The position numbers and the translations under genes were made by a program. A stretch of 64,000 nucleotides of DNA, taken from NCBI GenBank assembly GCA_964567895.1, contig CAZMOX010000001.1, positions 20,992-84,991 of the forward strand, read 5' to 3'. Positions 1 through 64,000 of this stretch are shown here, piece by piece. The notes below the pieces were generated by a model. The model worked only from the letters and a program-made list of their open reading frames with translations, did no database searches and was not told the origin of the DNA. This stretch comes from an uncultured Spirochaetales bacterium (GTDB taxonomy: Bacteria; Spirochaetota; Spirochaetia; JABMQR01). Within the stretch, counting starts at the first letter, position 1; each line of letters starts with the position of its first letter.

Positions 1-459
1 AATAATGCTGCTCATACCCTTTTGGAGAGAACTCTCGATGATTCTGCCAACAGACGTGAAATACTGCCTGCTGCATTCCTCACTGCAGATGAAATACTCA
101 AAACAATGAATATGGTTATTTCCGGCGTACGCTTTCATACTGAATCTATCGAACGAAATCTTTCCACCTATGGTGTTTTTGCAGCCACCGAGCGCTTGCT
201 GATGGAACTTGGGCGACGGGGCGGAGATCGTCAGGAGATGCATGAAGTAATACGGGAACACTCACTGGTCGGTTGGGCAGAACTGCAAAAGGGTAAAAAA
301 AACACATTGAGCAAGCTCCTCGCTGGTGATCCAAGAATCACAAAATTTATTCCTGAAAATGATGTTCTGGAACTCCTGGATGCTTCGGAATACATTGGTG
401 ATGCCCGGGAGCGTGCACTATTAGTTGCTGAAGAACTTGAATCACTATTAACGGATTGA
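1..459 (+). CDS. purB: adenylosuccinate lyase, C-terminal part (5' end lies outside the window)
   Basis: The ORF is open from the window edge. The C-terminal region (ERNLSTYGVFAATERLLMELGRRG...HEVIREHS...DP.I) resembles the PurB C-terminal domain and ends with a stop at 457-459. Confidence 0.7.
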   Translation, partial: NNAAHTLLERTLDDSANRREILPAAFLTADEILKTMNMVISGVRFHTESIERNLSTYGVFAATERLLMELGRRGGDRQEMHEVIREHSLVGWAELQKGKKNTLSKLLAGDPRITKFIPENDVLELLDASEYIGDARERALLVAEELESLLTD

Positions 460-572
460 AGTTTGCAAAGTTAATATTTAAATCTGTGAACTGTGATCTG
501 AATTTATTCCCTTTCCTATTAAACATTGTACAATGCAACAACCTCAGTATATACTATCCCTGAGGTGTTCAG

Positions 573-3500
573 ATGAGGAAAATATTTGGTGTCCTGATTA
601 CAGCTTTACTGCTCTCTCTCTTCCTTGTTTCCTGTGAATCTTACGAAGTCGTACGGGAGCCGGTAATTGTAGAATCAGTCGAACCTATTGCAGCTCCTGC
701 TGCAGATATTTCGGATTCTACTCCAAGTACAGAAGCGGTTCCAGAGCAAGAACCTGAAGCCGAAACACGTCAATCCGAACCTGAGATTGAAATAGAATTA
801 GCCGTAGAAGAACCAATTGTTGAACCAATTGCCGATGAAACTCCTGTCCTTGAGCCGATTGAAGCTGAAATAGTGGAAGTAGAAATAGAAGAAGAAATCT
901 CTGAACCAGTAATTAAAGAGGTCGCTCCGATAGAGACTCTGGAAACAGAGTTGCCCGTCGAAGAACCTCCAGCAGAAGTTCTTGTCACAGAACCAGCAAT
1001 CCCGGAAGAAGAACTAGTTGAAACTATTCCTGAATCGGAACCCGAGCCGGAAGTGGTAATGGAAATAATCATTGAGGAACCGGTTATTGAACCAATTGCC
1101 GATGAAACTCCTGTCCTTGAGCCGATTGAAGCTGAAATAGTGGAAGTAGAAATAGAAGAAGAAATCTCTGAACCAGTAATTAAAGAGGTCGCTCCGATAG
1201 AGACTCTGGAAACAGAGTTGCCCGTCGAAGAACCTCCAGCAGAAGTTCTTGTCACAGAACCAGCAATCCCGGAAGAAGAACTAGTTGAAAATGTTCCTGA
1301 ATCGCAACCGGAAGATATTGTTATCGAGTTTCCTCTTTCACTACCGGTACTATCAAATGAACGTCATCCTGAAAAAACAACTCCTGATTTAAAAACTACT
1401 ACACCTGAGACACCAATAGTCACAGAACTTCCGGAAAGTGCAATAATCGAAACTGAAGATGAAATTGTTGAACCGGAAGTATTAGTCGAACCCGAAATAA
1501 CAGAGATTCCGCCAGAGCCGGAACCTGAATCTGTTCCTGAATCATCAGTTGAACCTGAAGCCAGCCCTGAAGTATCAGAAGAACCAGAAATATCCGAAAC
1601 ACCTGCAGTACATGATGTGTCTGCAGTACCAGAGGTGCCTGTAGTAAAGTATGTCTCTATTTTTGACTCTATAAGAGACAACGAATTGACAGTAACTGAA
1701 CGTTTTATACTTGATGGAGCAGATCCAAACCAGATTGATGAATTCGGAACTCCACCGCTTTATATTGCTGCCGGAACAGGTAATGAGTTAATGATCAGTC
1801 TATTGCTTAAACATGAAGCAGATCCTTCAGTACCAAATGCAGAAGGACAGCTTCCTATACATGCTGCAGCAGAAATTTCTTATGAACTTGCCTCACTCCT
1901 AACAGGAAATGGAAGTCTTATATTTTCAGTTAGTGAGCTTGGAATCAATACGCTAGAAAAAGCCCTTTTAGATGGACCAAAAGCTGTTACAGAACTTCTC
2001 GGTGAAGATCTTGTAAACACAGCAGATGAATACGGAAACACTCCGCTTCATCTGGCAGCAGAGATGGGCGGTGTTGAGAACGTCAGACAATTGCTTATAA
2101 ACGGTGCCGATATCAATATTCGCAACAATAATGATCTCCTACCGCTTGATGTTGCTTTTGGATATACCCACAGCGGTAAACATGTACAAGTAGTTGAAGA
2201 GCTCATTAAAAACTATTCAGACATCCCGTCAAATCAGACTTTTTATTACGCATTCCAGGCAATATCTAATACCGGTGTTGATTCCCGATTTGAAAATGGA
2301 GCAACGGTCCTGCACTATACTGCTCAGTACAACCATCCTGCCCTTATGAGTATGTTTATTAAACGCGGTGCTTATCTGGAAGCACGTGATGAAAACAACA
2401 ACACGCCGATTCACATAGCTGTAGAGTATGGAAATCTTGAAATTGTTGAACTTCTTATTCATTCCGGGGTAGATGTTGATGTAAGAAATGGATCCAGCAG
2501 CACCCCCCTGCACTTAGCGGTAACCCAAAGCGGTAAAAAGGATATTATTGAGTACTTGCTGGACAGTGGTGCTGACATAAACAGCAGAAATATCTTTGGC
2601 GACACTGCCCTTCATATATCCGTAGATCCTGAAGTTTCCTCTGAATTTGTTAAGCTGCTCCTACTCAGGAATGCTGACCCAAACAGCTGTGACAAAACAG
2701 GGAATACTCCCATCATGCTGGCTCTTGCACGTGATAATCGTGAGGCAGTGGAACTTCTCCTGGCAAACAACGCAGATTTATACGCAAAAAACTATAATAA
2801 AATTACTCCGCTCATCCGTGCTCTCATGAAGGGAACAGGTGTAATAAATTGGTTTTATACTCCGGAGATGAATAAAACAATTGATGCATATGGTAATACC
2901 CCTCTGCATACAGCAGTAACTAACAGAGCAGAAATTGATGTGGTCGATTTTATCGTTAATGCTGGAGCTGATCTTAATAAAAAGAATTTTCTCGGTGATA
3001 CCGCACTTCACTCAGCAGTCGAGGTTGATTATGTAGATGCTGCAGCTCTTATGATCGACTATGGAGCCGATCCATTCCTGGCTAATAACCGGGGAAAAGC
3101 TCCGGCTGTTTTGGCCTTTGAACGGGGAATTGAATTCACTTCCCGATTAATAACAACTGAAAACCTCTCTATGACTGACATATCCGGAAACACCCCACTT
3201 CATTTAGCCGCACAGTGGGACTATCTTGATATCGTTTCAGACCTCATTGAACAGGGTGCAGATGTTAATACTCATAATAAAGAAGGATTTACCCCAATTC
3301 ATTATGCGGCAAAAAACAACAGTAGTGAAGTATGTCTGATTCTTGCAAATAACAGTGCACTCATAGATGCGCGGGATTCTTATGGGAATACCCCATTACA
3401 CACCGCTGTATCCTGGGAATCTGTTCAGGCTGCTAAGTTTCTGCTGTTTCGCGGAGCCAATGTTCACTTACGGAATTTAAGCGGAAACACTCCGCTGCAT

Positions 3501-4340
3501 ACAGCAGTCTTACAGCGGGATCAGAATAGTGTAAAAATGCTCATAGAATATGGAGCATCTCTTGAATCCAGAGATAATGTGGGAAGGACTCCCCTTCTGC
3601 TTGCAACAAGAAAGAATTACTGGGAGTTATCAGAACTTCTCATATCACTTGGAGCAGACTTCAATGCGAGAGATAACCGGGGAAATACACCGCTTCATGA
3701 GGCAATCCGGAACAGAAATGAAAAAATATGTACTATTCTAATTGAAGAGGGTGCAGCAATTTTTGCCGAAAATCGGTATGGGGACACCCCTATCAGTCTT
3801 GCGTTTACGGCTGGGGTTGATGTTGTGGACTGGTTTATAAAAGGAGATTCTATATCTGCAAGAGATGATAAAGGTAATACTCCAATCCATTCGGCAATCC
3901 AGAACAACTCTTCCGGGGATATTATCAATCTGTTGATCAGTAAAGGTGCAGATATAAACAGCAGAAATAATTGGATAAATACACCACTGCATACAGCATT
4001 CCTTTCTCTCAATAAAAATGCAGTACTTATCCTCAGTGCGGCCGGAGCTGATATTTTTTCAAGAAATGGCGATGGAAATTCACCTCTTTCCATAGCTTTC
4101 TCTGTGGGTACAGATTCATTATCCTGGATTGTTACGGCCGAAAACAAAGATGTTACAGATCAGTATGGAAATACTCCGCTTCATATTGCAGCTTCCTATG
4201 GGAACAAAGATGCGGTTATCTATCTTATGTCGATTGGAATTTCATCTGAAATAAAAAATCTGGCAGGCGATACGCCGGCAGATATGGCAAGAAAACAGGA
4301 TCATCCGGAACTTGCAACGCTGTTGAGGGAAATTGAGTAA
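573..4340 (+). CDS. large ankyrin-repeat lipoprotein. N-terminal signal peptide with lipobox LVSC, a ~330-aa acidic E/P/V/I-rich low-complexity linker, then more than 20 consecutive ankyrin repeats (roughly 25-27 by length)
   Basis: The N-terminus MRKIFGVLITALLLSLFLVSC gives a signal peptide with a Cys lipobox. Recurrent ankyrin consensus motifs (GNTPLHxAA..G, xxLLxxGADxNxxxxxGxTPL) run from about aa 370 to the C-terminus. Confidence 0.85.
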   Translation: MRKIFGVLITALLLSLFLVSCESYEVVREPVIVESVEPIAAPAADISDSTPSTEAVPEQEPEAETRQSEPEIEIELAVEEPIVEPIADETPVLEPIEAEIVEVEIEEEISEPVIKEVAPIETLETELPVEEPPAEVLVTEPAIPEEELVETIPESEPEPEVVMEIIIEEPVIEPIADETPVLEPIEAEIVEVEIEEEISEPVIKEVAPIETLETELPVEEPPAEVLVTEPAIPEEELVENVPESQPEDIVIEFPLSLPVLSNERHPEKTTPDLKTTTPETPIVTELPESAIIETEDEIVEPEVLVEPEITEIPPEPEPESVPESSVEPEASPEVSEEPEISETPAVHDVSAVPEVPVVKYVSIFDSIRDNELTVTERFILDGADPNQIDEFGTPPLYIAAGTGNELMISLLLKHEADPSVPNAEGQLPIHAAAEISYELASLLTGNGSLIFSVSELGINTLEKALLDGPKAVTELLGEDLVNTADEYGNTPLHLAAEMGGVENVRQLLINGADINIRNNNDLLPLDVAFGYTHSGKHVQVVEELIKNYSDIPSNQTFYYAFQAISNTGVDSRFENGATVLHYTAQYNHPALMSMFIKRGAYLEARDENNNTPIHIAVEYGNLEIVELLIHSGVDVDVRNGSSSTPLHLAVTQSGKKDIIEYLLDSGADINSRNIFGDTALHISVDPEVSSEFVKLLLLRNADPNSCDKTGNTPIMLALARDNREAVELLLANNADLYAKNYNKITPLIRALMKGTGVINWFYTPEMNKTIDAYGNTPLHTAVTNRAEIDVVDFIVNAGADLNKKNFLGDTALHSAVEVDYVDAAALMIDYGADPFLANNRGKAPAVLAFERGIEFTSRLITTENLSMTDISGNTPLHLAAQWDYLDIVSDLIEQGADVNTHNKEGFTPIHYAAKNNSSEVCLILANNSALIDARDSYGNTPLHTAVSWESVQAAKFLLFRGANVHLRNLSGNTPLHTAVLQRDQNSVKMLIEYGASLESRDNVGRTPLLLATRKNYWELSELLISLGADFNARDNRGNTPLHEAIRNRNEKICTILIEEGAAIFAENRYGDTPISLAFTAGVDVVDWFIKGDSISARDDKGNTPIHSAIQNNSSGDIINLLISKGADINSRNNWINTPLHTAFLSLNKNAVLILSAAGADIFSRNGDGNSPLSIAFSVGTDSLSWIVTAENKDVTDQYGNTPLHIAASYGNKDAVIYLMSIGISSEIKNLAGDTPADMARKQDHPELATLLREIE
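821..1291. repeat. two identical 204-bp segments (821-1024 and 1088-1291) repeated with a 267-bp period inside the acidic linker of the ankyrin lipoprotein
   Basis: Direct sequence identity of gaaccaattgccgatgaaactcctgtccttgagccgattgaagctgaaatagtggaagtagaaatag...ggaagaagaactagttgaaa at both positions. The repeat encodes the duplicated peptide EPIADETPVLEPIEAEIVEVEIEEEISEPVIKEVAPIETLETELPVEEPPAEVLVTEPAIPEEELVE. Confidence 0.9.
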
Positions 4341-4363
4341 CCAGGGCAATGATAACAATCTAA

Positions 4364-4393
4364 GAACAAAACAAAGTTTTGTTCCAATTTTCT
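4364..4393 (+). terminator. putative rho-independent terminator after the ankyrin lipoprotein gene
   Basis: Hairpin gaacaaaac-aaa-gttttgttc (9-bp stem) followed by the T-rich stretch caattttct, 24 nt after the stop codon. Confidence 0.45.
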
Positions 4394-4505
4394 GACAATT
4401 TGCCTGGATTCATGCTTACATGAATTAGAAGCTTTCAATCTAACTATCTGTAAATATTTATATTATATAGATCAAAAACTTATGACTAAAAGGATAGGTT
4501 AATTT

Positions 4506-4976
4506 ATGGCGGATATGCTTGTAAAACTATATGACTTACCAGATTTAAAATCTGAGGCTATGAAAGAAATTGGAGTGATTTTACGTCGACCTTTTTCTTT
4601 TGAGAAAAGCATGGTTACAAATTGGGTAAAAAGATGTTTTTCGTCAGGATGGTCGGATGAATGTGAGGTAACTTTTTCAAATCAGCCAATATCTACTTTT
4701 ATAGCTGTCGCAGAGGGGAAAATTATAGGTTTTGCCTCATATGACGCAACTTGCAGAAATTTCTTCGGACCCACAGGAGTGGAGAAAGATTCTCGGAAAA
4801 AAGGGATAGGAGAAGCTCTTCTTCTGCAGGCTTTTATCGCAATGAGAGAGCAGGGTTACGCGTACGGCATAATTGGCGGAGTCGGCCCCGCAGCTTTTTA
4901 TTCCAGAATAGTCGGAGCCGTTATTATAGAGGGGTCTGAACCGGGCATCTATGGAAATCAGCTGAGAAAACAATGA
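4506..4976 (+). CDS. GNAT-family N-acetyltransferase
   Basis: 156 aa. The acetyl-CoA-binding-like segment RKKGIGEALLLQAFIAMREQGYAYGIIGG fits the GNAT fold. Confidence 0.55.
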   Translation: MADMLVKLYDLPDLKSEAMKEIGVILRRPFSFEKSMVTNWVKRCFSSGWSDECEVTFSNQPISTFIAVAEGKIIGFASYDATCRNFFGPTGVEKDSRKKGIGEALLLQAFIAMREQGYAYGIIGGVGPAAFYSRIVGAVIIEGSEPGIYGNQLRKQ

Positions 4977-5000
4977 GGGGAATTACAGCTACTCGTCTGT

Positions 5001-5867
5001 TTATTTGATGGCACCAGCCGAGAGGCCCTGGATGATGTACTTCTGGAAAAATATAACAATGATTAGCGGTGGTATGATTGAAATCATAGTAGCCGCTGAC
5101 ATGAGGTCCCAGTGTACAAAGTACTGACCTATGAATTCTGTCATTGTAACAGTAAGAGGTTTTGATTTAAGGGTATAGGTCAGGACCAGCGGTGCCGCAA
5201 ACATGTTCCAAGTATGGAGAAAGGATACAATAGACACTGCGATAAGCCCGGGCATAACCATCTGAATACTTACCAAAAAAATAGTTTGAACCCTTGTACA
5301 ACCGTCAATTCTTGCGGCATCTTCAATCTCTGCAGGTACAGATTCGAAGTAGCCTTTCATAAACCAGGTTTCGAATGGCAACCGGAATGTAAATGACAGG
5401 AGTATCAGCCCAATTTTTGAATCCAGCAAATGCAGATCACTGAACACTGAGAAAAGTCCGATAAGAACAGGCCACGCGGGCAAAGCTATGATACCGATTA
5501 TGACGTAGAAAAAAAATCTGCTGCCCTTGAATCTCAATCTGGAAAATGCGTATCCCAGAAGAGGGGCAAAGAACATAACAAGAATGGTTGTCGATACAGC
5601 AACAATAATTGAATTCCGAATTCCCTTCCTCAGCAGTTCTGTAGCTGCAATTCCACCGCTTCCGCGGAAGCTCTCTCCTGTAACAAGAACTTTCTTGTAA
5701 GCTTCCAGAGTAGGTTTTTCCGGAATCCAATGGGGAGGGATCGAGTACAGCTCTGTTCTTTCGGAAATTGATGAAATGAAAATCCAAAGTAGAGGAGCTG
5801 CTGACCAAAAGATAATGAGAAATACTAAAACTCCAAGAAAGATACTGTATACCGGTCTTTTTTTCAT
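5001..5867 (-). CDS. carbohydrate ABC transporter permease (MalG/UgpE-like)
   Basis: Multi-pass membrane protein with the EAA-loop motif EDAARIDGCTRVQTIFLVSIQMVMPGL. It overlaps the upstream permease gene by 4 bp. Confidence 0.85.
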   Translation of the reverse strand: MKKRPVYSIFLGVLVFLIIFWSAAPLLWIFISSISERTELYSIPPHWIPEKPTLEAYKKVLVTGESFRGSGGIAATELLRKGIRNSIIVAVSTTILVMFFAPLLGYAFSRLRFKGSRFFFYVIIGIIALPAWPVLIGLFSVFSDLHLLDSKIGLILLSFTFRLPFETWFMKGYFESVPAEIEDAARIDGCTRVQTIFLVSIQMVMPGLIAVSIVSFLHTWNMFAAPLVLTYTLKSKPLTVTMTEFIGQYFVHWDLMSAATMISIIPPLIIVIFFQKYIIQGLSAGAIK

Positions 5868-6757
5868 ATTTTGTCCTTCTTGAAACTCATGCGGATGTAA
5901 AAAAGAGTCATCACAAACATGAAAAAACCTACCAGATAAGCCATTGCGGAACCACGTCCGAATCTTCCCATTTCGAAAGTTAACTCATAGTTATAGATCA
6001 TAGGGGTTTTTGTGGATTCACTGAATTCCATCAATGCATATATCCCGTCAAAAACATTAAACGATGCTATTAGCGTGAGTATTACAGCAATTCCACCTAT
6101 TCGTGACAGGGATGACAGGGTTATATAAAAAAACTGCCTGAAAACACCCGCGCCATCTACCTTTGCAGCTTCATAGAGCTGTTTGGGGACTGACTGAAGT
6201 ACACCCAGAAATAATATTGTTATGAAAGGAGCATAGCGCCAGACAAAGATAAACACTGCAAGGTTTAAGGCTACAAATGAGTTGTTGAGCCAGAACTGAT
6301 ACTCTTTGATTATTCCAAGCTGATAAAGAAGTCCGTTTAGTGCACCGTAGTCTCCATTAAAGATCCACTTCCATAGATGTCCATTTACCACAGGCGGTAA
6401 CGCCCAGGGAATTATTACTACAGCTCTGAGAATACCTCTGCCCCTGAATTTTTTGTTCAGAACCAGAGAGATTCCCAGAGAGATCAGCATAACCACTATT
6501 GTCGCGACTGCCATGAAATACAGCACTCTAAGTACTGAAGCAATAAAAACCGGATCTTTCAGCACGTAAATATAGTTATCAAGTCCATTGAATTCTATTC
6601 TGTTTGGCATTTTGAGATTATATCTCAGCATACTGAACTTAAAAGACTGAAAAGCTGGATAGTAGGCAAAACCCAACAGGAGAAGCAGGGCTGGAGCAAG
6701 GATTACATATGCAAGATGCTGTTCATTATCAAGCCACACGGAAATTTTTTTTATCAT
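5864..6757 (-). CDS. carbohydrate ABC transporter permease (MalF/UgpA-like)
   Basis: Six predicted TM segments and the EAA motif YEAAKVDGAGVFRQFFYITL. Confidence 0.85.
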   Translation of the reverse strand: MIKKISVWLDNEQHLAYVILAPALLLLLGFAYYPAFQSFKFSMLRYNLKMPNRIEFNGLDNYIYVLKDPVFIASVLRVLYFMAVATIVVMLISLGISLVLNKKFRGRGILRAVVIIPWALPPVVNGHLWKWIFNGDYGALNGLLYQLGIIKEYQFWLNNSFVALNLAVFIFVWRYAPFITILFLGVLQSVPKQLYEAAKVDGAGVFRQFFYITLSSLSRIGGIAVILTLIASFNVFDGIYALMEFSESTKTPMIYNYELTFEMGRFGRGSAMAYLVGFFMFVMTLFYIRMSFKKDKI

Positions 6758-6825
6758 GTTATGCCCCAGTTTTTAAACAGGGACTCCCAAAGGAGCCCCT
6801 GTAGTTCTTTTATCATGTGGTGGAA

Positions 6826-8064
6826 TTACTCGTATTCCTTCTGCAGCGCCCTGGTGAAATCACCTAGATCCTTTATTGCCTGATCTACATCAACTTCTCC
6901 TTTGGCAACCCTTATGAGAGAGTTTTTCAATTCTGTCTCAAATTCCGCGAACCATGGAGTACTGTAGGGCAGAGGAATAACATACTTTGCCTGTTCGGAC
7001 ATGGCATCCCATCCGTCAATCTTTCCCTGGGCACCCAGATCGGCAAATACTTGTTTGTTGGCCGGAAACATACCGTTTCCTTCATAGCCGAAAAGCTGGG
7101 GTTCTTCAGAAACCATGAATTCTATGAAGCTCAGAGCAGCCTGGGGATATTCGCTGTAGCTGGAAATAGCAAGACCTGCCGGGAGAGACCAGGTGAAATG
7201 CTGTTCCGGAAGCAATAGATAGTCGGCATTGGGCGCGGTTTTTGATTTTTCAGGATTATTGGCAATAGCCAGAGATCCCTGCCATGCCTGATGAAAAGCT
7301 GCTTGTCCTGCCCAGAAAGAGGGGTGCGCGTTGGGTGATGTAAGTCTTTCGGGTGAAATCATTCCCATCTCAAACCACTTAATGAGTCTTTTGTATGCAT
7401 CATAAGCGGGGTCTGCCGGGTCATCAAAAGTGGGATTGCCGTCTTTATCAAACAGGGTAGATCCTGATGAAAGGGAAATCAGGTACCATGACCAATGTCT
7501 TACAGCAATTGCCAAAGGATATTCATATATTCCCTCATTTTTCAGTTTGAGAGAGATGTCCTCGAAATCCTGCCATGTTTTTATTGCATCAGCGGATGTC
7601 CCAATTTTTTCAAGAGCTGATTTGTCATAATCAATCATTACCATCTGCTGGTATATTGGGACCGCATAGGTGTCCCCATCCATCTGGAAAAAGTTTTTTC
7701 CCGCTACCTTGTTAAAAACAGAATCCGGAACAATACTATCAAGTTCCGCAAGAATCCCGGAGTTGCCGAATGTGCCGAAATGACTTATACCTACAAAGAT
7801 GATGTCTGCAGGATTAACTTTTCCTGCAGCAGCCTGCATTACCTTTGTTTTAAGATCCGCGTCCTTCAGTGTCGAAACTTCCACTTTGATTCCGGATTGG
7901 GCTTCAAACTTAGCCAGAAGTTCTTCCGATGGTGCTCCCCATGAGGGTGTAATGTAGATTAGTTTATCGGGTTTTGCTTCTTCCTGTGCTGCATCTTGTT
8001 TTCCAGCTGCAAATGCGGATACGGTGATAATCAGAATAATTAATACTAAAAAGAGCTTTTTCAT
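6826..8064 (-). CDS. ABC transporter extracellular solute-binding protein (family 1, sugar-type)
   Basis: N-terminal signal peptide MKKLFLVLIILIITVSAFAAG. At 412 aa, its length and composition are typical of sugar substrate-binding proteins. It heads a three-gene operon with the two permeases. Confidence 0.8.
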   Translation of the reverse strand: MKKLFLVLIILIITVSAFAAGKQDAAQEEAKPDKLIYITPSWGAPSEELLAKFEAQSGIKVEVSTLKDADLKTKVMQAAAGKVNPADIIFVGISHFGTFGNSGILAELDSIVPDSVFNKVAGKNFFQMDGDTYAVPIYQQMVMIDYDKSALEKIGTSADAIKTWQDFEDISLKLKNEGIYEYPLAIAVRHWSWYLISLSSGSTLFDKDGNPTFDDPADPAYDAYKRLIKWFEMGMISPERLTSPNAHPSFWAGQAAFHQAWQGSLAIANNPEKSKTAPNADYLLLPEQHFTWSLPAGLAISSYSEYPQAALSFIEFMVSEEPQLFGYEGNGMFPANKQVFADLGAQGKIDGWDAMSEQAKYVIPLPYSTPWFAEFETELKNSLIRVAKGEVDVDQAIKDLGDFTRALQKEYE

Positions 8065-8192
8065 TGCTTACCTCCTGCGTAATAACTCAATTATAAAATG
8101 GCTCCGCCTGTCTGTCAATAAAAAAATATTTTATTTTTTATTATTGGTGATGAAATTTTATTTCAAAACATTTTGACAAAAGTAAGGTTTTT

Positions 8193-9350
8193 ATGCATAA
8201 TGAGTATATGAGAAAAAATAAAGCAATAGGACTCATGTCCGGTACTTCAGTAGACTCTATAGACGCGGCTGTTGTTGATATTGAGGAATCAGATAACTCT
8301 GTTTCTGTAAAACAGATAACAGGAATCGCCTTTTCAATACCCCGGGCTGTCAGAAGTTCTATTTTTGCACTATTTGAGGACAGTAAGGGGTCTTTAAGAA
8401 ATCTCGTTATTATGAATACGGTGCTAGGAGAACTCTTCGCGGAAGCGACAGAACATCTTCTCAGATGTACCAGTCTTGAGCCTGAAGATATTACAGTGAT
8501 AGGATCTCATGGCCAGACTATATATCATCTATCTGAAAAGGTGGAATGCTGCGGCCGGGGGGTAAGGGGTTCCCTTCAGATAGGAGAGGGTTCTATTATT
8601 GCCAGGAAAACAGGGATTCCAACAGTAACCGATTTTAGGCCTGGTGATATCGCGGCCGGAGGTTCCGGGGCTCCTTTGGTACCTTTCTTTGACCTGATTT
8701 TGTCGAAGGAGATGGGGTATAACACTGCTTTTCAGAATATCGGGGGTATTGGGAATGTTACTTTTATAGAAAAACAAGGCGGCAGGCCGATTGCTTTCGA
8801 TACAGGGCCGGGAAACATGATTGTCGATTACCTTGCATCTGAATATTCCGGTGGACAGCTGCAATATGATAAAGATGGGAAAATCGGTAGAGAAGGAAGG
8901 GTAAGGGAAGATCTTCTAGGTGAGTGGATGCACCATCCTTTCTTCCTAAAACCACCACCCAGGTCTACAGGCAGAGAGGAATTCGGCTCTGAGTTTTTCA
9001 ATACCTATCTGAAAGGGGTAGAGATAAACAGCGATCTTGTTAGGACTGCCGAGGAATTTACTGTCAGGACTATTGTTGGTTCGTATAGAAAACATCTGTC
9101 CGGAAAGCCTTCGACACTGATAGTAACCGGCGGGGGAGCTCACAATCCAGTAATCATGAACTCCCTCAAAAAAGAGCTGAAAGAGTGCAGGATACTTACC
9201 GGGGACGAGGCGGGGATAAGCACTGATTATAAGGAAGCAGCAGCTTTTGCGCTTCTTGGATATTTTGCCTATCGAAAACGGGTCAATAATGTACCCGACG
9301 CGACAGGCGCGGAAGGCGAAGCTGTGATGGGAAAACTGTCACTTCCCTGA
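8193..9350 (+). CDS. anmK: anhydro-N-acetylmuramic acid kinase (the start may be the ATG at 8208)
   Basis: N-terminal GLMSGTSVDSIDAAVVDI matches the AnmK signature (MSGTSxDGID), and the whole protein fits the AnmK family. Its length is 385 aa. Confidence 0.85.
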   Translation: MHNEYMRKNKAIGLMSGTSVDSIDAAVVDIEESDNSVSVKQITGIAFSIPRAVRSSIFALFEDSKGSLRNLVIMNTVLGELFAEATEHLLRCTSLEPEDITVIGSHGQTIYHLSEKVECCGRGVRGSLQIGEGSIIARKTGIPTVTDFRPGDIAAGGSGAPLVPFFDLILSKEMGYNTAFQNIGGIGNVTFIEKQGGRPIAFDTGPGNMIVDYLASEYSGGQLQYDKDGKIGREGRVREDLLGEWMHHPFFLKPPPRSTGREEFGSEFFNTYLKGVEINSDLVRTAEEFTVRTIVGSYRKHLSGKPSTLIVTGGGAHNPVIMNSLKKELKECRILTGDEAGISTDYKEAAAFALLGYFAYRKRVNNVPDATGAEGEAVMGKLSLP

Positions 9351-9357
9351 AAATCTT

Positions 9358-10281
9358 ATGAATAAACAGGAGAATAAAATGGATCATCTTGCAAGCCTGA
9401 CCACCGAGCAGTCAAATCCAAGATCACAGGATATAGATACAAAGAGTACATTTGAGATTCTGGAAATAATAAACAGTGAGGATATGGTTATCCCACGGGT
9501 AATTGAAGGTGTTCTCGATAATATTGCCGCAATTGTGGACGCGGCAGTTCACTCCTTCAGAAACGGTGGCAAGCTCTTCTATGTTGGGGCCGGTACCTCA
9601 GGAAGACTTGGCGTACTCGATGCGTCAGAATGTCCTCCCACCTTTGGGACTGATCCTGAAATGATTCAGGGAATAATTGCCGGAGGAAGGGAAGCTCTTA
9701 CTACGGCTGTAGAATGGGCTGAGGATAATGAGGATGAGGGCAGAAAAGCTTTGACTGAAAAAGGAATATGTGAAAAGGATATTGTAATTGGGATAACGGC
9801 CAGCGGCCAGGCTCCATTTGTAATTGGTGCCATGAAACAGGGCAGAGAAGCCGGCGCTGTAGTTTGTGCAATAAGCAGCAACAGTAATTCAAGGACTTTT
9901 GCTTATGCTGATCATAAAATCTGTATCGATGTGGGTCCGGAGATTATTACGGGATCGACCCGTATGAAGTCGGGAACAGCTCAGAAACTCGTGTTGAACA
10001 TGATAACCACAGCCTCAATGATTCGTCTTGGAAAGGTGTTTAATAACCTTATGGTTGATCTTGTTCCCGTAAACAGCAAACTTGTCAACCGTTCAAAAAG
10101 GTTGATCATGCAGATCTGCAACTGTGACGAAAAGACTGCAGCAAAGGCTTTCAAGGACTGTGGGAAAAAGCCTAAGACAGCGATTGTGTCTCTTCTTCTG
10201 GATGTCCCGGCAGAAAAAGCAAGGACTCTCCTGAAAAATAACGATGAACACATTGGCCTCGTTTTAAGGAACTTTCATTAG
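9358..10281 (+). CDS. murQ: N-acetylmuramic acid 6-phosphate etherase (SIS domain). The start may be MDHL at 9379.
   Basis: MurQ signature residues include LTTEQSNPRSQDID, GAGTSGRLGVLDASECPPTF and ITASGQAPFVIGA. It lies directly downstream of anmK. Confidence 0.85.
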   Translation: MNKQENKMDHLASLTTEQSNPRSQDIDTKSTFEILEIINSEDMVIPRVIEGVLDNIAAIVDAAVHSFRNGGKLFYVGAGTSGRLGVLDASECPPTFGTDPEMIQGIIAGGREALTTAVEWAEDNEDEGRKALTEKGICEKDIVIGITASGQAPFVIGAMKQGREAGAVVCAISSNSNSRTFAYADHKICIDVGPEIITGSTRMKSGTAQKLVLNMITTASMIRLGKVFNNLMVDLVPVNSKLVNRSKRLIMQICNCDEKTAAKAFKDCGKKPKTAIVSLLLDVPAEKARTLLKNNDEHIGLVLRNFH

Positions 10282-10284
10282 GCT

Positions 10285-11100
10285 ATGAAGATTTTTGTAC
10301 TCATAAAGCAGGTTCCCGAGACTGATGGGTTGGTACTGGATGAAGAAACGGGAGCTGTAAAAAGAGACGGTGTTGAATCGATTGTAAATCCCCTCGACCT
10401 GTATGCCCTTGAGTCAGCTTCCAAATTCAAAGAAAAATATGAAAACTGTGAAATAACGGCAATTTCCATGGGTCCCTCCGGGGCTGAGCGGGCACTCAGA
10501 GAAGCCTTGTCCATGGGGGCTGATAAGGCTGTTCTCCTGTCTGACAGAGCCTTTGCAGGCTCTGATACATTTTCAACATCATATATCCTGAGTAAGGGGA
10601 TTGAATCCCTCGGCTTACCGGAACTCATAGTTTGTGGGGAAAAGGCAACAGATGGGGACACATCCCAGGTGGGGCCGAGAACCGCTTCTTTTTTGAATCT
10701 ACCGGTTGTATCTTTTGTCTCAAAGATTACCGTCTCCGGAAGCAAATTGATTCTGGAGAGAATGGTTGAATCAGGGGTGGAAAAGATAGGGGCAGGATTT
10801 CCCTTGCTGATTACAGTAGTAAAGGCTATCGGGGAACCCAGGCTCCCTACTCTTTTCGGAAAAAGAAAGGCCAGGGAAGCTGGAATCCCTGTTGTTGGAG
10901 TGGAGAGTCTGGAGCTGGATAGAAACCTTATTGGAACAGGGGGATCTCCCACAAGGGTGTATAAAATCCATTCGCCTAATATATTCAGAAAGCCGGTAAT
11001 TGTAAACGCCAGGAATGATGATGAGATCGAAACAGCGGTTGAACTGATAATAGATTTTCTTCGTTCGAAAGGGCTTATCCCGGCTGGAGGCAGAGAGTGA
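10285..11100 (+). CDS. etfB: electron transfer flavoprotein beta subunit
   Basis: MKIFVLIKQVPETDGLVLDEETGAVKRDGVESIVNPLDLYALESA is the canonical EtfB/FixA N-terminus. Confidence 0.9.
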   Translation: MKIFVLIKQVPETDGLVLDEETGAVKRDGVESIVNPLDLYALESASKFKEKYENCEITAISMGPSGAERALREALSMGADKAVLLSDRAFAGSDTFSTSYILSKGIESLGLPELIVCGEKATDGDTSQVGPRTASFLNLPVVSFVSKITVSGSKLILERMVESGVEKIGAGFPLLITVVKAIGEPRLPTLFGKRKAREAGIPVVGVESLELDRNLIGTGGSPTRVYKIHSPNIFRKPVIVNARNDDEIETAVELIIDFLRSKGLIPAGGRE

Positions 11101-12095
11101 GCATACGGAGAATATGGGTTCTTGGGGAAACCGGGGACATGAGAATAAAGAAGGTTTCCTTTGAACTTATCGCATGGGCAGCTTCTCTGGGAGATAGAGA
11201 GAGGACTGAAGTTTCCGTTGTTCTTCCCGGAGAGGTGGACAATCCGGAGGAACTTTGTTTTTATGGGGCCGACCGGGTACTTCACCTCAATTATCCCGAG
11301 CTAAACCATTTTTCTCCGATCCCCTGGAGCAACGCTGTCTCCTTTCTGCTAAACGGTACAAGGCCGGATGTTTTCCTGGCTGCGGCAATGACTACGGGCA
11401 AAACACTCATGCCCTATGTTGCCGCGAAGCATGAACTTGGACTGACAGCAGACTGTACAAGTCTTGAGTTTGATATGAAGAGCGGCATACTTCTGCAGAC
11501 ACGTCCCGCTGCAGGGGGTAATATAATGGCTACAATAAAAACGATTAAGGGTCTTCCCCAAATGTCTACTCTACGGCCTAATTCGATCAGGATACTCGAA
11601 CGGGATGAGAGTAGATGTGTATCTGTGGAAGAGATTGCAGTTTCCGAAAACCTGATGGTCCCAAAGCTTGAGTATCTTGGGTTTGAACCCTACAACAAGG
11701 ATGAAAAAGATATCCAGGAAGCGGTTTCCATCGTCGCGGGCGGGAAAGGGATGAAAAAGAAAGACAATTTTCAGCTCCTCGAGAATCTTGCGGTTGTACT
11801 TGGCGCCCAGATAGGTGCTTCAAGGGAAGCTGTCGACAAGGGATGGGTCCCTTATCCTGAACAGATAGGATTGAGTGGAAAAACCGTTACCCCGGATCTT
11901 TATATTGCCGCAGGCATATCCGGGGCAATCCAGCATCTTGCGGGGATGCACACGGCCGGCACGATCATATCTATCAACGAGGATCCTGATGCCCAAATTT
12001 TCAATATATCCGATTATGGCCTTGTCGGGGATCTTTTCAGAATACTCCCTGTGCTGACAGACCGGTTGAGATCAGCCGTCCCGGAGAAGGAATAG
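11097..12095 (+). CDS. etfA: electron transfer flavoprotein alpha subunit (GTG start overlapping the etfB stop)
   Basis: FAD-binding C-terminal motif PDLYIAAGISGAIQHLAGM and a 4-bp overlap with etfB. Confidence 0.85.
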   Translation: MSIRRIWVLGETGDMRIKKVSFELIAWAASLGDRERTEVSVVLPGEVDNPEELCFYGADRVLHLNYPELNHFSPIPWSNAVSFLLNGTRPDVFLAAAMTTGKTLMPYVAAKHELGLTADCTSLEFDMKSGILLQTRPAAGGNIMATIKTIKGLPQMSTLRPNSIRILERDESRCVSVEEIAVSENLMVPKLEYLGFEPYNKDEKDIQEAVSIVAGGKGMKKKDNFQLLENLAVVLGAQIGASREAVDKGWVPYPEQIGLSGKTVTPDLYIAAGISGAIQHLAGMHTAGTIISINEDPDAQIFNISDYGLVGDLFRILPVLTDRLRSAVPEKE

Positions 12096-12099
12096 ACTG

Positions 12100-12825
12100 A
12101 TGAACATGATGAACCAGACCTATCAGAAAGTTTCCGCCGGAATTATTGAGAGGCTTGTTGATATTTGCGGCAAGAGAAACGTTTATACCGGCGAAGAGAA
12201 AATGGAAGCCTACTCTCATGACGAAGTAGCGGAATCTAAATACTTCAGAATGCCGGGGGTCGTAACCAATACGATAAATGATGTCCTGAAAGAAGATGGG
12301 TTATGGTTCGCGGGATATCCCATGAGTCTCGAAACATGTTTTATTGGTGGGAATGTCGCGGATAACAAAACGACAATTGAGAGGATCTGGAATATCCGCA
12401 GGAATATTGCCGAAGCCTTCAAGGTGAAGAGCTCTCATCAGAGTCTGGAGGATATTGTTGTACCCACCGCTGCCATACCTTCATTCATGGATGAACTACA
12501 GCTTCTGATAAAAAAGTATGATATTCCTGTTCCCTGTTATGGACACGCGGGTGACGGAAATCTTCACGCTACTGTTGTAAAGCCTGGCGGGATGTCCCCT
12601 TCTGACTGGGAAGAGAAGCTTCCCCTGCTTCTGGAAGATATCTACAAGATTACCGCCTCTCTGGGATGGGTCATATCCGGGGAACACGGAATTGGGTCAA
12701 AACGGAAAAACTTTATTGGAATAAATCTCTCTCCCGATGAAATAGCCCTTATGAAAAGACTCAAAAAGGCTTTTGACCCCAACTGGATCCTGAATCCCGG
12801 AAAGATATTCCCGGATGAGGACTGA
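12100..12825 (+). CDS. FAD-linked oxidase (GlcD/LctD-like) remnant. The ORF is in frame, but two internal segments (FAD-binding PCMH core and cap region) are missing.
   Basis: The N-terminus YSHDEVAESKYFRMPGVV and the C-terminal FAD-oxidase_C motifs (CYGHAGDGNLH, GEHGIGSKRK, NPGKIF) are present. Only about 70 aa separate them, where full-length members have about 300 aa. Confidence 0.6.
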   Translation: MNMMNQTYQKVSAGIIERLVDICGKRNVYTGEEKMEAYSHDEVAESKYFRMPGVVTNTINDVLKEDGLWFAGYPMSLETCFIGGNVADNKTTIERIWNIRRNIAEAFKVKSSHQSLEDIVVPTAAIPSFMDELQLLIKKYDIPVPCYGHAGDGNLHATVVKPGGMSPSDWEEKLPLLLEDIYKITASLGWVISGEHGIGSKRKNFIGINLSPDEIALMKRLKKAFDPNWILNPGKIFPDED

Positions 12826-13888
12826 CGGTATGATCGACTCGATTATTGATGATGAATTGAAAATGGGAACTTTTCCGGGAATTGTTATTCTTGTCAGAAA
12901 AGAAGGACACATTGTACTTTCTATGGCTAAGGGACAAAGGCAGATATACCCGGATTCTGAAGAAATGACATTCGATACAGTTTTTGATCTTGCTTCTCTG
13001 ACAAAGCCCCTGGCTACGACTGTAACCGCCCTTTCTATCCTGGAAAAAGAGAAATTATCTCCCTTGAGTGAAGCTGGAAAATTTATTCCTGAACTTGCAA
13101 AAGGAACAGCTTCTATTACTCTTCATCAGCTTTTTACCCACACTTCCGGACTTCCGCCTGTACCGGAAATCTTTAGGCTTTTCCCGGTAGAAGATGATAT
13201 TGATCAGGAAAAATCCTTGAGTCATCTTTATTCAATTACTCCAACAGTAAAGCCTGGAGTTCGGGTCATATACAGTTGTACAGGGTATATCCTTCTTACC
13301 CAAATCCTGAAAAGGATAACCGGAAGTGATCTTCCCGAACTATTTACGAGACTTATTACGGTTCCTGGGACAATCGATAGTCTTATGTTCAATCCCCCCG
13401 CGGGAACAGGAAATATCGCCCCTACCGAATATTGTTCCTGGCGAAAGAGATGGCTTAAGGGGGAGGTTCATGACGAGAATTCATACTGCCTGGAGGGGGC
13501 GGGAGGTAATGCCGGACTATTTGGGACTGCTTCCGGTGTACTGGAAATACTCAGTCTGTTTAGGGATGACGGGGTTCTGAATAACAATCAAGTCCTCTCA
13601 AAGAAGAGTGTGAGGCTGATGACTTCTAATCAAACCCCCGGCCTTTCGCCAAAAAGGGCATATGGATTTCTGATGCAGGATGAGGGGGTCATGGCTGGAC
13701 CTGCCTTTAGTCCGGAGGCTTTCGGTCATACAGGTTTTACCGGCACAAGTGTCTGGATCGATCCGGATAGAAAACTTGAGTTTGTGATTTTCACTAACAG
13801 GGTTCACCTTGGAAGGAATACAAACAGCGATAAGATCAAATCCTTCAGGGAAAGGATACATACCGCCCTTGTCCGGGAACTTTGCTAA
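12815..13888 (+). CDS. serine hydrolase, beta-lactamase/AmpH-like family
   Basis: Active-site S-x-x-K motif in FDLASLTKPLATT. At 357 aa the size fits class C beta-lactamase or PBP-like esterases. Confidence 0.75.
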   Translation: MRTDGMIDSIIDDELKMGTFPGIVILVRKEGHIVLSMAKGQRQIYPDSEEMTFDTVFDLASLTKPLATTVTALSILEKEKLSPLSEAGKFIPELAKGTASITLHQLFTHTSGLPPVPEIFRLFPVEDDIDQEKSLSHLYSITPTVKPGVRVIYSCTGYILLTQILKRITGSDLPELFTRLITVPGTIDSLMFNPPAGTGNIAPTEYCSWRKRWLKGEVHDENSYCLEGAGGNAGLFGTASGVLEILSLFRDDGVLNNNQVLSKKSVRLMTSNQTPGLSPKRAYGFLMQDEGVMAGPAFSPEAFGHTGFTGTSVWIDPDRKLEFVIFTNRVHLGRNTNSDKIKSFRERIHTALVRELC

Positions 13889-13900
13889 ACCGCGCTGACT

Positions 13901-14755
13901 TTACTTAGTGAATCTCTTAATTGCCCTTACCTTTCTGGTTCTATCCAGATACTTTTTTATTTCCGGATATTCAATGCTGCCCACACCGGTAAAAAGGATA
14001 TCAATGACATTCAATTGAGCAATACGTGAGCCGCGGGCCCCGCTTCTCATACTTGTTTCGGGGGAGGATATAAACAATTTGATGTCCGCTTTTTCGCTTA
14101 AAGTATTATTTCCGAATTTTGTGATTGAAATTGTTGTGGCACCTGTCGTTTTTGCAATTTTTATAGTCTCAACCATATCTCTTGTCTCTCCTGAATAGGA
14201 GATAAATACCGCTACATCCACCATTGAAAGGTTCGCCGCGGCGGTTGCCTGAAGATGAGTGTCCGCGTAGGCCATTGAATATCTGTTGATCCTCATAAAT
14301 TTCTGCTGGGCATCAAGAGCAATGATTCCTGATGCTCCTACACCATAGAAATCGATTCGTTTTGACATATGCAGGACATCTACAGCCCTTTTAATCTCCT
14401 TCGGATCCAGAACAAGGAGGGTATCAGTTATCGATTTTTTATTATTGTGAGAAACATTCTTGATTATCGTATCGAGATTATCTCCGACCCGAATATCTGT
14501 ATATATCTCTTCATTTTCCTTTGTCGATGAGATGTCGGAAGCCATCTTGATTGCAAATTCCCTGTATCCCTCAAATCTCAGGGTTTTACAGAAACGGATA
14601 ACAGCCGCATTGCTGGTGTTGCACCTTTCCGCGAGTTCTCCAACAGAAAGTCCAACGGATTCCTCTGGAAAATTGAGTATATAACTGGCAACCTTTTTTT
14701 CTGATGGTTTTAAATCGTTTAATGCTTCTTTAACTTTTAAAAGACATCCGTTCAT
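13901..14755 (-). CDS. MurR/RpiR-family transcriptional regulator (HTH plus SIS domain)
   Basis: The HTH VGELAERCNTSNAAVIRFCKTLRFEGYREF is typical of RpiR, with a C-terminal SIS domain. It overlaps the upstream nagZ by 4 bp. Confidence 0.8.
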   Translation of the reverse strand: MNGCLLKVKEALNDLKPSEKKVASYILNFPEESVGLSVGELAERCNTSNAAVIRFCKTLRFEGYREFAIKMASDISSTKENEEIYTDIRVGDNLDTIIKNVSHNNKKSITDTLLVLDPKEIKRAVDVLHMSKRIDFYGVGASGIIALDAQQKFMRINRYSMAYADTHLQATAAANLSMVDVAVFISYSGETRDMVETIKIAKTTGATTISITKFGNNTLSEKADIKLFISSPETSMRSGARGSRIAQLNVIDILFTGVGSIEYPEIKKYLDRTRKVRAIKRFTK

Positions 14756-16254
14756 TTAACAGTCTCCGTATTAGATTTTATGAATAGTTTTTGCAATATT
14801 TCTTTCTGCTGGCTGCTACTATATCCAAATGAGCAAATTGCATTTTCAATACCCCTGATATCTGCATCATAGGGGTTCCTTAGCGCGATCAGCACAAGAT
14901 CATCAGAAAGCCTGGCTAGCTTCTCTATGAACTCTACCTGTGAGAGTGCAAGGTGTGCGTTTTCTGTAAAGATGATATTTCGTTTCCCTGCCGCAGTCTT
15001 TAACAGGGAAGCTGATTCTTCTTTAGAAATTTCCCTGCTGTAAACAGTTATAGGACACTTCAGGAACTCTCCGGTTCTGGTCACAGCCATGTGTATTCCC
15101 TGCAGGGTGTCTTCCACCAGTACAAGCCTGGCTGCTTTAACCGCAAAAATATTGTCAACCCTGTTTAAGGGGATAAGATTGCTCCTGTTTTTCCGTATTC
15201 TTACCGATTCTGAGGATATTCTGTCCATTTCAACCCTGTTGTCCTCAAATTCCAAACGGATATCAGCAGGGGGTTCTGTTTCTTTACGCTGCCTGAACAG
15301 ATTTTCAATCCTGCCCGCGGCCCCGGAGATTCTTTCCGCGAGCTTATCGTTTTCGACAATCTTCCCATCCAGAAACTTCCTGACTTGTATCTGTTTTTCC
15401 GTATTATCACAGAAAGAGATCATGTCCATCCCCGCTTCCAGTGTTTTTAATGCGATTTCTTCAGGGGGATAGAAATTGGACACTCCCCCCATATTGAGAT
15501 CATCTGCAATAAGAACTCCTTCATACTTTAATTCATCCCGGATCATATCTGTAAGGACTTCCCTGGAAACAGTTATAGGCTCCTTTGAAGTCTGGATTGC
15601 AGGTACATGGATATGTGTAGGCATCCAGCTTGGAGAATTAATAGCAAGAAAGGGCGCAAGTTCAGTCCGGTATATCTCATCCCTGGAAATATTGAGAATG
15701 GGCATATCCAGATGAGGATCGGTAACAACTCTTCCGATTCCGGGAAAGTGTTTCAGGCATGTTATGATCCCGCTCTCCCTCAAGCCTGCTGTAAACTTCG
15801 AAGCATACTCAATTACAGTATCCTTGTCCCTGGAAAAACTCCGAATACCGATACCCGGGTTCTGAGAATTATTGTTGATATCGACCACCGGCGCAAGGTT
15901 CCAGTCAATACCGACTGCCTTCATTTCTGATCCGAGTATTATTCCTGCTCTGTATGCATTGTTCGGATTCTCTGTAGATGCCAACGCCATGGCGCTGGGT
16001 GAAACAGTAAATCCCTTTGTAAGTCTTGTGACTATTCCTCCCTCCTGATCAATTGCTATGAGTGGTTTATAGCCAAGGAAGTCTGTAATTCCCCTGATAA
16101 AAGCTACAACCTGCTCTCTATCTTTTATATTTCGCCCAAACAGAATGACTGATCCCGGCCGTACTACCTCAAGCACTCTTTTCGCCGGATCATTAATTTC
16201 CGAGGAGGGTAATCCAATCATGAAAATTTTTCCGGTCAGCTCCTTCAAATCCAT
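14752..16254 (-). CDS. nagZ: beta-N-acetylhexosaminidase (glycoside hydrolase family 3)
   Basis: GH3 N-terminal motifs LIAIDQEGGIVTRL and KHFPGIGRVVTDPHLDMP. The protein is 500 aa. Confidence 0.85.
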   Translation of the reverse strand: MDLKELTGKIFMIGLPSSEINDPAKRVLEVVRPGSVILFGRNIKDREQVVAFIRGITDFLGYKPLIAIDQEGGIVTRLTKGFTVSPSAMALASTENPNNAYRAGIILGSEMKAVGIDWNLAPVVDINNNSQNPGIGIRSFSRDKDTVIEYASKFTAGLRESGIITCLKHFPGIGRVVTDPHLDMPILNISRDEIYRTELAPFLAINSPSWMPTHIHVPAIQTSKEPITVSREVLTDMIRDELKYEGVLIADDLNMGGVSNFYPPEEIALKTLEAGMDMISFCDNTEKQIQVRKFLDGKIVENDKLAERISGAAGRIENLFRQRKETEPPADIRLEFEDNRVEMDRISSESVRIRKNRSNLIPLNRVDNIFAVKAARLVLVEDTLQGIHMAVTRTGEFLKCPITVYSREISKEESASLLKTAAGKRNIIFTENAHLALSQVEFIEKLARLSDDLVLIALRNPYDADIRGIENAICSFGYSSSQQKEILQKLFIKSNTETVK

Positions 16255-16413
16255 TTTGGTATTGTAACATGAACATACGCATGTTACAATATATATTTTT
16301 ATAGATGGTAATTTGTTTTGAAATATATTTTTATAAGCTTTTTGTGTTCTGTTATTTCTGATCTGATCGATTCAGCTTCCTGTAAAAAAAACCATACTCT
16401 TTCAACAGCTGTT

Positions 16414-17490
16414 TCATGGGATCATTGTGCCTGAAATCCCCAGTCCCGGAGCTTCAGGCAGCGTTATTACAGTACCATGATATTCGGTACCACCTTTTTC
16501 CTTTTTCTCGCTGCAGAGAAGGGGCACATCAAGATCCACCTCCCGGACTACTGCTCTCGCCGCTGCCAAATGAGCAGCGGCGGTCAAGCCTGCATGGCTC
16601 TCCATCATTGATCCAACCATACAGAAAAGACCGGCTGTTTCTGCAATATCCGCTATTTTAACCGCATTGTAGATCCCCCCGGACTTCATAAGTTTGATGT
16701 TTATTCCGTCAGCCGCTCCCATATTAACGATCCTCAGAGCATCCGCAGGGGAAAAAACACTTTCGTCTGCTATCACCGGAACCGTCACCCTCTCTCTGAC
16801 ATAACGCATTCCTTCAAAATCATCCGCACCAACAGGCTGTTCTACAAAATCGAGCCCGATACCCTCATTCTGCATGAGGTTTACAATCTCTACCGCTTCT
16901 TTCGGTTTCCATCCCTGGTTTGCATCAATTCTGAGCCTTACATCCGAGCCTGCCGCTTCCCGGACAGCCTTAATTCTGGCTAAATCCATTTCGGTATTTC
17001 CGCCGACCTTGATTTTTAGTATTTTTACTCCCTGACGCACTGCTTCCATGCTCTCTTCTGCCATCTCCTCAGGTGAATTAAGGCTGATAGTAAGATCTGT
17101 AACAAGGGTGTTTCTGAATCCCCCCAGAAGCCTGTAGACCGGTGCTGAATAGAACTTTCCATACAGATCGTAAATGGCCATATCCACTGCAGCTTTCGCG
17201 GAAGTGTTTCCGGCCATGGAGCCGTTGATTTTCTGCATTATTATTTCCAGGTTTCTGATATCGAGTCCTACTATCCTGTCTATGATAAACTGTATACCTT
17301 CTGTTATAGAACCAGCTGTATCCCCTGTTATCACAGCAGTCGGGGCGGCGCCGCCGTACCCGGTTTTATCGGAGTCAGTGGTAATCTCGATCAGAATATT
17401 CTCAATGGATTCGAGGGTTCTCAAGGCAGTCTTGAATGGTCTTTTCAGACCTGTTGACATCCGACTAATTTTTACTCCTGTTATCAGCAT
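16414..17490 (-). CDS. enolase-superfamily dipeptide epimerase (L-Ala-D/L-Glu epimerase-like, MR/MLE family)
   Basis: 358 aa. The capping and barrel domains carry metal-binding acidic residues in the MR/MLE pattern (IDANQGW...DESV...), as in muropeptide-recycling epimerases. Confidence 0.7.
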   Translation of the reverse strand: MLITGVKISRMSTGLKRPFKTALRTLESIENILIEITTDSDKTGYGGAAPTAVITGDTAGSITEGIQFIIDRIVGLDIRNLEIIMQKINGSMAGNTSAKAAVDMAIYDLYGKFYSAPVYRLLGGFRNTLVTDLTISLNSPEEMAEESMEAVRQGVKILKIKVGGNTEMDLARIKAVREAAGSDVRLRIDANQGWKPKEAVEIVNLMQNEGIGLDFVEQPVGADDFEGMRYVRERVTVPVIADESVFSPADALRIVNMGAADGINIKLMKSGGIYNAVKIADIAETAGLFCMVGSMMESHAGLTAAAHLAAARAVVREVDLDVPLLCSEKKEKGGTEYHGTVITLPEAPGLGISGTMIP

Positions 17491-17495
17491 AAATT

Positions 17496-17927
17496 CTATG
17501 TAATTCCTTTCTGTTGGTTTTTCCAGTCTGATCTGATCCTCATAAGGTTGGCGGTGTCTGATAATTCTGAAATTGTCTTGACTGCACCGGTGTTCTCTAC
17601 CAAGTGATTATAGTGATTATAGTGATTATAGTGATTATGATCATACCACCGGTGCCAGGTTCCAGTCAATGCCAGCTGCCCTGTACGCATTGTCCGGATT
17701 CTTTGTAGATGCCAGCGCCATGGCACCGGGTGAAACAGTAAATCCTTCCGTAAGTCTTCAATTGCCCTGATAAAACCTACAACCTGCTCTCTATCTTTTA
17801 TATTTCGCCCAAACAGAATGACTGATCCCGGCTGTACTACCTCAAGCACTCTTTTCGCCGGATCATCAATTTCCGGGGAGGGTAATCCAATCATGAAAAC
17901 TTTTCCGCTCAGCTCATCTAAATCCAT
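17496..17927 (-). pseudogene. decayed duplicate of the nagZ 5' end. About 58 N-terminal codons are conserved, followed by out-of-frame junk with internal deletions.
   Basis: The translation MDLDELSGKVFMIGLPSPEIDDPAKRVLEVVQPGSVILFGRNIKDREQVV closely matches the NagZ N-terminus at 16254. The DNA of 17648-18000 aligns to 15890-16350 with two deletions. Confidence 0.8.
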
Positions 17928-18073
17928 TTTGGTATTTTAACATGAACATAAATGTGTTACATATATATATTTTTATAAGCTTTTTGTGTTCTGTTATTTC
18001 TGATTTGATCCTCGTAAGTTTGGCGATATCTGATAATTCTGAAACTGCCTTGACAGCACCGATGTTCTCTACC
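17524..18073. repeat. segmental duplication of the nagZ 5' end and promoter region, with deletions. A ~75-bp element (ttctgatctgatcctcataaggttggcggtgtctgataattctgaaattgtcttgactgcaccggtgttctctacc) sits at both ends, at 17524-17600 and 17997-18073. Its beginning also occurs at 16356.
   Basis: Direct DNA comparison with 15890-16385. Confidence 0.8.
17604..17639. repeat. 9-bp microsatellite (gtgattata) x4, at the junction of the duplicated nagZ fragment
   Basis: The sequence gtgattatagtgattatagtgattatagtgattatg is directly visible. Confidence 0.9.
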
Positions 18074-18692
18074 TTGCGAATTTCTCAACTATGCTAAATC
18101 CGCTTTTTATGAGAAGGTAGTATACAATCATTCTCGGGATCCGTGAAAAACAGGCAATAAATACCTTTTTTGATGGTACTTCCAACAATCCGGCAATCCA
18201 GCAAATAGTGGAAAAAGGAATCGGAGTAAAACCGGCTATAACTACTGCCCAGGCTCCATATCGGTTGATTAATGACTCTCCCCGTTTTCTGTAAGAACTT
18301 GTCACCCTTTGCACATAGCGGAAGTGATTAAAACTTCTTGCTATCCAGTATCCCAAATATCCTCCAAGAATTGATGCTGCTGACATTACAGATAAAAGTA
18401 AATAGGGATCCCACTCCATAGCAAATGGAAAAACGACATCGGCAGTAGTCGGGATAATAATGGCATCAACAACAAAGATATAAATTGCTACACCACTATA
18501 CCCAAGCTCCCTTCCAAGCCATATACCGATTTTTGCCAACTGTTCACGGAAAAGCAGGCCGAGGATACCATATATAACCAATATAGCTGCGGCTAATAGG
18601 AATGTTTTAATAATGAGAGATTTCCACTGCAGCGGTTGGTCAATAATATCTTGTTTAGAATCCTTTTGTTCCATGCTCTTATATTTCTCCAT
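18069..18692 (-). CDS. DedA/TVP38 (VTT-domain) family membrane protein
   Basis: 207-aa multi-pass membrane protein. The VTT-like core (GYLGYWIARSF...TPIPFSTICWIAGLLEVP) is typical of the DedA family. Confidence 0.65.
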   Translation of the reverse strand: MEKYKSMEQKDSKQDIIDQPLQWKSLIIKTFLLAAAILVIYGILGLLFREQLAKIGIWLGRELGYSGVAIYIFVVDAIIIPTTADVVFPFAMEWDPYLLLSVMSAASILGGYLGYWIARSFNHFRYVQRVTSSYRKRGESLINRYGAWAVVIAGFTPIPFSTICWIAGLLEVPSKKVFIACFSRIPRMIVYYLLIKSGFSIVEKFAR

Positions 18693-19398
18693 GCAGGTAA
18701 GCTACCCGCTCCTCTTCAGGGAATTTCTCAATAGCGTATCGAAGCATCGTGCGGGGCATAGATTTATACCGGGTATCAAGGTAATCCCGTTCGGCCTGAG
18801 GATCTCTATTTCCTACCTCTCTCAGCATCCACCCTACTGCTTTATGGATAAGGTCATGAGGATGATCAAAGAGGATATCTGCAATCTTAAGTGTGGTAGT
18901 ATAATCCTGCTGCCTGATAAAATAGTAGGTCGTTATTATGGCTATTCGCTGATGCCAGAGATTGTCAGCAGTTGCCAGCTCTACTAATTTTGTCCGATCT
19001 CTTCCGTAAAACCAGGGGCCCAGTATTTTGGGACAGGTAACATCGACAAGATCCCAGTTATTAATCCAGTCCATATGGGTTACATAGAAATCAACATAGG
19101 GTTTTGGATCTGATCTCCCCGATCGGCTTTCAGCACCTGCAACAAGCATGAGTAGTGCTGTCATTCGGTGATCATGTACTTCAGACATGATCAATATACT
19201 CAACTGATCCAAAGGACAGTCACGAAAATTGAGTCGCGCAATTTTTCTCTGTTCAGGGATTGTGATGCCGAGAAATCTATCATCTTCCCCATATTGTCCG
19301 GGACCGGTTTTAAAAAACCTCTCCAACTGTTTAGCTTTTTCAGGGTTGGCCAGAGCTTCCAGTTCACTCATTATAGTTTCAGCAAGTACCATGAACAC
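18679..19398 (-). CDS. DNA alkylation repair enzyme (AlkD-like HEAT-repeat glycosylase family)
   Basis: The fold pattern LEALANPEKAKQLERFFKTGPGQYGEDDRFLGI...WDLVD is characteristic of the DNA_alkylation family. Confidence 0.65.
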   Translation of the reverse strand: MFMVLAETIMSELEALANPEKAKQLERFFKTGPGQYGEDDRFLGITIPEQRKIARLNFRDCPLDQLSILIMSEVHDHRMTALLMLVAGAESRSGRSDPKPYVDFYVTHMDWINNWDLVDVTCPKILGPWFYGRDRTKLVELATADNLWHQRIAIITTYYFIRQQDYTTTLKIADILFDHPHDLIHKAVGWMLREVGNRDPQAERDYLDTRYKSMPRTMLRYAIEKFPEEERVAYLHGEI

Positions 19399-19411
19399 TC
19401 CTTCTGTGATG

Positions 19412-20731
19412 CTATTCCTGCCCTACAAGTTTTACAAATTCTGCCAAAAATCTATCTATCCCACCACCATCCATGCTGCTCCCTTTTCCTTGCCAAACAG
19501 GAGGTTTCCCTCCGCCTTTTGCATCTATTAAAGGAAACAGGATTTTTCTCACAGCAGGAAAATCCACAAGGTTTTCCCGATTTGCTGCAATAGACCAAAT
19601 TAAATCAGTTTCATCAAGTTTCTGGATTCCACAGAAAACCAGAGGTTTGTCTGTGGGAAGATTCTTTACGGCGTTTTTCAAAAAACCAGGTCGCTCGGTA
19701 CTGAAATCACCGATAATAACAGGAATATTGTTGTAACTAACAGCCTGAGACGCCAATTCTGTCATTTTCAGACGGACAACCGTGGTTTCAAGTTCCAAAA
19801 CGATTTGCTGGGCAATTCTGAGCTGCTCTGCTTTAGCAATAGCAGAGGCAACTATACTGTTCTGCGGTGAGGAGTAGAGTTCCGACAGTTTCTTTACTAT
19901 TTCTGTTTTTTCCCGATAATCCTGAAGTGCCCTATCTCCGACCTTCCAAATGAGACGAGCATGCCCGCGAATTTTCTCCAGCCCTATCCACGAAACCAGA
20001 CGTACTTCACTGCTATCGGAAATATGCATGCCGCCGCAGGCAACAATATCATACGCTCCAACCTGTACCAGTCTAACATCCCCGGAAACTTTTGGAGCCC
20101 TTCGCAGATTCATTTTTCCAGCTTCTACATCGTCTACAGTAAAAATAGTGATGGGAATATTCTGGGTAATAATCCGGTTTGTCTCATTTTCTACAGCAAG
20201 TATCTCCTCTTCACTTATCTCTTCCCGATCGGTCTCGATAGTAAGATACTCTTCTCCCTGATGCACAGATACGGTAGCAATTGCACATAAAGAGTGCATT
20301 ACTCCTGATAAAATATGCTGACCTGTGTGCTGCTGCATATAATCATACCGTCGATCCCAGTCAAGTGTACAATCAACAACATCACCTGGCTGAAATTCAG
20401 GGAATTTCTCTGTGATATGATATATATATACGTCTTTTTTTCTGGTATCGATTATCCTGGCGCTCCCAATAAATCCGGTATCACCCGGTTGTCCGCCCCC
20501 TTCAGGGTAGAAAATGGTATGGCTCAAAACAATCCCATAATTATTTTTCAGCTGAACCACTTTTTGGATAGTAACTGAATCTACTCTTTTGTACTGATCG
20601 TTATAATATGTTTGTTCTGTCATGGGATCATTGTACGGGGTTTTAGAATGGGGAGCAAGCAGAAATATAATTGATGGACTTTCAACTATCATTACATGAT
20701 TTTTTTGTCTATTGATGTTGTTATTTTGCAT
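19412..20731 (-). CDS. alaX: alanyl-tRNA editing protein AlaX-L (AlaRS editing domain plus DHHA1)
   Basis: Zinc-binding editing motifs HTGQHILSGVMH (HxxxH) and CGGMHISDSSEV (CxxxH), plus a C-terminal DHHA1-like GGGKPPVWQGKG. Confidence 0.7.
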   Translation of the reverse strand: MQNNNINRQKNHVMIVESPSIIFLLAPHSKTPYNDPMTEQTYYNDQYKRVDSVTIQKVVQLKNNYGIVLSHTIFYPEGGGQPGDTGFIGSARIIDTRKKDVYIYHITEKFPEFQPGDVVDCTLDWDRRYDYMQQHTGQHILSGVMHSLCAIATVSVHQGEEYLTIETDREEISEEEILAVENETNRIITQNIPITIFTVDDVEAGKMNLRRAPKVSGDVRLVQVGAYDIVACGGMHISDSSEVRLVSWIGLEKIRGHARLIWKVGDRALQDYREKTEIVKKLSELYSSPQNSIVASAIAKAEQLRIAQQIVLELETTVVRLKMTELASQAVSYNNIPVIIGDFSTERPGFLKNAVKNLPTDKPLVFCGIQKLDETDLIWSIAANRENLVDFPAVRKILFPLIDAKGGGKPPVWQGKGSSMDGGGIDRFLAEFVKLVGQE

Positions 20732-20786
20732 AAACTTAGCTATCTTCTAATTATACTATTTTGATCAATAAAATGGAGATATATAC

Positions 20787-21422
20787 ATGGCACGAATTCG
20801 TTCAGCTTTAGAAATAGCCCTTGAGAGAACTGAATCAGTAGCAGGAGATCCTGAAAAAATCAGGAACAGTGAACTCATAAAAACTGGTAAAAGATTAATG
20901 GGCACCTTTTTATTTGAGCATGATTCGACCGCGGAATCACTTGCAGAAAAGTTGAACGCTATTCCGGAGGCTGATCGGACACTTGTCAGAAAGCATATGA
21001 TTGAAACTCTTATGTTAAACATCTCCTTACCACAGGATGAATTGTATGTTATGGCTCTTGGGAAGTTAAAAAGCGCTTCAGAACTTCTTGCCCCTAATAC
21101 CGAAATCAATACGGAAGTTGCTGAGGAAACTGTCCCGGAATCTAATCCTGTAACACAGCTTTTCATACAACTTGATCAACTGTACCTTCAATACCTGCAG
21201 TCCCGTGAACAATTATTGGAAATGGCAAAACAGCAGTATGCTCCTCATTTAAAACAGAAAGAAGAACAACTGTCCCGCCAAACAGGTAAACAGGTGAATC
21301 TACAACCGGAACAGGATCCTGATTTTATTAAATTCCTGGAAGCAAACTATCAGAAGCTGGAAGAGAAATTCCAGGAAGCTATTCAGGGATTACGCGATCA
21401 ATTGAGAACGTTGCTCGGGTAA
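20787..21422 (+). CDS. hypothetical protein with a coiled-coil, Q/E/L-rich C-terminal half
   Basis: The ORF has an AGGA-like ribosome-binding site. No recognisable family. Confidence 0.4.
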   Translation: MARIRSALEIALERTESVAGDPEKIRNSELIKTGKRLMGTFLFEHDSTAESLAEKLNAIPEADRTLVRKHMIETLMLNISLPQDELYVMALGKLKSASELLAPNTEINTEVAEETVPESNPVTQLFIQLDQLYLQYLQSREQLLEMAKQQYAPHLKQKEEQLSRQTGKQVNLQPEQDPDFIKFLEANYQKLEEKFQEAIQGLRDQLRTLLG

Positions 21423-21539
21423 TAACCAAAAATCCTCAATCTTTTTCTCAATAAACAGAGTAATTAACCCCATTCTAATAGTGTTAATTACCATTTATGT
21501 AATTTTTTCACAAATATTAATTTTTATTTATTTTCTCCC

Positions 21540-21596
21540 TTGACAAATCTCCATTTCTGTTTTACATTATTAGTGTATTAGTTGATTAGTACACTA
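21540..21596 (+). promoter_or_regulatory. sigma70-like promoter (TTGACA, 17 nt, TACATT) followed by the 26-bp inverted repeat TAGTGTATTAG-ttga-TTAGTACACTA. Candidate operator of the downstream YtrA-like GntR operon.
   Basis: Hexamers at 21540-21545 and 21563-21568, and the palindrome at 21571-21596, are read directly from the sequence. Confidence 0.45.
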
Positions 21597-21623
21597 GCAA
21601 ATTAGAAAACCATTTATAGGGAA

Positions 21624-22490
21624 ATGGTAAAAGCAAAGGAGCAAAATATGATAAAACTTAAAGATGTTTCGTTTGACTACAGCAAAACAAAACTGTTTAA
21701 CGAACTGACGATCGATATACCAGGGGGCAATATTTATGGCCTGCTTGGTATGAATGGAGCCGGTAAAACCACCCTTCTGAAAATTATATCCGGCCAACTC
21801 TATATTAAAAGCGGCGAAGCTGATGTTCTTGGGCATAATCCACAAAAACGTAATTCCAAAATGCTGGAGCAGATTTTCTACTTACCGGAAGAGTTCTATC
21901 TACCGAATATAGAACTAAAAGAGTACTTACTTATTAATGTACCGTTTTACCCGGGATTTGATAAAGTCGCATTTGATCGATACACCAAAGCATTCGACCT
22001 CGACTTCAGCAAAAAACTGAGTGAGTTCTCCTATGGGCAGAAAAAGAAATTCCTGCTCTCTTTTGGACTTGCTTCCAACACTTCATTGCTGATCCTTGAT
22101 GAACCGACTAACGGCCTGGATATCCCATCAAAAAGCCAGTTCAGAAGGACTCTGGCATCAGCAATGACTGCTAACCGCACCTTCATCATATCTACACACC
22201 AGGTACGGGACATGGAAAATCTTATTGATCCGATTATTATCCTGAATGAAGGAAAAGTAGTTTTTAACAACTCTTTGAATGAAGTAACTTCCGCACTTAC
22301 ACTCTCCTTAACTCCAACCGAGCCGGAAAACACAGAGTGTGTGTTTAAGGAAAAGGTTCCCGGGGGATGGTCAGCTCTCAAAATGAGAAATGATGAAGAT
22401 CCGGAGACTAACGTTGACCTGGAGACACTCTTCAACGCTGTCGTCGCAAATCCTGCAGCAATCACAAATCTTATGAATAAAGGAGTATAA
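21624..22490 (+). CDS. ABC transporter ATP-binding protein. The start is likely the ATG at 21648 (MIKLKDV).
   Basis: Walker A GLLGMNGAGKTTLLKIISG, signature and Walker B LLILDEPTNGLD, and an H-loop. Confidence 0.85.
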   Translation: MVKAKEQNMIKLKDVSFDYSKTKLFNELTIDIPGGNIYGLLGMNGAGKTTLLKIISGQLYIKSGEADVLGHNPQKRNSKMLEQIFYLPEEFYLPNIELKEYLLINVPFYPGFDKVAFDRYTKAFDLDFSKKLSEFSYGQKKKFLLSFGLASNTSLLILDEPTNGLDIPSKSQFRRTLASAMTANRTFIISTHQVRDMENLIDPIIILNEGKVVFNNSLNEVTSALTLSLTPTEPENTECVFKEKVPGGWSALKMRNDEDPETNVDLETLFNAVVANPAAITNLMNKGV

Positions 22491-22491
22491 G

Positions 22492-23289
22492 ATGAAACTA
22501 TTATACTTATTAAGAAAAGATATACTGGAAAGCCGTAAGGGAATGCTAATATATGCACTAACCCTTTTCATGCTCATGCTTCTGCCAAGCATCCTTACAA
22601 TGATATTTGGCGGATCTTCATACTCTGAACTGGCAACATACTATAGTAATTATTTTGTCAGTTTCCTTTTTGTCGGAGGGTTTATTATCACAAGCCTCTC
22701 TTTCCGTGAAGACATGTATGGAAAATCAACCCAGCACAACTGGCTCATGCTCCCTGCATCACCACTAGAGAAACTTTCAGTTAAGGTTATCTTCTCGGCA
22801 ATTCTCTACCCCATATTACTGCTGCTTTTTATATCAGCATCGTCACTGATCATAGAGGGAGTGAATACCCTGTTCTTTGGAAAGCACTACCTGGTTTTTA
22901 ACCCTGTACAGCCTTTCTATTGGAAAATGATCCTTATCTATATCGTCACCCAATCAATCTTTCTCATGGGAGCTGCCTACTTCAGGAAAGCCTCCTTTGT
23001 TAAGACCATACTGATGTCAAACTTATTAAGCCTTGTCATCGGATTAATCAGCCTTCTGGTAGTAAGAATTATTTTCAATAAATATTTTGATGGAATGTCC
23101 ATTGATAATGTTTTAATTGGAAACAATTTTGAAATCAGATTCAGCTCCCCTGAATCCATTGACAGTATAGTTGAATTCAGAGTTTTCGAGACTCTCGGCA
23201 AGGTTCTGTTCTGGGTCTTTGTTGCTCCTTTCTGCTGGGTAGTCAGCTACTTCAGAGTTCGGGAGGTACAGGCAAATGATGCAGTTTAA
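22492..23289 (+). CDS. ABC-2-type transporter permease / integral membrane protein
   Basis: 265 aa with about six hydrophobic helices. It starts 1 bp after the stop codon of the ATPase gene. Confidence 0.6.
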   Translation: MKLLYLLRKDILESRKGMLIYALTLFMLMLLPSILTMIFGGSSYSELATYYSNYFVSFLFVGGFIITSLSFREDMYGKSTQHNWLMLPASPLEKLSVKVIFSAILYPILLLLFISASSLIIEGVNTLFFGKHYLVFNPVQPFYWKMILIYIVTQSIFLMGAAYFRKASFVKTILMSNLLSLVIGLISLLVVRIIFNKYFDGMSIDNVLIGNNFEIRFSSPESIDSIVEFRVFETLGKVLFWVFVAPFCWVVSYFRVREVQANDAV

Positions 23290-23659
23290 AGAACAAAAAT
23301 CAATATATCTGCAAATTGCAGGTCATATGGAGGACAATATACTTATGAAAGTTTGGAAAAATGGTGAACGAATTCCCTCTATCAGGGAGACGGCTATACA
23401 GATGGAAGTTAATCCTAATACCGTTATGAGAACCTATAATTTTCTTCAGGAAAAAAAGGTCATATTTAACAAACGCGGTATTGGATATTTTATTGCACCG
23501 GATGCACTGGAACAAGTATTGGCAGAAAAGAAAGAGTCTTTTATCCAGCAGCAGCTGCCTGAATTATTTAAGGCTATGCGGACATTGCTGATAACACCGG
23601 AAGAAATACTTTCTTTATACAAAAAATCAGATAAGGAGTTGAATGATGAAAACCAGTAA
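23276..23659 (+). CDS. GntR-family transcriptional regulator (short YtrA-like subfamily)
   Basis: The winged HTH RIPSIRETAIQMEVNPNTVMRTYNFLQEKKVIFNKRGIGYFIA in a 127-aa protein is typical of YtrA. Confidence 0.8.
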   Translation: MMQFKEQKSIYLQIAGHMEDNILMKVWKNGERIPSIRETAIQMEVNPNTVMRTYNFLQEKKVIFNKRGIGYFIAPDALEQVLAEKKESFIQQQLPELFKAMRTLLITPEEILSLYKKSDKELNDENQ

Positions 23660-23788
23660 CAAGTTACTATTAGGTGGATTCGGTTTAATAGTGATCCTGG
23701 TAATTGCTGCCCTGATCACAGGGAAAGCAGTGCTGGACAGAGAAATTGGAATAGGAACCTTGGAACAGCCAGCAGCCATTGTTAAGAT
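23643..23788 (+). CDS. small (48 aa) single-pass membrane peptide overlapping the 3' end of the GntR gene. It is not in the ORF track because it is under 60 aa.
   Basis: The ORF MMKTSNKLLLGGFGLIVILVIAALITGKAVLDREIGIGTLEQPAAIVKIVG has a hydrophobic helix, a GGAG ribosome-binding site and a terminator hairpin downstream. Confidence 0.35.
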
Positions 23789-23823
23789 TGTAGGATAACT
23801 TTTAAATAACCAAATCTATTATA

Positions 23824-23858
23824 TGGCGGGAGAAATCCCGCCTTTTCCTTTATTTGAA
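23824..23858 (+). terminator. rho-independent terminator closing the GntR/ABC operon
   Basis: Hairpin ggcggga-gaaa-tcccgcc followed by ttttcctttattt. Confidence 0.65.
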
Positions 23859-24021
23859 TCCTTTAGCTGCACAGACTTACCCATTTGTCCGCGACTCTTT
23901 TCCATCAGGAAATGCAGCATTCCATTCTACAGGTATGAAAGTTGTTATTGAGAGCTGGTTGTTGACCAGTGAATAATTATATATTATTATAAATGCAGAT
24001 AATGAGTCATGGAGGCATAGT

Positions 24022-24273
24022 ATGAGTCAAATAACTCTTCGCCAGATACCGGCCGCTCTTGACAGCCAGTTAAGAAGTCTTGCCAAAAAAAATAAAACCA
24101 GCCTCAATAAGGTGATACTTGCTCTTCTCATGAAAACTATGGGATTGTCTGTTGATTCAAGCAAAAAAAGAAATTTAGGTGATCTATGCGGTAACTGGAA
24201 TCCAGATCAATTTGCCGAGTTCAAGAAAAATACAGAAGAGTTTAGCCGGATAGATCCTGAAGTGTGGAAGTGA
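24022..24273 (+). CDS. vapB: VapB-type antitoxin (putative RHH/AbrB-like DNA-binding protein)
   Basis: 83-aa ORF ending 3 bp upstream of the PIN-domain gene. The N-terminus MSQITLRQIPAALDSQLRSLAKKNK is typical of antitoxins. Confidence 0.6.
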   Translation: MSQITLRQIPAALDSQLRSLAKKNKTSLNKVILALLMKTMGLSVDSSKKRNLGDLCGNWNPDQFAEFKKNTEEFSRIDPEVWK

Positions 24274-24276
24274 AAA

Positions 24277-24666
24277 ATGAAATTATCACTTGATACAAAT
24301 GCCTATTCGGCTTTTAAAAATGGTAACCTGGAACTTATGCGAATGCTGGAAGATGCTGATGAGTTATTTGTTCCGGTAACAGTACTGGGAGAACTCTACT
24401 CGGGTTTTCAGATTGGCAGTTTGACAGAGAAAAATTTAACTGAGTTGAATACATTTTTATCAAAACCAGGGATCAGCATCACTGCTGTCACGAATGAGAT
24501 TGCATTCAGGTATGGGTATCTCATAAAAACTCTTCGTAAGCAGGGAACCCCTATCCCAACAAATGATATCTGGATTGCAGCATCAACCATGGAAACAGGA
24601 TCGATCCTGCTTACTGGTGATAAACACTTCAATCATGTTCCAGGGCTAATGGTACTGGATTATTAG
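24277..24666 (+). CDS. vapC: PIN-domain toxin VapC
   Basis: 129 aa with conserved acidic residues (LDTNA..., ...TGD) in PIN spacing. Tightly coupled to the upstream small gene. Confidence 0.75.
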   Translation: MKLSLDTNAYSAFKNGNLELMRMLEDADELFVPVTVLGELYSGFQIGSLTEKNLTELNTFLSKPGISITAVTNEIAFRYGYLIKTLRKQGTPIPTNDIWIAASTMETGSILLTGDKHFNHVPGLMVLDY

Positions 24667-24680
24667 TACTAAGTCTTCGC

Positions 24681-25967
24681 TTACAACCAGTATTTTTTCA
24701 TTCTGTCATTAAGCTGCCGGGTATATGCATCCCAATCCTCTATAGGATATTTTGCAAGACCCTCTTCACATGCCGCTTTTGCTACTGCTACCGCTTCCCA
24801 CTCAATTACACGTTTATCAAAAGGCTTCGGTACAATATAATCACGGCCAAAAGAAAATTTACGCCCACCGTAAGCAGCACTGATCTCTTCTGGAACTGGT
24901 TCTTTAGCAAGAGCAGCCAGTGCTTTTGCTGCTGCCATTTTCATCCCTTCAGAAATTTTTGTTGCTCTTACATCCATTGCCCCACGGAAAATAAAGGGAA
25001 ATCCAAGAACGTTGTTGATTTGGTTAGGGAAATCACTTCGTCCAGTAGCCATGATAACATCATCTCTGGTTGCCACTGCTGTCTCATATTTAATTTCAGA
25101 ATTAGGATTGCTCATAGCAAATACAATAGGATCTTTTGCCATGGAGAGCAGCATCTCAGGTGTTACACAATCTGCAACTGATAATCCCATAAATACGTCA
25201 GCTCCAACCATAGCTTCGGCAAGTGTTCTTGCGTCAGTTTCTACAGCCAGTTCTACCTTTTCAGGTGTCATCCGCTCAACTCGTCCTTTATAGATAACAC
25301 CCTTGCTGTCACACATGATAATATTTTCTCGTTTGGCGCCGGCAGCTTCAAACATCTTGCTGCAGGATACTCCCGCCGCACCGGTACCATTGAAAACAAT
25401 CTTTAAGTCTTCCATCTTTTTCCTGACTATCTCAGAAGCATTCAGGAGACCGGCTGTGGAAATAATAGCAGTACCATGTTGATCATCATGAAAAATTGGA
25501 ATATTACACTCTTTAATAAGAGTCTGCTCAATTTCAAAACATTCAGGAGCCTTAATATCCTCAAGGTTCACACCGCCAAAAGTAGGTTCAAGTAGTTTTA
25601 CCACTTCAATGATCTTCTTTGGATCCTTTGTATCTAATTCGATATCAAACACATCTATATCCGCAAATCTTTTAAAAAGAACCCCTTTCCCCTCCATAAC
25701 TGGTTTTGAGGCAAGAGCTCCCTGATCTCCAAGACCCAGAATTGCGGTACCATTAGAAATAACTGCAACCAAATTTCCTTTGGAAGTATACTTGTAGGCA
25801 TTCTCCGGATCAGCTGCTATTTCCATTACGGGCTTTGCAACGCCTGGAGTGTATGCCAATGAAAGGTCGTCAGCTGTCAGACAAGGTTTTGTCGGAACAA
25901 CTTCAATTTTTCCGGGAATTCCATCCATGCTGTGATATTTTAAAGCTTTCTCTTTCAGTTCATCCAT
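24681..25967 (-). CDS. NAD(P)-dependent malic enzyme
   Basis: Malic enzyme motifs include [39 protein letters not shown] and the NAD-binding FNGTGAAGV. Confidence 0.85.
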
Positions 25968-25993
25968 TATCCAATCTCCTGTTAATGTAGTTT

Positions 25994-27118
25994 TTATTCA
26001 AAATCGAAGGTGTAATCCATATCCCACCTGTCGCGAAGCTCAATCATTACCTTCTGCAGTGATGGCGGTACCGGACAGCCATGATCTTTACGATATTGCC
26101 ACGCAATATACTCTTTCTCCCCTGCAGTATAAATCTGCTCTTCCCCCGGAGCTTTTTTGGAATTTCGCACTTCCCGGCAAATAGTCCCGGCAATGCGTTT
26201 AAAAGTTTCCAATCCCATAAACCGTTCCGGATCAATTACTATGAAAAAGTGGCCCAGTGGATAGGGAATTTTATTACCATCTGCATCAAAACCATTCAGG
26301 TCTTTCAGGCAGCCTCCATCCTGGAGAGCGGCAGAGAGAATTTCTACTACCATTGAGTATCCATATCCCTTATACCCGCCGGTGGTTTCACCCAGTCCTC
26401 CCAGAGGAGCCAGAGCAGCCTTTCCTTTGGTCAGGTCAATAAGGATCTGTTTTGTATCAGTACGTGTGTTTCCATCATTTCCAATTACCCATCCGGCTGG
26501 AAGGTCTTTCCCGGAGCGCCCGTATACTTCAATTTTTCCACGTTGGGAAACTGATGTTGCACAATCCAGAATAAAGGGAAACTCTTCATCGGTGGGAAGC
26601 CCGAATGTTAACGGGTTGGTTCCCAGCATATTCTCAACTCCAAATGTCGGAGCTATCGACGGTCGGGCATTTGTACCGGTAATACCGATCATACCTGCTT
26701 CAGCTGCCATCAAAGTATAATATCCGGCAATTCCATAATGTGTAGAATTTCTTACCGCAACCATACTCATACCAAACTCTTTCGCCTTTTCAATTGCTAT
26801 TTCCATGGCTTTTTTTGAAACAACATGTCCCATCCCGTTGTTTCCATCCAGAACAGCTGCTGTTTTATCATCTTTCAAAATATCAATTTTTGTTTCCGGG
26901 TTAAGAATTCCGGCATCAATCCTATCAATATAGATTGGTTTAAGTCTGCCAATACCATGAGAATCTATTCCCCGCTTATCCGAGGCAATAAGTACATCAC
27001 AAATCACATCAGCATCTGCCTCAGGGATTCCTGATTTGACCAGAGCTTCCTTCATGAAACTTTCCAACACCTTAAAATCGACCCATACACAATCTTTATA
27101 TGCATCCTGATAAGCCAT
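25994..27118 (-). CDS. Ldh_2-family (malate / L-lactate / L-sulfolactate dehydrogenase type 2) oxidoreductase
   Basis: 374 aa. The N-terminal pattern [30 protein letters not shown] is characteristic of the Ldh_2 family. Confidence 0.7.
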
Positions 27119-27159
27119 GACAGCCTCCCTAATAGTGTGAACCTATAATACGTAAAGGT

Positions 27160-27945
27160 TCATTTCTGTACTCCAGCAAAAAGCAGCTCAACTCCCGCTT
27201 GGTGCAGCTCTTCTTCCGATAACATGTGCCCTGCTCCATGATCAGTAATAAGATAATCAATTTTTTCCAGAGCTGCTGTCTTAAAATTTGAAATAACTCC
27301 AATTTTACTGCTGTCAGCAACCACAATTACCGATCCTACTGTTTTCTCTATCATTTTCCGGGTCATCTCCGCTTCCTGCATAACAGGAGTAGTGAGGCCG
27401 TAGGTCAGACTGAATCCATCAACTCCGATTACAGCCTTATTTGCATAAATTCTATCCAAAGCCTGCAGTCCGACATCTCCGGTTACCGAGTGAGATTGAG
27501 GACGATAACTACCGCCAATAAAAAGGAGATCGAAAGCTGCTTCATCCGCTATCTGGGCAGCTCCGATATTATTGGTAATAATAGTTATTTTTTTACTCTT
27601 CAGTGCCTCAATAACAGCCTGAGTGGTGGATCCGCTATTTATAATAACCATGTCACCATCTTCAATAAGTGCTGCAGCCGTAAGGGCAATGAGTTCTTTT
27701 TCAGTCTTATTTACCAGCTCTTTTTGAGAAAACAGGGGTTCTACCGACATTGACTGTCTAAGCACAGCACCGCCATGAGTTCGTTCGAGATATCCCTGCT
27801 TTTCAAGCTGATCCAGATCTCTACGGATGGTAAGCACAGAGACATCCAGCTGTTCGCTTAATTCATTTACGCGTACGATTCCCTGTATTCGTATCTGCTC
27901 TGTAATCAATTTCTGTCTATCTGCAGGAATATGTCCCGATGACAT
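27160..27945 (-). CDS. DeoR/GlpR-family transcriptional regulator. The start is chosen at MSSGH, which has a GGAGGG ribosome-binding site; the ORF extends to 27978.
   Basis: HTH IVRVNELSEQLDVSVLTIRRDLDQLEKQGYLERTHGGAV plus a DeoR C-terminal sugar-phosphate-binding domain. Confidence 0.8.
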   Translation of the reverse strand: MSSGHIPADRQKLITEQIRIQGIVRVNELSEQLDVSVLTIRRDLDQLEKQGYLERTHGGAVLRQSMSVEPLFSQKELVNKTEKELIALTAAALIEDGDMVIINSGSTTQAVIEALKSKKITIITNNIGAAQIADEAAFDLLFIGGSYRPQSHSVTGDVGLQALDRIYANKAVIGVDGFSLTYGLTTPVMQEAEMTRKMIEKTVGSVIVVADSSKIGVISNFKTAALEKIDYLITDHGAGHMLSEEELHQAGVELLFAGVQK

Positions 27946-28037
27946 CTTTGTCCCTCCCAGTAATACCTGATAAGACATGGTTTTTTATGAACGTTTTTTA
28001 TCATTTATGTTCTATAGTTGTAGAATACAGAGTGTTG

Positions 28038-28056
28038 TTATTGTTGTCAACAATAA
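28038..28056. promoter_or_regulatory. perfect 19-bp palindrome TTATTGTTG-T-CAACAATAA upstream of the DeoR gene and just downstream of the polB stop. Possibly an operator.
   Basis: Read directly from the sequence. Confidence 0.3.
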
Positions 28057-28094
28057 ATATGAATCTTTTTGTTCTTTTTCAATCTTTTTTATCG

Positions 28095-30488
28095 CTAAAT
28101 GTCCGGAGAAAAAAGTTCCAGCTGCCGCCCGTCAACAATAGCCTCAAAACTATCGTTCATGGCGAACAGCACACCATCAGCCAATGGTTTGATCTGCTTT
28201 TCGATGTAGTGGCGGTAATCAATATCTTTCGGTTCCATCTCGATAGGGACAGCTCCATTGGAAGTCATGATATAACTGATCTCCCTTAAGTGCCTGACCC
28301 CCTCGGGATCAAGCATTCGAACTGCCTTAATATGAGGCGGTGTTGTTTTCTCGTACTGCTCTGCACTTCTTCTCAGCCGTTTACGGTAGACCAGCAGATC
28401 ATCCATCTCACCATCCCACAATCTTTTAACAAACGATTTTATCCACAAGCGTATCTCCTGCTCCTGAAAAAATCGGGAAAAGAGCTCCTGCTGAAACTGT
28501 TTAGCCAGCTCTGTCCAGTCTGAACGTACAACTTCAAGCCCTTTATACTCGATCGTCCCATCGTCCAGCAGTCCTGCATACCGCTTTTTCGAACCTTCAG
28601 TTGAAGAACGTTTCGCGGGAAGAAAAAACTTCTCATAGTATTTCTCAAACTCCATCTCCAGCATCGACTCAACACCGAACTCTTCCAGGATTTTTCGACT
28701 GAAATAGGTATTTACCTGCTTCACTAATGTTATACCTGATTCCTCAGGGTTTTGCTGCTGACTGCTTTTTAACACGACAAACACCGAGTCTGTATCACCA
28801 TAAATCACCGTATACCCCTGAGCACGAATAAATTCTGCTGTGTTTTTTAGGATCCATTGGCCAGTTTCAGTGATAGATGCGGGAAGGTCTGCATGATAAA
28901 ACCTGCAGCCGGTAGTTCCCATAACTCCATAAAAACTATTCATCAAAATCTTAATTGCGGTAGAGAGATATGAGTCATGTTGGTTCTTTGCCTGTTCTCT
29001 CTTTTCCATAAGATGTTTTAGAAATTCAGGGAGAATATGATGGGTTTTGGAAAATTTTATTCCATTGGGCGTGGTAACGGTATCTGTATCTGTCTCTGCA
29101 TTAATCCTGGAGTAGGGGTCGATCGAGAATGTGCGGATAATAGTAGGATAGAGACTTTTGAAATCAAGCACTACTACATGGTGATACAGCCCGGGCAGTG
29201 AAGTGAATACATATCCGCCGGCAGCACGACCGCCAGAAACTATGTCATCTGTCTCAGGAGCAGCATATCCTTTCCTATGTATGCCCGGGAGCATTACATG
29301 ATCGAACGATGCCACGGACATGCTTATTCGATCCAGGGTAAGTCCGGTTATAAGACTGCGTGCCTTTATCTGCTCTATAAGACCGGTTTTTTTGAAAATT
29401 TCGGTAACAAGCACACAGTCTTCAAGATTATAGCGGGCCAGAGCCTCCTTGTCATATAAAAATCTGCGGGTAATTTCCTGAACCTTCTCCTCATTTGGTC
29501 TGATATCTTTCCCTTTGCCGAGAATTGCCTGAGCTACTGTCTCAAGGGTAAAATCATCAAACTTGAAAAACCCCATCCTCATATTTTGAGGACCGTCAAT
29601 AACCACCCTGCCCTCGATATCGGTAGAAAATATTCCGCTGCGTTTTGCTGATATCCTGACCGCTCTATTTCCCCGGCCAACTAAAAAGGGAATCTGAAGC
29701 AGTGCGCACTTATCAATAAGAAATTTCAGATCAAACCCAATTACATGCCAACCAATTATCAGGTCAGGATCCCATTCATTGAGTTCCTTGATAAAAGCAA
29801 GCAGGATATCCTTCTCTGTTGGAAGAATGATGGGTTTAATAGTTTTTTCATCTATTTTGTCAGAACTGCCGGGATCAGAAGTTTCTCCCACTACAAACAC
29901 TTTTTTCATTTCCTGATTTCCGTAAGTGCCCTGCATGGCTATGGAATAGAGATTTGTATTTTCGTTTTCAGGCTGACCAGTTTCGATATCTATTGAAAGC
30001 CAACTGAATTCCGGTAAGTACTCTGCAGGCTGCATCCGGGGATTAATCCAAACCGTAACATTTCCTTCTTTATGATGTTTGCCGCTAATTTCAACACTGC
30101 TGTTGATAAACCTCTCCATAATATACCTGTCGGCAGGACGTACATCTGATTCATAGGTTTTTATCTGGTGCATGCGAAGCTTTTTCCGGGCATTGTAGTA
30201 ATCATTCAGAGTTCTAAAATAGAGGGCATCAACCTTTTCGTGTTCAAAGGTTTCCAGCGGTACTTCTCTCCGAGTCATGCCTATAAGGGGGGGAAGTGTC
30301 GCATTTTGCGGAGATGTCGCAGGATGCGGATACAGTGCAGGACTATTTCTCACAAAAAAAAGTGGCATATGGGGTGTAATGACGATCCTGAACGATCCCG
30401 AATCGCTCCTGCCGTAGTAGTGAAGCTCACAATGTCCGTTTCTGTCTACTGCATGACGTGTGAGAATAAATCCTTTTTCAGTTTCCAT
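28095..30488 (-). CDS. polB: family B DNA polymerase (DNA polymerase II-like) with 3'-5' exonuclease domain
   Basis: Exo I motif FDIETG, polymerase motif A DFKSLYPTII, motif B KILMNSFYGVMG and motif C YGDTDSVFV. Length 797 aa. Confidence 0.85.
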   Translation of the reverse strand: METEKGFILTRHAVDRNGHCELHYYGRSDSGSFRIVITPHMPLFFVRNSPALYPHPATSPQNATLPPLIGMTRREVPLETFEHEKVDALYFRTLNDYYNARKKLRMHQIKTYESDVRPADRYIMERFINSSVEISGKHHKEGNVTVWINPRMQPAEYLPEFSWLSIDIETGQPENENTNLYSIAMQGTYGNQEMKKVFVVGETSDPGSSDKIDEKTIKPIILPTEKDILLAFIKELNEWDPDLIIGWHVIGFDLKFLIDKCALLQIPFLVGRGNRAVRISAKRSGIFSTDIEGRVVIDGPQNMRMGFFKFDDFTLETVAQAILGKGKDIRPNEEKVQEITRRFLYDKEALARYNLEDCVLVTEIFKKTGLIEQIKARSLITGLTLDRISMSVASFDHVMLPGIHRKGYAAPETDDIVSGGRAAGGYVFTSLPGLYHHVVVLDFKSLYPTIIRTFSIDPYSRINAETDTDTVTTPNGIKFSKTHHILPEFLKHLMEKREQAKNQHDSYLSTAIKILMNSFYGVMGTTGCRFYHADLPASITETGQWILKNTAEFIRAQGYTVIYGDTDSVFVVLKSSQQQNPEESGITLVKQVNTYFSRKILEEFGVESMLEMEFEKYYEKFFLPAKRSSTEGSKKRYAGLLDDGTIEYKGLEVVRSDWTELAKQFQQELFSRFFQEQEIRLWIKSFVKRLWDGEMDDLLVYRKRLRRSAEQYEKTTPPHIKAVRMLDPEGVRHLREISYIMTSNGAVPIEMEPKDIDYRHYIEKQIKPLADGVLFAMNDSFEAIVDGRQLELFSPDI

Positions 30489-30577
30489 ATCTCTATTATA
30501 CCTCTATGTCAGGAACCTGCAAACAGAAAATTCCAGGGGGGAGGAAGTTAACATATATACCGATTTTTATACCGGAA

Positions 30578-30605
30578 CCGGTAAATTTATACCGGTAAAT
30601 TTATA
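30578..30605. repeat. tandem 14-bp direct repeat (ccggtaaatttata x2) preceded by the palindromic accggaaccggt, in the polB/DUF134 divergent intergenic region. Possible regulator binding site.
   Basis: Direct inspection of 30565-30610. Confidence 0.5.
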
Positions 30606-30764
30606 CGCAGGTTGTTGTTCAAACTTATAAGAAATGGTGATATTATCTCATAATTGTGGAAAAACTTTTTACAAAAGTTTGCAATGCAGACTTCGGTGAG
30701 TCAGGCTTTTATTTTTTACGAGTATCGCATAAGCTGTAATTAAATTTTATATAAGGAGGCTGGA

Positions 30765-31061
30765 ATGCCCCGATATCAAATACAGAGACGTGTTCGATCC
30801 TGCTCTCCAACCTATACCGTATTTAAACCCGCTTTTACCCCAGTAAAAAAACTGGAAAAAATAGTTATGACTCTTGATGAGCTTGAGGCCTTATGTCTAA
30901 TGGACTGCGAAGGTTTGTATCAAAAAGAGGCTGCAGGGAAAATGGGTGTATCCCGACAAACTTTTGGGAATATTTTGACAACTGCAAGAAAAAAGAGTAC
31001 CGAAATGCTGACAAAGGGCAGGGTTCTGGTAATTGAGGGCGGAAATGTCTGTTGTTGTTGA
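30765..31061 (+). CDS. DUF134 (UPF0251) family predicted DNA-binding protein
   Basis: The N-terminal MPRYQIQRRV...F.P and central LTLDELEALCLMDCEGLYQKEAAGKMGVSRQTFGNILTTARKK match the family pattern. Confidence 0.65.
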   Translation: MPRYQIQRRVRSCSPTYTVFKPAFTPVKKLEKIVMTLDELEALCLMDCEGLYQKEAAGKMGVSRQTFGNILTTARKKSTEMLTKGRVLVIEGGNVCCC

Positions 31062-31087
31062 CCTTTAAAATTGGATATAGTTAAAAT

Positions 31088-32632
31088 ATGAAAACATATG
31101 ATGCAGTTATCGTAGGTGCCGGTGTTATTGGCTGTGCAATTGCGCGAACTCTTGCCCAAACAAACCTCTCTCTATTGATTATTGAAAAAGAACCGGATAC
31201 CGGTTTCGGCATCAGCAGCAGAAACAGCGGGGTGGTGCATTCAGGTATTCACTATGCCCCAGGCTCAAACAGAGCTGTGTATAATGTCCGGGGTAACCGC
31301 ATACTGGAAGAACTCTGCAGCGAACTTAAGGTTCCCTACAAAAGATCCGGTAAAATAACAGTTGCCTTTTCCGATGAACAAGTGCACATATTAACAACAC
31401 TGCTGAAGCAGGGAACAGAGAATGGTGTACCCGGTATCAAACTGATCGATAAAAATGAGATGGAAATACTCCAACCGGGGACCGGGGGGAAAGCCGCACT
31501 TTATACCCCGTCAACTGGTATTGTCAGCCCATACGAACTTACTATCGCATTGGCAGAGAGTGCTTATGCGAATGGAGCAGAATTCAGGTTCAATCATACC
31601 GTTAAATCTGTTGATCTCCCCGATCCGGCACAACACAGAGAACATTTCCTTCTGCATACCGAGCATGTAGAAAGTTCCAGAACAAAAAGGATCTCCTATG
31701 CTGCTAAAGTTGTCATAAATGCCGCAGGCCTTGGTTCTGCCGATATAGCTAAAATGGCCGGAATTGATGAATACACAATCTACCCTTGCCGGGGTGAATA
31801 CTATGTCCTTGATAAAAGACTACGGAACTCACTAAATTTGTTAATATACCCTGTTCCCGGTGCTCATAGCAGCGGGCTGGGAATACATCTTACCAATACC
31901 GTTGATGGAAATATTCTTATCGGTCCCTCAAATGAATATATTATGGATGATGAAGATACTTCTACCACTATTAATATAATGGAGACACTCCGGGAGGAGG
32001 GGCATCATCTTCTGCCTACTTTGGGCGGTTCGGATTTTATCAGGAATTTTTCCGGTATTCGACCAAAGCTTGCTCCGCCGGAAGAGGGAGGTTTTCGGGA
32101 TTTTGTAATCGAATCGCGTTCGGATATTCCTGGTTTTATTAACCTTATGGGCATTGAGAGCCCCGGCCTTACCGCTTCACCTGCAATTGCTGAGAAGGTA
32201 AAGGTATTAGTAGGAAAGCTTATCCCACTGCAGAATCGGGAGAACATTGTACGAGGGCGACCTGTTATACACAATACTCCATTTACTGAAAAGTCTTTTT
32301 CCTCCTGTTCCAAGGAAGAAAAATCCAGGCTTATTTCACACAATCCCGACTACGGTTCTATTGTCTGCCGCTGTGAAGAAGTTACTTTAGCAGAAATTAA
32401 AGAAGCTGCTGCACGTACACTTGGTCCTGTTACTTTTGCAGGAATTAAATATCGCACCCGGGCTATGATGGGAAGATGTCAGGGGGGTTTCTGCCTACAG
32501 CGGTTAACTGAAATTCTCCGGGAATCGTTTGGTATTACCGTAGAAGAACAAACCCTGAAAGGTCCAGGCACAGAACTTTTCATGGGTTCGTTAAGAACAT
32601 CTCAAACACCCGATATAAAAGAGTCACTATGA
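31088..32632 (+). CDS. FAD-dependent oxidoreductase of the anaerobic glycerol-3-phosphate dehydrogenase GlpA-like type, with a C-terminal BFD-like [2Fe-2S] domain
   Basis: Dinucleotide-binding fold YDAVIVGAGVIGCAIAR at the N-terminus, and BFD cysteines CRCEEVTLAEI...GRCQGGFC. Confidence 0.75.
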   Translation: MKTYDAVIVGAGVIGCAIARTLAQTNLSLLIIEKEPDTGFGISSRNSGVVHSGIHYAPGSNRAVYNVRGNRILEELCSELKVPYKRSGKITVAFSDEQVHILTTLLKQGTENGVPGIKLIDKNEMEILQPGTGGKAALYTPSTGIVSPYELTIALAESAYANGAEFRFNHTVKSVDLPDPAQHREHFLLHTEHVESSRTKRISYAAKVVINAAGLGSADIAKMAGIDEYTIYPCRGEYYVLDKRLRNSLNLLIYPVPGAHSSGLGIHLTNTVDGNILIGPSNEYIMDDEDTSTTINIMETLREEGHHLLPTLGGSDFIRNFSGIRPKLAPPEEGGFRDFVIESRSDIPGFINLMGIESPGLTASPAIAEKVKVLVGKLIPLQNRENIVRGRPVIHNTPFTEKSFSSCSKEEKSRLISHNPDYGSIVCRCEEVTLAEIKEAAARTLGPVTFAGIKYRTRAMMGRCQGGFCLQRLTEILRESFGITVEEQTLKGPGTELFMGSLRTSQTPDIKESL

Positions 32633-33948
32633 AAAAAAACCTGAATTTTTCATTAGAGAATGAGCCTCAATTTGCTGTTGCCATAATTGGGGCAGGGCCG
32701 GCGGGGTTGGCCGCTGCTTTCGGGGCGGCAAAAGCGGGTGCTGAATCTGTCGTAATTATTGAACGGAACTATCAACCTGGAGGAATTCTCAACCAGTGTA
32801 TTCACGATGGTTTTGGTTTACACCGATATAATGAATCTCTCTCCGGGCCGGAATATGCTGCCCGGGAAAATAATATTTTACAGAATAAAGAGATAATTGA
32901 TAAAATCACCCTGTTAGCCGGAACCTTTGTTCAAGATCTCGTACCGGAAAATCAGGGTTTTTCGCTTGCAGTTATGTCTTCAGGATCTTTTAGGGTAATA
33001 AGAGCGGCGGCTGTTGTTTTAGCTATGGGTTGTCGGGAGCGAACCGCCGGTGCAATCTCTTTACCAGGAACCAGGCCTGCCGGAATCTTTACTGCAGGAA
33101 CAGCCCAACGCCTAATGAATATGCAGAATATAAGTGTTGGTAAACGTGCTGTTATTATTGGATCGGGTGATATTGGACTAATAATGGCCAGAAGGCTTAC
33201 CCTGGAAAGCGCTGACGTTGCCGCGGTTACTGACATACAGCCCTATCCCGGGGGACTCGACCGGAATGTTAGACAATGTCTTCATGATTTTAATATTCCG
33301 CTTATGCTATCCACCGGAGTCGTTAAAGTACATGGGAAAAAACGGGTTGAAGGAATTACTGTTGCCCCCCTGGATACTTTAGGTAATTTGGAATTATCAT
33401 CATCAACCTATATTTCCTGTAATACCATTCTACTCTCAGTAGGTCTTATACCGGAACATGAACTGGCAAGGGGTGCCGGTGCGGCACTGGATACATCCAC
33501 ACAAGGTCCAATAGTTGACCAGCATCTTATGACAACAGTTCCAGGGTTGTTCGCCTGCGGAAATGTACTGCAGGTGCATGATCTTGTCGATTTTGTATCG
33601 GAAGAAGCGGAGTATGCCGGATCTTGTGCGTCTAACAAGGTACTTACCCCACCCCGGCTCTCTATAGAAACCACTCAGGCCAACAGCACCACTTTGTCTT
33701 TAAAAGTAGGATCCAATTTGCGTTATGTGCTTCCTCATACCATTACAGAACCAGGCCGCATAACTCTCTCTATGCGTGTAACCGTACCGGAAGTAAATTT
33801 CCGTGTCCATGTAGCACGTCTGGAAAAAAGTGCTGACAGGATCCTGTTAACAAAAACATTCAGCAGAGTGTCACCATCTGAGATGTTACGATTTACCTTT
33901 AACTGTGATACAGTTGAGCCCTTGGAGGTGTATGGTGAATCTTTCTGA
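32629..33948 (+). CDS. FAD/NAD(P)-binding pyridine nucleotide-disulfide-type oxidoreductase (second subunit of the triad)
   Basis: Two dinucleotide-binding folds, AIIGAGPAGLAAAFGAA and VIIGSGDIGLIMARRL. There is a 4-bp overlap with the upstream gene. Confidence 0.7.
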   Translation: MKKNLNFSLENEPQFAVAIIGAGPAGLAAAFGAAKAGAESVVIIERNYQPGGILNQCIHDGFGLHRYNESLSGPEYAARENNILQNKEIIDKITLLAGTFVQDLVPENQGFSLAVMSSGSFRVIRAAAVVLAMGCRERTAGAISLPGTRPAGIFTAGTAQRLMNMQNISVGKRAVIIGSGDIGLIMARRLTLESADVAAVTDIQPYPGGLDRNVRQCLHDFNIPLMLSTGVVKVHGKKRVEGITVAPLDTLGNLELSSSTYISCNTILLSVGLIPEHELARGAGAALDTSTQGPIVDQHLMTTVPGLFACGNVLQVHDLVDFVSEEAEYAGSCASNKVLTPPRLSIETTQANSTTLSLKVGSNLRYVLPHTITEPGRITLSMRVTVPEVNFRVHVARLEKSADRILLTKTFSRVSPSEMLRFTFNCDTVEPLEVYGESF

Positions 33949-34393
33949 TCAGGAAAAACATATCGTAGAAGAACTCACCTGCATTGTTTGCCCAAAAAGT
34001 TGTGTTCTCAGGGTTGAGAAAGACAAAATATCCGGGACAATTACCGCAATACATAATGCAAATTGCCAGCGGGGAATCGCTTGGGTTACCCAGGAACTGC
34101 TTCATCCAACCAGAAGTGTCTGCAGCTCAGTACTGGTTGAAAATGGAACCGAACCGCTGACAGGGGTCAGAACAAATCAGCCAGTTTCCAGGGATGATGT
34201 GTTTAAGGTTATGGGGGCAATAAAGAGTTGTCGAATCTCTGCGCCGGTAGCTATTGGTGCAATAGTACTGGAAAATCCCGGCGGTGTTCCCTGCAGAGTC
34301 ATCGCAACAAGAGCGGTTGGAAGAGAAGATCGGAAGCTGGAGACGGGAAGCCGGAAGATGAAGAGAAAAATTTTAATACAACTTCCAACTTGA
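33932..34393 (+). CDS. DUF1667 domain protein (third subunit of the triad). The start is chosen at MVNLSD, which has a GGAGG ribosome-binding site.
   Basis: The Cys motif CIVCPKSCVLRV is typical of DUF1667. It is co-linear with the two oxidoreductase genes. Confidence 0.6.
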   Translation: MVNLSDQEKHIVEELTCIVCPKSCVLRVEKDKISGTITAIHNANCQRGIAWVTQELLHPTRSVCSSVLVENGTEPLTGVRTNQPVSRDDVFKVMGAIKSCRISAPVAIGAIVLENPGGVPCRVIATRAVGREDRKLETGSRKMKRKILIQLPT

Positions 34394-34426
34394 TCTTGTT
34401 AAATTTTAGAATTGGCTCCTGTTCCA

Positions 34427-34445
34427 GCAGTTGCAAAGCAACTGC
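34427..34445. terminator. hairpin GCAGTTGC-aaa-GCAACTGC between the convergent DUF1667 and radical SAM genes, adjacent to a direct repeat tactctcagcc x2. It lacks a U-tract.
   Basis: Read directly from the sequence. Confidence 0.25.
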
Positions 34446-34505
34446 CAAGCTGAGTACTCTCAGCCCTTTTCCAGCTGTGATACTCTCAGCCAAGCTCCCT
34501 GTCCA

Positions 34506-35912
34506 CTAGCCCCTTGTTTCTCTTGCCAACAACTTTAATCTCTGAAGATCATCACGCGTCTGCCCCCGCCATTCTGTCGGAAAAAAAAGGTTATTATGAT
34601 AGAGAGGCTCTTCAGCAAGCGGAAAATCGCTGGCTTTTACGGCATCCTCCCACATTGGGGTTCCGGGAACAGGTGAATATTCTGCAATAGATACACTTAC
34701 TCCGGCTTCAGCAGCAACCCTGATTGAAGCTTCTACCTCATCAGCATGCTGACCGGGAAGTCCTGTAAGGATATATACAGGAAGCTCCTTTTTTGTAAAC
34801 CCGGCTTTGAGCAGCATCTCTATAGAGTCATGGAATTGCATCGTTGAGAATTTATGATCATGAAGCAGATGGAACTCACTGGAGGCTGATTCAAAACCCA
34901 TTCGTATCTCCTGGAAACCGGCTCTCTTCATAAGCCGGGCACTCTCCTCATCTATATACCGGACATGTACTGCATTGGGTGTATAGAAAGAGAATGGTAT
35001 ACCGGATTGAATAACCCGCTCCAGGAAAGGAAGCAGAACCTTCTCTTTATTAACCAAAAGAGCATCATCATAGAATCCAAAATGTCTTATCCCTTTTCTC
35101 TGGTAGAGATTTCGAATAAGCGTAAAGGCTTCATCAGGATTACCACTGTCAAAAATTGGGTTTATCAAATTCGAGGCACAATAGTCGCAGTGCAGCGGAC
35201 AGCCGATGTTGAGCCGAATCACTCCGGCTCCCTGACCCCAGAAATCTGCACCTTTTCCAGGTTCTACATATGTAGGGATCGACGGATAGCGTGGGATCGA
35301 CCCGGAAGGCATCGGAAACCCATTTACTGATAGAAAGGCTTGTATTGGATCCGGACTATCCCCTTTCACTACAAGATCTGCTCCGGTTACTCGTTCGGCA
35401 TGTTCGGGCATAAGTGAGGCATAGATTCCACCAACCAGTATCCTGGTTTTCGGTACCAGCTTTCGAACAATTTCTGCAGTCTCTACAACTCCCTGATACC
35501 AATAGGTCATTCCGGATGTAATGCAGACTATATCAGGTTGTGATTTCCTGATTTTATCTGCCAAAACTTCTCTCAGAATTCCATACCTTCCAAATATTCG
35601 GGGGATGCTCCTGATGCTCTCAGGGAGTGGTATATGCTGCTTAAAAAACTTTCCCGTTCCATTCTGCTTTCGTTTGGGTTTTCCAAGAACTTGTTCGGTT
35701 TCCGGATCCTGCCAGTTGAGGGCATTGATATAGGCTGTATCGTATCCAGCCTCTCGAAACCAGGTCTCAAGCCGTATAAGGCCATAGGGTTTGAGAAAAA
35801 GATCATAGAGTGCAAAATCATATATAGGGGGTTGGATGAATAATACTTTGGGTTTTTGATTTACTGCAGATTCCATGATATGAAAGATACCAGAGGCAAA
35901 TTTAATAATCAA
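34506..35912 (-). CDS. B12-binding-domain radical SAM protein
   Basis: The CxxxCxxC motif GCPLHCDYC follows an N-terminal cobalamin-binding-like Rossmann region. Length 468 aa. Confidence 0.75.
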   Translation of the reverse strand: MIIKFASGIFHIMESAVNQKPKVLFIQPPIYDFALYDLFLKPYGLIRLETWFREAGYDTAYINALNWQDPETEQVLGKPKRKQNGTGKFFKQHIPLPESIRSIPRIFGRYGILREVLADKIRKSQPDIVCITSGMTYWYQGVVETAEIVRKLVPKTRILVGGIYASLMPEHAERVTGADLVVKGDSPDPIQAFLSVNGFPMPSGSIPRYPSIPTYVEPGKGADFWGQGAGVIRLNIGCPLHCDYCASNLINPIFDSGNPDEAFTLIRNLYQRKGIRHFGFYDDALLVNKEKVLLPFLERVIQSGIPFSFYTPNAVHVRYIDEESARLMKRAGFQEIRMGFESASSEFHLLHDHKFSTMQFHDSIEMLLKAGFTKKELPVYILTGLPGQHADEVEASIRVAAEAGVSVSIAEYSPVPGTPMWEDAVKASDFPLAEEPLYHNNLFFPTEWRGQTRDDLQRLKLLARETRG

Positions 35913-35970
35913 GATTATGAAATTTATCTTGAATTAACATTGTATTTCTGATACTGTAGGAAACCGAAAT

Positions 35971-36042
35971 GGCGCCGTACCCAAGTGGTAAGGGAGAGGT
36001 CTGCAAAACCTTTATGCACCGGTTCGAATCCGGTCGGCGCCT
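35971..36042 (+). tRNA. tRNA-Cys (anticodon GCA)
   Basis: Cloverleaf with acceptor stem ggcgccg/cggcgcc, anticodon stem gaggt/acctt, anticodon loop cuGCAaa, T-loop ggttcgaatcc and discriminator U. Confidence 0.8.
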
Positions 36043-36062
36043 TAAATTTTTTTAGTTATGTA

Positions 36063-37208
36063 TCATTCTCCCACAATCGAAGATTCTATCCTGCCCCCTC
36101 CCATCCGTTTAGCCTGATACAGAAATTCATCTGCTCTTCTTACTAAATCGTCAGGTTCTTTATCCTCTCCATTAATCTCAACTACACCGATACTGACAGC
36201 CATCTGGATCTGATGTCCATCCACAAGAACCACTTCATCATGTATCATTTTCTTTATACGGTTTAATGCACTAACAGCTTCTTTGAGCAAAGTAAAAGGA
36301 AGAATTAACCCAAACTCATCACCGCCAAGTCTTCCAAAGTGGTCCGTTTCCCTTTGAGTCATGGATACAATCTCACATACTTTTTTCAGAACGATATCTC
36401 CCGCATGGTGTCCCAGCTGGTCATTTATCATCTTTAATTTATCAAGATCGAAGATTGCAAGGGAAAAAGTATTTTGATAACGGCTGTATTTTTTACACTC
36501 ATCATCTAATCTGCGTATAAACTCACGTCGGTTTGTGATTCCCGTCAAAAAATCGGTTTTTGCAAAGAGTTTGAGCTCATCCATAAGTTTTTCGGTTCGT
36601 ATCTTCGTTACATATTGATTTCGGCGGTAGTTATAGATACGGGAGGAAGCGATAAATGCAATGATACTCATACTGATAAGCATAAGCGCAATGGTGATTT
36701 TATGAGGAATTTCTATATGCTGATCAATTACAAAGAGATTAAAGAGAGAAGATAAAGTAAGTAACATGACTGCAAATGTTCTATAAAGCAGTGTTGTAGA
36801 AATAATCAGGAATAAACAAAATATAATTGAGAGATCAATTATATAAGTTACATAGGTTGCATTAATATCACTGGTATGAACCAATCTGATTAAAAAACTC
36901 ATTAGAGGCAGCGAGAGCATCCACACAAAAGCAAAAACATCAAAAAAAATGATTTCTTTGTTTCTTTTGAGAAATATAAGAAAACATACGGACAAAGCAA
37001 CAAAAGCACCGCGAATCAGGTACAAAATAAATACTTCTTTCTGCTGATTAAAAATCCAGATTTCAATTGCTAAGAAAATAGAATTGAGAACAGTGGATAT
37101 TAAAACAAAAGCAAAAACTTGATTTTCATCTTCTTTCAGGTGATGCTGCCGATACGCTTTTTCCTGCGTACCTAGACTGGGTTCAAAATACTTTATTAAT
37201 TTTATCAT
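36063..37208 (-). CDS. membrane-anchored GGDEF-domain diguanylate cyclase
   Basis: About six N-terminal TM helices, then a GGDEF domain (RLGGDEFGLILP, FDLDKLKMINDQLGHHAGD). Confidence 0.85.
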   Translation of the reverse strand: MIKLIKYFEPSLGTQEKAYRQHHLKEDENQVFAFVLISTVLNSIFLAIEIWIFNQQKEVFILYLIRGAFVALSVCFLIFLKRNKEIIFFDVFAFVWMLSLPLMSFLIRLVHTSDINATYVTYIIDLSIIFCLFLIISTTLLYRTFAVMLLTLSSLFNLFVIDQHIEIPHKITIALMLISMSIIAFIASSRIYNYRRNQYVTKIRTEKLMDELKLFAKTDFLTGITNRREFIRRLDDECKKYSRYQNTFSLAIFDLDKLKMINDQLGHHAGDIVLKKVCEIVSMTQRETDHFGRLGGDEFGLILPFTLLKEAVSALNRIKKMIHDEVVLVDGHQIQMAVSIGVVEINGEDKEPDDLVRRADEFLYQAKRMGGGRIESSIVGE

Positions 37209-37650
37209 TCTACAATCAATACCTTTATTAAATTTTATCTCTTAACATATTAAGTATTCTATTCTCATTACAATCATCTGTTCATTAAAAAGTTGAATAT
37301 TGTATAGAAGATTTTTTATATAAATTATATAGAACGACCTTATAGTATCATCATTCCAACTTTCTTTAAATAGGTTTTTCTTTTTGCACATATTTTTTCA
37401 ATATAATTCTTTCCAGAGTTATATAACATTTACAAAGAAAGAAAATACCACAATCCGCATAATATCTGCCGTTTGCCACCTGTCTAGTACTAGTCCCTGA
37501 TCATAGTTTCTTACGTAATTTATTCTCACTATTTGACAAACTCCCCCTGTAAGAAAATTCCGTTTCCCTCTATACTGTATTTTTTCTTAAAACTTGCTAA
37601 ATTTGCTGGGTTTAATAAATTTAACATATACCATAAAAATGAGGCAGCAG

Positions 37651-38610
37651 ATGAAACACACATATCACATCGTTATTGCCGGTACCGGAGTATTTGGTAC
37701 CGCATTGGCTCAGCGCCTATCATGGAACTCAAAGAACCACATAACGCTCTATTCCATTGAACCGGATGTGGTTAAGGATATCAATGAAAAAAATCAAAAT
37801 TCTAAATACTTCCCCGGCAGGCATATCAATAATGATATCAGAGCAACTCTTGATATTTCCTGCGCATATAACGCTGATGTTATTTTTCTGGCAATTCCTT
37901 CTCAGGTTATTGAACCGTATACCCATAAAATAGCACCTTACACCCGCAAAGATACCCGTATAATTAATCTTTCAAAAGGTCTCTCTGCTGACGGCAGCTT
38001 TTTAGTAGATTCAATACCTTTTCCCCATGTAGGTTCATTAAAGGGACCAACATTTGCTGTTGAAGTTATGAACGGTGTTCCTACAGCCCTTACCTACGGA
38101 GGAACAACTGATGATTTTTCTTATATAAGGAATATATTACTGGAAACTGGTATCTCTCTCGATCATACTGACGATCTTAGAGGTGTCGAGCTGGTTAGCG
38201 TGCTGAAAAATATGTATGCTATAGCCATTGGAATCGTCTCCGGCCGCTACAACTCCCCAAATGTAGATTTCCTGGTAATGACAAAAGCAGTCAATGAGAT
38301 GCGTGATCTTCTGGAATTATATGGATGCAGCAGCAATACCATTTTCAATTACTGCGGGATTGGTGATTTAGGCCTAACAGCTTTAAACGATCTCAGTAGG
38401 AACAGAACTCTGGGGCTTCTGATCGGTAAGGGTTTTTTCAATGATCCCAAAAGTTCTACGGTAATTGAAGGACTCAGAACGATCCGCCTGCTGGGTGAGT
38501 TGGTGAGGGAAAAGGGGCTTGAAGACAAATTTGTCGTACTTGAAGCCCTCTATGCTCTTATGTATTCAGGAGTGAGTTTAAATGAGTATTATCTTAAAGT
38601 TCTATCCTGA
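37651..38610 (+). CDS. gpsA: NAD(P)H-dependent glycerol-3-phosphate dehydrogenase-like protein. The start is at MKHTYH, which has a GAGG ribosome-binding site; the ORF track extends to 37594.
   Basis: Rossmann fold IVIAGTGVFGTALAQRL and GpsA-like conserved blocks (FLAIPSQV, NLSKGL, VLKNMYAIAIG). Confidence 0.65.
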   Translation: MKHTYHIVIAGTGVFGTALAQRLSWNSKNHITLYSIEPDVVKDINEKNQNSKYFPGRHINNDIRATLDISCAYNADVIFLAIPSQVIEPYTHKIAPYTRKDTRIINLSKGLSADGSFLVDSIPFPHVGSLKGPTFAVEVMNGVPTALTYGGTTDDFSYIRNILLETGISLDHTDDLRGVELVSVLKNMYAIAIGIVSGRYNSPNVDFLVMTKAVNEMRDLLELYGCSSNTIFNYCGIGDLGLTALNDLSRNRTLGLLIGKGFFNDPKSSTVIEGLRTIRLLGELVREKGLEDKFVVLEALYALMYSGVSLNEYYLKVLS

Positions 38611-38618
38611 ACGCTATA

Positions 38619-39239
38619 TTACTGCGCGGCCACTTCAACATTCAAAATCTTTTTCCCTTCAAGGTACGCTTCAAGAATATCTCCAATATGAACCGGTCCA
38701 ACACCTTCAGGAGTTCCTGTCAAGATTATATCTCCTGGATCAATTGATACAAATCGTGACAGATGGGCAACAAGTTGATCGATTGGGAATATCATGTCTC
38801 TGGTACTCCCTTTCTGGCGGGTTTCTCCGTTTATACGCAACTCAATATCAAGATTTTGTACCCCTTTCCCAAGGCTAGCTATTTCAACCCAGTCTCCAAT
38901 TGGAGCTGAATCTTCAAAAGACTTACTGATCTCCCAGGGAAATCCCAGTTTTTTCTGTCGCCGCTGCAGATCACGGGCAGTAAAATCAATACCAATGGAG
39001 ACCTTAGAATAGCACTCAGATGCCATAACTTGTGAAATATTCCGCACACGGCTATCTATCAATACAGCAAGTTCCACCTCATGATGAACTTCAGAAGAAA
39101 ATTCAGGATAAGGAAAAATACCATCAACAGACGATCCTGCATTGTCTGGTTTAAAAAAGAACATCGGTTCTGATGGTTTGGCTCCACCCATCTCATTCGC
39201 ATGCGCCAGATAGTTTTTTCCAATACAGATAAATTTCAT
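38619..39239 (-). CDS. fumarylacetoacetate hydrolase (FAH)-family protein. The start is chosen at MKFICIG; the ORF continues upstream through a poly-G tract to 39266.
   Basis: FAH-family blocks KFICIGKNY.AHA.E, HHEVELAVLI and GTPEGVGPV. Confidence 0.7.
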   Translation of the reverse strand: MKFICIGKNYLAHANEMGGAKPSEPMFFFKPDNAGSSVDGIFPYPEFSSEVHHEVELAVLIDSRVRNISQVMASECYSKVSIGIDFTARDLQRRQKKLGFPWEISKSFEDSAPIGDWVEIASLGKGVQNLDIELRINGETRQKGSTRDMIFPIDQLVAHLSRFVSIDPGDIILTGTPEGVGPVHIGDILEAYLEGKKILNVEVAAQ

Positions 39240-39463
39240 TACCCCCCCCCGACCTTTTCTCATCAATTAATTGAAATTATATGAGTTTCTTTCAAAATTA
39301 TATTACTCTACCTTAAATCTTGCTGGCAAGACAAGAGCGATCCATTACGCATCTTAAGATTGATGTTCCTCCGAAATGTAAGTTTTTGAAATGTTTTTCA
39401 CCCTTATTCCCGGTTAATTCAATGTATTCAGTTAACTCTTTATATGTAGGATTCTTTAAATTA

Positions 39464-39509
39464 ACACTACATTTAGATTGACGAAATCCACATACACAAT
39501 ATATAGTGT
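39464..39509. promoter_or_regulatory. NrdR-box-like site. A perfect palindromic box acacaatatatagtgt (39494-39509) is matched by a degenerate partner acactacatttagatt (39464-39479) about 30 bp upstream. Both lie upstream of nrdD.
   Basis: Match to the NrdR box consensus acaCwAtATaTwGtgt. The tandem arrangement at about three helical turns is typical. Confidence 0.45.
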
Positions 39510-39661
39510 TATTGGGTGTTGTGTAGGGACAGGGTTTTTCAGCAAAACATGTTTGAGAATAGCAGTTGATCACTTATGAACAACTGTAATAAAGTATTAA
39601 TTTTTTACATTTCCCACCCACAATTAAAAAAAGTACATTTGCATATAAAAAGGAGCAATTC

Positions 39662-42364
39662 ATGATGGATCAATCTCTGCAGTTTGACGGATTCAGGAAA
39701 AGAAGCGGGGACATCGTCCCATTCAGCCGGGAAAAAATTGAGTCAGCAATCCTGAATGCCGGTGAGGCTGTGCGGAGAAATGGCGGAGAATCTTCTATCT
39801 CCTCATCAGAAGCAAACCGATTGACTGAGATCATCCTGGATCAGTTGAACACCCCATCATCAGAATATTATGTGCGTGTACAAGCCGATAATACCAGAAT
39901 ACCGCACATTGAGGATGTACAGGACCTGGTTGAGATAGCACTCTCCGAAGAGGGGCACGCCTCTGTTGTTTCCACATATAAACGTTATAGAAAACAGCGG
40001 GAAGTTGCCCGTAAACAGATCCGTGTCCGCAGCAATCTGGAGAAAACTGAAGTTGATGTTACAGATGCCAGTCTTCTTCTGGTTGAATCTATTTCTGGAA
40101 ATATCACAAAACCCTGGGACAGAACCGAAATTGTCCGACAGATTGTTGAAGAGACAGATCTATCAGTTGAAGCCTCTATAAGTGTAGCAAAAGAGGTTGA
40201 AAATATGGTTCTTCGGGGATCATTCAGACTATTGAACACTGCCTTAATCCGGGAACTGGTCAATAATGTATTGATTGACCGTGGATACACTACTCAGCTT
40301 CAGGATCTCTCAATCTATCGTATACCCAAGAAATTCGTAGAGCAGTTGATGTTTACAAAAGGGACAGAGAACAGTAATATCGTCAACAACAATCCTGAAG
40401 CAGTAAATCTTGGACTTTCTGAACTGGTATTAAAACAGTGGGGGCTTGAAACTATTTTCTCACCTGAAGTTAAACGTGCGCATGACACAGGAGCAATTCA
40501 TCTTCATGATCTCGGATATCCGCACCGTGTCTACTGCTCTTCACACTCGATAGAATATATTAAAAAATATGGCCTTACCGGCCTTAGTAATCTTAATACC
40601 GAATCAAAACCTGCACGTACTGCAAGCGTTCTGACAGGTCATCTTAATACTTTCCTTGCAAGCATGCAGGCCAATTACGCGGGGGCTCTGGGAATAGCAT
40701 ATATCAATATTCTTTATGCCCCCTACCTGGAGGATATGGAATTTCCGCAAATAAAACAGATTGCTCAGGAATTAATCTTCAATGGTGCACAGAATGCCTT
40801 TTCCCGGGGCGGGCAAACCCTATTCCTTGATTTCAATATTCATACTGGTGTTCCAGGATATATGAAAGATGTACCGGCTATTGGCCCACGCGGTAAATAT
40901 ATGATCCTCGTAGATGAAGAAAAACTTCCTCTTGAAGAGGTTCTGCGAAAAGAGCTGGATCATGCTGGTAACAAGCTTATGGATCTTTTCTATACCGATG
41001 CAGAAGGAAACAGACACCTGGTCTTGAGTGAACTTGCAGATGCTGACAAAGGCCTTATCTATGATAAAACAGTCGAGGCTGTGGTTAAAGAGAACAACTG
41101 GAAAATAGTTACCTATGGAGATTATACAAAAGAGGCCAGAGATTTTGCCGGTGCACTGCTTACCGTCTGGGGTGAGGGTGATAAGAATGGTCGAATTTTT
41201 GAGTTTCCAAAATGCGATTTCCATGTAAGTGATGAAACATTCAATGATCCTGCACAATACGCAATATATATGAAGGCATGTGAATTGGCAAGCAGAAACG
41301 GTTCAACCTATTTCATCTTTGATCGCGATGAAGTAACCTTATCCGCCTGCTGTCGGCTCAGGACTACCATCCAGGATAACCGTATGCTCAAGCATCCTGA
41401 ATCCATGCGTTTCTGCGGGTTTCAAAATGTAACAGTGAACATTCCCCAGGCGGCCTACCGTGCAGCCAGGAAAGGGCAAAAGAGTCTGGATGGCCTGTTT
41501 AGCGAACTTGATGCCACCATGAATCTGGCTGTTGAGGCACATCTTCAGAAAAAAGCCAGAATTCAGGTGATGATGAGTGAACCGGGAAGACCCCTCTACC
41601 AACTAGGAAAAGAGGCCTGCGACGGACGCCCCTATGTCGAACTGGAAAAAGCAACGTATATTCTTGGTTTGATTGGTGTTAACGATGCGGTTAATTATCT
41701 CTTTGGAATGGAACTGCATGAGAATGATGAAGCCATGAATATTGGTCTCAAGATTGTTGCCCATATGTTTCTCAAAGCTAAGAAACTGGCAGCAAAACAC
41801 AATCTGAAATTCAGCCTTGAAGAATCTCCTGCAGAGAGTGCCTCAAGAAGATTGGCTAAAACCGACCTTATCTATTACGGAAATGAGGCTGGTTCTATAG
41901 TAAAGGGTGAAGATGAGGATTCAGTCTATTATACCAATTCTATCCATATGACTGCAGATGCTCCAATTTCACTGGTTGAACGTATCCGTCTACAGAGTAA
42001 GTTTCACAGCATGATAGAATCCGGAGCAATCACCCATGCTTTTGTGGGAGAAGAACAGCCGTCAGCTGAATCAATTGCCGAATTAATGAAAGAGATATTG
42101 TTTCGGACTCAAAGTGCTCAGGTGACCATTTCCCCGGAATTTACTTTCTGTATGGATTGTAATCACAATTTCCGTGGATTGGTAGAAACCTGTGAACGGT
42201 GTGGATCAACAAATGTATTTGGAGAGACACGCGTAGTAGGTTATTTCAGCCGCATCCAGAACTGGAATAAGTCTAAACGATATGGAGAGCTGGTAGCCCG
42301 ACAACGCGGCAACTATGCTGTTGAAACAGCTGAACAGAGTGAAGAGATTATCCAATTTGCATAA
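39662..42364 (+). CDS. nrdD: anaerobic ribonucleoside-triphosphate reductase (class III) with N-terminal ATP-cone
   Basis: C-terminal glycyl-radical region TRVVGYFSRIQNW, and zinc-ribbon cysteines CMDCNHNF...CERCGS. Length 900 aa. Confidence 0.85.
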   Translation: MMDQSLQFDGFRKRSGDIVPFSREKIESAILNAGEAVRRNGGESSISSSEANRLTEIILDQLNTPSSEYYVRVQADNTRIPHIEDVQDLVEIALSEEGHASVVSTYKRYRKQREVARKQIRVRSNLEKTEVDVTDASLLLVESISGNITKPWDRTEIVRQIVEETDLSVEASISVAKEVENMVLRGSFRLLNTALIRELVNNVLIDRGYTTQLQDLSIYRIPKKFVEQLMFTKGTENSNIVNNNPEAVNLGLSELVLKQWGLETIFSPEVKRAHDTGAIHLHDLGYPHRVYCSSHSIEYIKKYGLTGLSNLNTESKPARTASVLTGHLNTFLASMQANYAGALGIAYINILYAPYLEDMEFPQIKQIAQELIFNGAQNAFSRGGQTLFLDFNIHTGVPGYMKDVPAIGPRGKYMILVDEEKLPLEEVLRKELDHAGNKLMDLFYTDAEGNRHLVLSELADADKGLIYDKTVEAVVKENNWKIVTYGDYTKEARDFAGALLTVWGEGDKNGRIFEFPKCDFHVSDETFNDPAQYAIYMKACELASRNGSTYFIFDRDEVTLSACCRLRTTIQDNRMLKHPESMRFCGFQNVTVNIPQAAYRAARKGQKSLDGLFSELDATMNLAVEAHLQKKARIQVMMSEPGRPLYQLGKEACDGRPYVELEKATYILGLIGVNDAVNYLFGMELHENDEAMNIGLKIVAHMFLKAKKLAAKHNLKFSLEESPAESASRRLAKTDLIYYGNEAGSIVKGEDEDSVYYTNSIHMTADAPISLVERIRLQSKFHSMIESGAITHAFVGEEQPSAESIAELMKEILFRTQSAQVTISPEFTFCMDCNHNFRGLVETCERCGSTNVFGETRVVGYFSRIQNWNKSKRYGELVARQRGNYAVETAEQSEEIIQFA

Positions 42365-42388
42365 TTTATCACAGGAAGGAGCATTAGC

Positions 42389-42794
42389 TTTGGATTTAAG
42401 ACCTTATCAAATTGTCATTTTCGGTAAAGCAGGCTGCGAAAAATGCAAAATGCTTAATAAGCGAGTCGATAAGATTCTCGAAAATTCTGAATGGCAGGAT
42501 TTTAAAAAAGTATATCTTGATATCATGACAGAGGATGGGTTGATTGAGTTTTGCAATGCTGAGTGTATCAATCCACAGAGGATTCCGGCCTTCACTGTCA
42601 AGAAATTTGACCCCGAACGGGAAAGATATGAGTTTATTATGAATAAAAACCCTGGTTCGCATGATGTGGTATACGGTAGTACAAAACTATACACCTATCT
42701 TGGCATACAGACTGACTATAGTTCGACAGGGACAATTACCCCAAAGATGATTCAGCACATTCTGCTGGAGGCAAAAAAAAAGACTGATACCTGA
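42389..42794 (+). CDS. thioredoxin/glutaredoxin-like protein (CxxC) between nrdD and nrdG. A TTG start with an AGGAAGGAG ribosome-binding site is proposed; the ORF track extends upstream into nrdD.
   Basis: The pattern IVIFGKAGCEKCKML has a beta strand followed by CxxC, typical of the Trx fold. Confidence 0.45.
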
Positions 42795-42795
42795 T

Positions 42796-43527
42796 ATGAA
42801 CCAATCCATTTTTCAGCAGATCCCGGAACAGACGCCGCTCTTCGGCTTTCTGCAAAAACCCTCTCTGGTCGATTTTCCCGGCAAGATCTCTGCAGTATTC
42901 TTTACATCCGGCTGCAATTTCACCTGTGGGTATTGCCACAATGCGCCGCTGCTTGGCATAAAAAAACAGGGACTTAAAAAGGACGATTTTGTAAAAGCCG
43001 TGCGAAAATTCCGGGAAACCGATTGGATCTCCGGAGTTACCATCACCGGTGGCGAACCAACCCTCTGTCCTGATATTCCAATTATCATCTCCTGGCTGAA
43101 ATCTCTGGGGCTTGCCGTTAAACTCGATACAAATGGATCCAATCCTGCGATGCTTAAGGAATTACTTCCTTTGGTAGATTATATTGCCATGGACATAAAA
43201 TGCTCACTGCCTGCCTACCCGAATTTTGTTAGATACAATAAAATTAATAATATATCCACCTCTATTGAACTAATAAAGTCGCATGCATTAGATTATGAGT
43301 TTCGTACCACCATTATTGAGACTATTCACACTAATGAAGAGATGCATAAAATAGGAGCATTGATTAATGGAGCCAACCGTTACACACTTCAGCCGTTCCT
43401 CCCCCGGGAAGATCTGCCAGGTAAAGAGTATCGAACAATGAAACGCACCTCCCCCGATTTGCTGGCAAGATATCGTTATTTGATGGCTCCGTATGCACGA
43501 AAAGTTGTTTGGAAAGGAAATTTGTAA
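42796..43527 (+). CDS. nrdG: anaerobic ribonucleoside-triphosphate reductase activating protein (radical SAM)
   Basis: The CxxxCxxC motif CNFTCGYCHN lies near the N-terminus. Length is 243 aa, and the gene is directly downstream of nrdD. Confidence 0.8.
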   Translation: MNQSIFQQIPEQTPLFGFLQKPSLVDFPGKISAVFFTSGCNFTCGYCHNAPLLGIKKQGLKKDDFVKAVRKFRETDWISGVTITGGEPTLCPDIPIIISWLKSLGLAVKLDTNGSNPAMLKELLPLVDYIAMDIKCSLPAYPNFVRYNKINNISTSIELIKSHALDYEFRTTIIETIHTNEEMHKIGALINGANRYTLQPFLPREDLPGKEYRTMKRTSPDLLARYRYLMAPYARKVVWKGNL

Positions 43528-44000
43528 TGGAGAAACTTATCTCTGAAACAAAAATAGAATTTATCCAACCGCCCTATAAAACTCCATCGAAGGAATACAC
43601 GCAATTGCAACAGATTCTGGCTATCAGAAAAGAGGTTTTTGTCTTTGGACAGAATGTAGATCCAGCAATAGATCAGGATGGGAAGGATAGTGGTCTGGAG
43701 CACTTTCTTATTGTACGCGGAGACGAACCAGCTGGATGCCTCAGATTCCGGCCTCTTGACAATACCACTGTCAAGCTGGAACGAATCGCCATTGTATCAA
43801 AATTCAGGGGGTTGGGTCTGGGCAAAAGACTCGTTCAGGCGGCTGTTAAAGAAGCGGGTAAACGAAACTACCAAAAGCTTGTCATGTATGCCCAATTCTA
43901 TCTTCTTGATTATTATGAGGATCTTGGATTTATTGCTGTCGGAGAACCATTTTATGAGGCAAATATCAAACATATCAAAATGATTCATTGCAGAAATTAA
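43509..44000 (+). CDS. GNAT-family N-acetyltransferase
   Basis: CoA-binding motif RFRGLGLGKRLVQAAVKEAGKRNYQKLVMYAQ. Confidence 0.65.
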   Translation: MERKFVMEKLISETKIEFIQPPYKTPSKEYTQLQQILAIRKEVFVFGQNVDPAIDQDGKDSGLEHFLIVRGDEPAGCLRFRPLDNTTVKLERIAIVSKFRGLGLGKRLVQAAVKEAGKRNYQKLVMYAQFYLLDYYEDLGFIAVGEPFYEANIKHIKMIHCRN

Positions 44001-44004
44001 AGGT

Positions 44005-44592
44005 TTATCCGTCTAGATTCATTTTTATCAGGTTCATTCGGCGCATATAAAAGCCCATTGATATCATCATTATACCGTTGTTATACTCGCCCTGCCCCAT
44101 TGAAGCCAACACTTCTTTCACAGGAACCGGAACAACATCTATAAGCTCATTTTTATCAAGTTCCTGCTCCCGGATCAGTTCCAGCCCATCAGCGAAAAAA
44201 GTTGATACGGTATTATTCATAAAAGCAGGATTAGGTGAAACTTCTCCAATCAATTCAAGGGAACCTGCTCTATATCCAGTCTCTTCAAGGAGCTCTCTCC
44301 CAGCACAATATTCAGCAGCCTCCCCCTTCTCTACCATACCTGCAGGAAACTCGAGGGTTATCTCATTACTTCCGTGCCGGTACTGACGAACCATAAGAAA
44401 ACAGGATCCCAGTTTTTTATCAGTAATATGGGGGATGATTGTAACCCAGTCTGGTGCATCCACTTCATAAAAGGTTCCAGAGAGTCCGTTTACCGTCTCC
44501 CGTTGAACCTGATATATATTGAAAATCCGAAAATCATTCAGCCATTTTCTACTGATAGTTTTCCAGACCAAATGGTCATCATTTTTTTTCAT
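44005..44592 (-). CDS. NUDIX hydrolase (ADP-ribose pyrophosphatase-like)
   Basis: Nudix box GMVEKGEAAEYCAGRELLEETGY. Confidence 0.8.
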   Translation of the reverse strand: MKKNDDHLVWKTISRKWLNDFRIFNIYQVQRETVNGLSGTFYEVDAPDWVTIIPHITDKKLGSCFLMVRQYRHGSNEITLEFPAGMVEKGEAAEYCAGRELLEETGYRAGSLELIGEVSPNPAFMNNTVSTFFADGLELIREQELDKNELIDVVPVPVKEVLASMGQGEYNNGIMMISMGFYMRRMNLIKMNLDG

Positions 44593-45451
44593 CCAGTGCT
44601 CCTCGCACCGCTTCCAGCACCTTATCAGTAATATTCATTATTGCCCGGGCGCTTTCACTATCCGGAAACTCTTTCATAAAAAGTCTTCCGGCATCTTCAG
44701 CCTGCATGAGTTCTTTCTCCAGAGGTATACTGCCTAAAAAGGGAACCTGCATCTCTTTAGCGGCTTTCTCTCCGCCGCCTTTACCAAAGATATCAATAGA
44801 ATCACCGCAATGAGGACATTTAAAGCCGCTCATATTTTCAACAACTCCTAACACATGAGCATCTGTTTTTTTGGCAAAATTAATACTCTTTCTTGAATCC
44901 AGAATAGCCACTTCCTGTGGAGTAGTAACTATTACACAACCCGCAAGATCTGGTACAGACTGTACAACAGTAAGTGGTTCATCTCCTGTGCCCGGTGGGG
45001 AATCAATGATCAGAAAATCGAGATTACCCCAGTTTACATCTGCCAGAAACTGTTTTATTACAGTAATTTTTATTGGTCCGCGCCAAATAACCGGTTCATC
45101 ATCATCGTTGCCGGAGAGCGCCAGACTTACAGCTTTTATAGGAGCTCCTCCTTCTAAGGGAGAGCCAACTTCAAATGGTTCAATGGTATTTTCAGCACTG
45201 GAAAAGAGTCTTTCACCCTGAACTCCAAGCATTTTCGCAATATTGGGTCCATGAAGATCGGTATCTACAACCCCAACACTATAGCCTTTCATGGCAATAG
45301 CCAAAGCCAGATTTATTGCAACTGTTGTCTTCCCAACTCCCCCTTTCCCGCTCATGACTAGTATTTTATGAGTGATAGCACCCATTCTCTCCTGTAAACG
45401 TTTATCTTGCGCTTCACGTGCTACTTTCTGTGCTTCCTGTGGTCCCTGCAT
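44579..45451 (-). CDS. Mrp/NBP35/ApbC-family P-loop ATPase (Fe-S cluster carrier)
   Basis: Deviant Walker A SGKGGVGKTTVAINLALA, plus CxxC (CPHCGDS) in the C-terminal half. Confidence 0.8.
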   Translation of the reverse strand: MQGPQEAQKVAREAQDKRLQERMGAITHKILVMSGKGGVGKTTVAINLALAIAMKGYSVGVVDTDLHGPNIAKMLGVQGERLFSSAENTIEPFEVGSPLEGGAPIKAVSLALSGNDDDEPVIWRGPIKITVIKQFLADVNWGNLDFLIIDSPPGTGDEPLTVVQSVPDLAGCVIVTTPQEVAILDSRKSINFAKKTDAHVLGVVENMSGFKCPHCGDSIDIFGKGGGEKAAKEMQVPFLGSIPLEKELMQAEDAGRLFMKEFPDSESARAIMNITDKVLEAVRGALDEKK

Positions 45452-45603
45452 ACTGTTACTCCTTATCTATAAGAACTTTTTATTAACATAAGTTCAAAAC
45501 TCACTGGCAACAACATAACAGAATAGGAGATTTTCAGCAATAATGTTAACTTGATTCTCATTACCAATCATAATTTAATGAGGCATATAAAAATTCTACC
45601 GGG

Positions 45604-46680
45604 TTATAATCGGATTCCCACCTGAAACCCAAGCTTTTCGGGTAAAATAATGGGATTCAATGAAATTTTATAATCTTTTTCTACTATTTCGGGTTCCATA
45701 TTTCTTGTAAGCCAAATCGCCGCTGCCTGACCGGCAATTGTTGTACCTAAAACAATACTTGCCTGCGTTCTGGGGTCTACTGATGTTATATCATCCAGGA
45801 TCATAGTAGTAAAAAAGCCAATTAAACCGCCTCCAAGCCCGCCTACCGTTACCAATCCCGTACGTAAAGGACTCCACTTAAGATCTTCCCATAGTTTCAA
45901 GCTCCCATATACTGCCAGATCGGTAGTTATCAAACCCCCAATACTTGTTGCCCTGGTATCATCAAACTCAAGAACTGCCTGCGTAAACAGCAGGTAGTAG
46001 TAATTTGCCCAAAAATAGCTGTGCAGCATAAAACTTCCCTGCCCTTCCGGAGGGGCACCATCCTTAAACAGAGCATATGCTGCGGCACGGGAACCAACCA
46101 GAGTCAGAAGTTGTCCGCCAAGCTCAATTTTTCTACTAAGTGGAAAAGTCCAAATACTGGAAGGATCCACTATTCCTGTGAGGTAGAGATAATTTCCCAG
46201 AGATATAAGCTGGGTACTTTCAATCCACCAATCCTGACCACTGCTAATGGAATGATCCTTTGACATAAGCCAGGCACTGCTCAACCCGAGTCCAACACCT
46301 GCCAATCCTGTTACTCCGGCCATTACATCATCAAATTCATATCCGAAAAGAGATGGCAGCATCATAGATGTATATGTTGCTGTTGCAAGGTTCCCAAGAT
46401 AGAATGTGACAATCCCGGAGTTATCCTGGACATCCCGTAAATCCTGAATACGTTTTAGCGCAGATTCCGCGTACGGTGATTCGGGGAATTTATCAAGCAA
46501 AGCGAAAAATGAATCTTGTGCCCTGCCGGTATTATTATCGAGCAGCAGCTCAAGACCATCAATATAGAGTGAAGTATCAGTAGTTTCCAGGGCTGATAAT
46601 GATAAAGTCGGGATAATCATTAAGCTAATTGCCAGAATGAAAATTGCTTTTTTATTCATAGTATCCCCTTGAAGTTCCAA
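45604..46680 (-). CDS. hypothetical secreted or membrane protein. Signal peptide, then a TPR-like N-terminal segment and a Gly-rich hydrophobic C-terminal domain.
   Basis: MNKKAIFILAISLMIIPTLSLSA gives a signal peptide. No recognisable family. Confidence 0.45.
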   Translation of the reverse strand: MELQGDTMNKKAIFILAISLMIIPTLSLSALETTDTSLYIDGLELLLDNNTGRAQDSFFALLDKFPESPYAESALKRIQDLRDVQDNSGIVTFYLGNLATATYTSMMLPSLFGYEFDDVMAGVTGLAGVGLGLSSAWLMSKDHSISSGQDWWIESTQLISLGNYLYLTGIVDPSSIWTFPLSRKIELGGQLLTLVGSRAAAYALFKDGAPPEGQGSFMLHSYFWANYYYLLFTQAVLEFDDTRATSIGGLITTDLAVYGSLKLWEDLKWSPLRTGLVTVGGLGGGLIGFFTTMILDDITSVDPRTQASIVLGTTIAGQAAAIWLTRNMEPEIVEKDYKISLNPIILPEKLGFQVGIRL

Positions 46681-46887
46681 ATGATAACAAAAAGTATACA
46701 GTAAGGCTCACTAATAGATCAAGACGGACGCTTCTATGATTGCTATTGAAATACAGGCAGAGAACATTGACTGCTGTCCGGGATGGGGATATACTTTCTT
46801 TACAACCGTGGTAATACCACCAGCCATATACATTTTTAGCTTTTTGATTCAGGTTTTTCTGAATGGCCAAATCATGGAGGTTTAATA

Positions 46888-47616
46888 TTGAGATTTAAAC
46901 TGAATCCTGTTACTGTCCCAACTCCTAAAAATATATTCGTAAAACAAATTGAAGAACTTATTCTCTCGGGAGAAGTAGACCCTGGAGAAAAAATACCGTC
47001 GGAACGTATCCTTGCAGGTAAAATGGGAATATCCAGACCGGTTGTACACGAAGGATTGATCGAGCTTGCCAGCAAAGGGCTGGTTACCATGAAACCACGA
47101 CACGGCTGCTATATAAATGATTATAGGAAATCCGGCTCTTTTGAGTTGCTAAACGCTCTCTATCACTACAATTCCGGCGAATTGACAGAAGAAATCCGGG
47201 ATGGATTGGAAGAACTCAGGACTCTCATTGGTATTGATGCAATCCGGAAAATTACCCAAAAGCCGGAAATAAATAAAATTGCGGATGAACTTACGTCCAT
47301 TATGAAAGAGGGAGAAATTCTGAAACCCGGTCAGCCTGCTGCGAAAGCAGAAAATGACTATCGGTTTCATTATACAGTCCTGTATCATAGCGGAAATATG
47401 ATTTATCCCCTGATACTCAACTCAGCCAGAGGAGTTTATCTGAACCTTCTTGAGCATTTTTTCCGTACTCCGGATATTGATATATCGGTAAATAAAATCA
47501 AGAAACAATTAATAGATTCCATGACTGCGGGAAATACTGATACTACTAGTGGGCTAATGAAAAAACTCACATCATATAGAACCTATTTTCAGGAATCATA
47601 TAATGCATCCACGTAA
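46888..47616 (+). CDS. GntR-family transcriptional regulator (FadR/FCD-type C-terminal domain)
   Basis: HTH SERILAGKMGISRPVVHEGLIELASKGLV followed by a helical C-terminal domain. Length 242 aa. Confidence 0.75.
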   Translation: MRFKLNPVTVPTPKNIFVKQIEELILSGEVDPGEKIPSERILAGKMGISRPVVHEGLIELASKGLVTMKPRHGCYINDYRKSGSFELLNALYHYNSGELTEEIRDGLEELRTLIGIDAIRKITQKPEINKIADELTSIMKEGEILKPGQPAAKAENDYRFHYTVLYHSGNMIYPLILNSARGVYLNLLEHFFRTPDIDISVNKIKKQLIDSMTAGNTDTTSGLMKKLTSYRTYFQESYNAST

Positions 47617-49411
47617 ACCAGCCGTAAAAACACTTCACAACATATCAAGAAAACTCAAAAAAAAAAGGTTATCCAGGGTAAAAATCGAAACCTGTTATGA
47701 TGGTAAATCTATCAGGCTTTCCGGGAAAGTCCAAACCTGGCAACAAAAAGTTGAGGCAGGAAATGTAGCTGCCTCTCTTTCCCGAAAATGTAAGGGAATC
47801 GTAAATGACATCATCGCTGAATCAGTGCATGAGCCCCGGTTAAAAACACCCGGATCCGGCGATTTTGATAAAACCCTGGATGGTCTGTCGTATGATGCGG
47901 TAATAATCGGAGCCGGAGTAATCGGCTGTTTCATTGCGAGAGAACTTGCACGCTATGAATTATCTGTCGCAGTCCTGGAAAAAGAGACAGATGTAGCAAT
48001 GCATGCTTCCGGAAGAAACGATGGAATGATTCATCCCGGATTTGCACCCAAACCGGGAACCTTGAAGGCAATGTACAACAGCAAGGGCAACAGCATGTAC
48101 CCGGCAATAGCTAAAGAACTTGATATTGAGTATCGGCAATGTGGATCTATCCTCTTGTTTTCATCATCCTGGATGCGTCTGCTTGTACCGTTTATAAAAT
48201 ACCGATGCAGGAGAAACGGGGTTTCCGGAAACTACCGGTATATTACATGTATGCAAGTCCGGAACCTGGAACCTCATGTAACGCATAAACAGAAAGGCGG
48301 TTTTTATTTCCCCACTGCCGGGATTGTATCGCCTTTTCAGATAACTATCGCTTGTGCGGAACATGCAGCACAGAATGGTGCTGTTTTCCATAGAAATACC
48401 TTTGTAACCGGGTTTAAAAACCTGAACAGAAAAAACAAAAGGAAAATTACAGGAATTATTACCAACCATGGGATTATCAGGGCCAATGTTATTATCAACG
48501 CGGCAGGGATATGGGCAGATTACATTGCAGGTATGGCTGATGATCAATTCTTTTCCCTTCATGGAAGAAAAGGAACCGATGCAATACTCGATAAAAAAAC
48601 CGGCAGATACCAAAAGCATATAATGGCAATGCCGTCTTTATTGAAAACGTCGGGTAACCACACCCACTCAAAAGGTGGGGGGATAGTCGTTTGCATTGAG
48701 GGGAATACCCTGTTGGGACCTACAGTAGAGGAAATCCCGGATAGGGAAGATTATTCCACGCATAAAAATGAATTTATAAAACTGGAAAAGCATTTGTCCC
48801 TCAATACCCGGCTGAAAAAGAGTGATATAATTAACTACTACTCAGGTGTGCGTGCGGCAACATGGAAAGAAGATTTTATCGTGGAAAAATCTGAGCGGAT
48901 ACCAAACCTGGTTCATGCCGCCGGCATACAATCACCCGGCCTTGCAAGTGCTCCTGCTATAGCTGTTGATATCCGCAAAATGGTCCTGGATATCCTTTCC
49001 ACAGAAAGGGTCGAAAAAGTTGGAAAAACTGATCCAATTCCACTGAAACAAAACTATATTCCCAGCCGTCAACATCTGCCTGTTCTTAAACTCCTTTCAG
49101 ACGATGAGAAAAAAGCGTTAATCAGGAAAGACCCGCTTTACGGCAATATTATCTGCAGATGTGAGGAGATTTCTGAGGGGGAAGTCCGGGACGCACTCCA
49201 TTCATCACTACCGGCTGTTACCATTGACGGAATAAAACGGCGTACCCGGGCTGGAACAGGGAGGTGTCACGGAGGATTTTGCCTATCAAATGTCCTGGAG
49301 ATAATCAGCATTGAAACAGGAATCCCCCAGTCACAGATCACCAGAAAGGGTGGAGATTCAAGAATAATCATCCGGGACATTGGGGGAAAAGAGGGCAGAT
49401 ATGGGGACTGA
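47603..49411 (+). CDS. GlpA-like FAD-dependent oxidoreductase with C-terminal BFD [2Fe-2S] domain and a ~100-aa BON-like N-terminal extension. Paralog of 31088-32632.
   Basis: The motifs YDAVIIGAGVIGCFIAREL at aa ~108 and CRCEEISEGEV...GRCHGGFC match the first triad. The extension IETCYDGKSIRLSGKVQTWQQKVEAGNVAASL resembles a BON domain. Confidence 0.7.
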   Translation: MHPRKPAVKTLHNISRKLKKKRLSRVKIETCYDGKSIRLSGKVQTWQQKVEAGNVAASLSRKCKGIVNDIIAESVHEPRLKTPGSGDFDKTLDGLSYDAVIIGAGVIGCFIARELARYELSVAVLEKETDVAMHASGRNDGMIHPGFAPKPGTLKAMYNSKGNSMYPAIAKELDIEYRQCGSILLFSSSWMRLLVPFIKYRCRRNGVSGNYRYITCMQVRNLEPHVTHKQKGGFYFPTAGIVSPFQITIACAEHAAQNGAVFHRNTFVTGFKNLNRKNKRKITGIITNHGIIRANVIINAAGIWADYIAGMADDQFFSLHGRKGTDAILDKKTGRYQKHIMAMPSLLKTSGNHTHSKGGGIVVCIEGNTLLGPTVEEIPDREDYSTHKNEFIKLEKHLSLNTRLKKSDIINYYSGVRAATWKEDFIVEKSERIPNLVHAAGIQSPGLASAPAIAVDIRKMVLDILSTERVEKVGKTDPIPLKQNYIPSRQHLPVLKLLSDDEKKALIRKDPLYGNIICRCEEISEGEVRDALHSSLPAVTIDGIKRRTRAGTGRCHGGFCLSNVLEIISIETGIPQSQITRKGGDSRIIIRDIGGKEGRYGD

Positions 49412-50753
49412 GATTACAGGTCGACAACCTGAAAAGCAGTATGACATTCTCATAATCGGGGGAGGGCCGGCTGGTATGGCTGCTGCTGCTGCCGGGGCGG
49501 AACATGGTGCATCTGTTTGCCTTATTGAACGAAACAACAAATTAGGCGGAATCCTGAAGCAGTGTATTCATGATGGATTTGGGATTATTAAGTTTAGTGA
49601 GCGTTTAACGGGGCCGGAATACGCTTACCGATATAGAAACCTGGTGAAATCATACGGCAGCAAGGTAACAGTACTAACCTCCGCGTATGCCTCAGAAATC
49701 TCATACCATCCTGGGAAATCAGCCGTTTACCCGTTTACCACAGAGATAATAACAGCTCAAAATGGAGCTCTTTGCTTTACATCATCAAACTTGATACTGG
49801 CAATGGGATGCCGGGAAAAAAGTGACAGACAGGTTTTTATCCATGGTGACAGACCGGCCGGAATTCTCACCGCCGGACAGGCGCAATATTTTATTAATAT
49901 TCAGGGACTTATGCCCTGCAAACGCTGCATAATCCTGGGAAGCGGTGATATCGGTCTGATTATGGCAAGAAGGCTTGTTCTTGAGGGAGCTGAGGTAGAA
50001 GGAGTATACGAAATCCAGAACGAACCCTCAGGACTAAAGCGTAATATTGTACAATGCCTGGATGATTTCTCGATTCCGCTTCATCTCCAAACAACCGTAA
50101 CTGAAGTGCATGGAAGAGAACGGGTGGAATCAATAACCGTATGCAAGGTAGATGATAATCAAAAAGAAATACTGGGGACTGAAAAAACTATTAATTGTGA
50201 TTCTCTTATCGTCAGTGTCGGGTTAATCCCCGAAAATGATATTCTCAATTTCCCTCAGGTTTTACTTGACCCCCATACCGGCGGTCCGGAAGTAGACCAA
50301 AATATGCAGACAAGAATTCCCGGGTTGTTTTCCTGTGGTAATGCCTTACATGTTTGTGACCTTGTTGATTATGTATCTGAGAGCGGAGAGACCGCAGGGA
50401 CTTATGCAGCAAAAGTTTCACAAAATTCGGGGATTCCCAACAGAACTGTGGAAATACAATCCTCCGGAAACCTGACCTACCAGATTCCACACTTTATTTC
50501 TCTCCCCGACAGCATGAAGGAATCAGCACCCGCACAAAGCATACCGGTCTATTTCAGGGTCGCAAAAAGCACAGAAAAGGCTGAACTTGTTATCAGAAGC
50601 GGTAAATCTGTACTAGTACGGAAACGATACACTAATCTTTCACCTCCGGAAATGAAGCGGGTCGAACTTCCCCTGGCTGCTGTTGCCAAAGCCGCTCTCT
50701 CATCATCGCTGATTGAGTGCATCATGACAGATTTGGGAGAAATTGATGGATAG
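49401..50753 (+). CDS. FAD/NAD(P)-binding pyridine nucleotide-disulfide-type oxidoreductase. Paralog of 32629-33948.
   Basis: Shares ILIIGGGPAGMAAAAAGA and ILGSGDIGLIMARRLVLEGA with the first copy. The whole length is clearly similar. Confidence 0.7.
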   Translation: MGTEITGRQPEKQYDILIIGGGPAGMAAAAAGAEHGASVCLIERNNKLGGILKQCIHDGFGIIKFSERLTGPEYAYRYRNLVKSYGSKVTVLTSAYASEISYHPGKSAVYPFTTEIITAQNGALCFTSSNLILAMGCREKSDRQVFIHGDRPAGILTAGQAQYFINIQGLMPCKRCIILGSGDIGLIMARRLVLEGAEVEGVYEIQNEPSGLKRNIVQCLDDFSIPLHLQTTVTEVHGRERVESITVCKVDDNQKEILGTEKTINCDSLIVSVGLIPENDILNFPQVLLDPHTGGPEVDQNMQTRIPGLFSCGNALHVCDLVDYVSESGETAGTYAAKVSQNSGIPNRTVEIQSSGNLTYQIPHFISLPDSMKESAPAQSIPVYFRVAKSTEKAELVIRSGKSVLVRKRYTNLSPPEMKRVELPLAAVAKAALSSSLIECIMTDLGEIDG

Positions 50754-51114
50754 CAAAGAAAAAGAAATTTTTTGTATACGGTGCCCGAAAGGATGCCTTA
50801 TGCATGTAATTATGCGAAAATCGGGTATAGAAGTAACAGGGGCTGAATGCAGAAATGGTATAACTTATGCGGAGTCGGAAATCATTTGCCCTGTGAGGCT
50901 GCTTACCACAACCGTAAAAACTGCTTTTCCCAGACAACCAAGACTGCCGGTTAAAACTTCAGGGGAAATCCCTCTTAGTAAGTTTCCTGAAGTTCTTAGG
51001 AAGGCTGGTGAAATACTTGTGATAACCGCTCTCCAGCCCGGGGATATAGCAGTAAAAGATATCACTGAGAATGGTATTCATCTTATTTGCACAGGAGGCA
51101 TCGATAATGACTGA
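50743..51114 (+). CDS. DUF1667 domain protein (paralog of 33932-34393)
   Basis: Contains CIRCPKGCLMHV. 123 aa. Confidence 0.65.
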   Translation: MMDSKEKEIFCIRCPKGCLMHVIMRKSGIEVTGAECRNGITYAESEIICPVRLLTTTVKTAFPRQPRLPVKTSGEIPLSKFPEVLRKAGEILVITALQPGDIAVKDITENGIHLICTGGIDND

Positions 51115-52666
51115 TATACTGCTCGTAATTGATTGCGGAACGCAAAGTTTACGGACAGTCCTGTTTAATTCTAAAGGAAAAATAATTGAGAAAGTGAAAA
51201 TTGAGTATGCTCCTTATACTTCCCCCAAACCTGGCTGGGCAGAACAGGATCCGGAAATTTTTTGGCAGTCCCTGGTTAAGGGCTGCCGCATCCTGAAAAG
51301 TAACCAACCGGAAATGTTTGCATCAATTAGCGGGGTCGGAGTCACAACCCTCCGTGACACCATGATTAATCTATCTGAGGATGGGACAGCCCTTCGACAT
51401 GCAACAACCTGGCTGGATACCAGAAAAGCTTCTCCTGTATATAAACCCGGTTTTATCATGCAGTCCGCATATTCCCTTGTCGGGATGCTGGGAACCATCC
51501 GTCAGATTATGGCCGAAGGGAAATTAAACTGGATCAGACAATACCAGCCTGAACTTTGGGAAAAAACATGGAAATTTGTCCAGGTCTCCGGATTCCTGAA
51601 TTTCCGGTTAACCGGCCAGGCAGCTGACTCAATAGCTTCGATGGTTGGTCATATCCCGGTTAACCATAAAAAAAGAACCTGGGCAAGAAGGGGTTCGTTA
51701 CTGGATCATATTTTTCCACTTGAGACTGAAAAGCGTCCGCAAATTGTTGAACCTGGAAAGGAAATTGGCACTATAACCAAAAAAGCTGCACTGGAAACAG
51801 GCATAGCTGCAGGTACTCCCGTTATCGCATGCGGCGCTGATAAAAGCTGCGAAATAGTAGGAATGGGTGTTCTGGAACCCGACATCGGATCCATCAGTTT
51901 TGGGACAACCGCAACTATTTCATTCTCAACAAAACGATACTTCTCACCAATACGGTTTATGCCTGCTTATACCGCAGCTGTTCCCGGCTACTGGGTCCCT
52001 GAAATTGAGATATTCCGCGGGTACTGGATGCTTCGCTGGTTCCGCGATGAGCTGGGATACGAGGAAGAGGAAGAGGCAAAAAGAGTCGGAATACTCCCGG
52101 AAGAACTTCTTAATACCCTTCTTGACGCAGACCCGCCGGGTAATAACGGTTTGATCCTACATCCTTACTGGAGCCCCGGTCTAAACGTACCCGGTGCCAA
52201 AGGCGCAATTATCGGATTTGGCGGGATACATAAAAAAAGCTCAATCTACAGAGGTATCATTGAGGGCCTTGGATATGCTCTGCGTGATGGTATGGAAACG
52301 TTAGAGCGGCGGGGAAGAATTTCCTGCAGCTCAGCAGTGGTTTCCGGCGGGGCAAGTCAGAGTGACAGAATTTGCCAGATAACTGCGGATATTCTTGGAA
52401 AAAACCTTATCCGTGGGGAAACATATGAAACATCCGCCCTTGGAGCAGCGATTATAACCTCAACAGGAGTCGGAATTCATGAATCCATTCCAGCAGCAAC
52501 CCGGGTTATGGTCCGCTATACCAGGAAATTCATTCCCGATAAAAAGAACAGTCAACTCTATGATCGTCTGTATAACGAAGTGTACCTGCAAATTTACAAA
52601 AAATTACGAAATCTGCATGAGACAATTCGGGATATAACAGGCTACCCGGAAAATAATCCGGATTAA
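51104..52666 (+). CDS. FGGY-family carbohydrate or polyol kinase. The start is chosen at MTDILLVIDCGTQSLR; the ORF track extends to 51071.
   Basis: N-terminal sugar-kinase fold (DCGTQSLR, PKPGWAEQDPEIFW) and C-terminal FGGY motifs (GGASQSDRICQITADILG, ETSALGAA). Confidence 0.75.
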   Translation: MMTDILLVIDCGTQSLRTVLFNSKGKIIEKVKIEYAPYTSPKPGWAEQDPEIFWQSLVKGCRILKSNQPEMFASISGVGVTTLRDTMINLSEDGTALRHATTWLDTRKASPVYKPGFIMQSAYSLVGMLGTIRQIMAEGKLNWIRQYQPELWEKTWKFVQVSGFLNFRLTGQAADSIASMVGHIPVNHKKRTWARRGSLLDHIFPLETEKRPQIVEPGKEIGTITKKAALETGIAAGTPVIACGADKSCEIVGMGVLEPDIGSISFGTTATISFSTKRYFSPIRFMPAYTAAVPGYWVPEIEIFRGYWMLRWFRDELGYEEEEEAKRVGILPEELLNTLLDADPPGNNGLILHPYWSPGLNVPGAKGAIIGFGGIHKKSSIYRGIIEGLGYALRDGMETLERRGRISCSSAVVSGGASQSDRICQITADILGKNLIRGETYETSALGAAIITSTGVGIHESIPAATRVMVRYTRKFIPDKKNSQLYDRLYNEVYLQIYKKLRNLHETIRDITGYPENNPD

Positions 52667-52681
52667 TAACAGGAGTAGAAC

Positions 52682-54451
52682 ATGGGAACCGGCACAGGCG
52701 AAAGAAAGCGATACAAAGGATTCAAACCTGAGTGGGAACAAGTACCTCCTCCGGAAAAATCATTCAGGTCAATTCTCAAATGGGGAAACCCTTTAGTCTT
52801 CAAGGAACCGAACGAGCGGCTTTACTCACTTTTAAAGCAGGTCTTAAATCTTTCTGACAAAGATTTTTCCGGAAAAATGAAAGAAGGTCATGAGCAAATA
52901 GTAGATTCTGTCCCCTGCTTATTACATCAGCATATTATTGACAAACTGACTGCTATTGTGGGTGTGGGGGAAAAAGGTTTTTCAACACATACTTACGACC
53001 GGCTCTCAGCTTCATATGGAAAAACAATGTTTGATCTCTTCCGACTCAGGGAAAAAATTATTGAGAACATTCCCGACATTGTATTATTCCCGGGATCAAA
53101 AAAGGAAATTGAGGATATTACCGCTGTTTGTGCTGAATATAGTGTACCACTCTATGTGTATGGAGGCGGTTCATCAGTAACACGCGGAACTGAAGCAGTA
53201 AAGGGAGGGGTAACCCTTGACTTGAGAAAAAACTTTAACAAAGTCGTGGAATTTAATGAAACAAACCAGACAATTACCGTTGAAGCCGGAATATCTGGAC
53301 CAAAGCTGGAGGAAGTCCTGAACAATGCGGAAAAGTTATTTAACGCAAAACGGTCGTATACATGCGGTCACTTTCCTCAGTCATTTGAGTACTCAAGCGT
53401 AGGCGGGTGGGTGGTTACCCGTGGAGCCGGCCAGAATTCCACCTATTACGGAAATATTAAGGATATAGTCTTCAGACAGTGGTATTCTACTCCTGTCGGC
53501 CCAATAAGCACCTACGGGCTTCCCGCTCATGCAGTCGGTCCTGACCTGGATGAAATAATGATGGGAAGTGAGGGAGCTTACGGGGTTTTAACCCATGTTA
53601 CATTACGATTTTTCCGGTATCAGCCGGAGAATCGAAAACGATTCAGTTATATTTTTCGAACCTGGGAGGATACTATAGGGGCTGCGCGGGAAATTGTGCA
53701 ACATGAAGCTGGTTTCCCATCAGTTTTTCGCCTTTCGGATCCGGAAGAGACTGATGTTATGCTTAAGATGTATAAAGTTGAGGGGACAATCATTGAAAGC
53801 GCCATGAATCTTTTCGGGTACAAACCTATGGAGCGCTGCCTTTTTCTAGGGTGGACAGAGGGAGAAAAGGGGTTCTCAAAAAACCTGAATCAAACCATTG
53901 GAAAAATCTGCAGAAAATTCGGCGGTTTTTATCTTACCGGCTACCCCGTTTCCAGCTGGGAACATGGGCGGTTTACCGATCCCTATCTCCGCGAATCCCT
54001 GCAGGATTACGGAATTATTATTGATACTATGGAGTGCGGAGTAACTTGGGATAGCATGAAGGATGTTCACGCCTATGTACGGGCATTTGCAAAATCCCGC
54101 CCGGACACTGTGTGCATGACACATATTTCACATGCCTATCCACAGGGAGCTAATCTTTACTTCATCTTTATCGGGAAATTTAATGATAAGGAAGAATACC
54201 TCGAATACCAGTCTGGAATTTTTGATAATATCCTTTCCAGCGGTGCTTCCATGAGTCATCATCATGGTGTCGGGAAAATGACAGCACAATGGGTTGAGCA
54301 GTCTGTTGGTAGTGAGCGAATGAATGTTTTCCGTGCCCTGAAAAATCATTTTGACCCGGATAATATTATGAACCCGGGAGGAACCCTTGGTCTGGATATG
54401 ACAGAAAAGGAGAGACGCAAACCTCGCTTTTCTGGAAAAAAGTGGGGATAA
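52682..54451 (+). CDS. FAD-linked oxidase of the alkyldihydroxyacetonephosphate synthase (ADAPS/AgpS)-like family
   Basis: 589-aa protein of the VAO/PCMH FAD-binding type. The C-terminal SHHHGVGK is characteristic of ADAPS homologs, not of GlcD, and an N-terminal LKWGNP resembles the ADAPS WNGWG region. Confidence 0.55.
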   Translation: MGTGTGERKRYKGFKPEWEQVPPPEKSFRSILKWGNPLVFKEPNERLYSLLKQVLNLSDKDFSGKMKEGHEQIVDSVPCLLHQHIIDKLTAIVGVGEKGFSTHTYDRLSASYGKTMFDLFRLREKIIENIPDIVLFPGSKKEIEDITAVCAEYSVPLYVYGGGSSVTRGTEAVKGGVTLDLRKNFNKVVEFNETNQTITVEAGISGPKLEEVLNNAEKLFNAKRSYTCGHFPQSFEYSSVGGWVVTRGAGQNSTYYGNIKDIVFRQWYSTPVGPISTYGLPAHAVGPDLDEIMMGSEGAYGVLTHVTLRFFRYQPENRKRFSYIFRTWEDTIGAAREIVQHEAGFPSVFRLSDPEETDVMLKMYKVEGTIIESAMNLFGYKPMERCLFLGWTEGEKGFSKNLNQTIGKICRKFGGFYLTGYPVSSWEHGRFTDPYLRESLQDYGIIIDTMECGVTWDSMKDVHAYVRAFAKSRPDTVCMTHISHAYPQGANLYFIFIGKFNDKEEYLEYQSGIFDNILSSGASMSHHHGVGKMTAQWVEQSVGSERMNVFRALKNHFDPDNIMNPGGTLGLDMTEKERRKPRFSGKKWG

Positions 54452-54550
54452 TCTTACGTAAAAAAAATTTGCTTCCATTAGCCTTCCATTACCCTTGTAC
54501 TGTCTTAAGATATTAAGTATTATCTTGGTTTATAACTTACGTTATATTGA

Positions 54551-55417
54551 ATGCAGAATTATTGCGTTTTTGCCTTACTGATGGGGGGACTTATAGCAGT
54601 GAGCGGGCTATCTTTCAGGCGTGCTGTGATAACGGGCGGTTCAAGTGGTATAGGGTTCTCAATAGCAGCCTGGCTTATTCAGCAGAATACAGAAGTTCTG
54701 CTGGTAGCCAGGGATCCGAAAAAACTTGAACAGGCAGCAACACACCTCACATCGACTTACGGTACAACTACCGGGGTCAAGACTCTTTCTCTTGATATTG
54801 CTGATCGTGCATTAGTTACAGAAAAACTGGGAAAAGCCTGCAGTGATGAGTTGGCCCCGGATTTGCTGGTTAACTGCGCGGGTTTGTCACATCCAGACTA
54901 TTTTCAGGAACTAGACTCGGATATTTTCGATGCAACTGTCAGGACAAACCTTACCGGGACCTGGAATGTCCTGAAAACCGTTGTACCGTATATGAAACAG
55001 GGAAGCAGAGTGGTGAATGTCTCATCTGTTGCCGGTCTTATCGGTACGTTTGGCTATACTGCTTATGCTGCCACGAAATTCGGTATAGTAGGTTTGAGTG
55101 AGGCTTTGAGAAACGAACTCTCCCTTAAGGGAATCCGTGTTTCTGTATTATGCCCTCCTGATACCCATACCCCCCAGCTTGAAAGAGAAAACCTGACAAA
55201 ACCCCCGGAAACAAAAGCTATATCCGGAAACGCCGGTATTCTGAAACCTGAACAAGTTGCACGGGCACTTTTCAAGGGACTTCGCAAAAATAGATTTATC
55301 ATAATACCCGGTTTTCAGAGTAAAATGATATATTTGCTGAAGCGTCTTTTCCCCGGAATTATTTATGCAATGATTGATATGTACGCAAAAAAACCCATAG
55401 GAAGTGATGATGAGTAA
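54551..55417 (+). CDS. short-chain dehydrogenase/reductase resembling 3-ketodihydrosphingosine reductase (KDSR). An acyl/alkyl-DHAP reductase is an alternative.
   Basis: N-terminal TM helix, then VITGGSSGIGFSIA...LLVARDPKKLEQA, which closely parallels the KDSR/FVT1 VTGGSSGIG...LVARN.KL. The catalytic YAATK is present. Confidence 0.55.
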   Translation: MQNYCVFALLMGGLIAVSGLSFRRAVITGGSSGIGFSIAAWLIQQNTEVLLVARDPKKLEQAATHLTSTYGTTTGVKTLSLDIADRALVTEKLGKACSDELAPDLLVNCAGLSHPDYFQELDSDIFDATVRTNLTGTWNVLKTVVPYMKQGSRVVNVSSVAGLIGTFGYTAYAATKFGIVGLSEALRNELSLKGIRVSVLCPPDTHTPQLERENLTKPPETKAISGNAGILKPEQVARALFKGLRKNRFIIIPGFQSKMIYLLKRLFPGIIYAMIDMYAKKPIGSDDE

Positions 55418-56636
55418 TAAAGAAGAGAATCAAAAAATATCTCCTGTTTTCAAAAAATGCTATGCTTTTGAGGATGCAAATGAGGCCCGGCAGGCCGGAC
55501 TCTACCCATTTTTTAAGCCAATCCAGCGGAACAGCGGGACTAAAGTGTATATTGACGATCGTGAATTACTGATGGCCGGCTCTAACAACTACCTGGGACT
55601 TGCAAATGACCCGCGGTTAAAAGAGGCTGCCGAGAGTGTTGTTGAACAATATGGAACAAGCTGTTCCGGATCACGTTTTATGAATGGAACACTTGATCTT
55701 CATGAACAGTTGGAGGTAGAGCTTGCAGATTTTGTCAAAAAAGATGCTGCTTTGTGCTTTACAACCGGGTACCAGACCAATCTCGGAGCCATATCAGCAG
55801 TGCTGGGAAAAGGGGATCACATAATAAGTGATAAATATAATCATGCCTCTATTATGGACGCAGTGTTCCTTACTACCGGGATGAAGCGAAATATCAACCT
55901 GCACAGATACAAACATAACAACATGGAAGAACTGGAAAGAATCCTGAAACGCATACCCAGGAACGCGGGAAAATTAATTGTAACCGATGGGGTCTTTTCC
56001 ATGGAAGGGGATATTACTGAACTGGTGAAAATACGGGAACTGGCAGATGCCTATAAAGCCGGCATCTATCTTGATGAAGCTCACGCAATTGGGGTAATTG
56101 GAAAAACCGGGAGGGGAACCTGTGAGCATTACGAAAACGACTCCCTTGCTGATATCATAATGTGTACCTTCTCAAAATCTTTCGGTTCAATCGGGGGTTT
56201 TGTTGCAGGAAGTGCTGAAGTGATAGATTATATTAAACACATGTCAAGGCCTCTTATTTTCAGTGCATCTATGCCGCCGGCTAATATTGCCGCTGCCCGG
56301 AAAGCACTTGAAATCATCAAGACAGAACCGGAAAGAGTTCACCGGCTCCAGGCAATTGCTAAAAAAATGATATCCGGCTTCAAGTCTATTGGTTTCAATG
56401 TAGGGACTGCTGTAACTCCGGTTGTTCCGCTTATTATTGGGAATAATGAAAAAACTTTTATGTTCTGGAAAAATCTGTATGAACGCGGGATCTATGTAAA
56501 CCCGGTTATCTCACCTGCGGTCCCGCCAAAAAGATCACTTATCAGGACTTCTTATATGTCCATTCACAAGGACGATGAGCTTGACTGGCTGCTGGAAGTT
56601 GCAGAGGAAGAAGGAAAGAAACTGGGAATTATCTGA
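55404..56636 (+). CDS. PLP-dependent alpha-oxoamine synthase, serine palmitoyltransferase-like
   Basis: The TFSKSFGSIGGFVAG PLP-lysine block matches the SPT TFTKSFG pattern rather than BioF or Kbl. The N-terminal GSNNYLGL substrate block is also present. Confidence 0.6.
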   Translation: MMMSNKEENQKISPVFKKCYAFEDANEARQAGLYPFFKPIQRNSGTKVYIDDRELLMAGSNNYLGLANDPRLKEAAESVVEQYGTSCSGSRFMNGTLDLHEQLEVELADFVKKDAALCFTTGYQTNLGAISAVLGKGDHIISDKYNHASIMDAVFLTTGMKRNINLHRYKHNNMEELERILKRIPRNAGKLIVTDGVFSMEGDITELVKIRELADAYKAGIYLDEAHAIGVIGKTGRGTCEHYENDSLADIIMCTFSKSFGSIGGFVAGSAEVIDYIKHMSRPLIFSASMPPANIAAARKALEIIKTEPERVHRLQAIAKKMISGFKSIGFNVGTAVTPVVPLIIGNNEKTFMFWKNLYERGIYVNPVISPAVPPKRSLIRTSYMSIHKDDELDWLLEVAEEEGKKLGII

Positions 56637-56683
56637 GGAATCCTTTTTAGAGATTTAAAGGTTGAATTTGTTTTCTTTGTTGG

Positions 56684-57388
56684 CTAATGAAGATAAACAC
56701 AAATATATTTTGCAAAATCCCGGCTCAAGCTGTTTAATTCTCCGGTTTTTTTGGAAATAAGAGTAATAGTATCATCCAGTACTTCAGAAATCTCATATAT
56801 CATTCCCGGCATAACACCAATCTCAAAGCAAGTGTGAAGAAGCCCCGGAATCCGTTCTCCTTCCTCAGTAATTCGAACAATCTTCACTATTTCTCCCGGT
56901 TTCGCCTTTGTAAGTCGGGGAGCGTTGAGAATCACTGCTGCATCAGGATTATCCGGAAACGGGTTGCCGTGGGGACATGTCTTGGGAAAATCCAGATATT
57001 TATCCAAATGATTAATAAAATCCGGGGAAACCTTATCCTGCAAATGCTCTGCTTCGTTATCTGAAAGCTCCCAGGGGAACTGAAGTTTCTTAACCATGAG
57101 GTATTCCAGCAAATAGTGTCTTTTAAGAAGTTCTTCTGCCAGTAATTTTCCGTCAACACACAGGTTTATCATCCCATATTTGTCCTGTTCGACAAAATTG
57201 AGTTTTTTCAGGCGCAAAATTGCTTGGGATACAGCCGAAGCCGAAACTCCAATATGCTCGGCAAGCCTTTTATTATTACAATAGAAATAATCCCGTAAAA
57301 TCAGGTAGATTTGAGTAATATACTCTGATGCAGCGGGATACTTTTTCGTTAGCTCGTTTATTGTTAAGCTCATTCTGTACTTTATCAT
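56684..57388 (-). CDS. DtxR/MntR-family metal-dependent transcriptional regulator with C-terminal FeoA/SH3-like domain
   Basis: HTH at the N-terminus, metal-site CPHGNPFP, and a C-terminal FeoA-like domain. Confidence 0.75.
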   Translation of the reverse strand: MIKYRMSLTINELTKKYPAASEYITQIYLILRDYFYCNNKRLAEHIGVSASAVSQAILRLKKLNFVEQDKYGMINLCVDGKLLAEELLKRHYLLEYLMVKKLQFPWELSDNEAEHLQDKVSPDFINHLDKYLDFPKTCPHGNPFPDNPDAAVILNAPRLTKAKPGEIVKIVRITEEGERIPGLLHTCFEIGVMPGMIYEISEVLDDTITLISKKTGELNSLSRDFAKYICVYLH

Positions 57389-57477
57389 ACTCCTTCTGTT
57401 ATTTCGAGTATAATTACCTGTTTTCTTATCGGAGCGTCAAGTGAAGGTTGACTCAGCACTAGTACTCCGACAGACTT

Positions 57478-59778
57478 CTAAAAGAATACTGCCGCATTTA
57501 ACTTCTTGTGATCCTTTCTCCGCCCCAGAGCTGCCAGGCTCAGGTATATCAATATAAACCCTAATCCTGCCGCGGCAATCCAGCCAAGGGAATGACCTTC
57601 AGCAATCTGATAAAACAGAACCGAAACAATCCACGCCAGAAGTGTCAGGTACCCGACAAGCAGTGTCCCATATAGTTTCCCGATTTCCCGTAAAGTTACT
57701 CCCAACACTGCCACACAAGGAAAATAGATAAGAACAAACAACATATACGCGTATGCTGCGGCTGGTGTAAACCGGGAGCGAAGAGCCGTAAACATATTCT
57801 TTTCTGCATCAATTTCATCTGATACTGAGGTCTCACTTCCAGAGACAATCCCTTTAACCAAACCGAGAAGATTCTGTCCCAATACCTGAAAAGCCCTTCC
57901 TGCTTCTAGTAAAATAACGTGAATATTCTTCTGGCCATACTCAGACTCCTCCTGACTGGCATTATCAGATTCGATATAAAGGCTATTCAAAGAACCGATA
58001 ATAGCTTCTTTCGCAAAAATACCTGTAAAAAGCCCCACGGTTGCCGGCCAGTTTTTTTCAGTAATTCCTATTGGCTTAAAAATGGGGGTAATTGTTTTTC
58101 CTATTATGGAAAGAACAGATTTTTCTGAATCATCGTTACCGAAAGTCCCATCGGTTCCCCAGCTGTTTAGGACTGATAGCACAACTACCACTATCAAGAT
58201 CACTTTACCAGCCCGGAAAACAAACAACTTTAATCTTCCAAACGCATTTTTCAGTACTTTCTGTATTACGGGTACATTATATTCCGGCAGCTCCATGATA
58301 AACGGCGAAAAGGATCCTTTGAAAAGCGTACTTTTCATGATCAACCCGGTAAGCATAGCAAGCAGTATTCCTGCAATGTATACCGAAAACACTATCAATC
58401 CCGCATATTTGCTGAAAAAAGCAGCCGCAAACAAGGCGTATACCGGAAGTCTTGCACCGCAGGACATAAACGGTACCATAAAAATAGTCAAAAATCTGTC
58501 GCGCTTATTTTCCAGTGTCCGGGTGGCCATTATAGCCGGAACCGTGCAGCCAAACCCCACAAGCATTGGTACAAATGCCTTTCCCGGCAGACCGACTAAC
58601 CGCATAAATCTATCCATCACAAAGGCTGCTCTGGCCATATACCCTGAATCTTCCAGTATTCCCAGCATCAGGAACATAAAGAAAATTATCGGTATGAATG
58701 TTGAGATTGTCTGAATTCCTCCGCCCAGTCCACCGGCTAAGAATGCTATAATCCAATCTGGAGCACTAATTGCCTGCAAAAGGAATTCCGGCCCCTGTAC
58801 AAAAACAGCTCCAAACAAAATATCAAAGAAATCTATAAATGCACCACCAATAGACATGGTTACCAGAAAAACCAGGTACATCACTCCAAAGAAAATGGGT
58901 ATACCCCAGAATTTATGAAGAACAATATCGTCAAGATTAATCTTTTTTTTCCTGACTTTCCTATGAGTAATATATTCCTGCAGCTTCTGAATACCCTCAT
59001 ACCGGGCTTCGGCAAGCACAATGTCAGGATCATCCGTAAGCTGGGTTTTAACTCCATTCGCTGCAGCGATGAGTTCTTCTGAGATCTCAGGATACTGAAC
59101 CTGAATTTCTTTTATGATTACCGGGTCACTCTCAAGAAAGCCTAACAGTACACTTCTTCTCCCGATTCGCGCATTTTGGAGAAGAACGTGCTCCGGAAGT
59201 TGTGATGCAGCCAAATAGTTTCTTATAGCTTCCGGGTACTGCACCAGCTTTCGGTTCTCTTCCAGAACTCCTTTTTCCAGTATTTCTTTCAGTATTTGAG
59301 AAAATCTCTCAATATCTTTCAAGTTGTTTGCGGACATTGCTATAACCGGAATACCAAGTTTTTTGCTTAACCCGTTAACATTTATTTCAATTCCATTTTT
59401 CCCTGCAATATCCATTTTGTTAAGAACCAGCATCATGGGGATTTCAAATTCTTTAAGCTGCATTGTAAGGTATAGATTCCTTTCCAGATTTGCCGCATCA
59501 ACAATATTGATAACCAGGTTGTACTTCTCTGTAGCAAGAAAAGTCCTGGCTGCCATTTCATCCTCTGAATCGGGAATGAGTGTATAAATACCCGGAAGAT
59601 CAATAACTGATCCTGTTAAAGCGCCCAGCCGCAAGCCCCCTTCTATTTTCTCAACGGTTACCCCGGGCCAGTTCCCAACCCTTTGATCACTGCCGGTTAG
59701 AGCATTAAATAAGGTTGTCTTTCCACAGTTCGGGTTCCCTGCTATAGCAACTGTTATTGCATTTTGTTGTTTACTCAT
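57478..59778 (-). CDS. feoB: ferrous iron transport protein B
   Basis: N-terminal G-domain VAIAGNPNCGKTTLFNALTG, followed by a polytopic membrane domain. Length 766 aa. Confidence 0.9.
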   Translation of the reverse strand: MSKQQNAITVAIAGNPNCGKTTLFNALTGSDQRVGNWPGVTVEKIEGGLRLGALTGSVIDLPGIYTLIPDSEDEMAARTFLATEKYNLVINIVDAANLERNLYLTMQLKEFEIPMMLVLNKMDIAGKNGIEINVNGLSKKLGIPVIAMSANNLKDIERFSQILKEILEKGVLEENRKLVQYPEAIRNYLAASQLPEHVLLQNARIGRRSVLLGFLESDPVIIKEIQVQYPEISEELIAAANGVKTQLTDDPDIVLAEARYEGIQKLQEYITHRKVRKKKINLDDIVLHKFWGIPIFFGVMYLVFLVTMSIGGAFIDFFDILFGAVFVQGPEFLLQAISAPDWIIAFLAGGLGGGIQTISTFIPIIFFMFLMLGILEDSGYMARAAFVMDRFMRLVGLPGKAFVPMLVGFGCTVPAIMATRTLENKRDRFLTIFMVPFMSCGARLPVYALFAAAFFSKYAGLIVFSVYIAGILLAMLTGLIMKSTLFKGSFSPFIMELPEYNVPVIQKVLKNAFGRLKLFVFRAGKVILIVVVVLSVLNSWGTDGTFGNDDSEKSVLSIIGKTITPIFKPIGITEKNWPATVGLFTGIFAKEAIIGSLNSLYIESDNASQEESEYGQKNIHVILLEAGRAFQVLGQNLLGLVKGIVSGSETSVSDEIDAEKNMFTALRSRFTPAAAYAYMLFVLIYFPCVAVLGVTLREIGKLYGTLLVGYLTLLAWIVSVLFYQIAEGHSLGWIAAAGLGFILIYLSLAALGRRKDHKKLNAAVFF

Positions 59779-59815
59779 CAGAATTTGTTCCTTATGCCTG
59801 TATCTATTATTCCTG

Positions 59816-60094
59816 CTAGTTCTGTACTTTTCTTAAAAGCAAGACTTTTGCTTCTTCTTTTCTGAGACTGAGGGAATAACCGCGCAATTTGATTTCGACC
59901 GGGTCACCCAGGGGCGCTGATTTCACATACTCAATAACCACTCCGCGGGTTAACCCCATGGATAAGAGTTTTCTTCTGTATTGTCTGTCTGAATCTATAA
60001 ACCCCGTTACTTTTGCCCTGTCTCCGGGCTTTAGATTAGAGAGAGTTTCTTCTGTATTCATTTCTTCCCCCATAAGTCGATTAAGCCGAGTCAT
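59816..60094 (-). CDS. feoA: ferrous iron transport protein A
   Basis: 92 aa with a FeoA SH3-like domain (LKPGDRAKVTGF...LLSMGLTRGVVIEYVKSAPLGDPVEIKLRGYSLSLRKEEAKVLLL). Confidence 0.8.
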   Translation of the reverse strand: MTRLNRLMGEEMNTEETLSNLKPGDRAKVTGFIDSDRQYRRKLLSMGLTRGVVIEYVKSAPLGDPVEIKLRGYSLSLRKEEAKVLLLRKVQN

Positions 60095-60107
60095 TCCAAA
60101 TACCTTC

Positions 60108-60509
60108 CTAACTTACTCTTACAACTTGAATAAAATCAGCCATGCGTGAATTAATCATAAAGGTACTGCCGCTGAGCCGAACACAGATACCGGAACCGCA
60201 ACCATTCCCTCTTCTGACACACTCAACCCTGCTTCCCGGAATCATCCCAAGTGAAAGTAGTTTTTTCCGGAATCCCGACTCTTGAACTATACTCGTAACA
60301 ACCGCAGTATCTCCGGGGTATAATTCTCCAAGTAAGCACTCCGCACGTGCCAATCTATTCTGTCCATTACAGGTATGAGCAGGATTTCTCCCACGACCCC
60401 GCTGAAACCGAAATCTTTTTCTTTTTCCGCCGGTTCTGCACTCTCTTTGATTGTTCATGCTGCATTCCCCTATAGGAAGTTCTTGATCCTTACGCTTTTT
60501 ATCAAACAA
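60108..60509 (-). CDS. second FeoA-domain protein with a ~60-aa Arg/Lys/Cys-rich N-terminal extension
   Basis: The C-terminal FeoA domain (LYPGDTAVVTSI...LLSLGMIPGSRVECV) is preceded by ...GGKRKRFRFQRGRGRNPAHTCNGQNRLARAEC. Confidence 0.65.
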   Translation of the reverse strand: MFDKKRKDQELPIGECSMNNQRECRTGGKRKRFRFQRGRGRNPAHTCNGQNRLARAECLLGELYPGDTAVVTSIVQESGFRKKLLSLGMIPGSRVECVRRGNGCGSGICVRLSGSTFMINSRMADFIQVVRVS

Positions 60510-60522
60510 CTCGTTTACTATG

Positions 60523-60545
60523 TGATAATATCAATTATTTAATAT
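60523..60545. promoter_or_regulatory. Fur/metalloregulator-like box tGATAATATCAATTATTTAAtat upstream of the feoA-feoA-feoB-dtxR operon
   Basis: GATAAT-type hexamer repeats resemble a Fur box. The site lies 14-36 bp upstream of the first feoA start. Confidence 0.25.
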
Positions 60546-60670
60546 AATGTCAATTACTTTTGTTTATATGTATTAACTTTTTTACAATAATATTGTAGCT
60601 GCTAAGTATGCTTGCTTAATTTCAGTTATAAAACTTGTAGTAAGATGCCCTATACGATAAAATACTTTTT

Positions 60671-60961
60671 ATGAAAATACTATTTATTGGCGGAACGGGG
60701 AATATCAGCACTTCAGTAAGCAGCTTGGCAATAGAACTACTTAAAGGATATACATGGGATGCGGTAGTAAACTGGATCGCATTTACGCCGAAAGATGTAA
60801 AGAGAGACTTCCGTCTTTTTTCAGGAAAAACACGGCAATATATTTTCATCAGCTCTGCTTCCTGCTATCAAAAACAAGCGGATACCCCATTAATAACTGA
60901 ATCAACTCCTTTGCATAATCCTCTCTGGGACTACTCAATGCAGAAAATTTTTGATTATTAA
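60671..60961 (+). pseudogene. truncated NAD-dependent epimerase/dehydratase remnant. Only the N-terminal ~96 aa are present.
   Basis: Rossmann N-terminus MKILFIGGTGNIS and YIFISSASCYQK, then a stop after 96 aa where the family is normally about 300 aa. Confidence 0.55.
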
Positions 60962-61073
60962 AAATTCTTAACCTTTCTCTTACCCAATCTTCACCTCCTG
61001 ACTTTACATTCAATATTGAAAGGGAAATACATATAAATCCCATATTAAAAAAATATTACATTGGAGAAAAAAA

Positions 61074-61715
61074 ATGAAAAAACTAATTACCGTATTGAGT
61101 ATACTAATTTTACTAATATCAGTTCCTGCATATTTGTTTGCTGAAGGAACCGTAGAGACTACACAACAAACTGAACCTGTACAGCAGGAAACAGCATCTA
61201 TCGTGGTACCGACAGACCTGAGTCAGGACGAGTACGATGGCCTGCTCCTTATGCGTGAAGAAGAAAAACTTGCCCGCGATGTATATCTGGAATTAAGTGA
61301 TATCTGGGGTGTAAGGGTATTCAGTAATATTGCCGGTAGTGAACAGACTCACATGGATGCAGTTCTTACTGTCATGGAAACTTATCATATGGTTGATCCG
61401 ATTCAGGATGATTCTCGAGGTATATTTACCAACCCGGAACTTGCCGATCTATATGAGCAGCTGATAGAAAAGGGATCCAATTCGCTAACCGATGCTTTCA
61501 CCGTCGGAGCCATTATTGAAGATCTCGATATTAAAGACCTGCGAGTGCTGCTTTCGAAAACAGAAAATGCAGTTATAATACGGGTCTATGAAAATCTTGA
61601 GAAAGGATCAGAAAATCACATGAGAGCCTTTATCCGTCAGATTGAGAATAATCGATCCTCGTATGAAGCACAATTTATTACTGCTGAAGAACTAGCAGAA
61701 ATATTGGGAAAATGA
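61074..61715 (+). CDS. secreted DUF2202 (ferritin-like superfamily) protein
   Basis: Signal peptide MKKLITVLSILILLISVPAYLFA. The DUF2202-type four-helix pattern includes EEEKLARDVY and SEQTHMDAV. Confidence 0.55.
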   Translation: MKKLITVLSILILLISVPAYLFAEGTVETTQQTEPVQQETASIVVPTDLSQDEYDGLLLMREEEKLARDVYLELSDIWGVRVFSNIAGSEQTHMDAVLTVMETYHMVDPIQDDSRGIFTNPELADLYEQLIEKGSNSLTDAFTVGAIIEDLDIKDLRVLLSKTENAVIIRVYENLEKGSENHMRAFIRQIENNRSSYEAQFITAEELAEILGK

Positions 61716-61864
61716 TTAAAGTATGCAATGCATACTTTTTTAGAAAATCGAAAAATACCTTTTTAAAAATTCCGGTTTGCTCTATATGAAGATATGCAAA
61801 TCGGGATTTTTTTTATTTTCAGATTAGTAATTCCACCACACAACACCCCGCACCACAATAAAAG

Positions 61865-63100
61865 TTATTCTCTCCCGGTAATTCTCTTACAGTCAATCCG
61901 TTTTGCGGCAAATACTCCTGAAAATATTATTAAAGATGAAATCACCATAACAGCCGGGAAACCAATTAATCGAATAAGCACTCCTGCAATAATCGGAAAG
62001 ATCATGCTCATAATACTTCCAGCTCCAGATAAACCAGTATAAACAGTACGGTTTTCATCATTTGATATCTCGAGAAGTACTCCCGGAGCTGCAATTTGAT
62101 ATAAAGCAAGGCTGATTCCGCTTAACAGGAAAACAATCATATAAAGTGTTTGATTTGAAGAGAGAAGTAATGCCGCTATCGGTACCGTGGTTCCTGTCAA
62201 AATAAACATATAGAGAATCCCCTTATACCGCTGATTTTTATTCATCAAATTAAGAATAATATTAGTTGCAAGGCTCCCGCTCATTTGAACCAGCAAATAG
62301 GTACCAACCATGGTTCCGGTAAGTTCAAATTTCGTACGTCCCAAAAGTATAAAAAAGGGAATAGTAACAAGAATTATTCCTGAGGTATTAATAAGCAGTA
62401 GATACATCTGTAAATTTCTATCTTTACTAATTGCATCACGAAAAGCCCGAAACCTTTCTGCCATACTTATTTTCTTTTTTTCTACCCCGGCAGGCTCCCT
62501 TATAAGCCAGAAACCAATTGTTCCAATGAGCAGCAGTACACCTGCAGATATAAAGAGAATACTGTAGTTTACCGGGTAGGCAAAAAAGCCTAACACAAGT
62601 TTGACAAGCAGTGCAGAAATAATAACGCCAAAGCTCGAAATAAGCTGCTTCATCAGAAAAAAACGTTTTCTGCTATCCGGTTCAATCGCCCTTCCGAGAA
62701 TATCCGTATAAGCAATACTTGCAAAAGAACCGCTAAAGGAGAATATGGTCATAATTCCCAATATGACAAACACCTTCCAAATTCCCTCTGATCCTGATCC
62801 ATCCACCCCTAAAAGAAATACTCCCAGAAGAATAAGTGCTGCAACCCTAAGATAGATACCGATAATGAGGAAACGTTTCTTTTTGGGATACGGCATAAGA
62901 ATTCCTGCAAAAAAGAGCTGCATAAAGCTTGTGCCGCCAATCATTATAGCCGACAATATACCAAGATGCACTGATGACCCACCAGCCTCGGCAATCATGT
63001 TCGGAACAACAGTATTGATATTAATGAAATTCATTGTCAATGCAAGAAACAGGGCATGGAATGTAAATGCAAAAAAATTTCGATTAGTGGTTTTTTTCAT
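61865..63100 (-). CDS. MFS-family transporter
   Basis: 411 aa with about 12 TM helices in a 6+6 arrangement separated by a cytoplasmic loop (REPAGVEKKKISMAERFRAFRD). Confidence 0.7.
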   Translation of the reverse strand: MKKTTNRNFFAFTFHALFLALTMNFININTVVPNMIAEAGGSSVHLGILSAIMIGGTSFMQLFFAGILMPYPKKKRFLIIGIYLRVAALILLGVFLLGVDGSGSEGIWKVFVILGIMTIFSFSGSFASIAYTDILGRAIEPDSRKRFFLMKQLISSFGVIISALLVKLVLGFFAYPVNYSILFISAGVLLLIGTIGFWLIREPAGVEKKKISMAERFRAFRDAISKDRNLQMYLLLINTSGIILVTIPFFILLGRTKFELTGTMVGTYLLVQMSGSLATNIILNLMNKNQRYKGILYMFILTGTTVPIAALLLSSNQTLYMIVFLLSGISLALYQIAAPGVLLEISNDENRTVYTGLSGAGSIMSMIFPIIAGVLIRLIGFPAVMVISSLIIFSGVFAAKRIDCKRITGRE

Positions 63101-63250
63101 TGCGGCCTCGCTTACTTTCGCTATTTTATACTACTATATATTTGGGAGTCTATGGAATTTATCACTATTCAGGGTCAATCTGATTTTTCCGACGGGAAAA
63201 CACTAAAAAAAGCAGATTCTTTAAAAAATAAAAAATATATTAAAATAGTC

Positions 63251-63315
63251 TTGACAATATCGATAAAAATTGTTTAATTGTCAACAGCAACTATTGCTAT
63301 TAGCAACTATAGTTG
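63251..63315. promoter_or_regulatory. MFS/MarR divergent control region. It holds an inverted repeat TTGACAAT-n18-ATTGTCAA, a direct repeat agcaactat x2 and a perfect palindrome CAACTATAGTTG (63304-63315).
   Basis: Read directly. The position is typical of MarR operators, overlapping the promoter of the marR-like gene. Confidence 0.45.
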
Positions 63316-63738
63316 ACTAAAGATAAAAGGATTATATCGGATATGATTGATGAGATTCTCGAGTTGAAAAAACGTTGTAATTTTGGTGATGAAATTGGAC
63401 AAACTTTCAATCTTACTCTTGGTGAAGTATCCTGCCTTTCAATTATTGCCAGACACAAAACACTCTCATCAAAAAACCTTTCCGCACTTATGGAGTTGTC
63501 CCCCTCACGAGGAAGCAGGGTAATAAGCCGATTGTCTCATCGTGGTTTCATTGTTGGCAGATCTGACGAGTCTGACCGCCGGTATCTTTTACTTACTCTT
63601 ACAGAAGCTGGGAAAAAATGCGATCTTGTAATACAGAAAGAGAAGAAAAATTATGAAGAGCGGATTCTAGCAAAGCTCACCAATGAACAAAAATCGACCG
63701 TTAATAACGGTTTAAGTATACTTTTACAAATTTTATAG
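63313..63738 (+). CDS. MarR-family transcriptional regulator
   Basis: 141 aa with a winged HTH (LTLGEVSCLSIIARHKTLSSKNLSALMELSPSRGSRVISRLSHRGFIVGRSDESDRRYLLLTLTEAG). Confidence 0.8.
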   Translation: MTKDKRIISDMIDEILELKKRCNFGDEIGQTFNLTLGEVSCLSIIARHKTLSSKNLSALMELSPSRGSRVISRLSHRGFIVGRSDESDRRYLLLTLTEAGKKCDLVIQKEKKNYEERILAKLTNEQKSTVNNGLSILLQIL

Positions 63739-63763
63739 GGAGAATGAGATAATAATTACAGAA

Positions 63764-64000
63764 GTGAACAGCGCTATAAACCTGCGCTATTCTGAACTGG
63801 CAGAAAGCAGTTGCTGCCTCTCGTGTGGAGGAGCAATAAACCACAGTAAGGTATCTGAGGGAGAGACCTGTGTAGACCTTGGAAGCGGTCGGGGAACAGA
63901 TGTGCTTCGCATGGCAGAAAGCGTTGGATCTGAAGGATATGTCTATGGTGAGATGATTCCTTTTTTGAAAATTTTCAGACAAGGAAACAAAGAATTAGCC
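63764..64000 (+). CDS. SAM-dependent methyltransferase, ArsM-like. 5' part only, with a putative GTG start; the gene runs off the window.
   Basis: A Cys-rich segment SSCCLSCGG is followed by the SAM-binding motif VDLGSGRGTD. This resembles the arsenite methyltransferase N-terminus. Confidence 0.35.
   Translation, partial: MNSAINLRYSELAESSCCLSCGGAINHSKVSEGETCVDLGSGRGTDVLRMAESVGSEGYVYGEMIPFLKIFRQGNKELA

Follow-up and report, generated by a model that had tools for sequence, protein, structure and literature searches.

Soluble glycerol-3-phosphate (G3P) dehydrogenases are known that consist of three different proteins. In Thermococcus kodakarensis, TK1393-TK1392-TK1391 form such a complex, according to Koga et al. 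(2019) as related in bioRxiv 10.1101/2024.02.29.582781. The same preprint reports the corresponding gene cluster, GlpTk-NOX-MOX, in Thermotoga maritima, Clostridium perfringens and Pseudoclostridium thermosuccinogenes, and as a fusion in Giardia. The only characterised proteins of this kind that bear a BFD domain are TK1393 and Caloramator A0A0R3K2G2, the latter with weak G3P activity (PMC8491902). In E. coli GlpABC, GlpA likewise joins a DAO-type FAD domain to a BFD [2Fe-2S] domain. Other enzymes share only parts of the design. P. horikoshii L-proline dehydrogenase PDH1 (1y56) and heterotetrameric sarcosine oxidase combine a DAO subunit with a larger two-dinucleotide-fold flavoprotein, but their substrates are amines and they have neither a BFD domain nor a DUF1667 subunit. 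LhgD/L2HGDH consist of one DAO domain each and hand their electrons to quinone or an unknown acceptor, and Mycoplasma pneumoniae GlpO (MpGlpO, 4x9m) is an oxidase without a BFD domain or partner subunits.

The window, a stretch of 64,000 nucleotides from an uncultured Spirochaetales bacterium, contains two gene sets of the three-protein kind, triad 1 (31088-34393) and triad 2 (47603-51114). Their subunits and neighbours are as follows.

24681-25967, minus strand: malic enzyme
25994-27118, minus strand: Ldh_2-family dehydrogenase
27160-27978, minus strand: DeoR regulator, forming with the two preceding genes a co-directional string (24681-27978)
30765-31061, plus strand: DUF134 small putative HTH regulator (PF02001, E 4.6e-21), 26 nt upstream of A1
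31088-32632, plus strand: A1, 514 aa, DAO and C-terminal Fer2_BFD (Pfam; pocket comparison)
32629-33948, plus strand: B1, 439 aa, two-dinucleotide-fold flavoprotein ('NOX' subunit; Pyr_redox_2, E 1.1e-30), its start overlapping the A1 stop by 4 nt
33935-34393, plus strand: C1, 152 aa, N-terminal CxxCxxxC...C and DUF1667 ('MOX' subunit; PF07892, E 4e-22); this start is taken from gene calls on identical metagenome contigs, the mechanical ORF list having 33905
34506-35912, minus strand: B12-binding radical SAM protein, convergent with triad 1 and also a neighbour in locus L010
46888-47616, plus strand: GntR regulator with FadR_C, opening the triad-2 string; same position in loci L005, L007, L097 and L099
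47603-49411, plus strand: A2, 602 aa, BON-like N-terminal domain, DAO and BFD (Pfam; pocket comparison; model)
49380-50753, plus strand: B2, 457 aa, two-dinucleotide-fold flavoprotein (other possible ATG start 49401)
50743-51114, plus strand: C2, 123 aa, CxxCxxxC...C and DUF1667 (Pfam)
51071-52666, plus strand: FGGY-family kinase, non-GlpK by NCBIfam scores and residue comparison
52682-54451, plus strand: alkyl-DHAP-synthase-like (AGPS-like, VAO-family) flavoprotein (PDB 2uuu, 218 bits; 4bby, 194 bits)
54551-55417, plus strand: SDR oxidoreductase, in the end part of the triad-2 same-strand string
55404-56636, plus strand: serine-palmitoyltransferase/BioF/Kbl-like enzyme, last gene of that string

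An earlier note on this DNA had described two triads of one three-gene architecture, and the Pfam domains of the intact ORFs agree: in each, subunit A is a flavoprotein of the DAO family bearing a [2Fe-2S] BFD domain, B a two-dinucleotide-fold flavoprotein and C a four-cysteine DUF1667 protein. The motifs that it listed are all present in the translations. The BFD cysteines read CRCEE...GRCQGGFC in A1 and CRCEE...GRCHGGFC in A2, the DUF1667 motifs CIVCPKSC in C1 and CIRCPKGC in C2, and each B subunit has two GxGxxG-type motifs (AIIGAGPAG and VIIGSGDIG in B1; LIIGGGPAG and IILGSGDIG in B2). Pairwise BLASTP places the similarity of the copies far above background (A, 35% identity, E 5e-88; B, 42%, E 6e-98; C, 30%, E 2e-8), and identities as low as these mark the paralogues as ancient. 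By tblastn, the window holds exactly two copies of the triad and no glpK, glpF or glpP. A recent untranslated duplicate can be dismissed: A1 and A2 each recur with 100% identity on a number of independent metagenome contigs, and both have full-length homologues, so neither copy is decayed. The triads are thus true paralogues with a common architecture in different contexts, triad 1 following the DUF134 gene and having no kinase, triad 2 accompanied by the GntR regulator and the FGGY kinase.

With the Thermococcus complex the window triads share the A-B-C order and the combination of DAO plus BFD, a pyridine-nucleotide-disulfide-type flavoprotein and a DUF1667/Fe-S protein. Judged by domain content, both have the architecture published for soluble G3P dehydrogenases of the GlpTk-NOX-MOX type, A2 having an additional N-terminal BON-like domain. 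The label 'GlpA-like' used in the earlier note holds for the BFD domain only. Against a GlpA equivalog cut-off of 553 bits, A1 scores 149 and A2 120, and in place of GlpB and GlpC (CCG) the triads have B (Pyr_redox_2) and C (DUF1667). Among NCBIfam models, B1 and B2 best match the sarcosine oxidase alpha (SoxA) family, and A1 matches the 1y56_B and SoxB structures.

A subunits with a BFD domain form three clades, each with its own substrate pocket, in a comparison set that contains neither TK1393 nor Caloramator A0A0R3K2G2. We call them K, Y and D; their bootstraps in a neighbour-joining tree of the DAO domain are 92, 87 and 100, and the same tree sets all BFD-bearing proteins, together with MpGlpO, apart from LhgD/Bp3253 (bootstrap 100). 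MpGlpO and all 119 Clostridia-type homologues compared share the K-type pocket, S-H-F-K-L/I-R. The Y-type pocket consists of the six L2HGDH substrate contacts and occurs in all 119 relatives of A1, while 120 of 120 relatives of A2 have the D-type pocket, D-H-x-K-G-R. B and C co-vary with the clade of A. Judged by tree and pocket, triads 1 and 2 belong to two ancient clades, Y and D, each kept across phyla. The third, glpK-linked K-type clade has no member in the window. Among the loci listed, glpK, glpF or glpP accompanies 26 of 71 K-type triads and 0 of 16 Y-type triads (Fisher p = 0.002, with the Y-type count entered as 17), and the genuine GlpKs adjoining K-type triads keep all six glycerol contacts. 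The known GlpTk-NOX-MOX clusters have a link to glpK that the window triads lack; the latter sit in the two other clades with other pocket residues (TK1393 being outside this comparison). Sequence and gene neighbours suggest that neither triad is an ordinary glycerol enzyme. The earlier note saw in them duplicate G3P-dehydrogenase-like complexes with diversified specificity; diversification remains the best reading, but duplication within a G3P lineage does not fit two ancient clades.

What, then, might the two triads do? The explanation that we hold to be somewhat better than an even bet is that each locus specifies a full complex of the GlpTk-NOX-MOX type, triad 1 acting on an L-2-hydroxy-dicarboxylate and triad 2 on a G3P-like phosphate ester in association with its AGPS-like partner, an enzyme of the ether-lipid type. 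A 2-hydroxy compound would be oxidised at the FAD of subunit A. From the cofactor motifs and the reconstituted Thermococcus complex we infer that electrons would then pass to the [2Fe-2S] BFD domain, to the Cys4 cluster of subunit C, to the FAD of subunit B and finally to pyridine nucleotide or another soluble acceptor. At triad 2, the phosphate ester would come from the FGGY kinase, and the AGPS-like flavoenzyme, co-transcribed with the triad, would either consume the DHAP-type ketone or make it.

Triad 1 has the complete substrate pocket of L2HGDH. In dmL2HGDH the substrate contacts are Ser88, His92, Tyr289, Leu299, His302 and Arg393, and either of the substitutions Y289A and H302A leaves the enzyme inactive (PMC10726252). 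A1 has each of the six (S47, H51, Y254, L264, H267, R325), as do E. coli LhgD and Bordetella Bp3253 (3dme); they and the catalytic His are common to the A1 clade and the L2HGDHs, including the Drosophila and human enzymes. Such pocket assignments carry six residues over from homologues that are 26-38% identical. A1 lacks the phosphate-binding Lys of MpGlpO and has instead the Tyr and His with which L2HGDH binds a carboxylate, both of them invariant in the Y-type clade. Its closest PDB relative, by sequence and by fold, is Bp3253 (187 bits, TM 0.90), with GlpO behind. The AlphaFold model (pLDDT 83.5) has 3dme, 4x9m and 8w7f as top Foldseek matches; Foldseek does not tell GlpO-like from L2HGDH-like folds. 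C1 has no sequence relative in the PDB. A1 is nevertheless distinct from LhgD/L2HGDH: it carries a BFD domain (C427, C429, C464, C469) and has two partner subunits, Y-type proteins branch with the BFD-bearing proteins outside the LhgD/L2HGDH clade in the DAO-domain tree, and the NCBIfam LhgO model is matched only in part, at 216 bits against a cut-off of 299. Most likely, triad 1 oxidises an L-2-hydroxy-dicarboxylate. Our best guess from the pocket is L-2-hydroxyglutarate; the neighbours suggest L-malate or tartrate as the other candidate. If so, triad 1 would provide an anaerobe with a quinone- and oxygen-independent route for L-2-hydroxy-dicarboxylate oxidation.

Should L-malate or tartrate be the true substrate, triad 1 would work with the Ldh_2-family and malic enzymes in C4-dicarboxylate catabolism and would not be an L-2-hydroxyglutarate enzyme. 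We regard this as rather unlikely, though several neighbours speak for it. LarA-like racemases adjoin four of the Y-type loci listed, three with the malate-racemase signature G.HK, and TRAP DctM/DctP transporters stand beside three; the fourth racemase has the 2-HG-racemase signature N.QT. The string of DeoR, Ldh_2 and malic enzyme genes is syntenic with triad 1 and lies divergent from the Y-type triad in L010, the closest syntenic locus. In Sediminispirochaeta (L066), however, the same genes stand next to glpK and a K-type triad, so their link to triad 1 is uncertain. DeoR regulators usually respond to sugar phosphates, and both points also count against our preferred reading of triad 1. Furthermore, the six pocket positions are identical to those of strictly L-2-HG-specific enzymes, and dmL2HGDH is inactive on L-malate (PMC10726252). 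Other Y-type neighbours are HpaB-family and succinyl-CoA-ligase-like genes (four of the loci listed), GntR/FCD regulators and SatP. The DUF134 gene flanks the triad in L010 as well, there downstream, and did not turn up at any other Y-type locus examined.

Triad 2 presents a different picture. The A2 pocket (D140, H144, x, K357, G360, R417) keeps the phosphate-binding Lys and Arg of the G3P oxidase MpGlpO and differs from it by an invariant Asp for Ser, an invariant Gly for Ile/Leu and a loop insertion. D-type A proteins share an N-terminal extension of some 90 aa; in A2 its BON-like domain (about residues 5-68) is modelled as alpha-beta-beta-alpha-beta with pLDDT above 90, the Pfam BON match being weak (E 0.0017, below cut-off). 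Of the D-type loci listed, 38 have flanks long enough to judge: 35 of these carry an AGPS-like gene, 20 encode an FGGY kinase other than GlpK, one has GlpK and none has GlpP or GlpF. Hence the most faithful partner of triad 2 is the AGPS-like flavoenzyme rather than the kinase. It retains the HHH loop (526-528), the Tyr of GANLYFIF and the Arg of FRLSD found in AGPS (2uuu, 4bby), so that, as read from these residues, the catalytic signature is intact. The kinase scores 231 bits with the XylB model (cut-off 380) and 134 with GlpK (cut-off 590), and is closer to E. coli YgcE (27% identity, 193 bits) than to GlpK (24%, 82 bits). Of the GlpK glycerol contacts R83, E84, W103, Y135, D245 and F270, E is changed to D, and Y and F are lost. 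By these measures it is not a glycerol kinase. Most likely, triad 2 oxidises G3P, or an analogue that is longer or substituted at position 1, and yields a ketone of the DHAP type.

The earlier note had suggested G3P for one triad and another polyol phosphate for the other. This does not suit triad 1, with its complete L2HGDH pocket and neither kinase nor phosphate-binding Lys; for triad 2 a polyol phosphate is possible. The complex could be a soluble polyol or sugar-alcohol dehydrogenase without any link to lipids, analogous to Brucella EryA/EryB: the kinase would make, for instance, erythritol-4-phosphate, which the triad would oxidise. The kinase is closest to xylulokinase, AI-2 kinase and YgcE types, and its pocket is modified and probably larger. 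In A2 the phosphate-binding Lys and Arg are kept, and the changes of Ser to Asp and Leu/His to Gly could fit extra hydroxyls. Some D-type loci also have GntR/UTRA regulators. We nevertheless find it doubtful, given that the AGPS-like enzyme outnumbers the kinase and retains the residues for acyl/alkyl exchange on DHAP, that the surroundings repeatedly include regulators of the FadR_C and TetR types, lipid kinases (DAGK_cat) and a PlsC-type acyltransferase, and that the usual companions of polyol catabolism, a transporter, an isomerase or an aldolase, were not encountered.

That both triads are G3P dehydrogenase isoenzymes, as automatic annotation has it, differing only in regulation or electron acceptor, is more improbable still: it can draw on the architectural family shared with the reconstituted Thermococcus complex, on the JGI label 'glycerol-3-phosphate dehydrogenase' for relatives of both A proteins, on type 2 G3P oxidase as the best NCBIfam model of both, on the K-type triad that holds the same syntenic slot in L066 and on the DeoR (GlpR-family) regulator near triad 1, but it conflicts with the pocket of A1, with the rarity of glpK (0 of 16 Y-type and 1 of 38 D-type loci among those listed), with a triad-2 kinase that is not GlpK and with scores that miss every equivalog cut-off widely.

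Returning to triad 2 as a phosphate-ester dehydrogenase with an AGPS-like partner, the window encodes neither an acyl-DHAP acyltransferase nor a fatty-acyl reductase. The SDR and serine-palmitoyltransferase/BioF/Kbl-like genes are not conserved beside the other D-type triads examined, and are thus probably a lineage-specific addition. We know of no activity for any bacterial member of the AGPS-like/YgcE-YgcU group. The triad-2 flavoprotein is 27% identical to YgcU, which in E. coli is paired with ETF-type genes and not with a DAO-BFD triad. A candidate close relative of the triad-2 system is, we presume, the glpD1-TetR-Rv2251-Rv2252 cluster of M. tuberculosis.

An earlier note on this DNA had described two triads of the same architecture, and ORF lists and Pfam searches confirm both of them. 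Each triad consists of an A subunit (DAO and BFD domains), a B subunit (a Pyr_redox_2 flavoprotein, 'NOX') and a C subunit (a DUF1667 protein, 'MOX'), and each forms part of a longer gene string.

Genes of the two strings (positions in the window; genes from the ORF lists, domains of A, B and C from Pfam)
30765-31061, +, string 1: DUF134 protein
31088-32632, +, string 1: A1, 514 aa, DAO + Fer2_BFD
32629-33948, +, string 1: B1, 439 aa, Pyr_redox_2
33935-34393, +, string 1: C1, DUF1667
46888-47616, +, string 2: GntR/FadR_C regulator
47603-49411, +, string 2: A2, 602 aa, DAO + Fer2_BFD
49380-50753, +, string 2: B2, Pyr_redox_2
50743-51114, +, string 2: C2, DUF1667
51071-52666, +, string 2: FGGY kinase
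52682-54451, +, string 2: VAO-family flavoprotein, alkyl-DHAP synthase (AGPS)-like
54551-55417, +, string 2: SDR
55404-56636, +, string 2: serine-palmitoyltransferase/BioF-like enzyme (last gene of the string)

A1 and A2 both match PF01266 and PF04324 (Pfam), the four BFD cysteines are kept in all aligned homologues, and the motifs that the note had quoted are found in the translations. B and C lie directly 3' of A on the same strand in both copies, with overlapping or abutting ORFs; ORF overlap is all that defines operon structure here, and scanning the two loci for promoters and terminators gave no informative signal. Where the sequence of related loci extends far enough on that side, most of them have the A-B-C order; a few have no B and C or have A fused to B. 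The copies are clearly similar, as had been claimed: pairwise identity is 35% between A1 and A2 (E 5e-88), 42% between B1 and B2 (E 6e-98) and 30% between C1 and C2 (E 2e-8; BLASTP). Neither is a decayed duplicate: the 30-42% identity, together with orthologues that are intact and conserved widely, rules out a recent duplication or a pseudogene. The two contexts also differ in the way described, with the DUF134 gene before triad 1 and a regulator before and a kinase after triad 2. A search for further copies covered the 64-kb window and returned these two triads only (tblastn); glpK, glpF and glpP are likewise absent from the 64-kb window (tblastn). A1 and A2 each recur with 100% identity on several metagenome contigs, and their nearest named relatives come from Spirochaetales/Spirochaetia MAGs.

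The A-B-C architecture has already been described, and by sequence both triads are assigned to the GlpTk-NOX-MOX type. In Thermococcus kodakarensis, TK1393 (G3PDH), TK1392 ('NOX') and TK1391 ('MOX', DUF1667) form a soluble complex, and clusters of this type have been reported also in T. maritima and C. perfringens, with a fusion protein in Giardia (bioRxiv 10.1101/2024.02.29.582781). The soluble three-protein complex is reported for the Thermococcus proteins only. In Pseudoclostridium thermosuccinogenes the cluster sits between a glycerol-3-phosphate (G3P)-responsive antiterminator and a glycerol kinase (PMC7282089). An E. coli-type GlpABC can be dismissed: A1 (149 bits) and A2 (120 bits) fall far under the GlpA cut-off of 553 (NCBIfam), GlpB and GlpC (a CCG-domain Fe-S protein) are absent, and their places are taken by Pyr_redox_2 and DUF1667 proteins. 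Against the type 2 GlpO cut-off of 460, A1 scores 240 bits and A2 216 bits (NCBIfam), and none of the six triad proteins reaches an NCBIfam equivalog threshold. Outside Thermococcus, the only experiments on DAO+BFD proteins regard the entire cluster as G3PDH; with G3P they detected weak activity in one Caloramator protein and none in most others (PMC8491902).

What separates the two triads is the substrate pocket. Drosophila L-2-hydroxyglutarate (L-2-HG) dehydrogenase, L2HGDH, contacts its substrate through Ser88, His92, Tyr289, Leu299, His302 and Arg393; the substitutions Y289A and H302A abolish activity, and Mycoplasma GlpO has only part of this set (PMC10726252). We aligned A1 and A2 with their database relatives, with E. 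coli LhgD, Bp3253 (PDB 3dme) and MpGlpO (PDB 4x9m), and with triads taken from plasmid and genome sequences. Three sharply distinct states emerge.

Pocket types of the A subunits
Y-type, S-H-Y-L-H-R: A1, 119/119 A1-family matches, LhgD, Bp3253
K-type, S-H-F-K-(L/I/V)-R: MpGlpO, 119/119 Clostridia-type matches, 71 A proteins of plasmid- and genome-derived loci
D-type, D-H-x-K-G-R: A2, 120/120 A2-family matches

A1 has all six L2HGDH contacts (S47, H51, Y254, L264, H267, R325). A2 fails the six-contact set; its pocket, D-H-M-K-G-R, keeps the Lys and Arg of the K-type with two other positions altered. The K-type pocket, whose Lys aligns with the lysine of the MpGlpO GKG motif, is thus absent from A1 (S-H-Y-L-H-R) and incomplete in A2. 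In a neighbour-joining tree of the DAO domain the three clades have bootstrap values of 92% (K), 87% (Y) and 100% (D), and together with MpGlpO they split from LhgD/Bp3253 at 100%. This last split makes it probable that the Y clade has kept the ancestral, L2HGDH-like pocket and that the pockets with a Lys are derived. The B and C sequences group in the same way as A, and therefore the triads diverged as units. A1 shares the six contacts with LhgD/L2HGDH but lies outside the LhgD clade, and it scores 216 bits against the LhgD/L2HGDH model NF008726, over model positions 1-269 only, under a cut-off of 299. On account of this score and of the 100% split we file A1 as working like L2HGDH, not as a member of that family. 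The fold cannot decide its specificity, since Bp3253, MpGlpO and L2HGDH all match the A1 model (Foldseek against PDB, TM 0.78-0.90).

Existing names do not follow these types. DAO+BFD proteins are now called 'glycerol-3-phosphate dehydrogenase' or 'LhgO' without rule. A0A0R3JS23 from Caloramator mitchellensis, a paralogue of the Caloramator protein assayed with G3P, carries the NCBI name 'L-2-hydroxyglutarate oxidase LhgO' and has a K-type (G3P-oxidase-like) pocket; Y-type proteins with the L2HGDH-like pocket carry the JGI name 'glycerol-3-phosphate dehydrogenase', so that the names are crossed. The assayed C. mitchellensis protein has a different accession, A0A0R3K2G2, and is therefore not used as an anchor for the K-type pocket. 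A six-residue pocket code that sorts three functional clades would mend thousands of annotations. Two K-type loci hold single ORFs of 941 aa (L030, 1045-3870) and 812 aa (L054, 9995-12433); these apparent A-B fusions recall the A-B-C fusion reported for Giardia.

Gene neighbourhoods separate the types as well. Among the matches listed, glpK, glpF or glpP flank 26/71 K-type loci and 0/16 Y-type loci (Fisher p = 0.002, with the Y-type count entered as 17), and the GlpKs adjoining K-type triads have retained each of the six residues with which E. coli GlpK binds glycerol. Neighbours of Y-type triads include LarA-family proteins (L018, L019, L021, L022), TRAP DctM/DctP transporters (L018, L019, L020), GntR/FCD regulators, a SatP-type carboxylate channel (L024) and, at four Desulfobacterales-type loci, an HpaB-family protein with succinyl-CoA-ligase-like genes. 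LarA homologues are 2-hydroxyacid racemases with malate (GHK) or 2-hydroxyglutarate (NQT) signatures (PMC7583248, PMC11770544). The LarA neighbours have G.HK in three cases out of four and N.QT in the other. This context points to 2-hydroxy-dicarboxylates, not glycerol.

L-2-HG is an unavoidable by-product of malate and lactate dehydrogenases. The L-2-HG dehydrogenases known to us rely on quinone or oxygen, and strict anaerobes would need another enzyme for oxidising L-2-HG or related L-2-hydroxy-dicarboxylates. Y-type triads, if correctly assigned, are candidates for anaerobic L-2-HG oxidation. In a Burkholderiales MAG (L020, 6770-11032) the Y-type triad is directly followed by a stand-alone LhgD-like protein of 368 aa, which lacks a BFD domain and shares the six Y-type pocket residues. 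In a Thermoplasmatales archaeon (L022, 13166-14593) a 4Fe-4S dicluster (Fer4) protein and a CCG-domain protein lie 3' of the triad; they might offer the electrons another way out, in the manner of GlpC, LutA or HdrD.

The window's own neighbourhood of triad 1 does not discriminate. Upstream is a DeoR, Ldh_2 and malic enzyme string (24681-27978), for which L010, the closest Y-type locus, shows synteny. We give the string less weight as an argument for a hydroxyacid role, because in a Sediminispirochaeta MAG (L066, 4852-13069) a K-type triad is flanked by glpK, DeoR, malic enzyme and Ldh_2. There may have been an ancestral spirochaete slot in which the type of triad was exchanged. Between this string and the DUF134 gene the window has a family-B DNA polymerase gene (797 aa, 28095-30488, -), which the counterpart position in L010 does not have. 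Genes for B12-binding radical SAM proteins recur beside triads of differing type (window 34506-35912, -; L010 11591-12937; L098 5295-6872; L012 13816-15362), which may be coincidence.

A conserved extension of about 90 residues at the N-terminus brings members of the A2 family to a length of about 580 aa. The A2 N-terminus matches BON (PF04972) weakly (E 0.0017, 19.1 bits, cut-off 27), and some homologues have faint precomputed BON matches. The AlphaFold model of A2 has a pLDDT of 86 and a confident N-terminal alpha-beta-beta-alpha-beta unit (H5-20, E27-31, E36-40, H46-59 and E65-68, pLDDT > 90), which is probably the BON topology. In a first sample of seven D-type neighbourhoods (six found by exact protein, and the window), the order FadR-type GntR, A, B, C, FGGY kinase, VAO flavoprotein is present in five. 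A cultured species, Spirochaeta isovalerica, has the D-type module too (L005). A wider metagenome scan gave, among the matches listed, 38 D-type loci whose downstream flank measures 6.5 kb or more. Within these listed matches an AGPS-like VAO flavoprotein is present at 35/38 loci, a non-GlpK FGGY kinase at 20/38, GlpK at 1/38 and GlpP or GlpF at 0/38; TetR regulators are near the triads at 14 loci of the listed matches. DAGK_cat lipid kinases (L099, L150, L151, L158), a PlsC-type acyltransferase (L099) and a recurring flavodoxin are also found near D-type triads. The SDR and the serine-palmitoyltransferase-like alpha-oxoamine synthase of the window (54551-56636, +; the latter 491 bits against NF047600, cut-off 640) are a pair not conserved at other D-type loci, and hint at sphingoid-base or related lipid synthesis in a spirochaete. 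Many D-type loci come from human-gut metagenome assemblies (L103, L104, L109, L126, L128, L136, L151, L158 and others have the triad with the AGPS-like gene), and the module is therefore common in gut anaerobes.

For the VAO flavoprotein of the window, the closest match is alkyl-DHAP synthase (2uuu, 218 bits). The HHH loop, catalytic Tyr and Arg of AGPS are all kept, with SHHHGVG, GANLYFIF and FRLSD aligned to the 2uuu/4bby residues; the protein has the alkyl-DHAP-synthase signature, and a corresponding enzymatic role is putative. The FGGY kinase is nearer to E. coli YgcE than to GlpK: it fails the GlpK model, Tyr135 and Phe270 of GlpK are lost, and Glu84 is replaced by Asp. E. coli K-12 (NC_000913.3, 2892657-2903374) has a ygc cluster with the FGGY kinase YgcE, the AGPS-like HHH-loop flavoprotein YgcU (27% identical to the VAO flavoprotein), ETF/ETF-QO-like genes and the GlpP-like antiterminator YgcP. 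YgcE and YgcU parallel the kinase and flavoprotein beside triad 2, and in E. coli they are paired with the ETF/ETF-QO-like genes. We conclude that the D-type triad would act on a G3P-like phosphate ester, yielding a DHAP-like ketone coupled to the AGPS-like enzyme; a connection to lipids may plausibly exist.

If the link to AGPS-like enzymes is correct, it offers a testable entry to bacterial AGPS homologues and the orphan E. coli ygcE/ygcU, and possibly to anaerobic ether-lipid metabolism, human-gut bacteria included. One can speculate further, on what we consider a long shot, that the D-type triad, the non-GlpK FGGY kinase and the AGPS-type flavoenzyme make up an O2-independent alkyl-glycerol ether-lipid pathway. 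An alkyl- or acyl-glycerol kinase would yield a 1-substituted glycerol-3-phosphate, the dehydrogenase, tethered to the membrane via its BON domain, would convert this to alkyl- or acyl-DHAP, and the AGPS-like enzyme would swap alkyl and acyl groups. Such a pathway would build ether lipids from DHAP or, reversed, cleave the ether bond without an O2-dependent monooxygenase. The opened pockets would fit (A2 has Gly at the His302 position and small residues stand at the Tyr289 position), as would the loss of Tyr135 and Phe270 from the kinase, the FadR_C- and TetR-type regulators, the nearby DAGK_cat and PlsC genes and the fact that D-type loci are abundant among anaerobes of gut and sediment.

Taking pocket types and gene neighbours as evidence, the earlier suggestion of substrate diversification stands as far as divergent specificity is concerned and falls in its specific form, G3P plus a polyol phosphate. 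That the two triads have split functionally into different specificities seems to us rather probable. In the searchable literature we found no description of a BFD-bearing L-2-hydroxyacid dehydrogenase complex, of the D clade with its putative BON domain or of the linkage of this clade to AGPS-like genes, and a literature search for FGGY and AGPS together returned nothing. Judged from sequence and context only, two variants of a known architecture appear new.

The observed part of the triad mechanism is the domain and motif content. A conserved His has been proposed as the base in MpGlpO and L2HGDH (PMC10726252), and the substrate would similarly be oxidised at the FAD of A with this His as base. 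Electrons would pass from there to the BFD [2Fe-2S] cluster, to the Cys4 site of C and to the FAD of B, and finally to NAD(P)+ or another acceptor. In the way A and B are paired, the triads are similar to P. horikoshii proline dehydrogenase and to heterotetrameric sarcosine oxidase; subunits of these two enzymes come nearest in structure and profile comparisons.

Elsewhere in the window, 573-4340 (+) encodes a protein of 1255 aa that consists almost wholly of ankyrin repeats, which to our knowledge is unusual for a bacterium. A cell-wall recycling group at 8193-17490 (AnmK kinase, a beta-lactamase-family protein, a GH3 glycosidase and a dipeptide-epimerase-like enzyme of the MR/MLE family) adjoins an ABC sugar-type transporter.

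Follow-up and report, generated by a model that had tools for sequence, protein, structure and literature searches.

In Pseudomonas aeruginosa, the GliR-activated operon PA3026-PA3025-PA3024 (+PA3023) encodes an AGPS-annotated FAD oxidoreductase, a GlpD homologue (FAD-dependent G3P dehydrogenase) and an FGGY kinase, and was proposed by Kotecka et al. 2021 (PMC8151288) to convert glycerol via G3P, DHAP and acyl-DHAP to alkyl-DHAP. The GliR regulon also comprises a YegS lipid kinase, a phospholipase C and a DUF2804 protein (PMC8151288). A second related system is GlpTk-NOX-MOX from T. kodakarensis (TK1393-TK1391), also present in Thermotoga and Clostridium perfringens, a soluble G3P dehydrogenase complex in which a DAO + BFD dehydrogenase and a pyridine-nucleotide-disulphide oxidoreductase are joined by a DUF1667 protein encoded by the third gene (10.1101/2024.02.29.582781). 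Homologues of the eukaryotic ether-lipid enzyme AGPS/ADAPS (EC 2.5.1.26) include MXAN_1676 from Myxococcus xanthus, which has FAR/GNPAT/acyltransferase partners in MXAN_1676-1674 (PMC13012113). Bacterial sphingolipid pathways start with a module of SPT and 3-ketosphinganine reductase. In Mycobacteriales, glpD1, a TetR regulator, a flavoprotein and a DAG kinase are clustered; Rv2249c-Rv2252 of M. tuberculosis is presumably the same cluster.

The locus studied here lies in a 64,000-nt stretch of DNA from an uncultured Spirochaetales bacterium (the window). Its first six genes, module A, resemble the GliR operon in combining an AGPS-family flavoprotein, an FAD-dependent dehydrogenase of the G3P type, an FGGY kinase and a dedicated regulator, a likeness drawn from the published description. 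Differences concern the dehydrogenase, a GlpD homologue in P. aeruginosa versus a three-subunit BON-GlpA′/NOX/DUF1667 complex here, as well as the AraC activator and the aerobic host of the GliR system. A published search detected the GliR cluster in just a few reference genomes; its anaerobe counterpart, by contrast, is frequent in metagenomes and appears to be undescribed. The preliminary description of the locus had presented its ether-lipid route as one not described as an operon; as a concept, however, it had been published (PMC8151288), with a matching hypothesis that is itself a proposal. For this operon, which is widespread in anaerobes and in which a kinase and a special glycerol-phosphate dehydrogenase accompany a homologue of an ether-lipid enzyme of animals, we suggest a putative function.

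Eight co-directional genes form two adjacent units

Eight co-directional ORFs make up the block at positions 46888-56636 of the window (Table 1). Nine genes had been announced previously, with eight in the accompanying list as well; the domain calls made for them all hold by Pfam and NCBIfam profiles. The block is bordered by unrelated genes on the opposite strand, upstream by a hypothetical gene, an Mrp/ParA-like ATPase and a NUDIX gene and downstream by a DtxR-type repressor and FeoB. The longest ORFs of genes 1-5 overlap by 14, 32, 11 and 44 nt in turn. The earlier spacings of 15 nt between the kinase and ADAPS-like genes and 99 nt from the latter to the first SDR ATG were reproduced, while the gap given as ~100 bp is really 147 nt. 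That ATG (54551) is not conserved in a 90%-identical relative. The conserved start, GTG 54599, is also the gene-caller start on contigs with a 100%-identical ADAPS-like protein and yields a 272-aa product. The block is two adjacent units, module A (46888-54451) and module B (54599-56636). The region's best sigma-70-like promoter, ahead of the regulator gene, is a consensus match only; the total of promoter-like sites in the region does not exceed that in shuffles.

Table 1 Features of the block and of related genes in the window.
Feature	Position	Strand	Basis and details
Canonical BON-less GlpA-like/Pyr_redox_2/DUF1667 triad, outside operon	31088-34393	+	Sequence comparison
GpsA	37594-38610		
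Sigma-70-like promoter match	46767-46795	+	TTGACT-17-TATACT, 10/12
GntR regulator with FadR_C/FCD-type effector domain	46888-47616	+	Pfam GntR 61 bits, FadR_C 47 bits
GlpA-like FAD dehydrogenase, C-terminal BFD [2Fe-2S]	47603-49411	+	DAO 193 bits, Fer2_BFD 44 bits
NOX-like Pyr_redox_2 (pyridine-nucleotide-disulphide oxidoreductase) subunit	49380-50753	+	Pyr_redox_2 99 bits; gene-caller start ~49401, 450 aa
DUF1667 ('MOX') small subunit	50743-51114	+	PF07892 65 bits
FGGY-family kinase	51071-52666	+	FGGY_N, FGGY_C; likely start 51107, 519 aa
AGPS/ADAPS-family flavoprotein	52682-54451	+	FAD_binding_4 + FAD-oxidase_C; 2uuu E = 1.6e-63
Conserved non-coding block upstream of SDR gene	54485-54598	+	TTGTAC-17-TATTAT at 54495-54523
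SDR, probably 3-ketosphinganine (3-dehydrosphinganine) reductase	54599-55417	+	adh_short 151 bits; longest ORF from 54551
SPT-like alpha-oxoamine synthase, overlaps SDR gene	55404-56636	+	Aminotran_1_2; NF047600

Module A is conserved across phyla

The order regulator, N-extended GlpA-like dehydrogenase (GlpA′), NOX, DUF1667, (kinase) and AGPS-like gene was found in the genome and isolate loci L001, L002, L004 and L010-L014, and its synteny spans Spirochaetes, Clostridia, Anaerolineae and human-gut metagenomes. Among dereplicated metagenome groups, it occurred in 23 of 31 with an N-extended GlpA′ versus 0 of 7 without the extension (Fisher p = 5e-4). As the order recurs across phyla, the arrangement of the first six genes exceeds chance. 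The whole block had been read as one co-functional unit; cross-phylum synteny bears this out for the regulator, triad, kinase and ADAPS-like gene but not for the SDR and SPT-like genes. Overall, the initial observation was partly confirmed and its interpretation partly supported. A solitary AGPS-like gene in Treponema pedis counts against the reading of module A favored below.

The regulator scored 72 against the NCBIfam FadR model, under the cut-off of 189. Regulators of the same GntR/FadR_C type adjoin the operon in L001, L002, L016, L020 and L071. Other lineages feature HutC/UTRA-type GntR or TetR regulators instead, with TetR proteins next to the operon in 19 loci.

The dehydrogenase triad is a specialized paralogue

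Domain architecture, partner subunits and the four Fe-S cysteines are shared with GlpTk-NOX-MOX, but the operon's GlpA-like protein carries an additional, conserved and previously unnoticed N-terminal BON-like extension of ~95 aa. BON was the top Pfam match in 4 of 4 dehydrogenase orthologues (E = 4.5e-5 to 0.05), each time sub-threshold only, which counts against the reading of module A favored below. Orthologue comparison revealed G41, W46, G53, G65 and N68 as invariant residues along with the four Cys. Proteins of the BON-like domain family are thought to bind membranes.

A canonical triad without the extension is present elsewhere in the window, which also encodes GpsA. The two GlpA-like copies are only 35% identical and the NOX-like copies 42% (second copy at 32629-33948). 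Extension-less triads in other loci adjoin a G3P-responsive antiterminator or PlsY; the operon triad has an AGPS-like gene and a non-GlpK kinase as partners in place of GlpK or GlpP. Because the window holds an ordinary triad and GpsA, we consider the operon triad a specialized paralogue and not a source of DHAP. The dedicated DHAP supply postulated in the preliminary description is therefore unlikely, DHAP also being a glycolytic intermediate.

The AGPS-like flavoprotein retains the catalytic set

The earlier ADAPS-like label was well chosen: solved relatives, fold and intact catalytic residues identify a genuine AGPS-family member. Its nearest solved relatives are the ADAPS enzymes from Dictyostelium (E = 1.6e-63) and guinea pig (E = 2.2e-56), and the top 36 PDB fold matches of the AF2 model (pLDDT 81) are all AGPS chains (TM 0.66-0.74). 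The domain order, the catalytic Tyr, both Arg and the HHH loop also match those of the eukaryotic enzymes, and the N-terminal extension is comparable in length. R350, R437, Y493 and H526-528 align with Dictyostelium R352, R447, Y508 and the HHH loop, and their equivalents are invariant across 32 homologues. Mutagenesis had shown R352, R447 and Y508 to be important; all three, and every catalytic residue tested, are conserved here. With 61-70% identity between phyla, the AGPS-like protein is the best conserved of the operon. Identity to eukaryotic AGPS and MXAN_1676 is ~25-30%, and module A further differs from these in its strictly anaerobic hosts and in having a dehydrogenase complex and a kinase as partners, without the FAR/GNPAT/acyltransferase functions of the Myxococcus locus.

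In the Mycobacteriales cluster, as represented by a Tsukamurella plasmid (L101) with genes for a GlpD-type G3PDH, a TetR regulator, an AGPS-like protein and a DAG-kinase-family protein, the flavoprotein is 30% identical and keeps the R/R/Y/HHH set. This cluster likewise brings together a G3P dehydrogenase, an AGPS-like flavoprotein and a lipid-type kinase, with a TetR regulator as in the 19 anaerobe loci, but has a GlpD-type dehydrogenase, divergent genes and no FGGY, NOX-like or DUF1667 protein.

The kinase is not a glycerol kinase equivalog

The previously suggested kinase step to glycerol-3-phosphate is at odds with profile searches, in which the FGGY protein scored 134 bits against GlpK (cut-off 590). 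It has R-D at the position of GlpK R83-E84 and retains the catalytic Asp; GlpK Y135 and F270 are not kept. The best NCBIfam model was XylB (231 bits, cut-off 380). E. coli-type GlpK was never found in the operon loci examined. An FGGY kinase occurs in 13 of the 23 dereplicated operons. In L065 and L073, a DAGK-family kinase (DAGK_cat + YegS_C) replaces it directly after the AGPS-like gene, and the operons in L003 and L012 have no kinase. The kinase slot is thus interchangeable, since FGGY, DAGK-family or no kinase is present depending on locus.

Proximity of the kinase to xylulokinase and AI-2 kinase models is consistent with catabolism of a soluble polyol or glyceryl compound by module A. The FGGY enzyme would phosphorylate the substrate and the GlpA-like complex would generate a ketose phosphate, parallel to EryA and EryB acting on erythritol in Brucella, while the AGPS-like protein could be a second dehydrogenase feeding NOX/DUF1667 or remove a small C1 substituent to release DHAP. 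Gene neighborhoods provide further arguments for this route, including sugar-type ABC components by the operon (L002, L003), a PfkB kinase inside it (L011) and, in L067, a BON-type triad followed by a class II aldolase and accompanied by an APH-family kinase, an MFS transporter and a SorC regulator. The L067 context looks like soluble-sugar metabolism and speaks against the reading favored below. Sugar phosphates are the usual effectors of HutC/UTRA and SorC regulators. Distant AGPS-like proteins also occur with FGGY kinases in sugar-uptake contexts, as in E. coli ygcU/ygcE (MFS transporters, ETF) and Roseibium (sugar ABC, glycerol dehydrogenase). We nevertheless regard soluble-polyol catabolism as doubtful: within the loci examined, the operon itself never holds a transporter, and a lipid kinase of the DAG-kinase family can occupy the kinase slot. 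The TetR regulators, the BON-like domain and the R437 arginine of the 'YLR[ED]' motif, kept here but lost in YgcU and the Roseibium protein, also argue against it, as does the association of phospholipase C and DAG kinases with the Pseudomonas and Tsukamurella analogues.

The SDR and SPT-like genes constitute a separate module

The SDR, previously assigned to the alkyl-DHAP step, does not belong to module A and probably reduces 3-ketosphinganine. TSC10 3-KDS reductase was among its top five PDB matches (E = 7e-26), and one source (JGI) applies the name 3-dehydrosphinganine reductase to several relatives (50-82% identity). The SPT-like protein scored best with the serine palmitoyltransferase model NF047600 (491 bits, under the equivalog cut-off of 640), followed by BioF (373) and Kbl (359). 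Module B resembles the sphingolipid start module in the translational coupling of an SPT-scoring synthase to an SDR, and differs from it in the score below the curated SPT cut-off and the lack of an adjacent ceramide synthase or ACP gene.

An SDR gene adjoins an SPT-like gene in L001, L096 and L097; in the last two, a 75%-identical SPT-like copy follows the SDR and no module A is nearby. The pair was missing from the operon's surroundings in the 13 other genome or isolate loci and the 80 metagenome loci surveyed; a count of SPT genes alone likewise gave none in the 80 metagenome loci or in 11 other genome loci. The junction of modules A and B is restricted to the window, one 90% relative (L001) and contigs whose ADAPS-like protein is identical, and does not exceed chance. 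The non-coding block ahead of the SDR gene is near-identical between the window and L001, in contrast to the distal spacer with its insertions of ~50 and ~25 nt, and is probably the module B promoter plus 5′ UTR. Neither a terminator-like site nor an Rfam match was predicted in the A-B spacer; without a terminator, read-through transcription is possible. We place the SDR/SPT pair outside module A because it is absent from other operons, occurs alone and is preceded by a conserved non-coding block of its own.

Co-directionality of all eight genes, the lack of a predicted terminator between them and the preservation of the arrangement in L001 and in the contigs whose ADAPS-like protein is identical would fit a single transcription unit for a hybrid lipid, in which a sphingoid base or derived long-chain alcohol would be the AGPS-like substrate. 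This is highly improbable, given that only a single lineage has the two modules side by side, no SPT accompanies the operon in the other loci surveyed, the pair stands alone in L096 and L097 and promoter-like hexamers lie in the conserved block preceding the SDR gene.

Module A may act on 1-substituted glycerols

We tentatively favor, with a probability of about 0.4, a two-module reading in which module A acts on a 1-substituted glycerol and module B forms a sphingoid base. Module A would be an inducible operon with three activities working in series on a 1-substituted glycerol backbone and not on free glycerol, the C1 substituent being a chain of alkyl or acyl type, or possibly something smaller. 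The kinase (FGGY or, in some relatives, DAG-kinase-family) would phosphorylate the free primary hydroxyl. The BON-tagged GlpA-like dehydrogenase would then oxidize C2 to the ketone, giving a 1-substituted DHAP, and deliver electrons to the NOX-like and DUF1667 subunits by way of its [2Fe-2S] domain. By the ADAPS mechanism, the AGPS-like protein could next deprotonate C1, form a flavin-N5 adduct and expel the C1 substituent, which would be exchanged or removed. In module B, as an independent unit, the SPT-like synthase would perform the condensation and the SDR the subsequent ketone reduction. Our analysis establishes which genes are present, their synteny and families, the retention of catalytic residues, the paralogy of the triad and the independence of module B; we infer the substrates, the order of steps and their direction.

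Such chemistry would amount to salvage or turnover, in which the sn-1 chain is removed or exchanged to yield DHAP or another radyl-DHAP. We lean towards this over de novo ether-lipid synthesis because a local repressor-type regulator is always present, whereas a DHAP acyltransferase or fatty-acyl reductase accompanied the operon in none of ~90 loci. The de novo route, put forward in the preliminary description and identical to the scheme for PA3026-PA3024, would run under GntR control from glycerol through the FGGY kinase and the triad to DHAP, on to acyl-DHAP (by an acyltransferase encoded elsewhere) and alkyl-DHAP, and end with the SDR. The full catalytic set and AGPS fold, the co-conservation of kinase, G3PDH and AGPS-like genes, the FadR_C-type domain of the regulator and the missing terminator ahead of the SDR gene are in line with it, as is the SDR nature of animal acyl/alkyl-DHAP reductases (PMC13200781). 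We still consider de novo synthesis unlikely, as the kinase scores below the GlpK cut-off and lacks GlpK Y135 and F270, the genome already encodes a canonical triad and GpsA, glycolysis makes a dedicated DHAP supply unneeded, the SDR and SPT genes are missing from all other operons and occur as a separate pair, and the regulator families are repressors typical of catabolic operons. In addition, classical labelling work points to plasmalogen formation in anaerobes without a DHAP intermediate.

Points against action on 1-substituted glycerols include the soluble-substrate contexts of distant AGPS-like proteins and the sugar-type ABC components in L002 and L003. FGGY kinases are not known for substrates other than soluble sugars and polyols, and deletion of the P. 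aeruginosa operon gave no phenotype (PMC8151288). Support for this favored reading comes from the conserved gene order, the specialized triad, the BON-like domain, the interchangeable kinase slot, the catalytic residues and fold of the AGPS-like protein and the separateness of module B, as well as from independent clusters, the GliR regulon and the Tsukamurella plasmid, that pair the same three activities. The GliR system also resembles the anaerobe operons in its attached YegS/DAG-kinase-family lipid kinase, as in L065 and L073, and in its DUF2804 protein, a family also represented beside the BON-type GlpA′ in L066.

Gene content and boundaries of the block

Reannotation of the block at 46888-56636 with Pfam and NCBIfam profiles agreed with every domain call of the preliminary description, which had proposed a DHAP-centred ether-lipid operon; its gene count was too high by one, as eight plus-strand ORFs are present rather than nine. 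The flanks consist of unrelated genes on the opposite strand, encoding a hypothetical protein, an Mrp/ParA ATPase and a NUDIX protein upstream and a DtxR-type repressor and FeoB downstream. Gene spacing was likewise as reported, except at the start of the SDR gene. The ATG of the longest ORF is not kept in a 90%-identical relative (L001); the GTG at 54599 is kept, and was also chosen by gene callers on contigs encoding a protein 100% identical to the ADAPS-like one. The spacer 3' of the ADAPS-like gene is therefore 147 nt. The regulator has only the general GntR plus FadR_C/FCD architecture, scoring 72 bits against NF003444, the equivalog of the acyl-CoA-responsive FadR (cut-off 189).

Features of the operon, its downstream gene pair and other loci in the window
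Feature	Position	Strand	Assignment
GntR regulator	46888-47616	+	Pfam GntR + FadR_C
GlpA-like dehydrogenase (GlpA')	47603-49411	+	Pfam DAO + BFD [2Fe-2S]
BON-like domain, GlpA' residues 1-95	47603-47890		Pfam BON, sub-threshold
NOX-like protein	49380-50753	+	Pfam Pyr_redox_2
DUF1667 protein	50743-51114	+	Pfam DUF1667
FGGY kinase	51071-52666	+	Pfam FGGY_N/C
ADAPS-like (AGPS-like) protein	52682-54451	+	Pfam FAD_binding_4 + FAD-oxidase_C
Conserved segment upstream of SDR	54485-54598		Contains TTGTAC-17-TATTAT
SDR	54551-55417 (longest ORF); conserved start GTG 54599	+	Pfam adh_short; start from alignment with relatives
SPT-like protein	55404-56636	+	Class I/II aminotransferase fold; best family serine palmitoyltransferase, 491 bits (cut-off 640)
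Second, canonical triad	31088-34393	+	GlpA-like DAO + BFD (514 aa, no N-terminal extension), Pyr_redox_2, DUF1667
GpsA-type dehydrogenase	37594-38610		NAD-dependent glycerol-3-phosphate dehydrogenase, 9 kb upstream of operon
ETF beta, ETF alpha and 241-aa ORF	10285-12825		ORF has only the FAD-oxidase_C half of a VAO-type oxidase
1255-aa protein	573-4340		Ankyrin repeats

A bacterial AGPS homologue

ADAPS (alkyl-DHAP synthase, EC 2.5.1.26) forms alkyl-DHAP and a fatty acid from acyl-DHAP and a fatty alcohol. Judged by domain composition (a VAO-type FAD-binding domain and a cap domain), predicted fold and catalytic residues, the ADAPS-like protein is a real member of the AGPS family. Its best solved relatives are ADAPS from Dictyostelium (2uuu, E = 1.6e-63) and guinea pig (4bby, E = 2.2e-56), with the next family, D-lactate dehydrogenase (D-LDH), reaching only E = 1e-18. 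When its AlphaFold (AF2) model (pLDDT 81, pTM 0.84) was compared with the PDB using Foldseek, the first 36 matches were all AGPS chains (TM 0.66-0.74), with alignments spanning 540-560 columns, followed by D-LDH at 0.61. Mutagenesis of Dictyostelium ADAPS identified R352, R447 and Y508 as important (PMC3509576). These residues and the HHH loop align to R350, R437, Y493 and H526-528 of the window protein, all invariant across 32 homologues. Characteristic of ADAPS are an additional N-terminal domain bearing a gating helix and a hydrophobic substrate tunnel of C16 size. The N-terminal extension of the window protein is similar in length to that of ADAPS (~105 versus ~112 aa) and contains conserved P16, W18, R29, W34 and G35. 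Matches to the protein numbered 4843 at E <= 1e-20, and conservation is unusually high, with 58-72% identity among Spirochaetes, Clostridia and one Mycoplasmatota isolate. Neither a DHAP acyltransferase nor a fatty-acyl reductase, the pathway partners that would provide acyl-DHAP and fatty alcohol, was found in the 64-kb window or beside the AGPS-like gene in ~90 related loci. Treponema pedis (L009, CP045670, 10001-11758) carries an AGPS-like gene 70% identical to that of the window on its own, with no triad or kinase within 10 kb.

Conservation of the six-gene unit

We compared seven genome loci, six loci fetched around named homologues and 80 metagenome loci retrieved with a GlpA-like protein alignment, all scored by tblastn with the proteins of the window. 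The order regulator, GlpA', Pyr_redox_2, DUF1667, (FGGY), AGPS-like recurred in Spirochaetales MAGs, Clostridium amylolyticum, Vallitalea okinawensis, the Mycoplasmatota isolate and many human-gut contigs, supporting the earlier view of the first six genes (46888-54451, here termed module A) as a functional unit. The AGPS-like clade with this operon spans Spirochaetes, Clostridia, Anaerolineae and human-gut contigs, its members sharing 60-70% identity across phyla. The kinase gene is absent from the operon in Caloranaerobacter ferrireducens and one further locus (L003) and lies 3' of the AGPS-like gene in three others (L005, L030 and L034). Clustering of all neighbouring ORFs returned only regulators as other recurrent neighbours (TetR in 19 loci, HutC-type GntR in 13 and FCD-type GntR in five) and no recurrent transporter, acyltransferase or fatty-acyl reductase. 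The stretch preceding the operon in L002 (199-4116), a 70% relative, encodes a sugar ABC permease and an SDR as well as a KduI/ureidoglycolate-lyase-like protein and another FGGY paralogue (25% identical). One 4.4-Mb contig (L014, 8311-9859) has the FGGY gene in two separate ORFs, reflecting a pseudogene or an assembly error.

A specialized dehydrogenase paralogue

GlpA' carries four invariant cysteines (C518, C520, C555 and C560), and its gene is followed by the Pyr_redox_2 and DUF1667 genes. With its DAO and BFD domains, this triad has the three-gene architecture of the GlpTk-NOX-MOX glycerol-3-phosphate (G3P) dehydrogenase, which in its canonical form is known from Thermococcus, Thermotoga and C. 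perfringens (10.1101/2024.02.29.582781). GlpA' differs from the GlpTk type in that it does not start at the DAO fold but has a ~95-aa BON-like N-terminal extension, and in that it is not linked to GlpK, GlpP or GlpF. The extension, overlooked in the preliminary description, holds invariant residues, and BON was its best, albeit sub-threshold, Pfam match in all four orthologues tested. It occurs in all AGPS-linked orthologues and is absent from canonical triads.

To quantify this association, metagenome groups were dereplicated at 90% nucleotide identity and AGPS-like neighbours were counted if at least 50% identical. An AGPS-like neighbour accompanied 23 of the 31 groups with the extension (a distant FAD oxidase in four, neither in four) and none of the seven groups without it (Fisher p = 5e-4), all of which also lacked a distant FAD oxidase. 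Distant (<35%) ‘ADAPS’ matches in L072, L075-L077, L079 and L090 were left out of the >=50% count and tallied separately. In L075, L076 and L090, a distant (~30%) FAD oxidase and a GlcF/GlpC-like Cys-rich protein are encoded upstream of an N-extended GlpA'; these oxidases are probably of the GlcD type. A true GlpK-like kinase is present in L090, as well as in L079 and L084. Triads without the extension adjoin a G3P-responsive antiterminator (GlpP; L093) or PlsY (L081), which fits the canonical GlpTk-NOX-MOX G3P dehydrogenase.

The window itself contains a second, canonical triad, which shares 35% (GlpA-like) and 42% (Pyr_redox_2) identity with the operon copies and is isolated between genes for a family-B DNA polymerase and a B12-radical-SAM protein. 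The window also encodes a GpsA-type enzyme, which usually connects DHAP to G3P in biosynthesis. Given both systems, the operon triad is not the cell's general route to DHAP, so the DHAP-supplying role initially assigned to it was abandoned. Elsewhere in the window, genes for ETF beta and alpha precede a 241-aa ORF, possibly an LctD-like lactate dehydrogenase that has been truncated, or else the effect of a frameshift.

An interchangeable kinase slot

The FGGY kinase scored 134 bits against the GlpK model TIGR01311 (cut-off 590), and its best model, XylB (xylulokinase), gave 231 bits, itself below the cut-off of 380. It has R-D at the position of GlpK R83-E84 and keeps the catalytic Asp (GlpK D245) while lacking GlpK Y135 and F270. 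No E. coli-type GlpK was present in 32 high-identity operons, as counted before dereplication. In two loci without an FGGY kinase (L065, 14104-15015; L073, 6210-7127), the AGPS-like gene is directly followed by a lipid-kinase-family gene (DAGK_cat + YegS_C), which looks like a non-orthologous replacement in an interchangeable slot. Where BON-type dehydrogenases lack an AGPS-like neighbour, an APH-family kinase precedes some of them (L055, L059, L063, L066 and L067). Among these, L066 (4777-11531) combines a BON-type GlpA' and the APH-family kinase with a glycerate kinase, a DUF2804 protein and a DAGK-family gene in the absence of an AGPS-like partner; L067 (6629-14922) contains a BON-type GlpA', the APH-family kinase, NOX, DUF1667, a double class II aldolase, PadR, an MFS transporter and a SorC regulator.

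Relationship to known operons

In P. aeruginosa, the AraC regulator GliR activates genes for an FAD-binding oxidoreductase (PA3026), a GlpD homologue (PA3025), an FGGY kinase (PA3024), the YegS lipid kinase PA3023, a phospholipase C and a DUF2804 protein (Kotecka et al. 2021, PMC8151288). The same study proposed that PA3026-PA3024 convert glycerol via G3P, DHAP and acyl-DHAP to alkyl-DHAP; deletion of the operon had no phenotype (PMC8151288). The DHAP-centred scheme suggested for the window, put forward as not yet described as an operon, was therefore already published in 2021 for an operon of the same enzyme families (PMC8151288). The gene contents of the GliR operon and module A are alike at the level of enzyme families, but the dehydrogenase and regulator families differ. 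The DUF2804 and DAGK-family genes of L066 echo the GliR regulon.

A Tsukamurella plasmid (L101) encodes a GlpD-type G3PDH, a TetR regulator, an AGPS-like protein and a DAG-kinase-family protein, a cluster that we take to mirror Rv2249c-Rv2252 of M. tuberculosis. The ygc cluster of E. coli K-12 (L008, 2892657-2903374) includes the AGPS-like YgcU, with the HHH loop and Tyr kept, the FGGY kinase YgcE and the SDR YgcW, in addition to the GlpP-like YgcP, ETF/FixCX-like YgcNOQR and two MFS transporters. Identity of YgcU and YgcE to the window proteins is just 27%, and YgcU has no N-terminal extension, so orthology of the cluster was rejected. Purely by analogy, the cluster is a possible soluble-substrate counterpart. 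In Roseibium, a distant AGPS-like gene is paired with an FGGY kinase beside a sugar ABC system and a glycerol dehydrogenase. The arginine corresponding to R437 is lost in both YgcU and the Roseibium protein. In literature searches combining an AGPS operon with DUF1667 or BON, we found no account of an anaerobe version with a BON-type triad. Module A, built around a bacterial AGPS homologue and both widespread and highly conserved in strict anaerobes, is a variant of a known, likewise uncharacterized kind of operon.

A putative three-step pathway

A kinase, a G3P-type FAD-dependent dehydrogenase and an AGPS-type flavoenzyme occur together in at least three non-orthologous forms, distinguished by a GlpTk-type triad, a Pseudomonas GlpD or a Mycobacteriales GlpD. 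As a general scheme, we tentatively infer, with a probability of about 0.4, that the three enzymes work one after another on a single glycerol backbone. Free glycerol does not convince as the substrate because the kinase is not GlpK, DHAP is abundant, a canonical G3PDH is encoded next door and the acyl-DHAP needed by AGPS would still be missing; a 1-substituted glycerol would solve all four problems. The kinase would convert it to 1-radyl-G3P, and the dehydrogenase would oxidize C2 to give 1-radyl-DHAP, the AGPS substrate, with no need for a DHAP acyltransferase; AGPS-type chemistry would then exchange or remove the C1 substituent.

The substituent may be a lipid or a soluble group. A lipid is favored by the BON-like domain, by the replacement of the kinase with DAG-kinase-family genes, by the TetR regulators and, in Pseudomonas, by the link to phospholipase C; a soluble group is favored by the FGGY family of the kinase, by the context of L067 and by the analogues in E. 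coli and Roseibium. BON was downgraded as proof of a lipid substrate since L067 has a BON-type triad in a sugar-like context. For the serial scheme, salvage or turnover is favored over de novo synthesis because the local regulators are of repressor type and biosynthetic partners are absent.

A more specific version, which we consider rather unlikely, is that module A constitutes an O2-independent pathway cleaving or salvaging glyceryl ethers (1-O-alkylglycerols), which would derive from plasmalogens, from ether lipids of animals or the diet, or from necromass in sediments. Here, the kinase would yield 1-alkyl-G3P, a membrane-associated BON-GlpA'/NOX/DUF1667 complex would turn this into 1-alkyl-DHAP, and the AGPS homologue would run the ADAPS reaction in reverse, with water or a fatty acid incoming, to release a fatty alcohol and DHAP (or acyl-DHAP). 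If true, this would be the first known anaerobic route of ether-lipid cleavage and would give the many bacterial AGPS homologues, those of the human gut among them, their first physiological role.

In the loci examined, a large, conserved AGPS-like clade is locked in an operon with a specialized G3P-dehydrogenase paralogue and a kinase, and never with the classical ether-lipid partners. This synteny gives a concrete, testable three-step pathway proposal and connects the operon of the anaerobes with two unexplained clusters, GliR of Pseudomonas and glpD1 of mycobacteria. To our knowledge, no AGPS homologue used as a metagenomic marker has a demonstrated role outside Myxococcus. In metagenome studies, such homologues are a routine marker of ‘ether-lipid potential’ (PMC11868695, 10.64898/2026.06.23.733905), and caution is warranted in that the AGPS-like genes of module A should not be taken to indicate ether-lipid synthesis. 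Should the pathway prove to make or cleave glyceryl ethers without oxygen, it would fill a real gap in lipid biochemistry and in the interpretation of sediment biomarkers.

The downstream SDR and SPT-like genes

The overlapping SDR and SPT-like genes (54599-56636) had been included in the ether-lipid operon, an assignment at odds with their distribution: no SPT-like gene lies near module A in any compared locus except L001, the near relative of the window, and the pair occurs alone in L096 and L097. In these two loci, an SPT-like gene (75% identical) comes directly after an SDR gene (55-58% identical), and no gene of module A occurs within 7 kb; the pair is thus conserved in L001, L096 and L097. 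On this synteny, a role of the SDR as an alkyl-DHAP reductase was rejected. The SPT-like protein falls short of the curated SPT cut-off (NF047600), yet SPT remains its best alpha-oxoamine synthase family, ahead of BioF (373 bits) and Kbl (359 bits). One source, JGI, gives homologues of the SDR at 50-82% identity the name 3-dehydrosphinganine reductase, and TSC10 (8jat, E = 7e-26) is among the best solved matches of the SDR. Its adjacency to the SPT-like gene and similarity to characterized KDS reductases suggest that it is probably a 3-ketosphinganine reductase.

The ~110 nt preceding the SDR start are almost identical in the window and L001, whereas the rest of the spacer shows large indels. 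Between the ADAPS-like and SDR genes, Rfam gave no match and no terminator-like site was predicted, so read-through is possible. In the simplest reading, the pair is an independent module for sphingoid-base synthesis that lies downstream of module A by chance in this lineage. The SPT-like gene of L096 (7889-9114) is frameshifted, representing a pseudogene or an assembly error. Near the start of the window, a 1255-aa protein consists almost entirely of ankyrin repeats, which is unusual in a free-living spirochaete.

Follow-up and report, generated by a model that had tools for sequence, protein, structure and literature searches.

The three co-directional genes at positions 52682 to 56636 of the window (the whole stretch of 64,000 nucleotides that was analyzed) appear to mark the junction of two unrelated units: the end of an operon that closes with an AGPS/ADAPS-like flavoenzyme (Unit A, 46888-54451) and a sphingoid-base gene pair (Unit B, 54599-56636). 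We consider it rather probable that the two are independent, with Unit A acting in oxygen-independent ether-lipid salvage or cleavage and Unit B in the synthesis of a sphinganine-type base. All genes described below lie on the forward strand.

Gene calls

Listing the ORFs of the window recovered three co-directional ORFs where the initial annotation had placed them, at 52682-54451 (589 aa), 54551-55417 (288 aa as the longest ORF), and 55404-56636 (410 aa as the longest ORF). They are real genes rather than chance ORFs, since the identical oxidase protein is present on 17 contigs and gene order is unchanged at all six places listed from among them (four ENA assemblies, one JGI metagenome, and one Logan run). 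Based on gene callers and conserved upstream DNA, the short-chain dehydrogenase (SDR) starts at GTG 54599 (54599..55417, 272 aa) and the synthase at ATG 55410 (55410..56636, 408 aa). The SDR stop and the synthase start overlap by 8 nt, and 147 nt separate the AGPS-like gene from the SDR.

Profiles and solved relatives bear out the three family assignments of the initial annotation (ADAPS-like oxidase, KDSR-like SDR, and Spt-like synthase), and the motifs TFSKSFG and SHHHGVGK are both found in the translations. The N-terminal motif claimed for the SDR is present as GGSSGIG...LLVAR, except that it opens with ITGGSSGIG and not VTGGSSGIG. Its proposed membrane anchor is unsupported because the hydrophobic stretch is confined to a 5' extension that only the longest ORF includes and that is not conserved.

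Unit A: a conserved operon ending in an AGPS-like flavoenzyme

The AGPS-like gene (52682..54451) closes a conserved six-gene operon at 46888-54451, ordered as GntR/FadR regulator, GlpA-like flavoprotein, Pyr_redox_2, DUF1667, FGGY kinase, and AGPS-like flavoenzyme. We found no described function for this operon in the literature. Upstream of the regulator gene, at 46767..46795 (forward strand), TTGACT and TATACT separated by 17 nt form the region's best sigma-70-like match, a consensus match only, agreeing at 10 of 12 positions. A perfect palindrome, TGGTAATACCA within GTGGTAATACCAC, starts 14 nt past the -10 hexamer (46809..46819) and is the sole exact copy in the window. GntR/FadR sites follow the general pattern T.GT...AC.A, and because the palindrome fits it, we propose this element as a candidate operator for the FadR-type GntR regulator. 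The regulator itself (46888..47616) matches GntR at 61 bits and FadR_C, its C-terminal domain, at 47 bits, both above cutoff; its best-matching equivalogs are FadR, yet they fall under their cutoff. Homologues of it occupy an upstream position in loci of Treponema, Spirochaetota, and Chloroflexi.

The following three genes encode subunits of a predicted dehydrogenase complex: a GlpA-like FAD dehydrogenase with DAO and BFD [2Fe-2S] domains (47603..49411), whose closest solved structure is the Mycoplasma L-alpha-glycerophosphate oxidase, and, by profile match, a Pyr_redox_2 flavoprotein (49401..50753) and a DUF1667 small subunit (50746..51114). This architecture and its domains are those of the three-subunit anaerobic glycerol-3-phosphate (G3P) dehydrogenase of the Thermotoga/Thermococcus type. 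The window holds a paralogous canonical set (DAO-BFD flavoprotein, Pyr_redox_2, and a DUF1667-like protein) at 31088..34393, outside the operon, which is probably the ordinary anaerobic G3P dehydrogenase; it lacks the N-terminal extension and shares 35%, 42%, and 30% identity with the operon's three subunits. Unlike the Thermotoga/Thermococcus-type enzyme, the operon copy carries an N-terminal extension of ~95 aa that is BON-like (BON was the best or a recurrent match, below the Pfam threshold, in four of four tested GlpA-like orthologues), and its partners are a non-GlpK FGGY kinase and the AGPS-like enzyme. The operon's GlpA-like protein is nearer to its cross-phylum orthologues (mostly 40-51% identity) than to its own paralogue (35%). 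The kinase (51107..52666) scores best against the XylB model, at 231 bits versus a 380-bit cutoff, and lies at about the same distance from xylulokinase, gluconokinase, LsrK, and glycerol kinase. Its TTLRDT aligns with the TNQRET of glycerol kinase, and the Arg-Asp/Glu pair at that enzyme's glycerol-binding position is kept.

For the oxidase, which has the Pfam domains FAD_binding_4 and FAD-oxidase_C, sequence and structural comparison support an AGPS-like rather than a GlcD/D-lactate dehydrogenase-like identity. Its closest solved relatives are the Dictyostelium and mammalian ADAPS/AGPS enzymes (218 and 194 bits), compared with 70 bits for D-lactate dehydrogenase. The catalytic Arg, Tyr, and HHH residues of the mammalian enzyme (R419, Y578, and H615-617) have their equivalents in R350, Y493, and H526-528, and these are invariant. 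The top 37 structural neighbors are all AGPS, with the fold matching over about 560 columns. Relative to known AGPS/ADAPS (EC 2.5.1.26; PDB 2uuu and 4bby; eukaryotic and myxobacterial), the oxidase shares the two FAD domains, the N-terminal domain, and the catalytic Arg, Tyr, and HHH loop, and AGPS/ADAPS is its top structural neighbor (TM 0.65-0.73, up to about 560 aligned columns), with identity of only ~25% in structural alignments. It differs from known AGPS/ADAPS in occurring in strict anaerobes and in belonging to an operon that combines kinase, dehydrogenase, and repressor genes but lacks a GNPAT or FAR partner.

We compared 80 related AGPS-like loci, drawn from about 600 matches in species genomes. 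In every one of them, FGGY kinase and/or dehydrogenase genes adjoin the AGPS-like gene. A GlpA-like gene was found in 69/80, Pyr_redox_2 in 59/80 by clustering (more by tblastn), and DUF1667 beside the AGPS-like gene or kinase in most. The FGGY kinase adjoins the AGPS-like gene in at least 47 of the 80; in six loci, a PhnP-like phosphodiesterase takes its place, and in Brachyspira the dehydrogenase accompanying FGGY-AGPS is of the GlpD/GlpO type instead. A GntR or TetR regulator adjoins the operon in roughly half of the loci. Across the 80 there was no recurrent transporter or further enzyme beside the operon and no consistently linked fatty-alcohol-handling enzyme. An aldehyde:ferredoxin oxidoreductase gene lies nearby in six loci, four of them labeled Christensenellaceae. 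Judging from these sequences, the AGPS operon is widespread and conserved across anaerobic phyla.

Proposed function of Unit A

Unit A would be a repressor-controlled operon that combines a kinase, a specialized G3P dehydrogenase paralogue, and an AGPS-type flavoenzyme. The kinase would convert a 1-O-substituted glycerol to its 3-phosphate; judged solely by gene content, a 1-O-alkylglycerol or lyso-ether lipid is the most plausible substrate. The GlpA-like complex would then oxidize C2 to give a substituted dihydroxyacetone phosphate, from which the AGPS-like enzyme may expel or exchange the C1-O substituent via covalent flavin chemistry, yielding DHAP or acyl-DHAP plus an alcohol. The net effect would be the salvage or cleavage of ether lipids without oxygen. 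If this catabolic reading is right, Unit A would have the same net role as alkylglycerol monooxygenase (AGMO), namely 1-O-alkyl ether cleavage of glycerol lipids. The latter, a membrane enzyme that depends on O2 and tetrahydrobiopterin, is described as the sole known alkylglycerol-cleaving enzyme (PMC7911779). In contrast, the proposed Unit A route is oxygen-free, and the proteins are unrelated in sequence.

A soluble, non-lipid substrate is the most durable alternative for Unit A, although we regard it as unlikely. The operon would then degrade a glycerol or polyol derivative such as a glycosylglycerol, a short-chain glyceryl ether, or a tetritol, with the AGPS-like enzyme acting on the keto-phosphate or as a 2-hydroxyacid-type dehydrogenase. 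As a rule, FGGY kinases are soluble sugar kinases that act on sugars and polyols, none is known to act on alkylglycerols, and the nearest relatives of this one are XylB, GntK, LsrK, and GlpK. The tetritol case would be analogous to the Brucella EryA/EryB erythritol pathway, in which an FGGY kinase is followed by a GlpD-like dehydrogenase acting on the polyol phosphate; both systems would share the logic of phosphorylating a polyol and oxidizing it with a G3P-dehydrogenase-type flavoenzyme. Unlike EryA/EryB, Unit A has no isomerase or racemase genes, and an AGPS-type enzyme follows instead. Clostridial versions of the operon have GntR/UTRA regulators, a type often sensing sugar phosphates, one locus has a GH31/melibiase-like gene upstream, and the FAD-oxidase fold is common to the AGPS-like enzyme and D-lactate dehydrogenases. 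Against this stand the lack of a recurrent sugar transporter, glycosidase, isomerase, or aldolase in the 80 loci, the invariance of the AGPS-specific HHH, Arg, and Tyr, the BON-like domain of the dehydrogenase, which suggests membrane association, and the FadR-like nature of the spirochaete regulator.

We find it improbable that Unit A is biosynthetic, that is, that the kinase and dehydrogenase supply DHAP from glycerol and, after acylation elsewhere, the AGPS-like enzyme forms the alkyl-DHAP needed for 1-O-alkyl ether lipids, following the eukaryotic and Myxococcus scheme, with the neighboring SDR as a possible alkyl-DHAP reductase in this organism. The AGPS catalytic residues and fold are kept, and many carrier lineages of the operon are anaerobes reported to have ether lipids. 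The literature commonly reads bacterial AGPS homologues in this way (PMC11868695). However, the 80 loci contain no recurrent DHAP acyltransferase or fatty acyl reductase, and glycolysis already supplies DHAP, so a dedicated kinase and dehydrogenase would be needless for synthesis. Repressors of the GntR or TetR type beside an operon typically go with inducible catabolism. The SDR is KDSR-like and is found with AGPS at none of the other loci examined. Anaerobes form their plasmalogens via PlsA/PlsR, an unrelated route (cited in PMC13012113).

Unit B: a predicted sphingoid-base gene pair

In Unit B, the KDSR-like and Spt-like genes would be translationally coupled and read from a promoter of their own; their products would condense serine with an acyl thioester and reduce the resulting 3-keto compound to a sphinganine-type long-chain base. 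The synthase (Aminotran_1_2, E = 6e-56, Pfam) is, as its sequence supports, closest to Bacteroidota-type Spt: its best profile is NCBIfam NF047600 (491 bits versus at most 378 for BioF/Kbl-type models), and its best solved relative is Sphingobacterium multivorum SPT (PDB 3a2b/8guh; 387 bits, 47% identity over 376 residues), versus 257 bits for the best BioF/Kbl enzyme. These scores favor the Spt-type over the BioF/Kbl assignment, as initially annotated. The PLP lysine, His, Asp, and His all align with characterized Spt. Unlike the Bacteroidota enzyme, this one is hosted by a member of the Spirochaetota, and its gene is coupled to the KDSR-like gene, whereas Bacteroides SPT and KDSR genes are unlinked (PMC9278070). 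The initial view that few bacterial lineages have Spt is outdated, with Spt-like proteins reported in MAGs of 38 phyla (PMC11334938).

The SDR (adh_short, E = 4e-44, Pfam), a predicted 3-ketosphinganine reductase, is supported as KDSR-like by sequence comparison. Like 3-ketodihydrosphingosine reductases (human KDSR/FVT1 and yeast TSC10), it is a classical SDR with TGxxxGxG and YxxxK, and it shares the KDSR-type C-terminal segment (EN.TKP..TK.I), which only the TSC10 KDSR alignment covers. Its identity to a hand-entered human KDSR sequence is 39% over 230 aa, and its homologues are named 3-dehydrosphinganine reductase in JGI/IMG. A further such reductase is B. thetaiotaomicron BT_0972; our comparisons used human KDSR and TSC10. 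Unlike these enzymes, the SDR has no conserved N-terminal anchor, and it differs from CerR of the Caulobacter pathway, which is NAD-epimerase-type. Most likely, then, the pair makes a sphinganine-type base.

There is little probability, in our estimation, that the pair makes something else, with the synthase using cysteate (leading to capnine-type sulfonolipids), glycine, or alanine and the SDR reducing that keto product. The 491-bit score falls short of the 640 bits set as the curated cutoff for the Bacteroidota Spt model, the window showed no ceramide synthase, and Bacteroidota pairs of SDR and alpha-oxoamine synthase also yield sulfonolipids (PMC11211663). Conversely, the synthase scores only 205 bits against cysteate-C-fatty acyltransferase, no cysteate synthase lies in the neighborhood, and the SDR resembles human KDSR.

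Adjacency of the two units

In none of the 80 AGPS-like loci did an SDR or Spt homologue lie within 10 kb of the AGPS-like gene. Conversely, the SDR sits next to Spt without an AGPS gene in seven loci of other Spirochaetota (L012, L096, L097, L099, L101, L137, and L138), and no other Spt/SDR locus that we examined shows AGPS linkage, not even those of relatives with 82-88% Spt identity. L137 (Spt 88% identical) keeps SDR-Spt-DtxR-FeoB-FeoA-FeoA and has no AGPS operon, and L095 (87%) has no AGPS C-terminus upstream. The iron-uptake genes downstream in L137 are shared with the window's pair. In front of the pair lies a promoter-like motif, CCCTTGT and TATTATC with a 17-nt spacer (54492..54524, forward strand), which the window, L137, and L095 share unchanged despite having unrelated DNA farther upstream; it scores under the threshold of a promoter consensus scan. 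The candidate operator of the regulator, by a scan of the window, is confined to the operon's own promoter.

The AGPS context in 80/80 loci, the recurrence of the pair without AGPS, and its own promoter-like motif argue for separate units. The initial annotation had these genes acting jointly to make ether-linked and/or sphingoid lipids; they are adjacent and co-directional, all three families work on lipid backbones in eukaryotes, and the operon regulator has a FadR-type effector domain, but the comparative context largely refutes such a module, which we judge very improbable. The same evidence disfavors its variant with the SDR as an alkyl-DHAP reductase. A promoter/terminator scan detected no terminator between the AGPS-like gene and the SDR, so read-through co-transcription of both units may occur in this organism. 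The adjacency of the units appears peculiar to its own lineage and does not count as evidence for a shared pathway, and the SDR-Spt pair, as predicted here, would fall within the already known sphingoid-base pathway.

Gene content of the region

Window positions 46888-56636 carry eight genes in a single direction, in the order GntR/FadR-C regulator, GlpA-like DAO/BFD protein, Pyr_redox_2 protein, DUF1667 protein, FGGY kinase, AGPS-like oxidase, SDR and Spt-like synthase. The initial annotation had joined the last three of these, co-directional ORFs at 52682-56636, into one lipid-backbone module. Its genes and family labels were confirmed by Pfam, NCBIfam and solved-structure comparisons: in Pfam, the oxidase is FAD_binding_4 plus FAD-oxidase_C, the SDR is adh_short, and the synthase is Aminotran_1_2. 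The motifs it quoted were also found, with the small correction that the SDR motif reads ITGGSSGIG; the oxidase lies nearer to AGPS than to GlcD or D-LDH, and the synthase nearer to Spt than to BioF/Kbl models. The identical oxidase protein occurs on 17 contigs, and the same gene order was recovered at six listed places from six samples (ENA, JGI, Logan).

The module itself was not borne out. It clipped a widespread AGPS-containing operon at its last gene, and that operon is the more interesting object. We treat the region as the junction of two units, because they have separate genomic contexts, the second has its own promoter-like motif, and a candidate operator is found only before the first, at 46809-46819. 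Unit A (46888-54451) is a six-gene operon ending in the AGPS-like gene (52682-54451), and Unit B (54599-56636) is the SDR-Spt pair.

An AGPS-like enzyme in a kinase/dehydrogenase operon

Against solved structures, the AGPS-like oxidase scored 218 and 194 bits to the Dictyostelium and mammalian alkyl-DHAP synthases, vs 70 bits to D-lactate dehydrogenase. Its R350, Y493 and H526-528 align with mammalian Arg419, Tyr578 and His615-617 (the HHH loop), residues which we take to act in catalysis from the 4bby, 4bc7 and 4bca structures, and their equivalents do not vary among 11 homologs drawn from several phyla. In a Foldseek search with the AlphaFold model, the first 37 structural neighbors were all AGPS, AGPS mutant entries among them. 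Sequence alignments to solved ADAPS begin only at residue 99-106, and the Foldseek alignments, at 540-560 columns, suggest that part of the N-terminal domain is covered, in a model of moderate confidence (pLDDT 74); this extra domain is a feature of AGPS/ADAPS that D-LDH/GlcD enzymes lack. At the level of the active site, the enzyme is predicted to work like AGPS, and in vivo it may act as an alkyl-DHAP synthase, turning acyl-DHAP and a fatty alcohol into alkyl-DHAP and a fatty acid.

A search of one genome from each species, using aligned AGPS-like homologs, gave at least 600 matches; 597 passed confirmation. They fall in Treponema, Brachyspira, Exilispira, many Clostridia, Thermotogae, Caldisericota, Chloroflexi, Acholeplasmatales, and a deltaproteobacterial MAG. 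Among the best 80 of these at least 600 loci, the AGPS-like gene lies directly 3' of GlpA-like/Pyr_redox_2/DUF1667 genes, usually with an FGGY kinase, or beside the kinase alone. Clustering of neighboring ORFs in the same 80 loci added GntR/UTRA, TetR or FadR-like regulators (43 loci) and a metallo-beta-lactamase-fold protein, and no recurrent partner beyond these and the kinase/dehydrogenase set; in particular, no acyltransferase or acyl reductase (the GNPAT and FAR partners) recurred beside the gene. The enzyme has the sequence and fold of AGPS but not its pathway context. One exception to the operon context was seen on the Treponema pedis chromosome (L007, 10001-11758), where an AGPS-like gene (70% identical) stands alone without kinase or dehydrogenase neighbors. 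Cultured carriers of an AGPS-like gene include Clostridium amylolyticum DSM 21864 and Emergencia timonensis as well as T. pedis.

The operon also varies in its parts. At six loci (L023, L024, L027, L028, L048, and L080), a PhnP-like phosphodiesterase of the metallo-beta-lactamase fold takes the place of the FGGY kinase, and in such kinase-less variants it sits between Pyr_redox_2 and DUF1667 (e.g. L024, 8756-9595). In a Brachyspira MAG (L033, 6100-7800, minus strand), the FGGY-AGPS-like pair adjoins a divergent GlpD/GlpO-type dehydrogenase (DAO + DAO_C) and not the three-subunit complex, which looks like a non-orthologous replacement of the dehydrogenase step. Two further features were set aside. 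An aldehyde:ferredoxin oxidoreductase lies 3' of the AGPS-like gene in six loci, four of them labeled Christensenellaceae, and was dropped as evidence because it is too lineage-bound. An apparent DUF1667-AGPS fusion at one Oscillospiraceae-type locus (L024) was an ORF-finder artifact, with a frame and stop-codon test leaving no fusion in any locus.

Separation of the SDR-Spt pair from the operon

None of the best 80 of the at least 600 AGPS-like loci had an SDR or Spt homolog within 10 kb of the AGPS-like gene. Conversely, the pair recurs without AGPS: Sediminispirochaeta bajacaliforniensis (L012) has MarR-SDR-Spt, and several metagenomic Spirochaetota contigs have an adjacent SDR-Spt pair, in each case with no AGPS-like gene nearby. 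The most telling case for independence is L137, a homologous locus whose Spt is 88% identical and whose downstream synteny, DtxR-FeoB-FeoA-FeoA, is the same; upstream of its SDR is an unrelated divergent gene, and the AGPS operon is absent. Another such locus, L095 (Spt 87% identical), has no AGPS C-terminus upstream. In an upstream alignment of the window, L137 and L095, a promoter-like CCCTTGT, 17-nt spacer, and TATTATC are invariant at window 54492-54524, and the DNA further upstream differs among the three. Units A and B adjoin only in the lineage of this organism. Before the operon, the gene for a hypothetical membrane protein (45604-46680) has no homology to the gene upstream of the L137 pair. 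An insertion boundary can be fixed on the SDR side only. A metagenome scan with the Spt protein found only about 10 close relatives, the remainder being distant BioF/Kbl-like enzymes, and co-occurrence statistics for the pair are therefore small.

Regulatory signals were consistent with this division. The perfect palindrome TGGTAATACCA (46809-46819) occurs once in the window, 14 nt past the -10 hexamer of the region's best promoter match, and may serve as operator for the FadR-type GntR regulator. A site shared by both units was considered and rejected, as TGGTAATACCA has no counterpart before the SDR. Since no terminator was detected between the AGPS-like gene and the SDR, transcription may read through from Unit A into Unit B in this organism. 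An Rfam scan of the region found no riboswitch, its only match being a tRNA-Cys.

A predicted sphingoid-base gene pair in Spirochaetota

The synthase ranked closest, among solved structures, to the Sphingobacterium multivorum serine palmitoyltransferase (387 bits; 47% identity over 376 residues), followed by the best BioF/Kbl (257 bits) and by cysteate-C-fatty acyltransferase (205 bits). Its best NCBIfam model was the Bacteroidota Spt NF047600, at 490.9 bits, which is below the curated cutoff of 640 and more than 110 bits above BioF/Kbl-type models. The PLP-binding Lys lies in a TFSKS motif, and equivalents of 8guh H138, D210, H213, and K244 are aligned.

The SDR has classical NADPH and catalytic motifs (ITGGSSGIG, NVSS, YAATK) and a C-terminal region corresponding to the one specific to KDSR (PPDT.TP...EN.TKP.ET). 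The KDSR TSC10 was the only top solved SDR to align through residue 241 (EN.TKP..TK.I), with the others ending near 197. Identity to an unverified human KDSR sequence was 39% over 230 aa, and several homologs are named 3-dehydrosphinganine reductase in IMG. According to gene callers and DNA conservation, the SDR begins at GTG 54599 and the synthase at 55410. The membrane anchor that had been ascribed to the SDR fell away on this start: by comparison of conserved starts, no KDSR-type anchor is found at its N-terminus, and the hydrophobic stretch lies upstream of the GTG, in the unconserved 5' extension of the longest ORF. The C-terminal tail of the SDR is hydrophobic.

The SDR stop and the Spt start overlap by 8 nt, and a KDSR-like SDR is directly beside Spt in the window and in L012, L095-L097, L099, L101, L137, and L138. 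Among the Spt neighbors in the window and the loci examined, neither a bCerS- nor a CerR-type gene was noted. Most likely, Unit B would condense serine with an acyl thioester and then reduce the product to a sphinganine-type base; we infer specificity for serine, as opposed to cysteate or another amino acid, from sequence similarity. Bacteroides SPT and the SDR BT_0972, the latter studied by expression in E. coli, carry out the same two steps, but their genes are unlinked (PMC9278070). Because Spt-like proteins are already on record from MAGs spanning 38 phyla (PMC11334938), Unit B is a further case of a known pathway. For Spirochaetota, a search of the accessible literature turned up neither sphingolipid genes nor sphingolipids, and no such genes were found in the Black Sea study's supplementary text. 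The sphingoid pair is an ordinary pathway instance that is new at the phylum level: a compact cassette of two genes resembling those of Bacteroidota and eukaryotes, translationally coupled, conserved in several Spirochaetota lineages and predicting sphingoid-base synthesis there.

Other genes of the window

Several genes outside both units were recorded. At 10285-12825 (plus strand), EtfB- and EtfA-like genes precede an ORF of 241 aa whose matches are confined to the C-terminal part of FAD-oxidase_C/GlcD models and which has no FAD_binding_4 domain; it may represent an LctD-type lactate dehydrogenase of an Etf-coupled system, truncated or frameshifted. Ankyrin repeats make up nearly the whole of a 1255-aa protein (573-4340, plus strand; Ank_2 in Pfam, 433 bits, nine stretches); a protein of this kind is unusual in a free-living bacterium, and an ankyrin-repeat gene was also seen in the homologous locus L014. 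Positions 5001-16254 hold ABC transporter components, the anhydro-MurNAc kinase AnmK, a SIS-domain (MurQ-like) protein, an RpiR regulator, a GH3 (NagZ-like) hydrolase and a serine beta-lactamase-family protein, which look like a cluster for cell-wall sugar recycling. This spirochete genome also encodes a family B DNA polymerase (DNA_pol_B plus exonuclease domain; 28095-30488, minus strand), and a B12-binding radical SAM protein (34506-35912, minus strand) adjoins the window's only tRNA gene, tRNA-Cys (35971-36042).

Putative role of the AGPS-containing operon

Unit A has the DAO-BFD/Pyr_redox_2/DUF1667 three-subunit gene set of anaerobic G3P dehydrogenase in Pfam. A second set in the window, paralogous (GlpA-type/Pyr_redox_2/DUF1667-like) and of the ordinary kind, lies at 31088-34393 on the plus strand, with a GlpA-type protein of 514 aa (DAO + BFD) that lacks an N-terminal extension; no glycerol kinase is adjacent to it. 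The two sets share 35%, 42%, and 30% identity, and the Unit A GlpA-like protein is closer to its orthologs in other phyla (mostly 40-51%) than to its own paralog (35%). It also carries an N-terminal extension of about 95 aa whose best Pfam match, BON, is sub-threshold but recurrent. The second set and the BON-like extension suggest, indirectly, that the Unit A dehydrogenase may have diverged from specificity for sn-glycerol-3-phosphate itself. Xylulokinase, gluconokinase, LsrK, and glycerol kinase are all equally distant from the FGGY kinase, which has Arg-Asp at the position of the glycerol kinase Arg-Glu pair.

The literature, including an FGGY family survey and plasmalogen-origin papers, yielded no described function for the kinase/GlpA-like/AGPS-like operon. 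Judging by gene content, we put the chance that it handles ether or acyl glycerolipids at all at slightly below even. Our favored reading within that, doubtful as it stands, is O2-independent cleavage or salvage of 1-O-alkyl (ether) glycerolipids with AGPS chemistry run in reverse. The FGGY kinase or the PhnP-like phosphodiesterase would form a phosphomonoester of a glycerol derivative, the specialized G3P-dehydrogenase-type complex would oxidize it to a DHAP derivative, and the AGPS-type covalent flavin chemistry would then act at C1. The putative route would run from an alkylglycerol or lyso-ether lipid through alkyl-G3P and alkyl-DHAP to DHAP or acyl-DHAP plus a fatty alcohol. Classical AGPS exchanges alcohols and can take water as an acceptor, so that the reverse half-reaction is plausible on chemical grounds.

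A rival reading, in which Unit A breaks down a soluble glycerol or polyol derivative, fits the usual substrates of the FGGY family. We favor cleavage or salvage of 1-O-alkylglycerols and lyso-ether lipids because DHAP itself requires none of these steps, because the chemistry would be uniquely useful for a C1-O ether, and because neighbor clustering in the best 80 of at least 600 loci found no transporter linked to operons of this type, which fits a membrane-permeant or membrane-resident substrate. Classical alkyl-DHAP biosynthesis is weakened by the lack of GNPAT and FAR partners beside the gene in the best 80 of at least 600 loci and by a repressor-controlled layout with the kinase first.

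Metagenomic surveys take bacterial AGPS homologs as markers of ether-lipid biosynthesis by homology alone (PMC11868695). As this clade sits in a repressor-controlled kinase/dehydrogenase operon without a neighboring acyltransferase or reductase partner, such inferences may be wrong for hundreds of anaerobe species. Alkylglycerol monooxygenase (AGMO) has been described as the sole known alkylglycerol-cleaving enzyme (PMC7911779); its cleavage is O2-dependent, and the Unit A route, if true, would be its anaerobic counterpart. Operons of this type occur in some 600 species or more, among them gut Clostridia, Treponema, Brachyspira, Thermotogae, and Chloroflexi, and the proposed cleavage would, if true, account for the recycling of ether lipids in the gut and in anoxic habitats.
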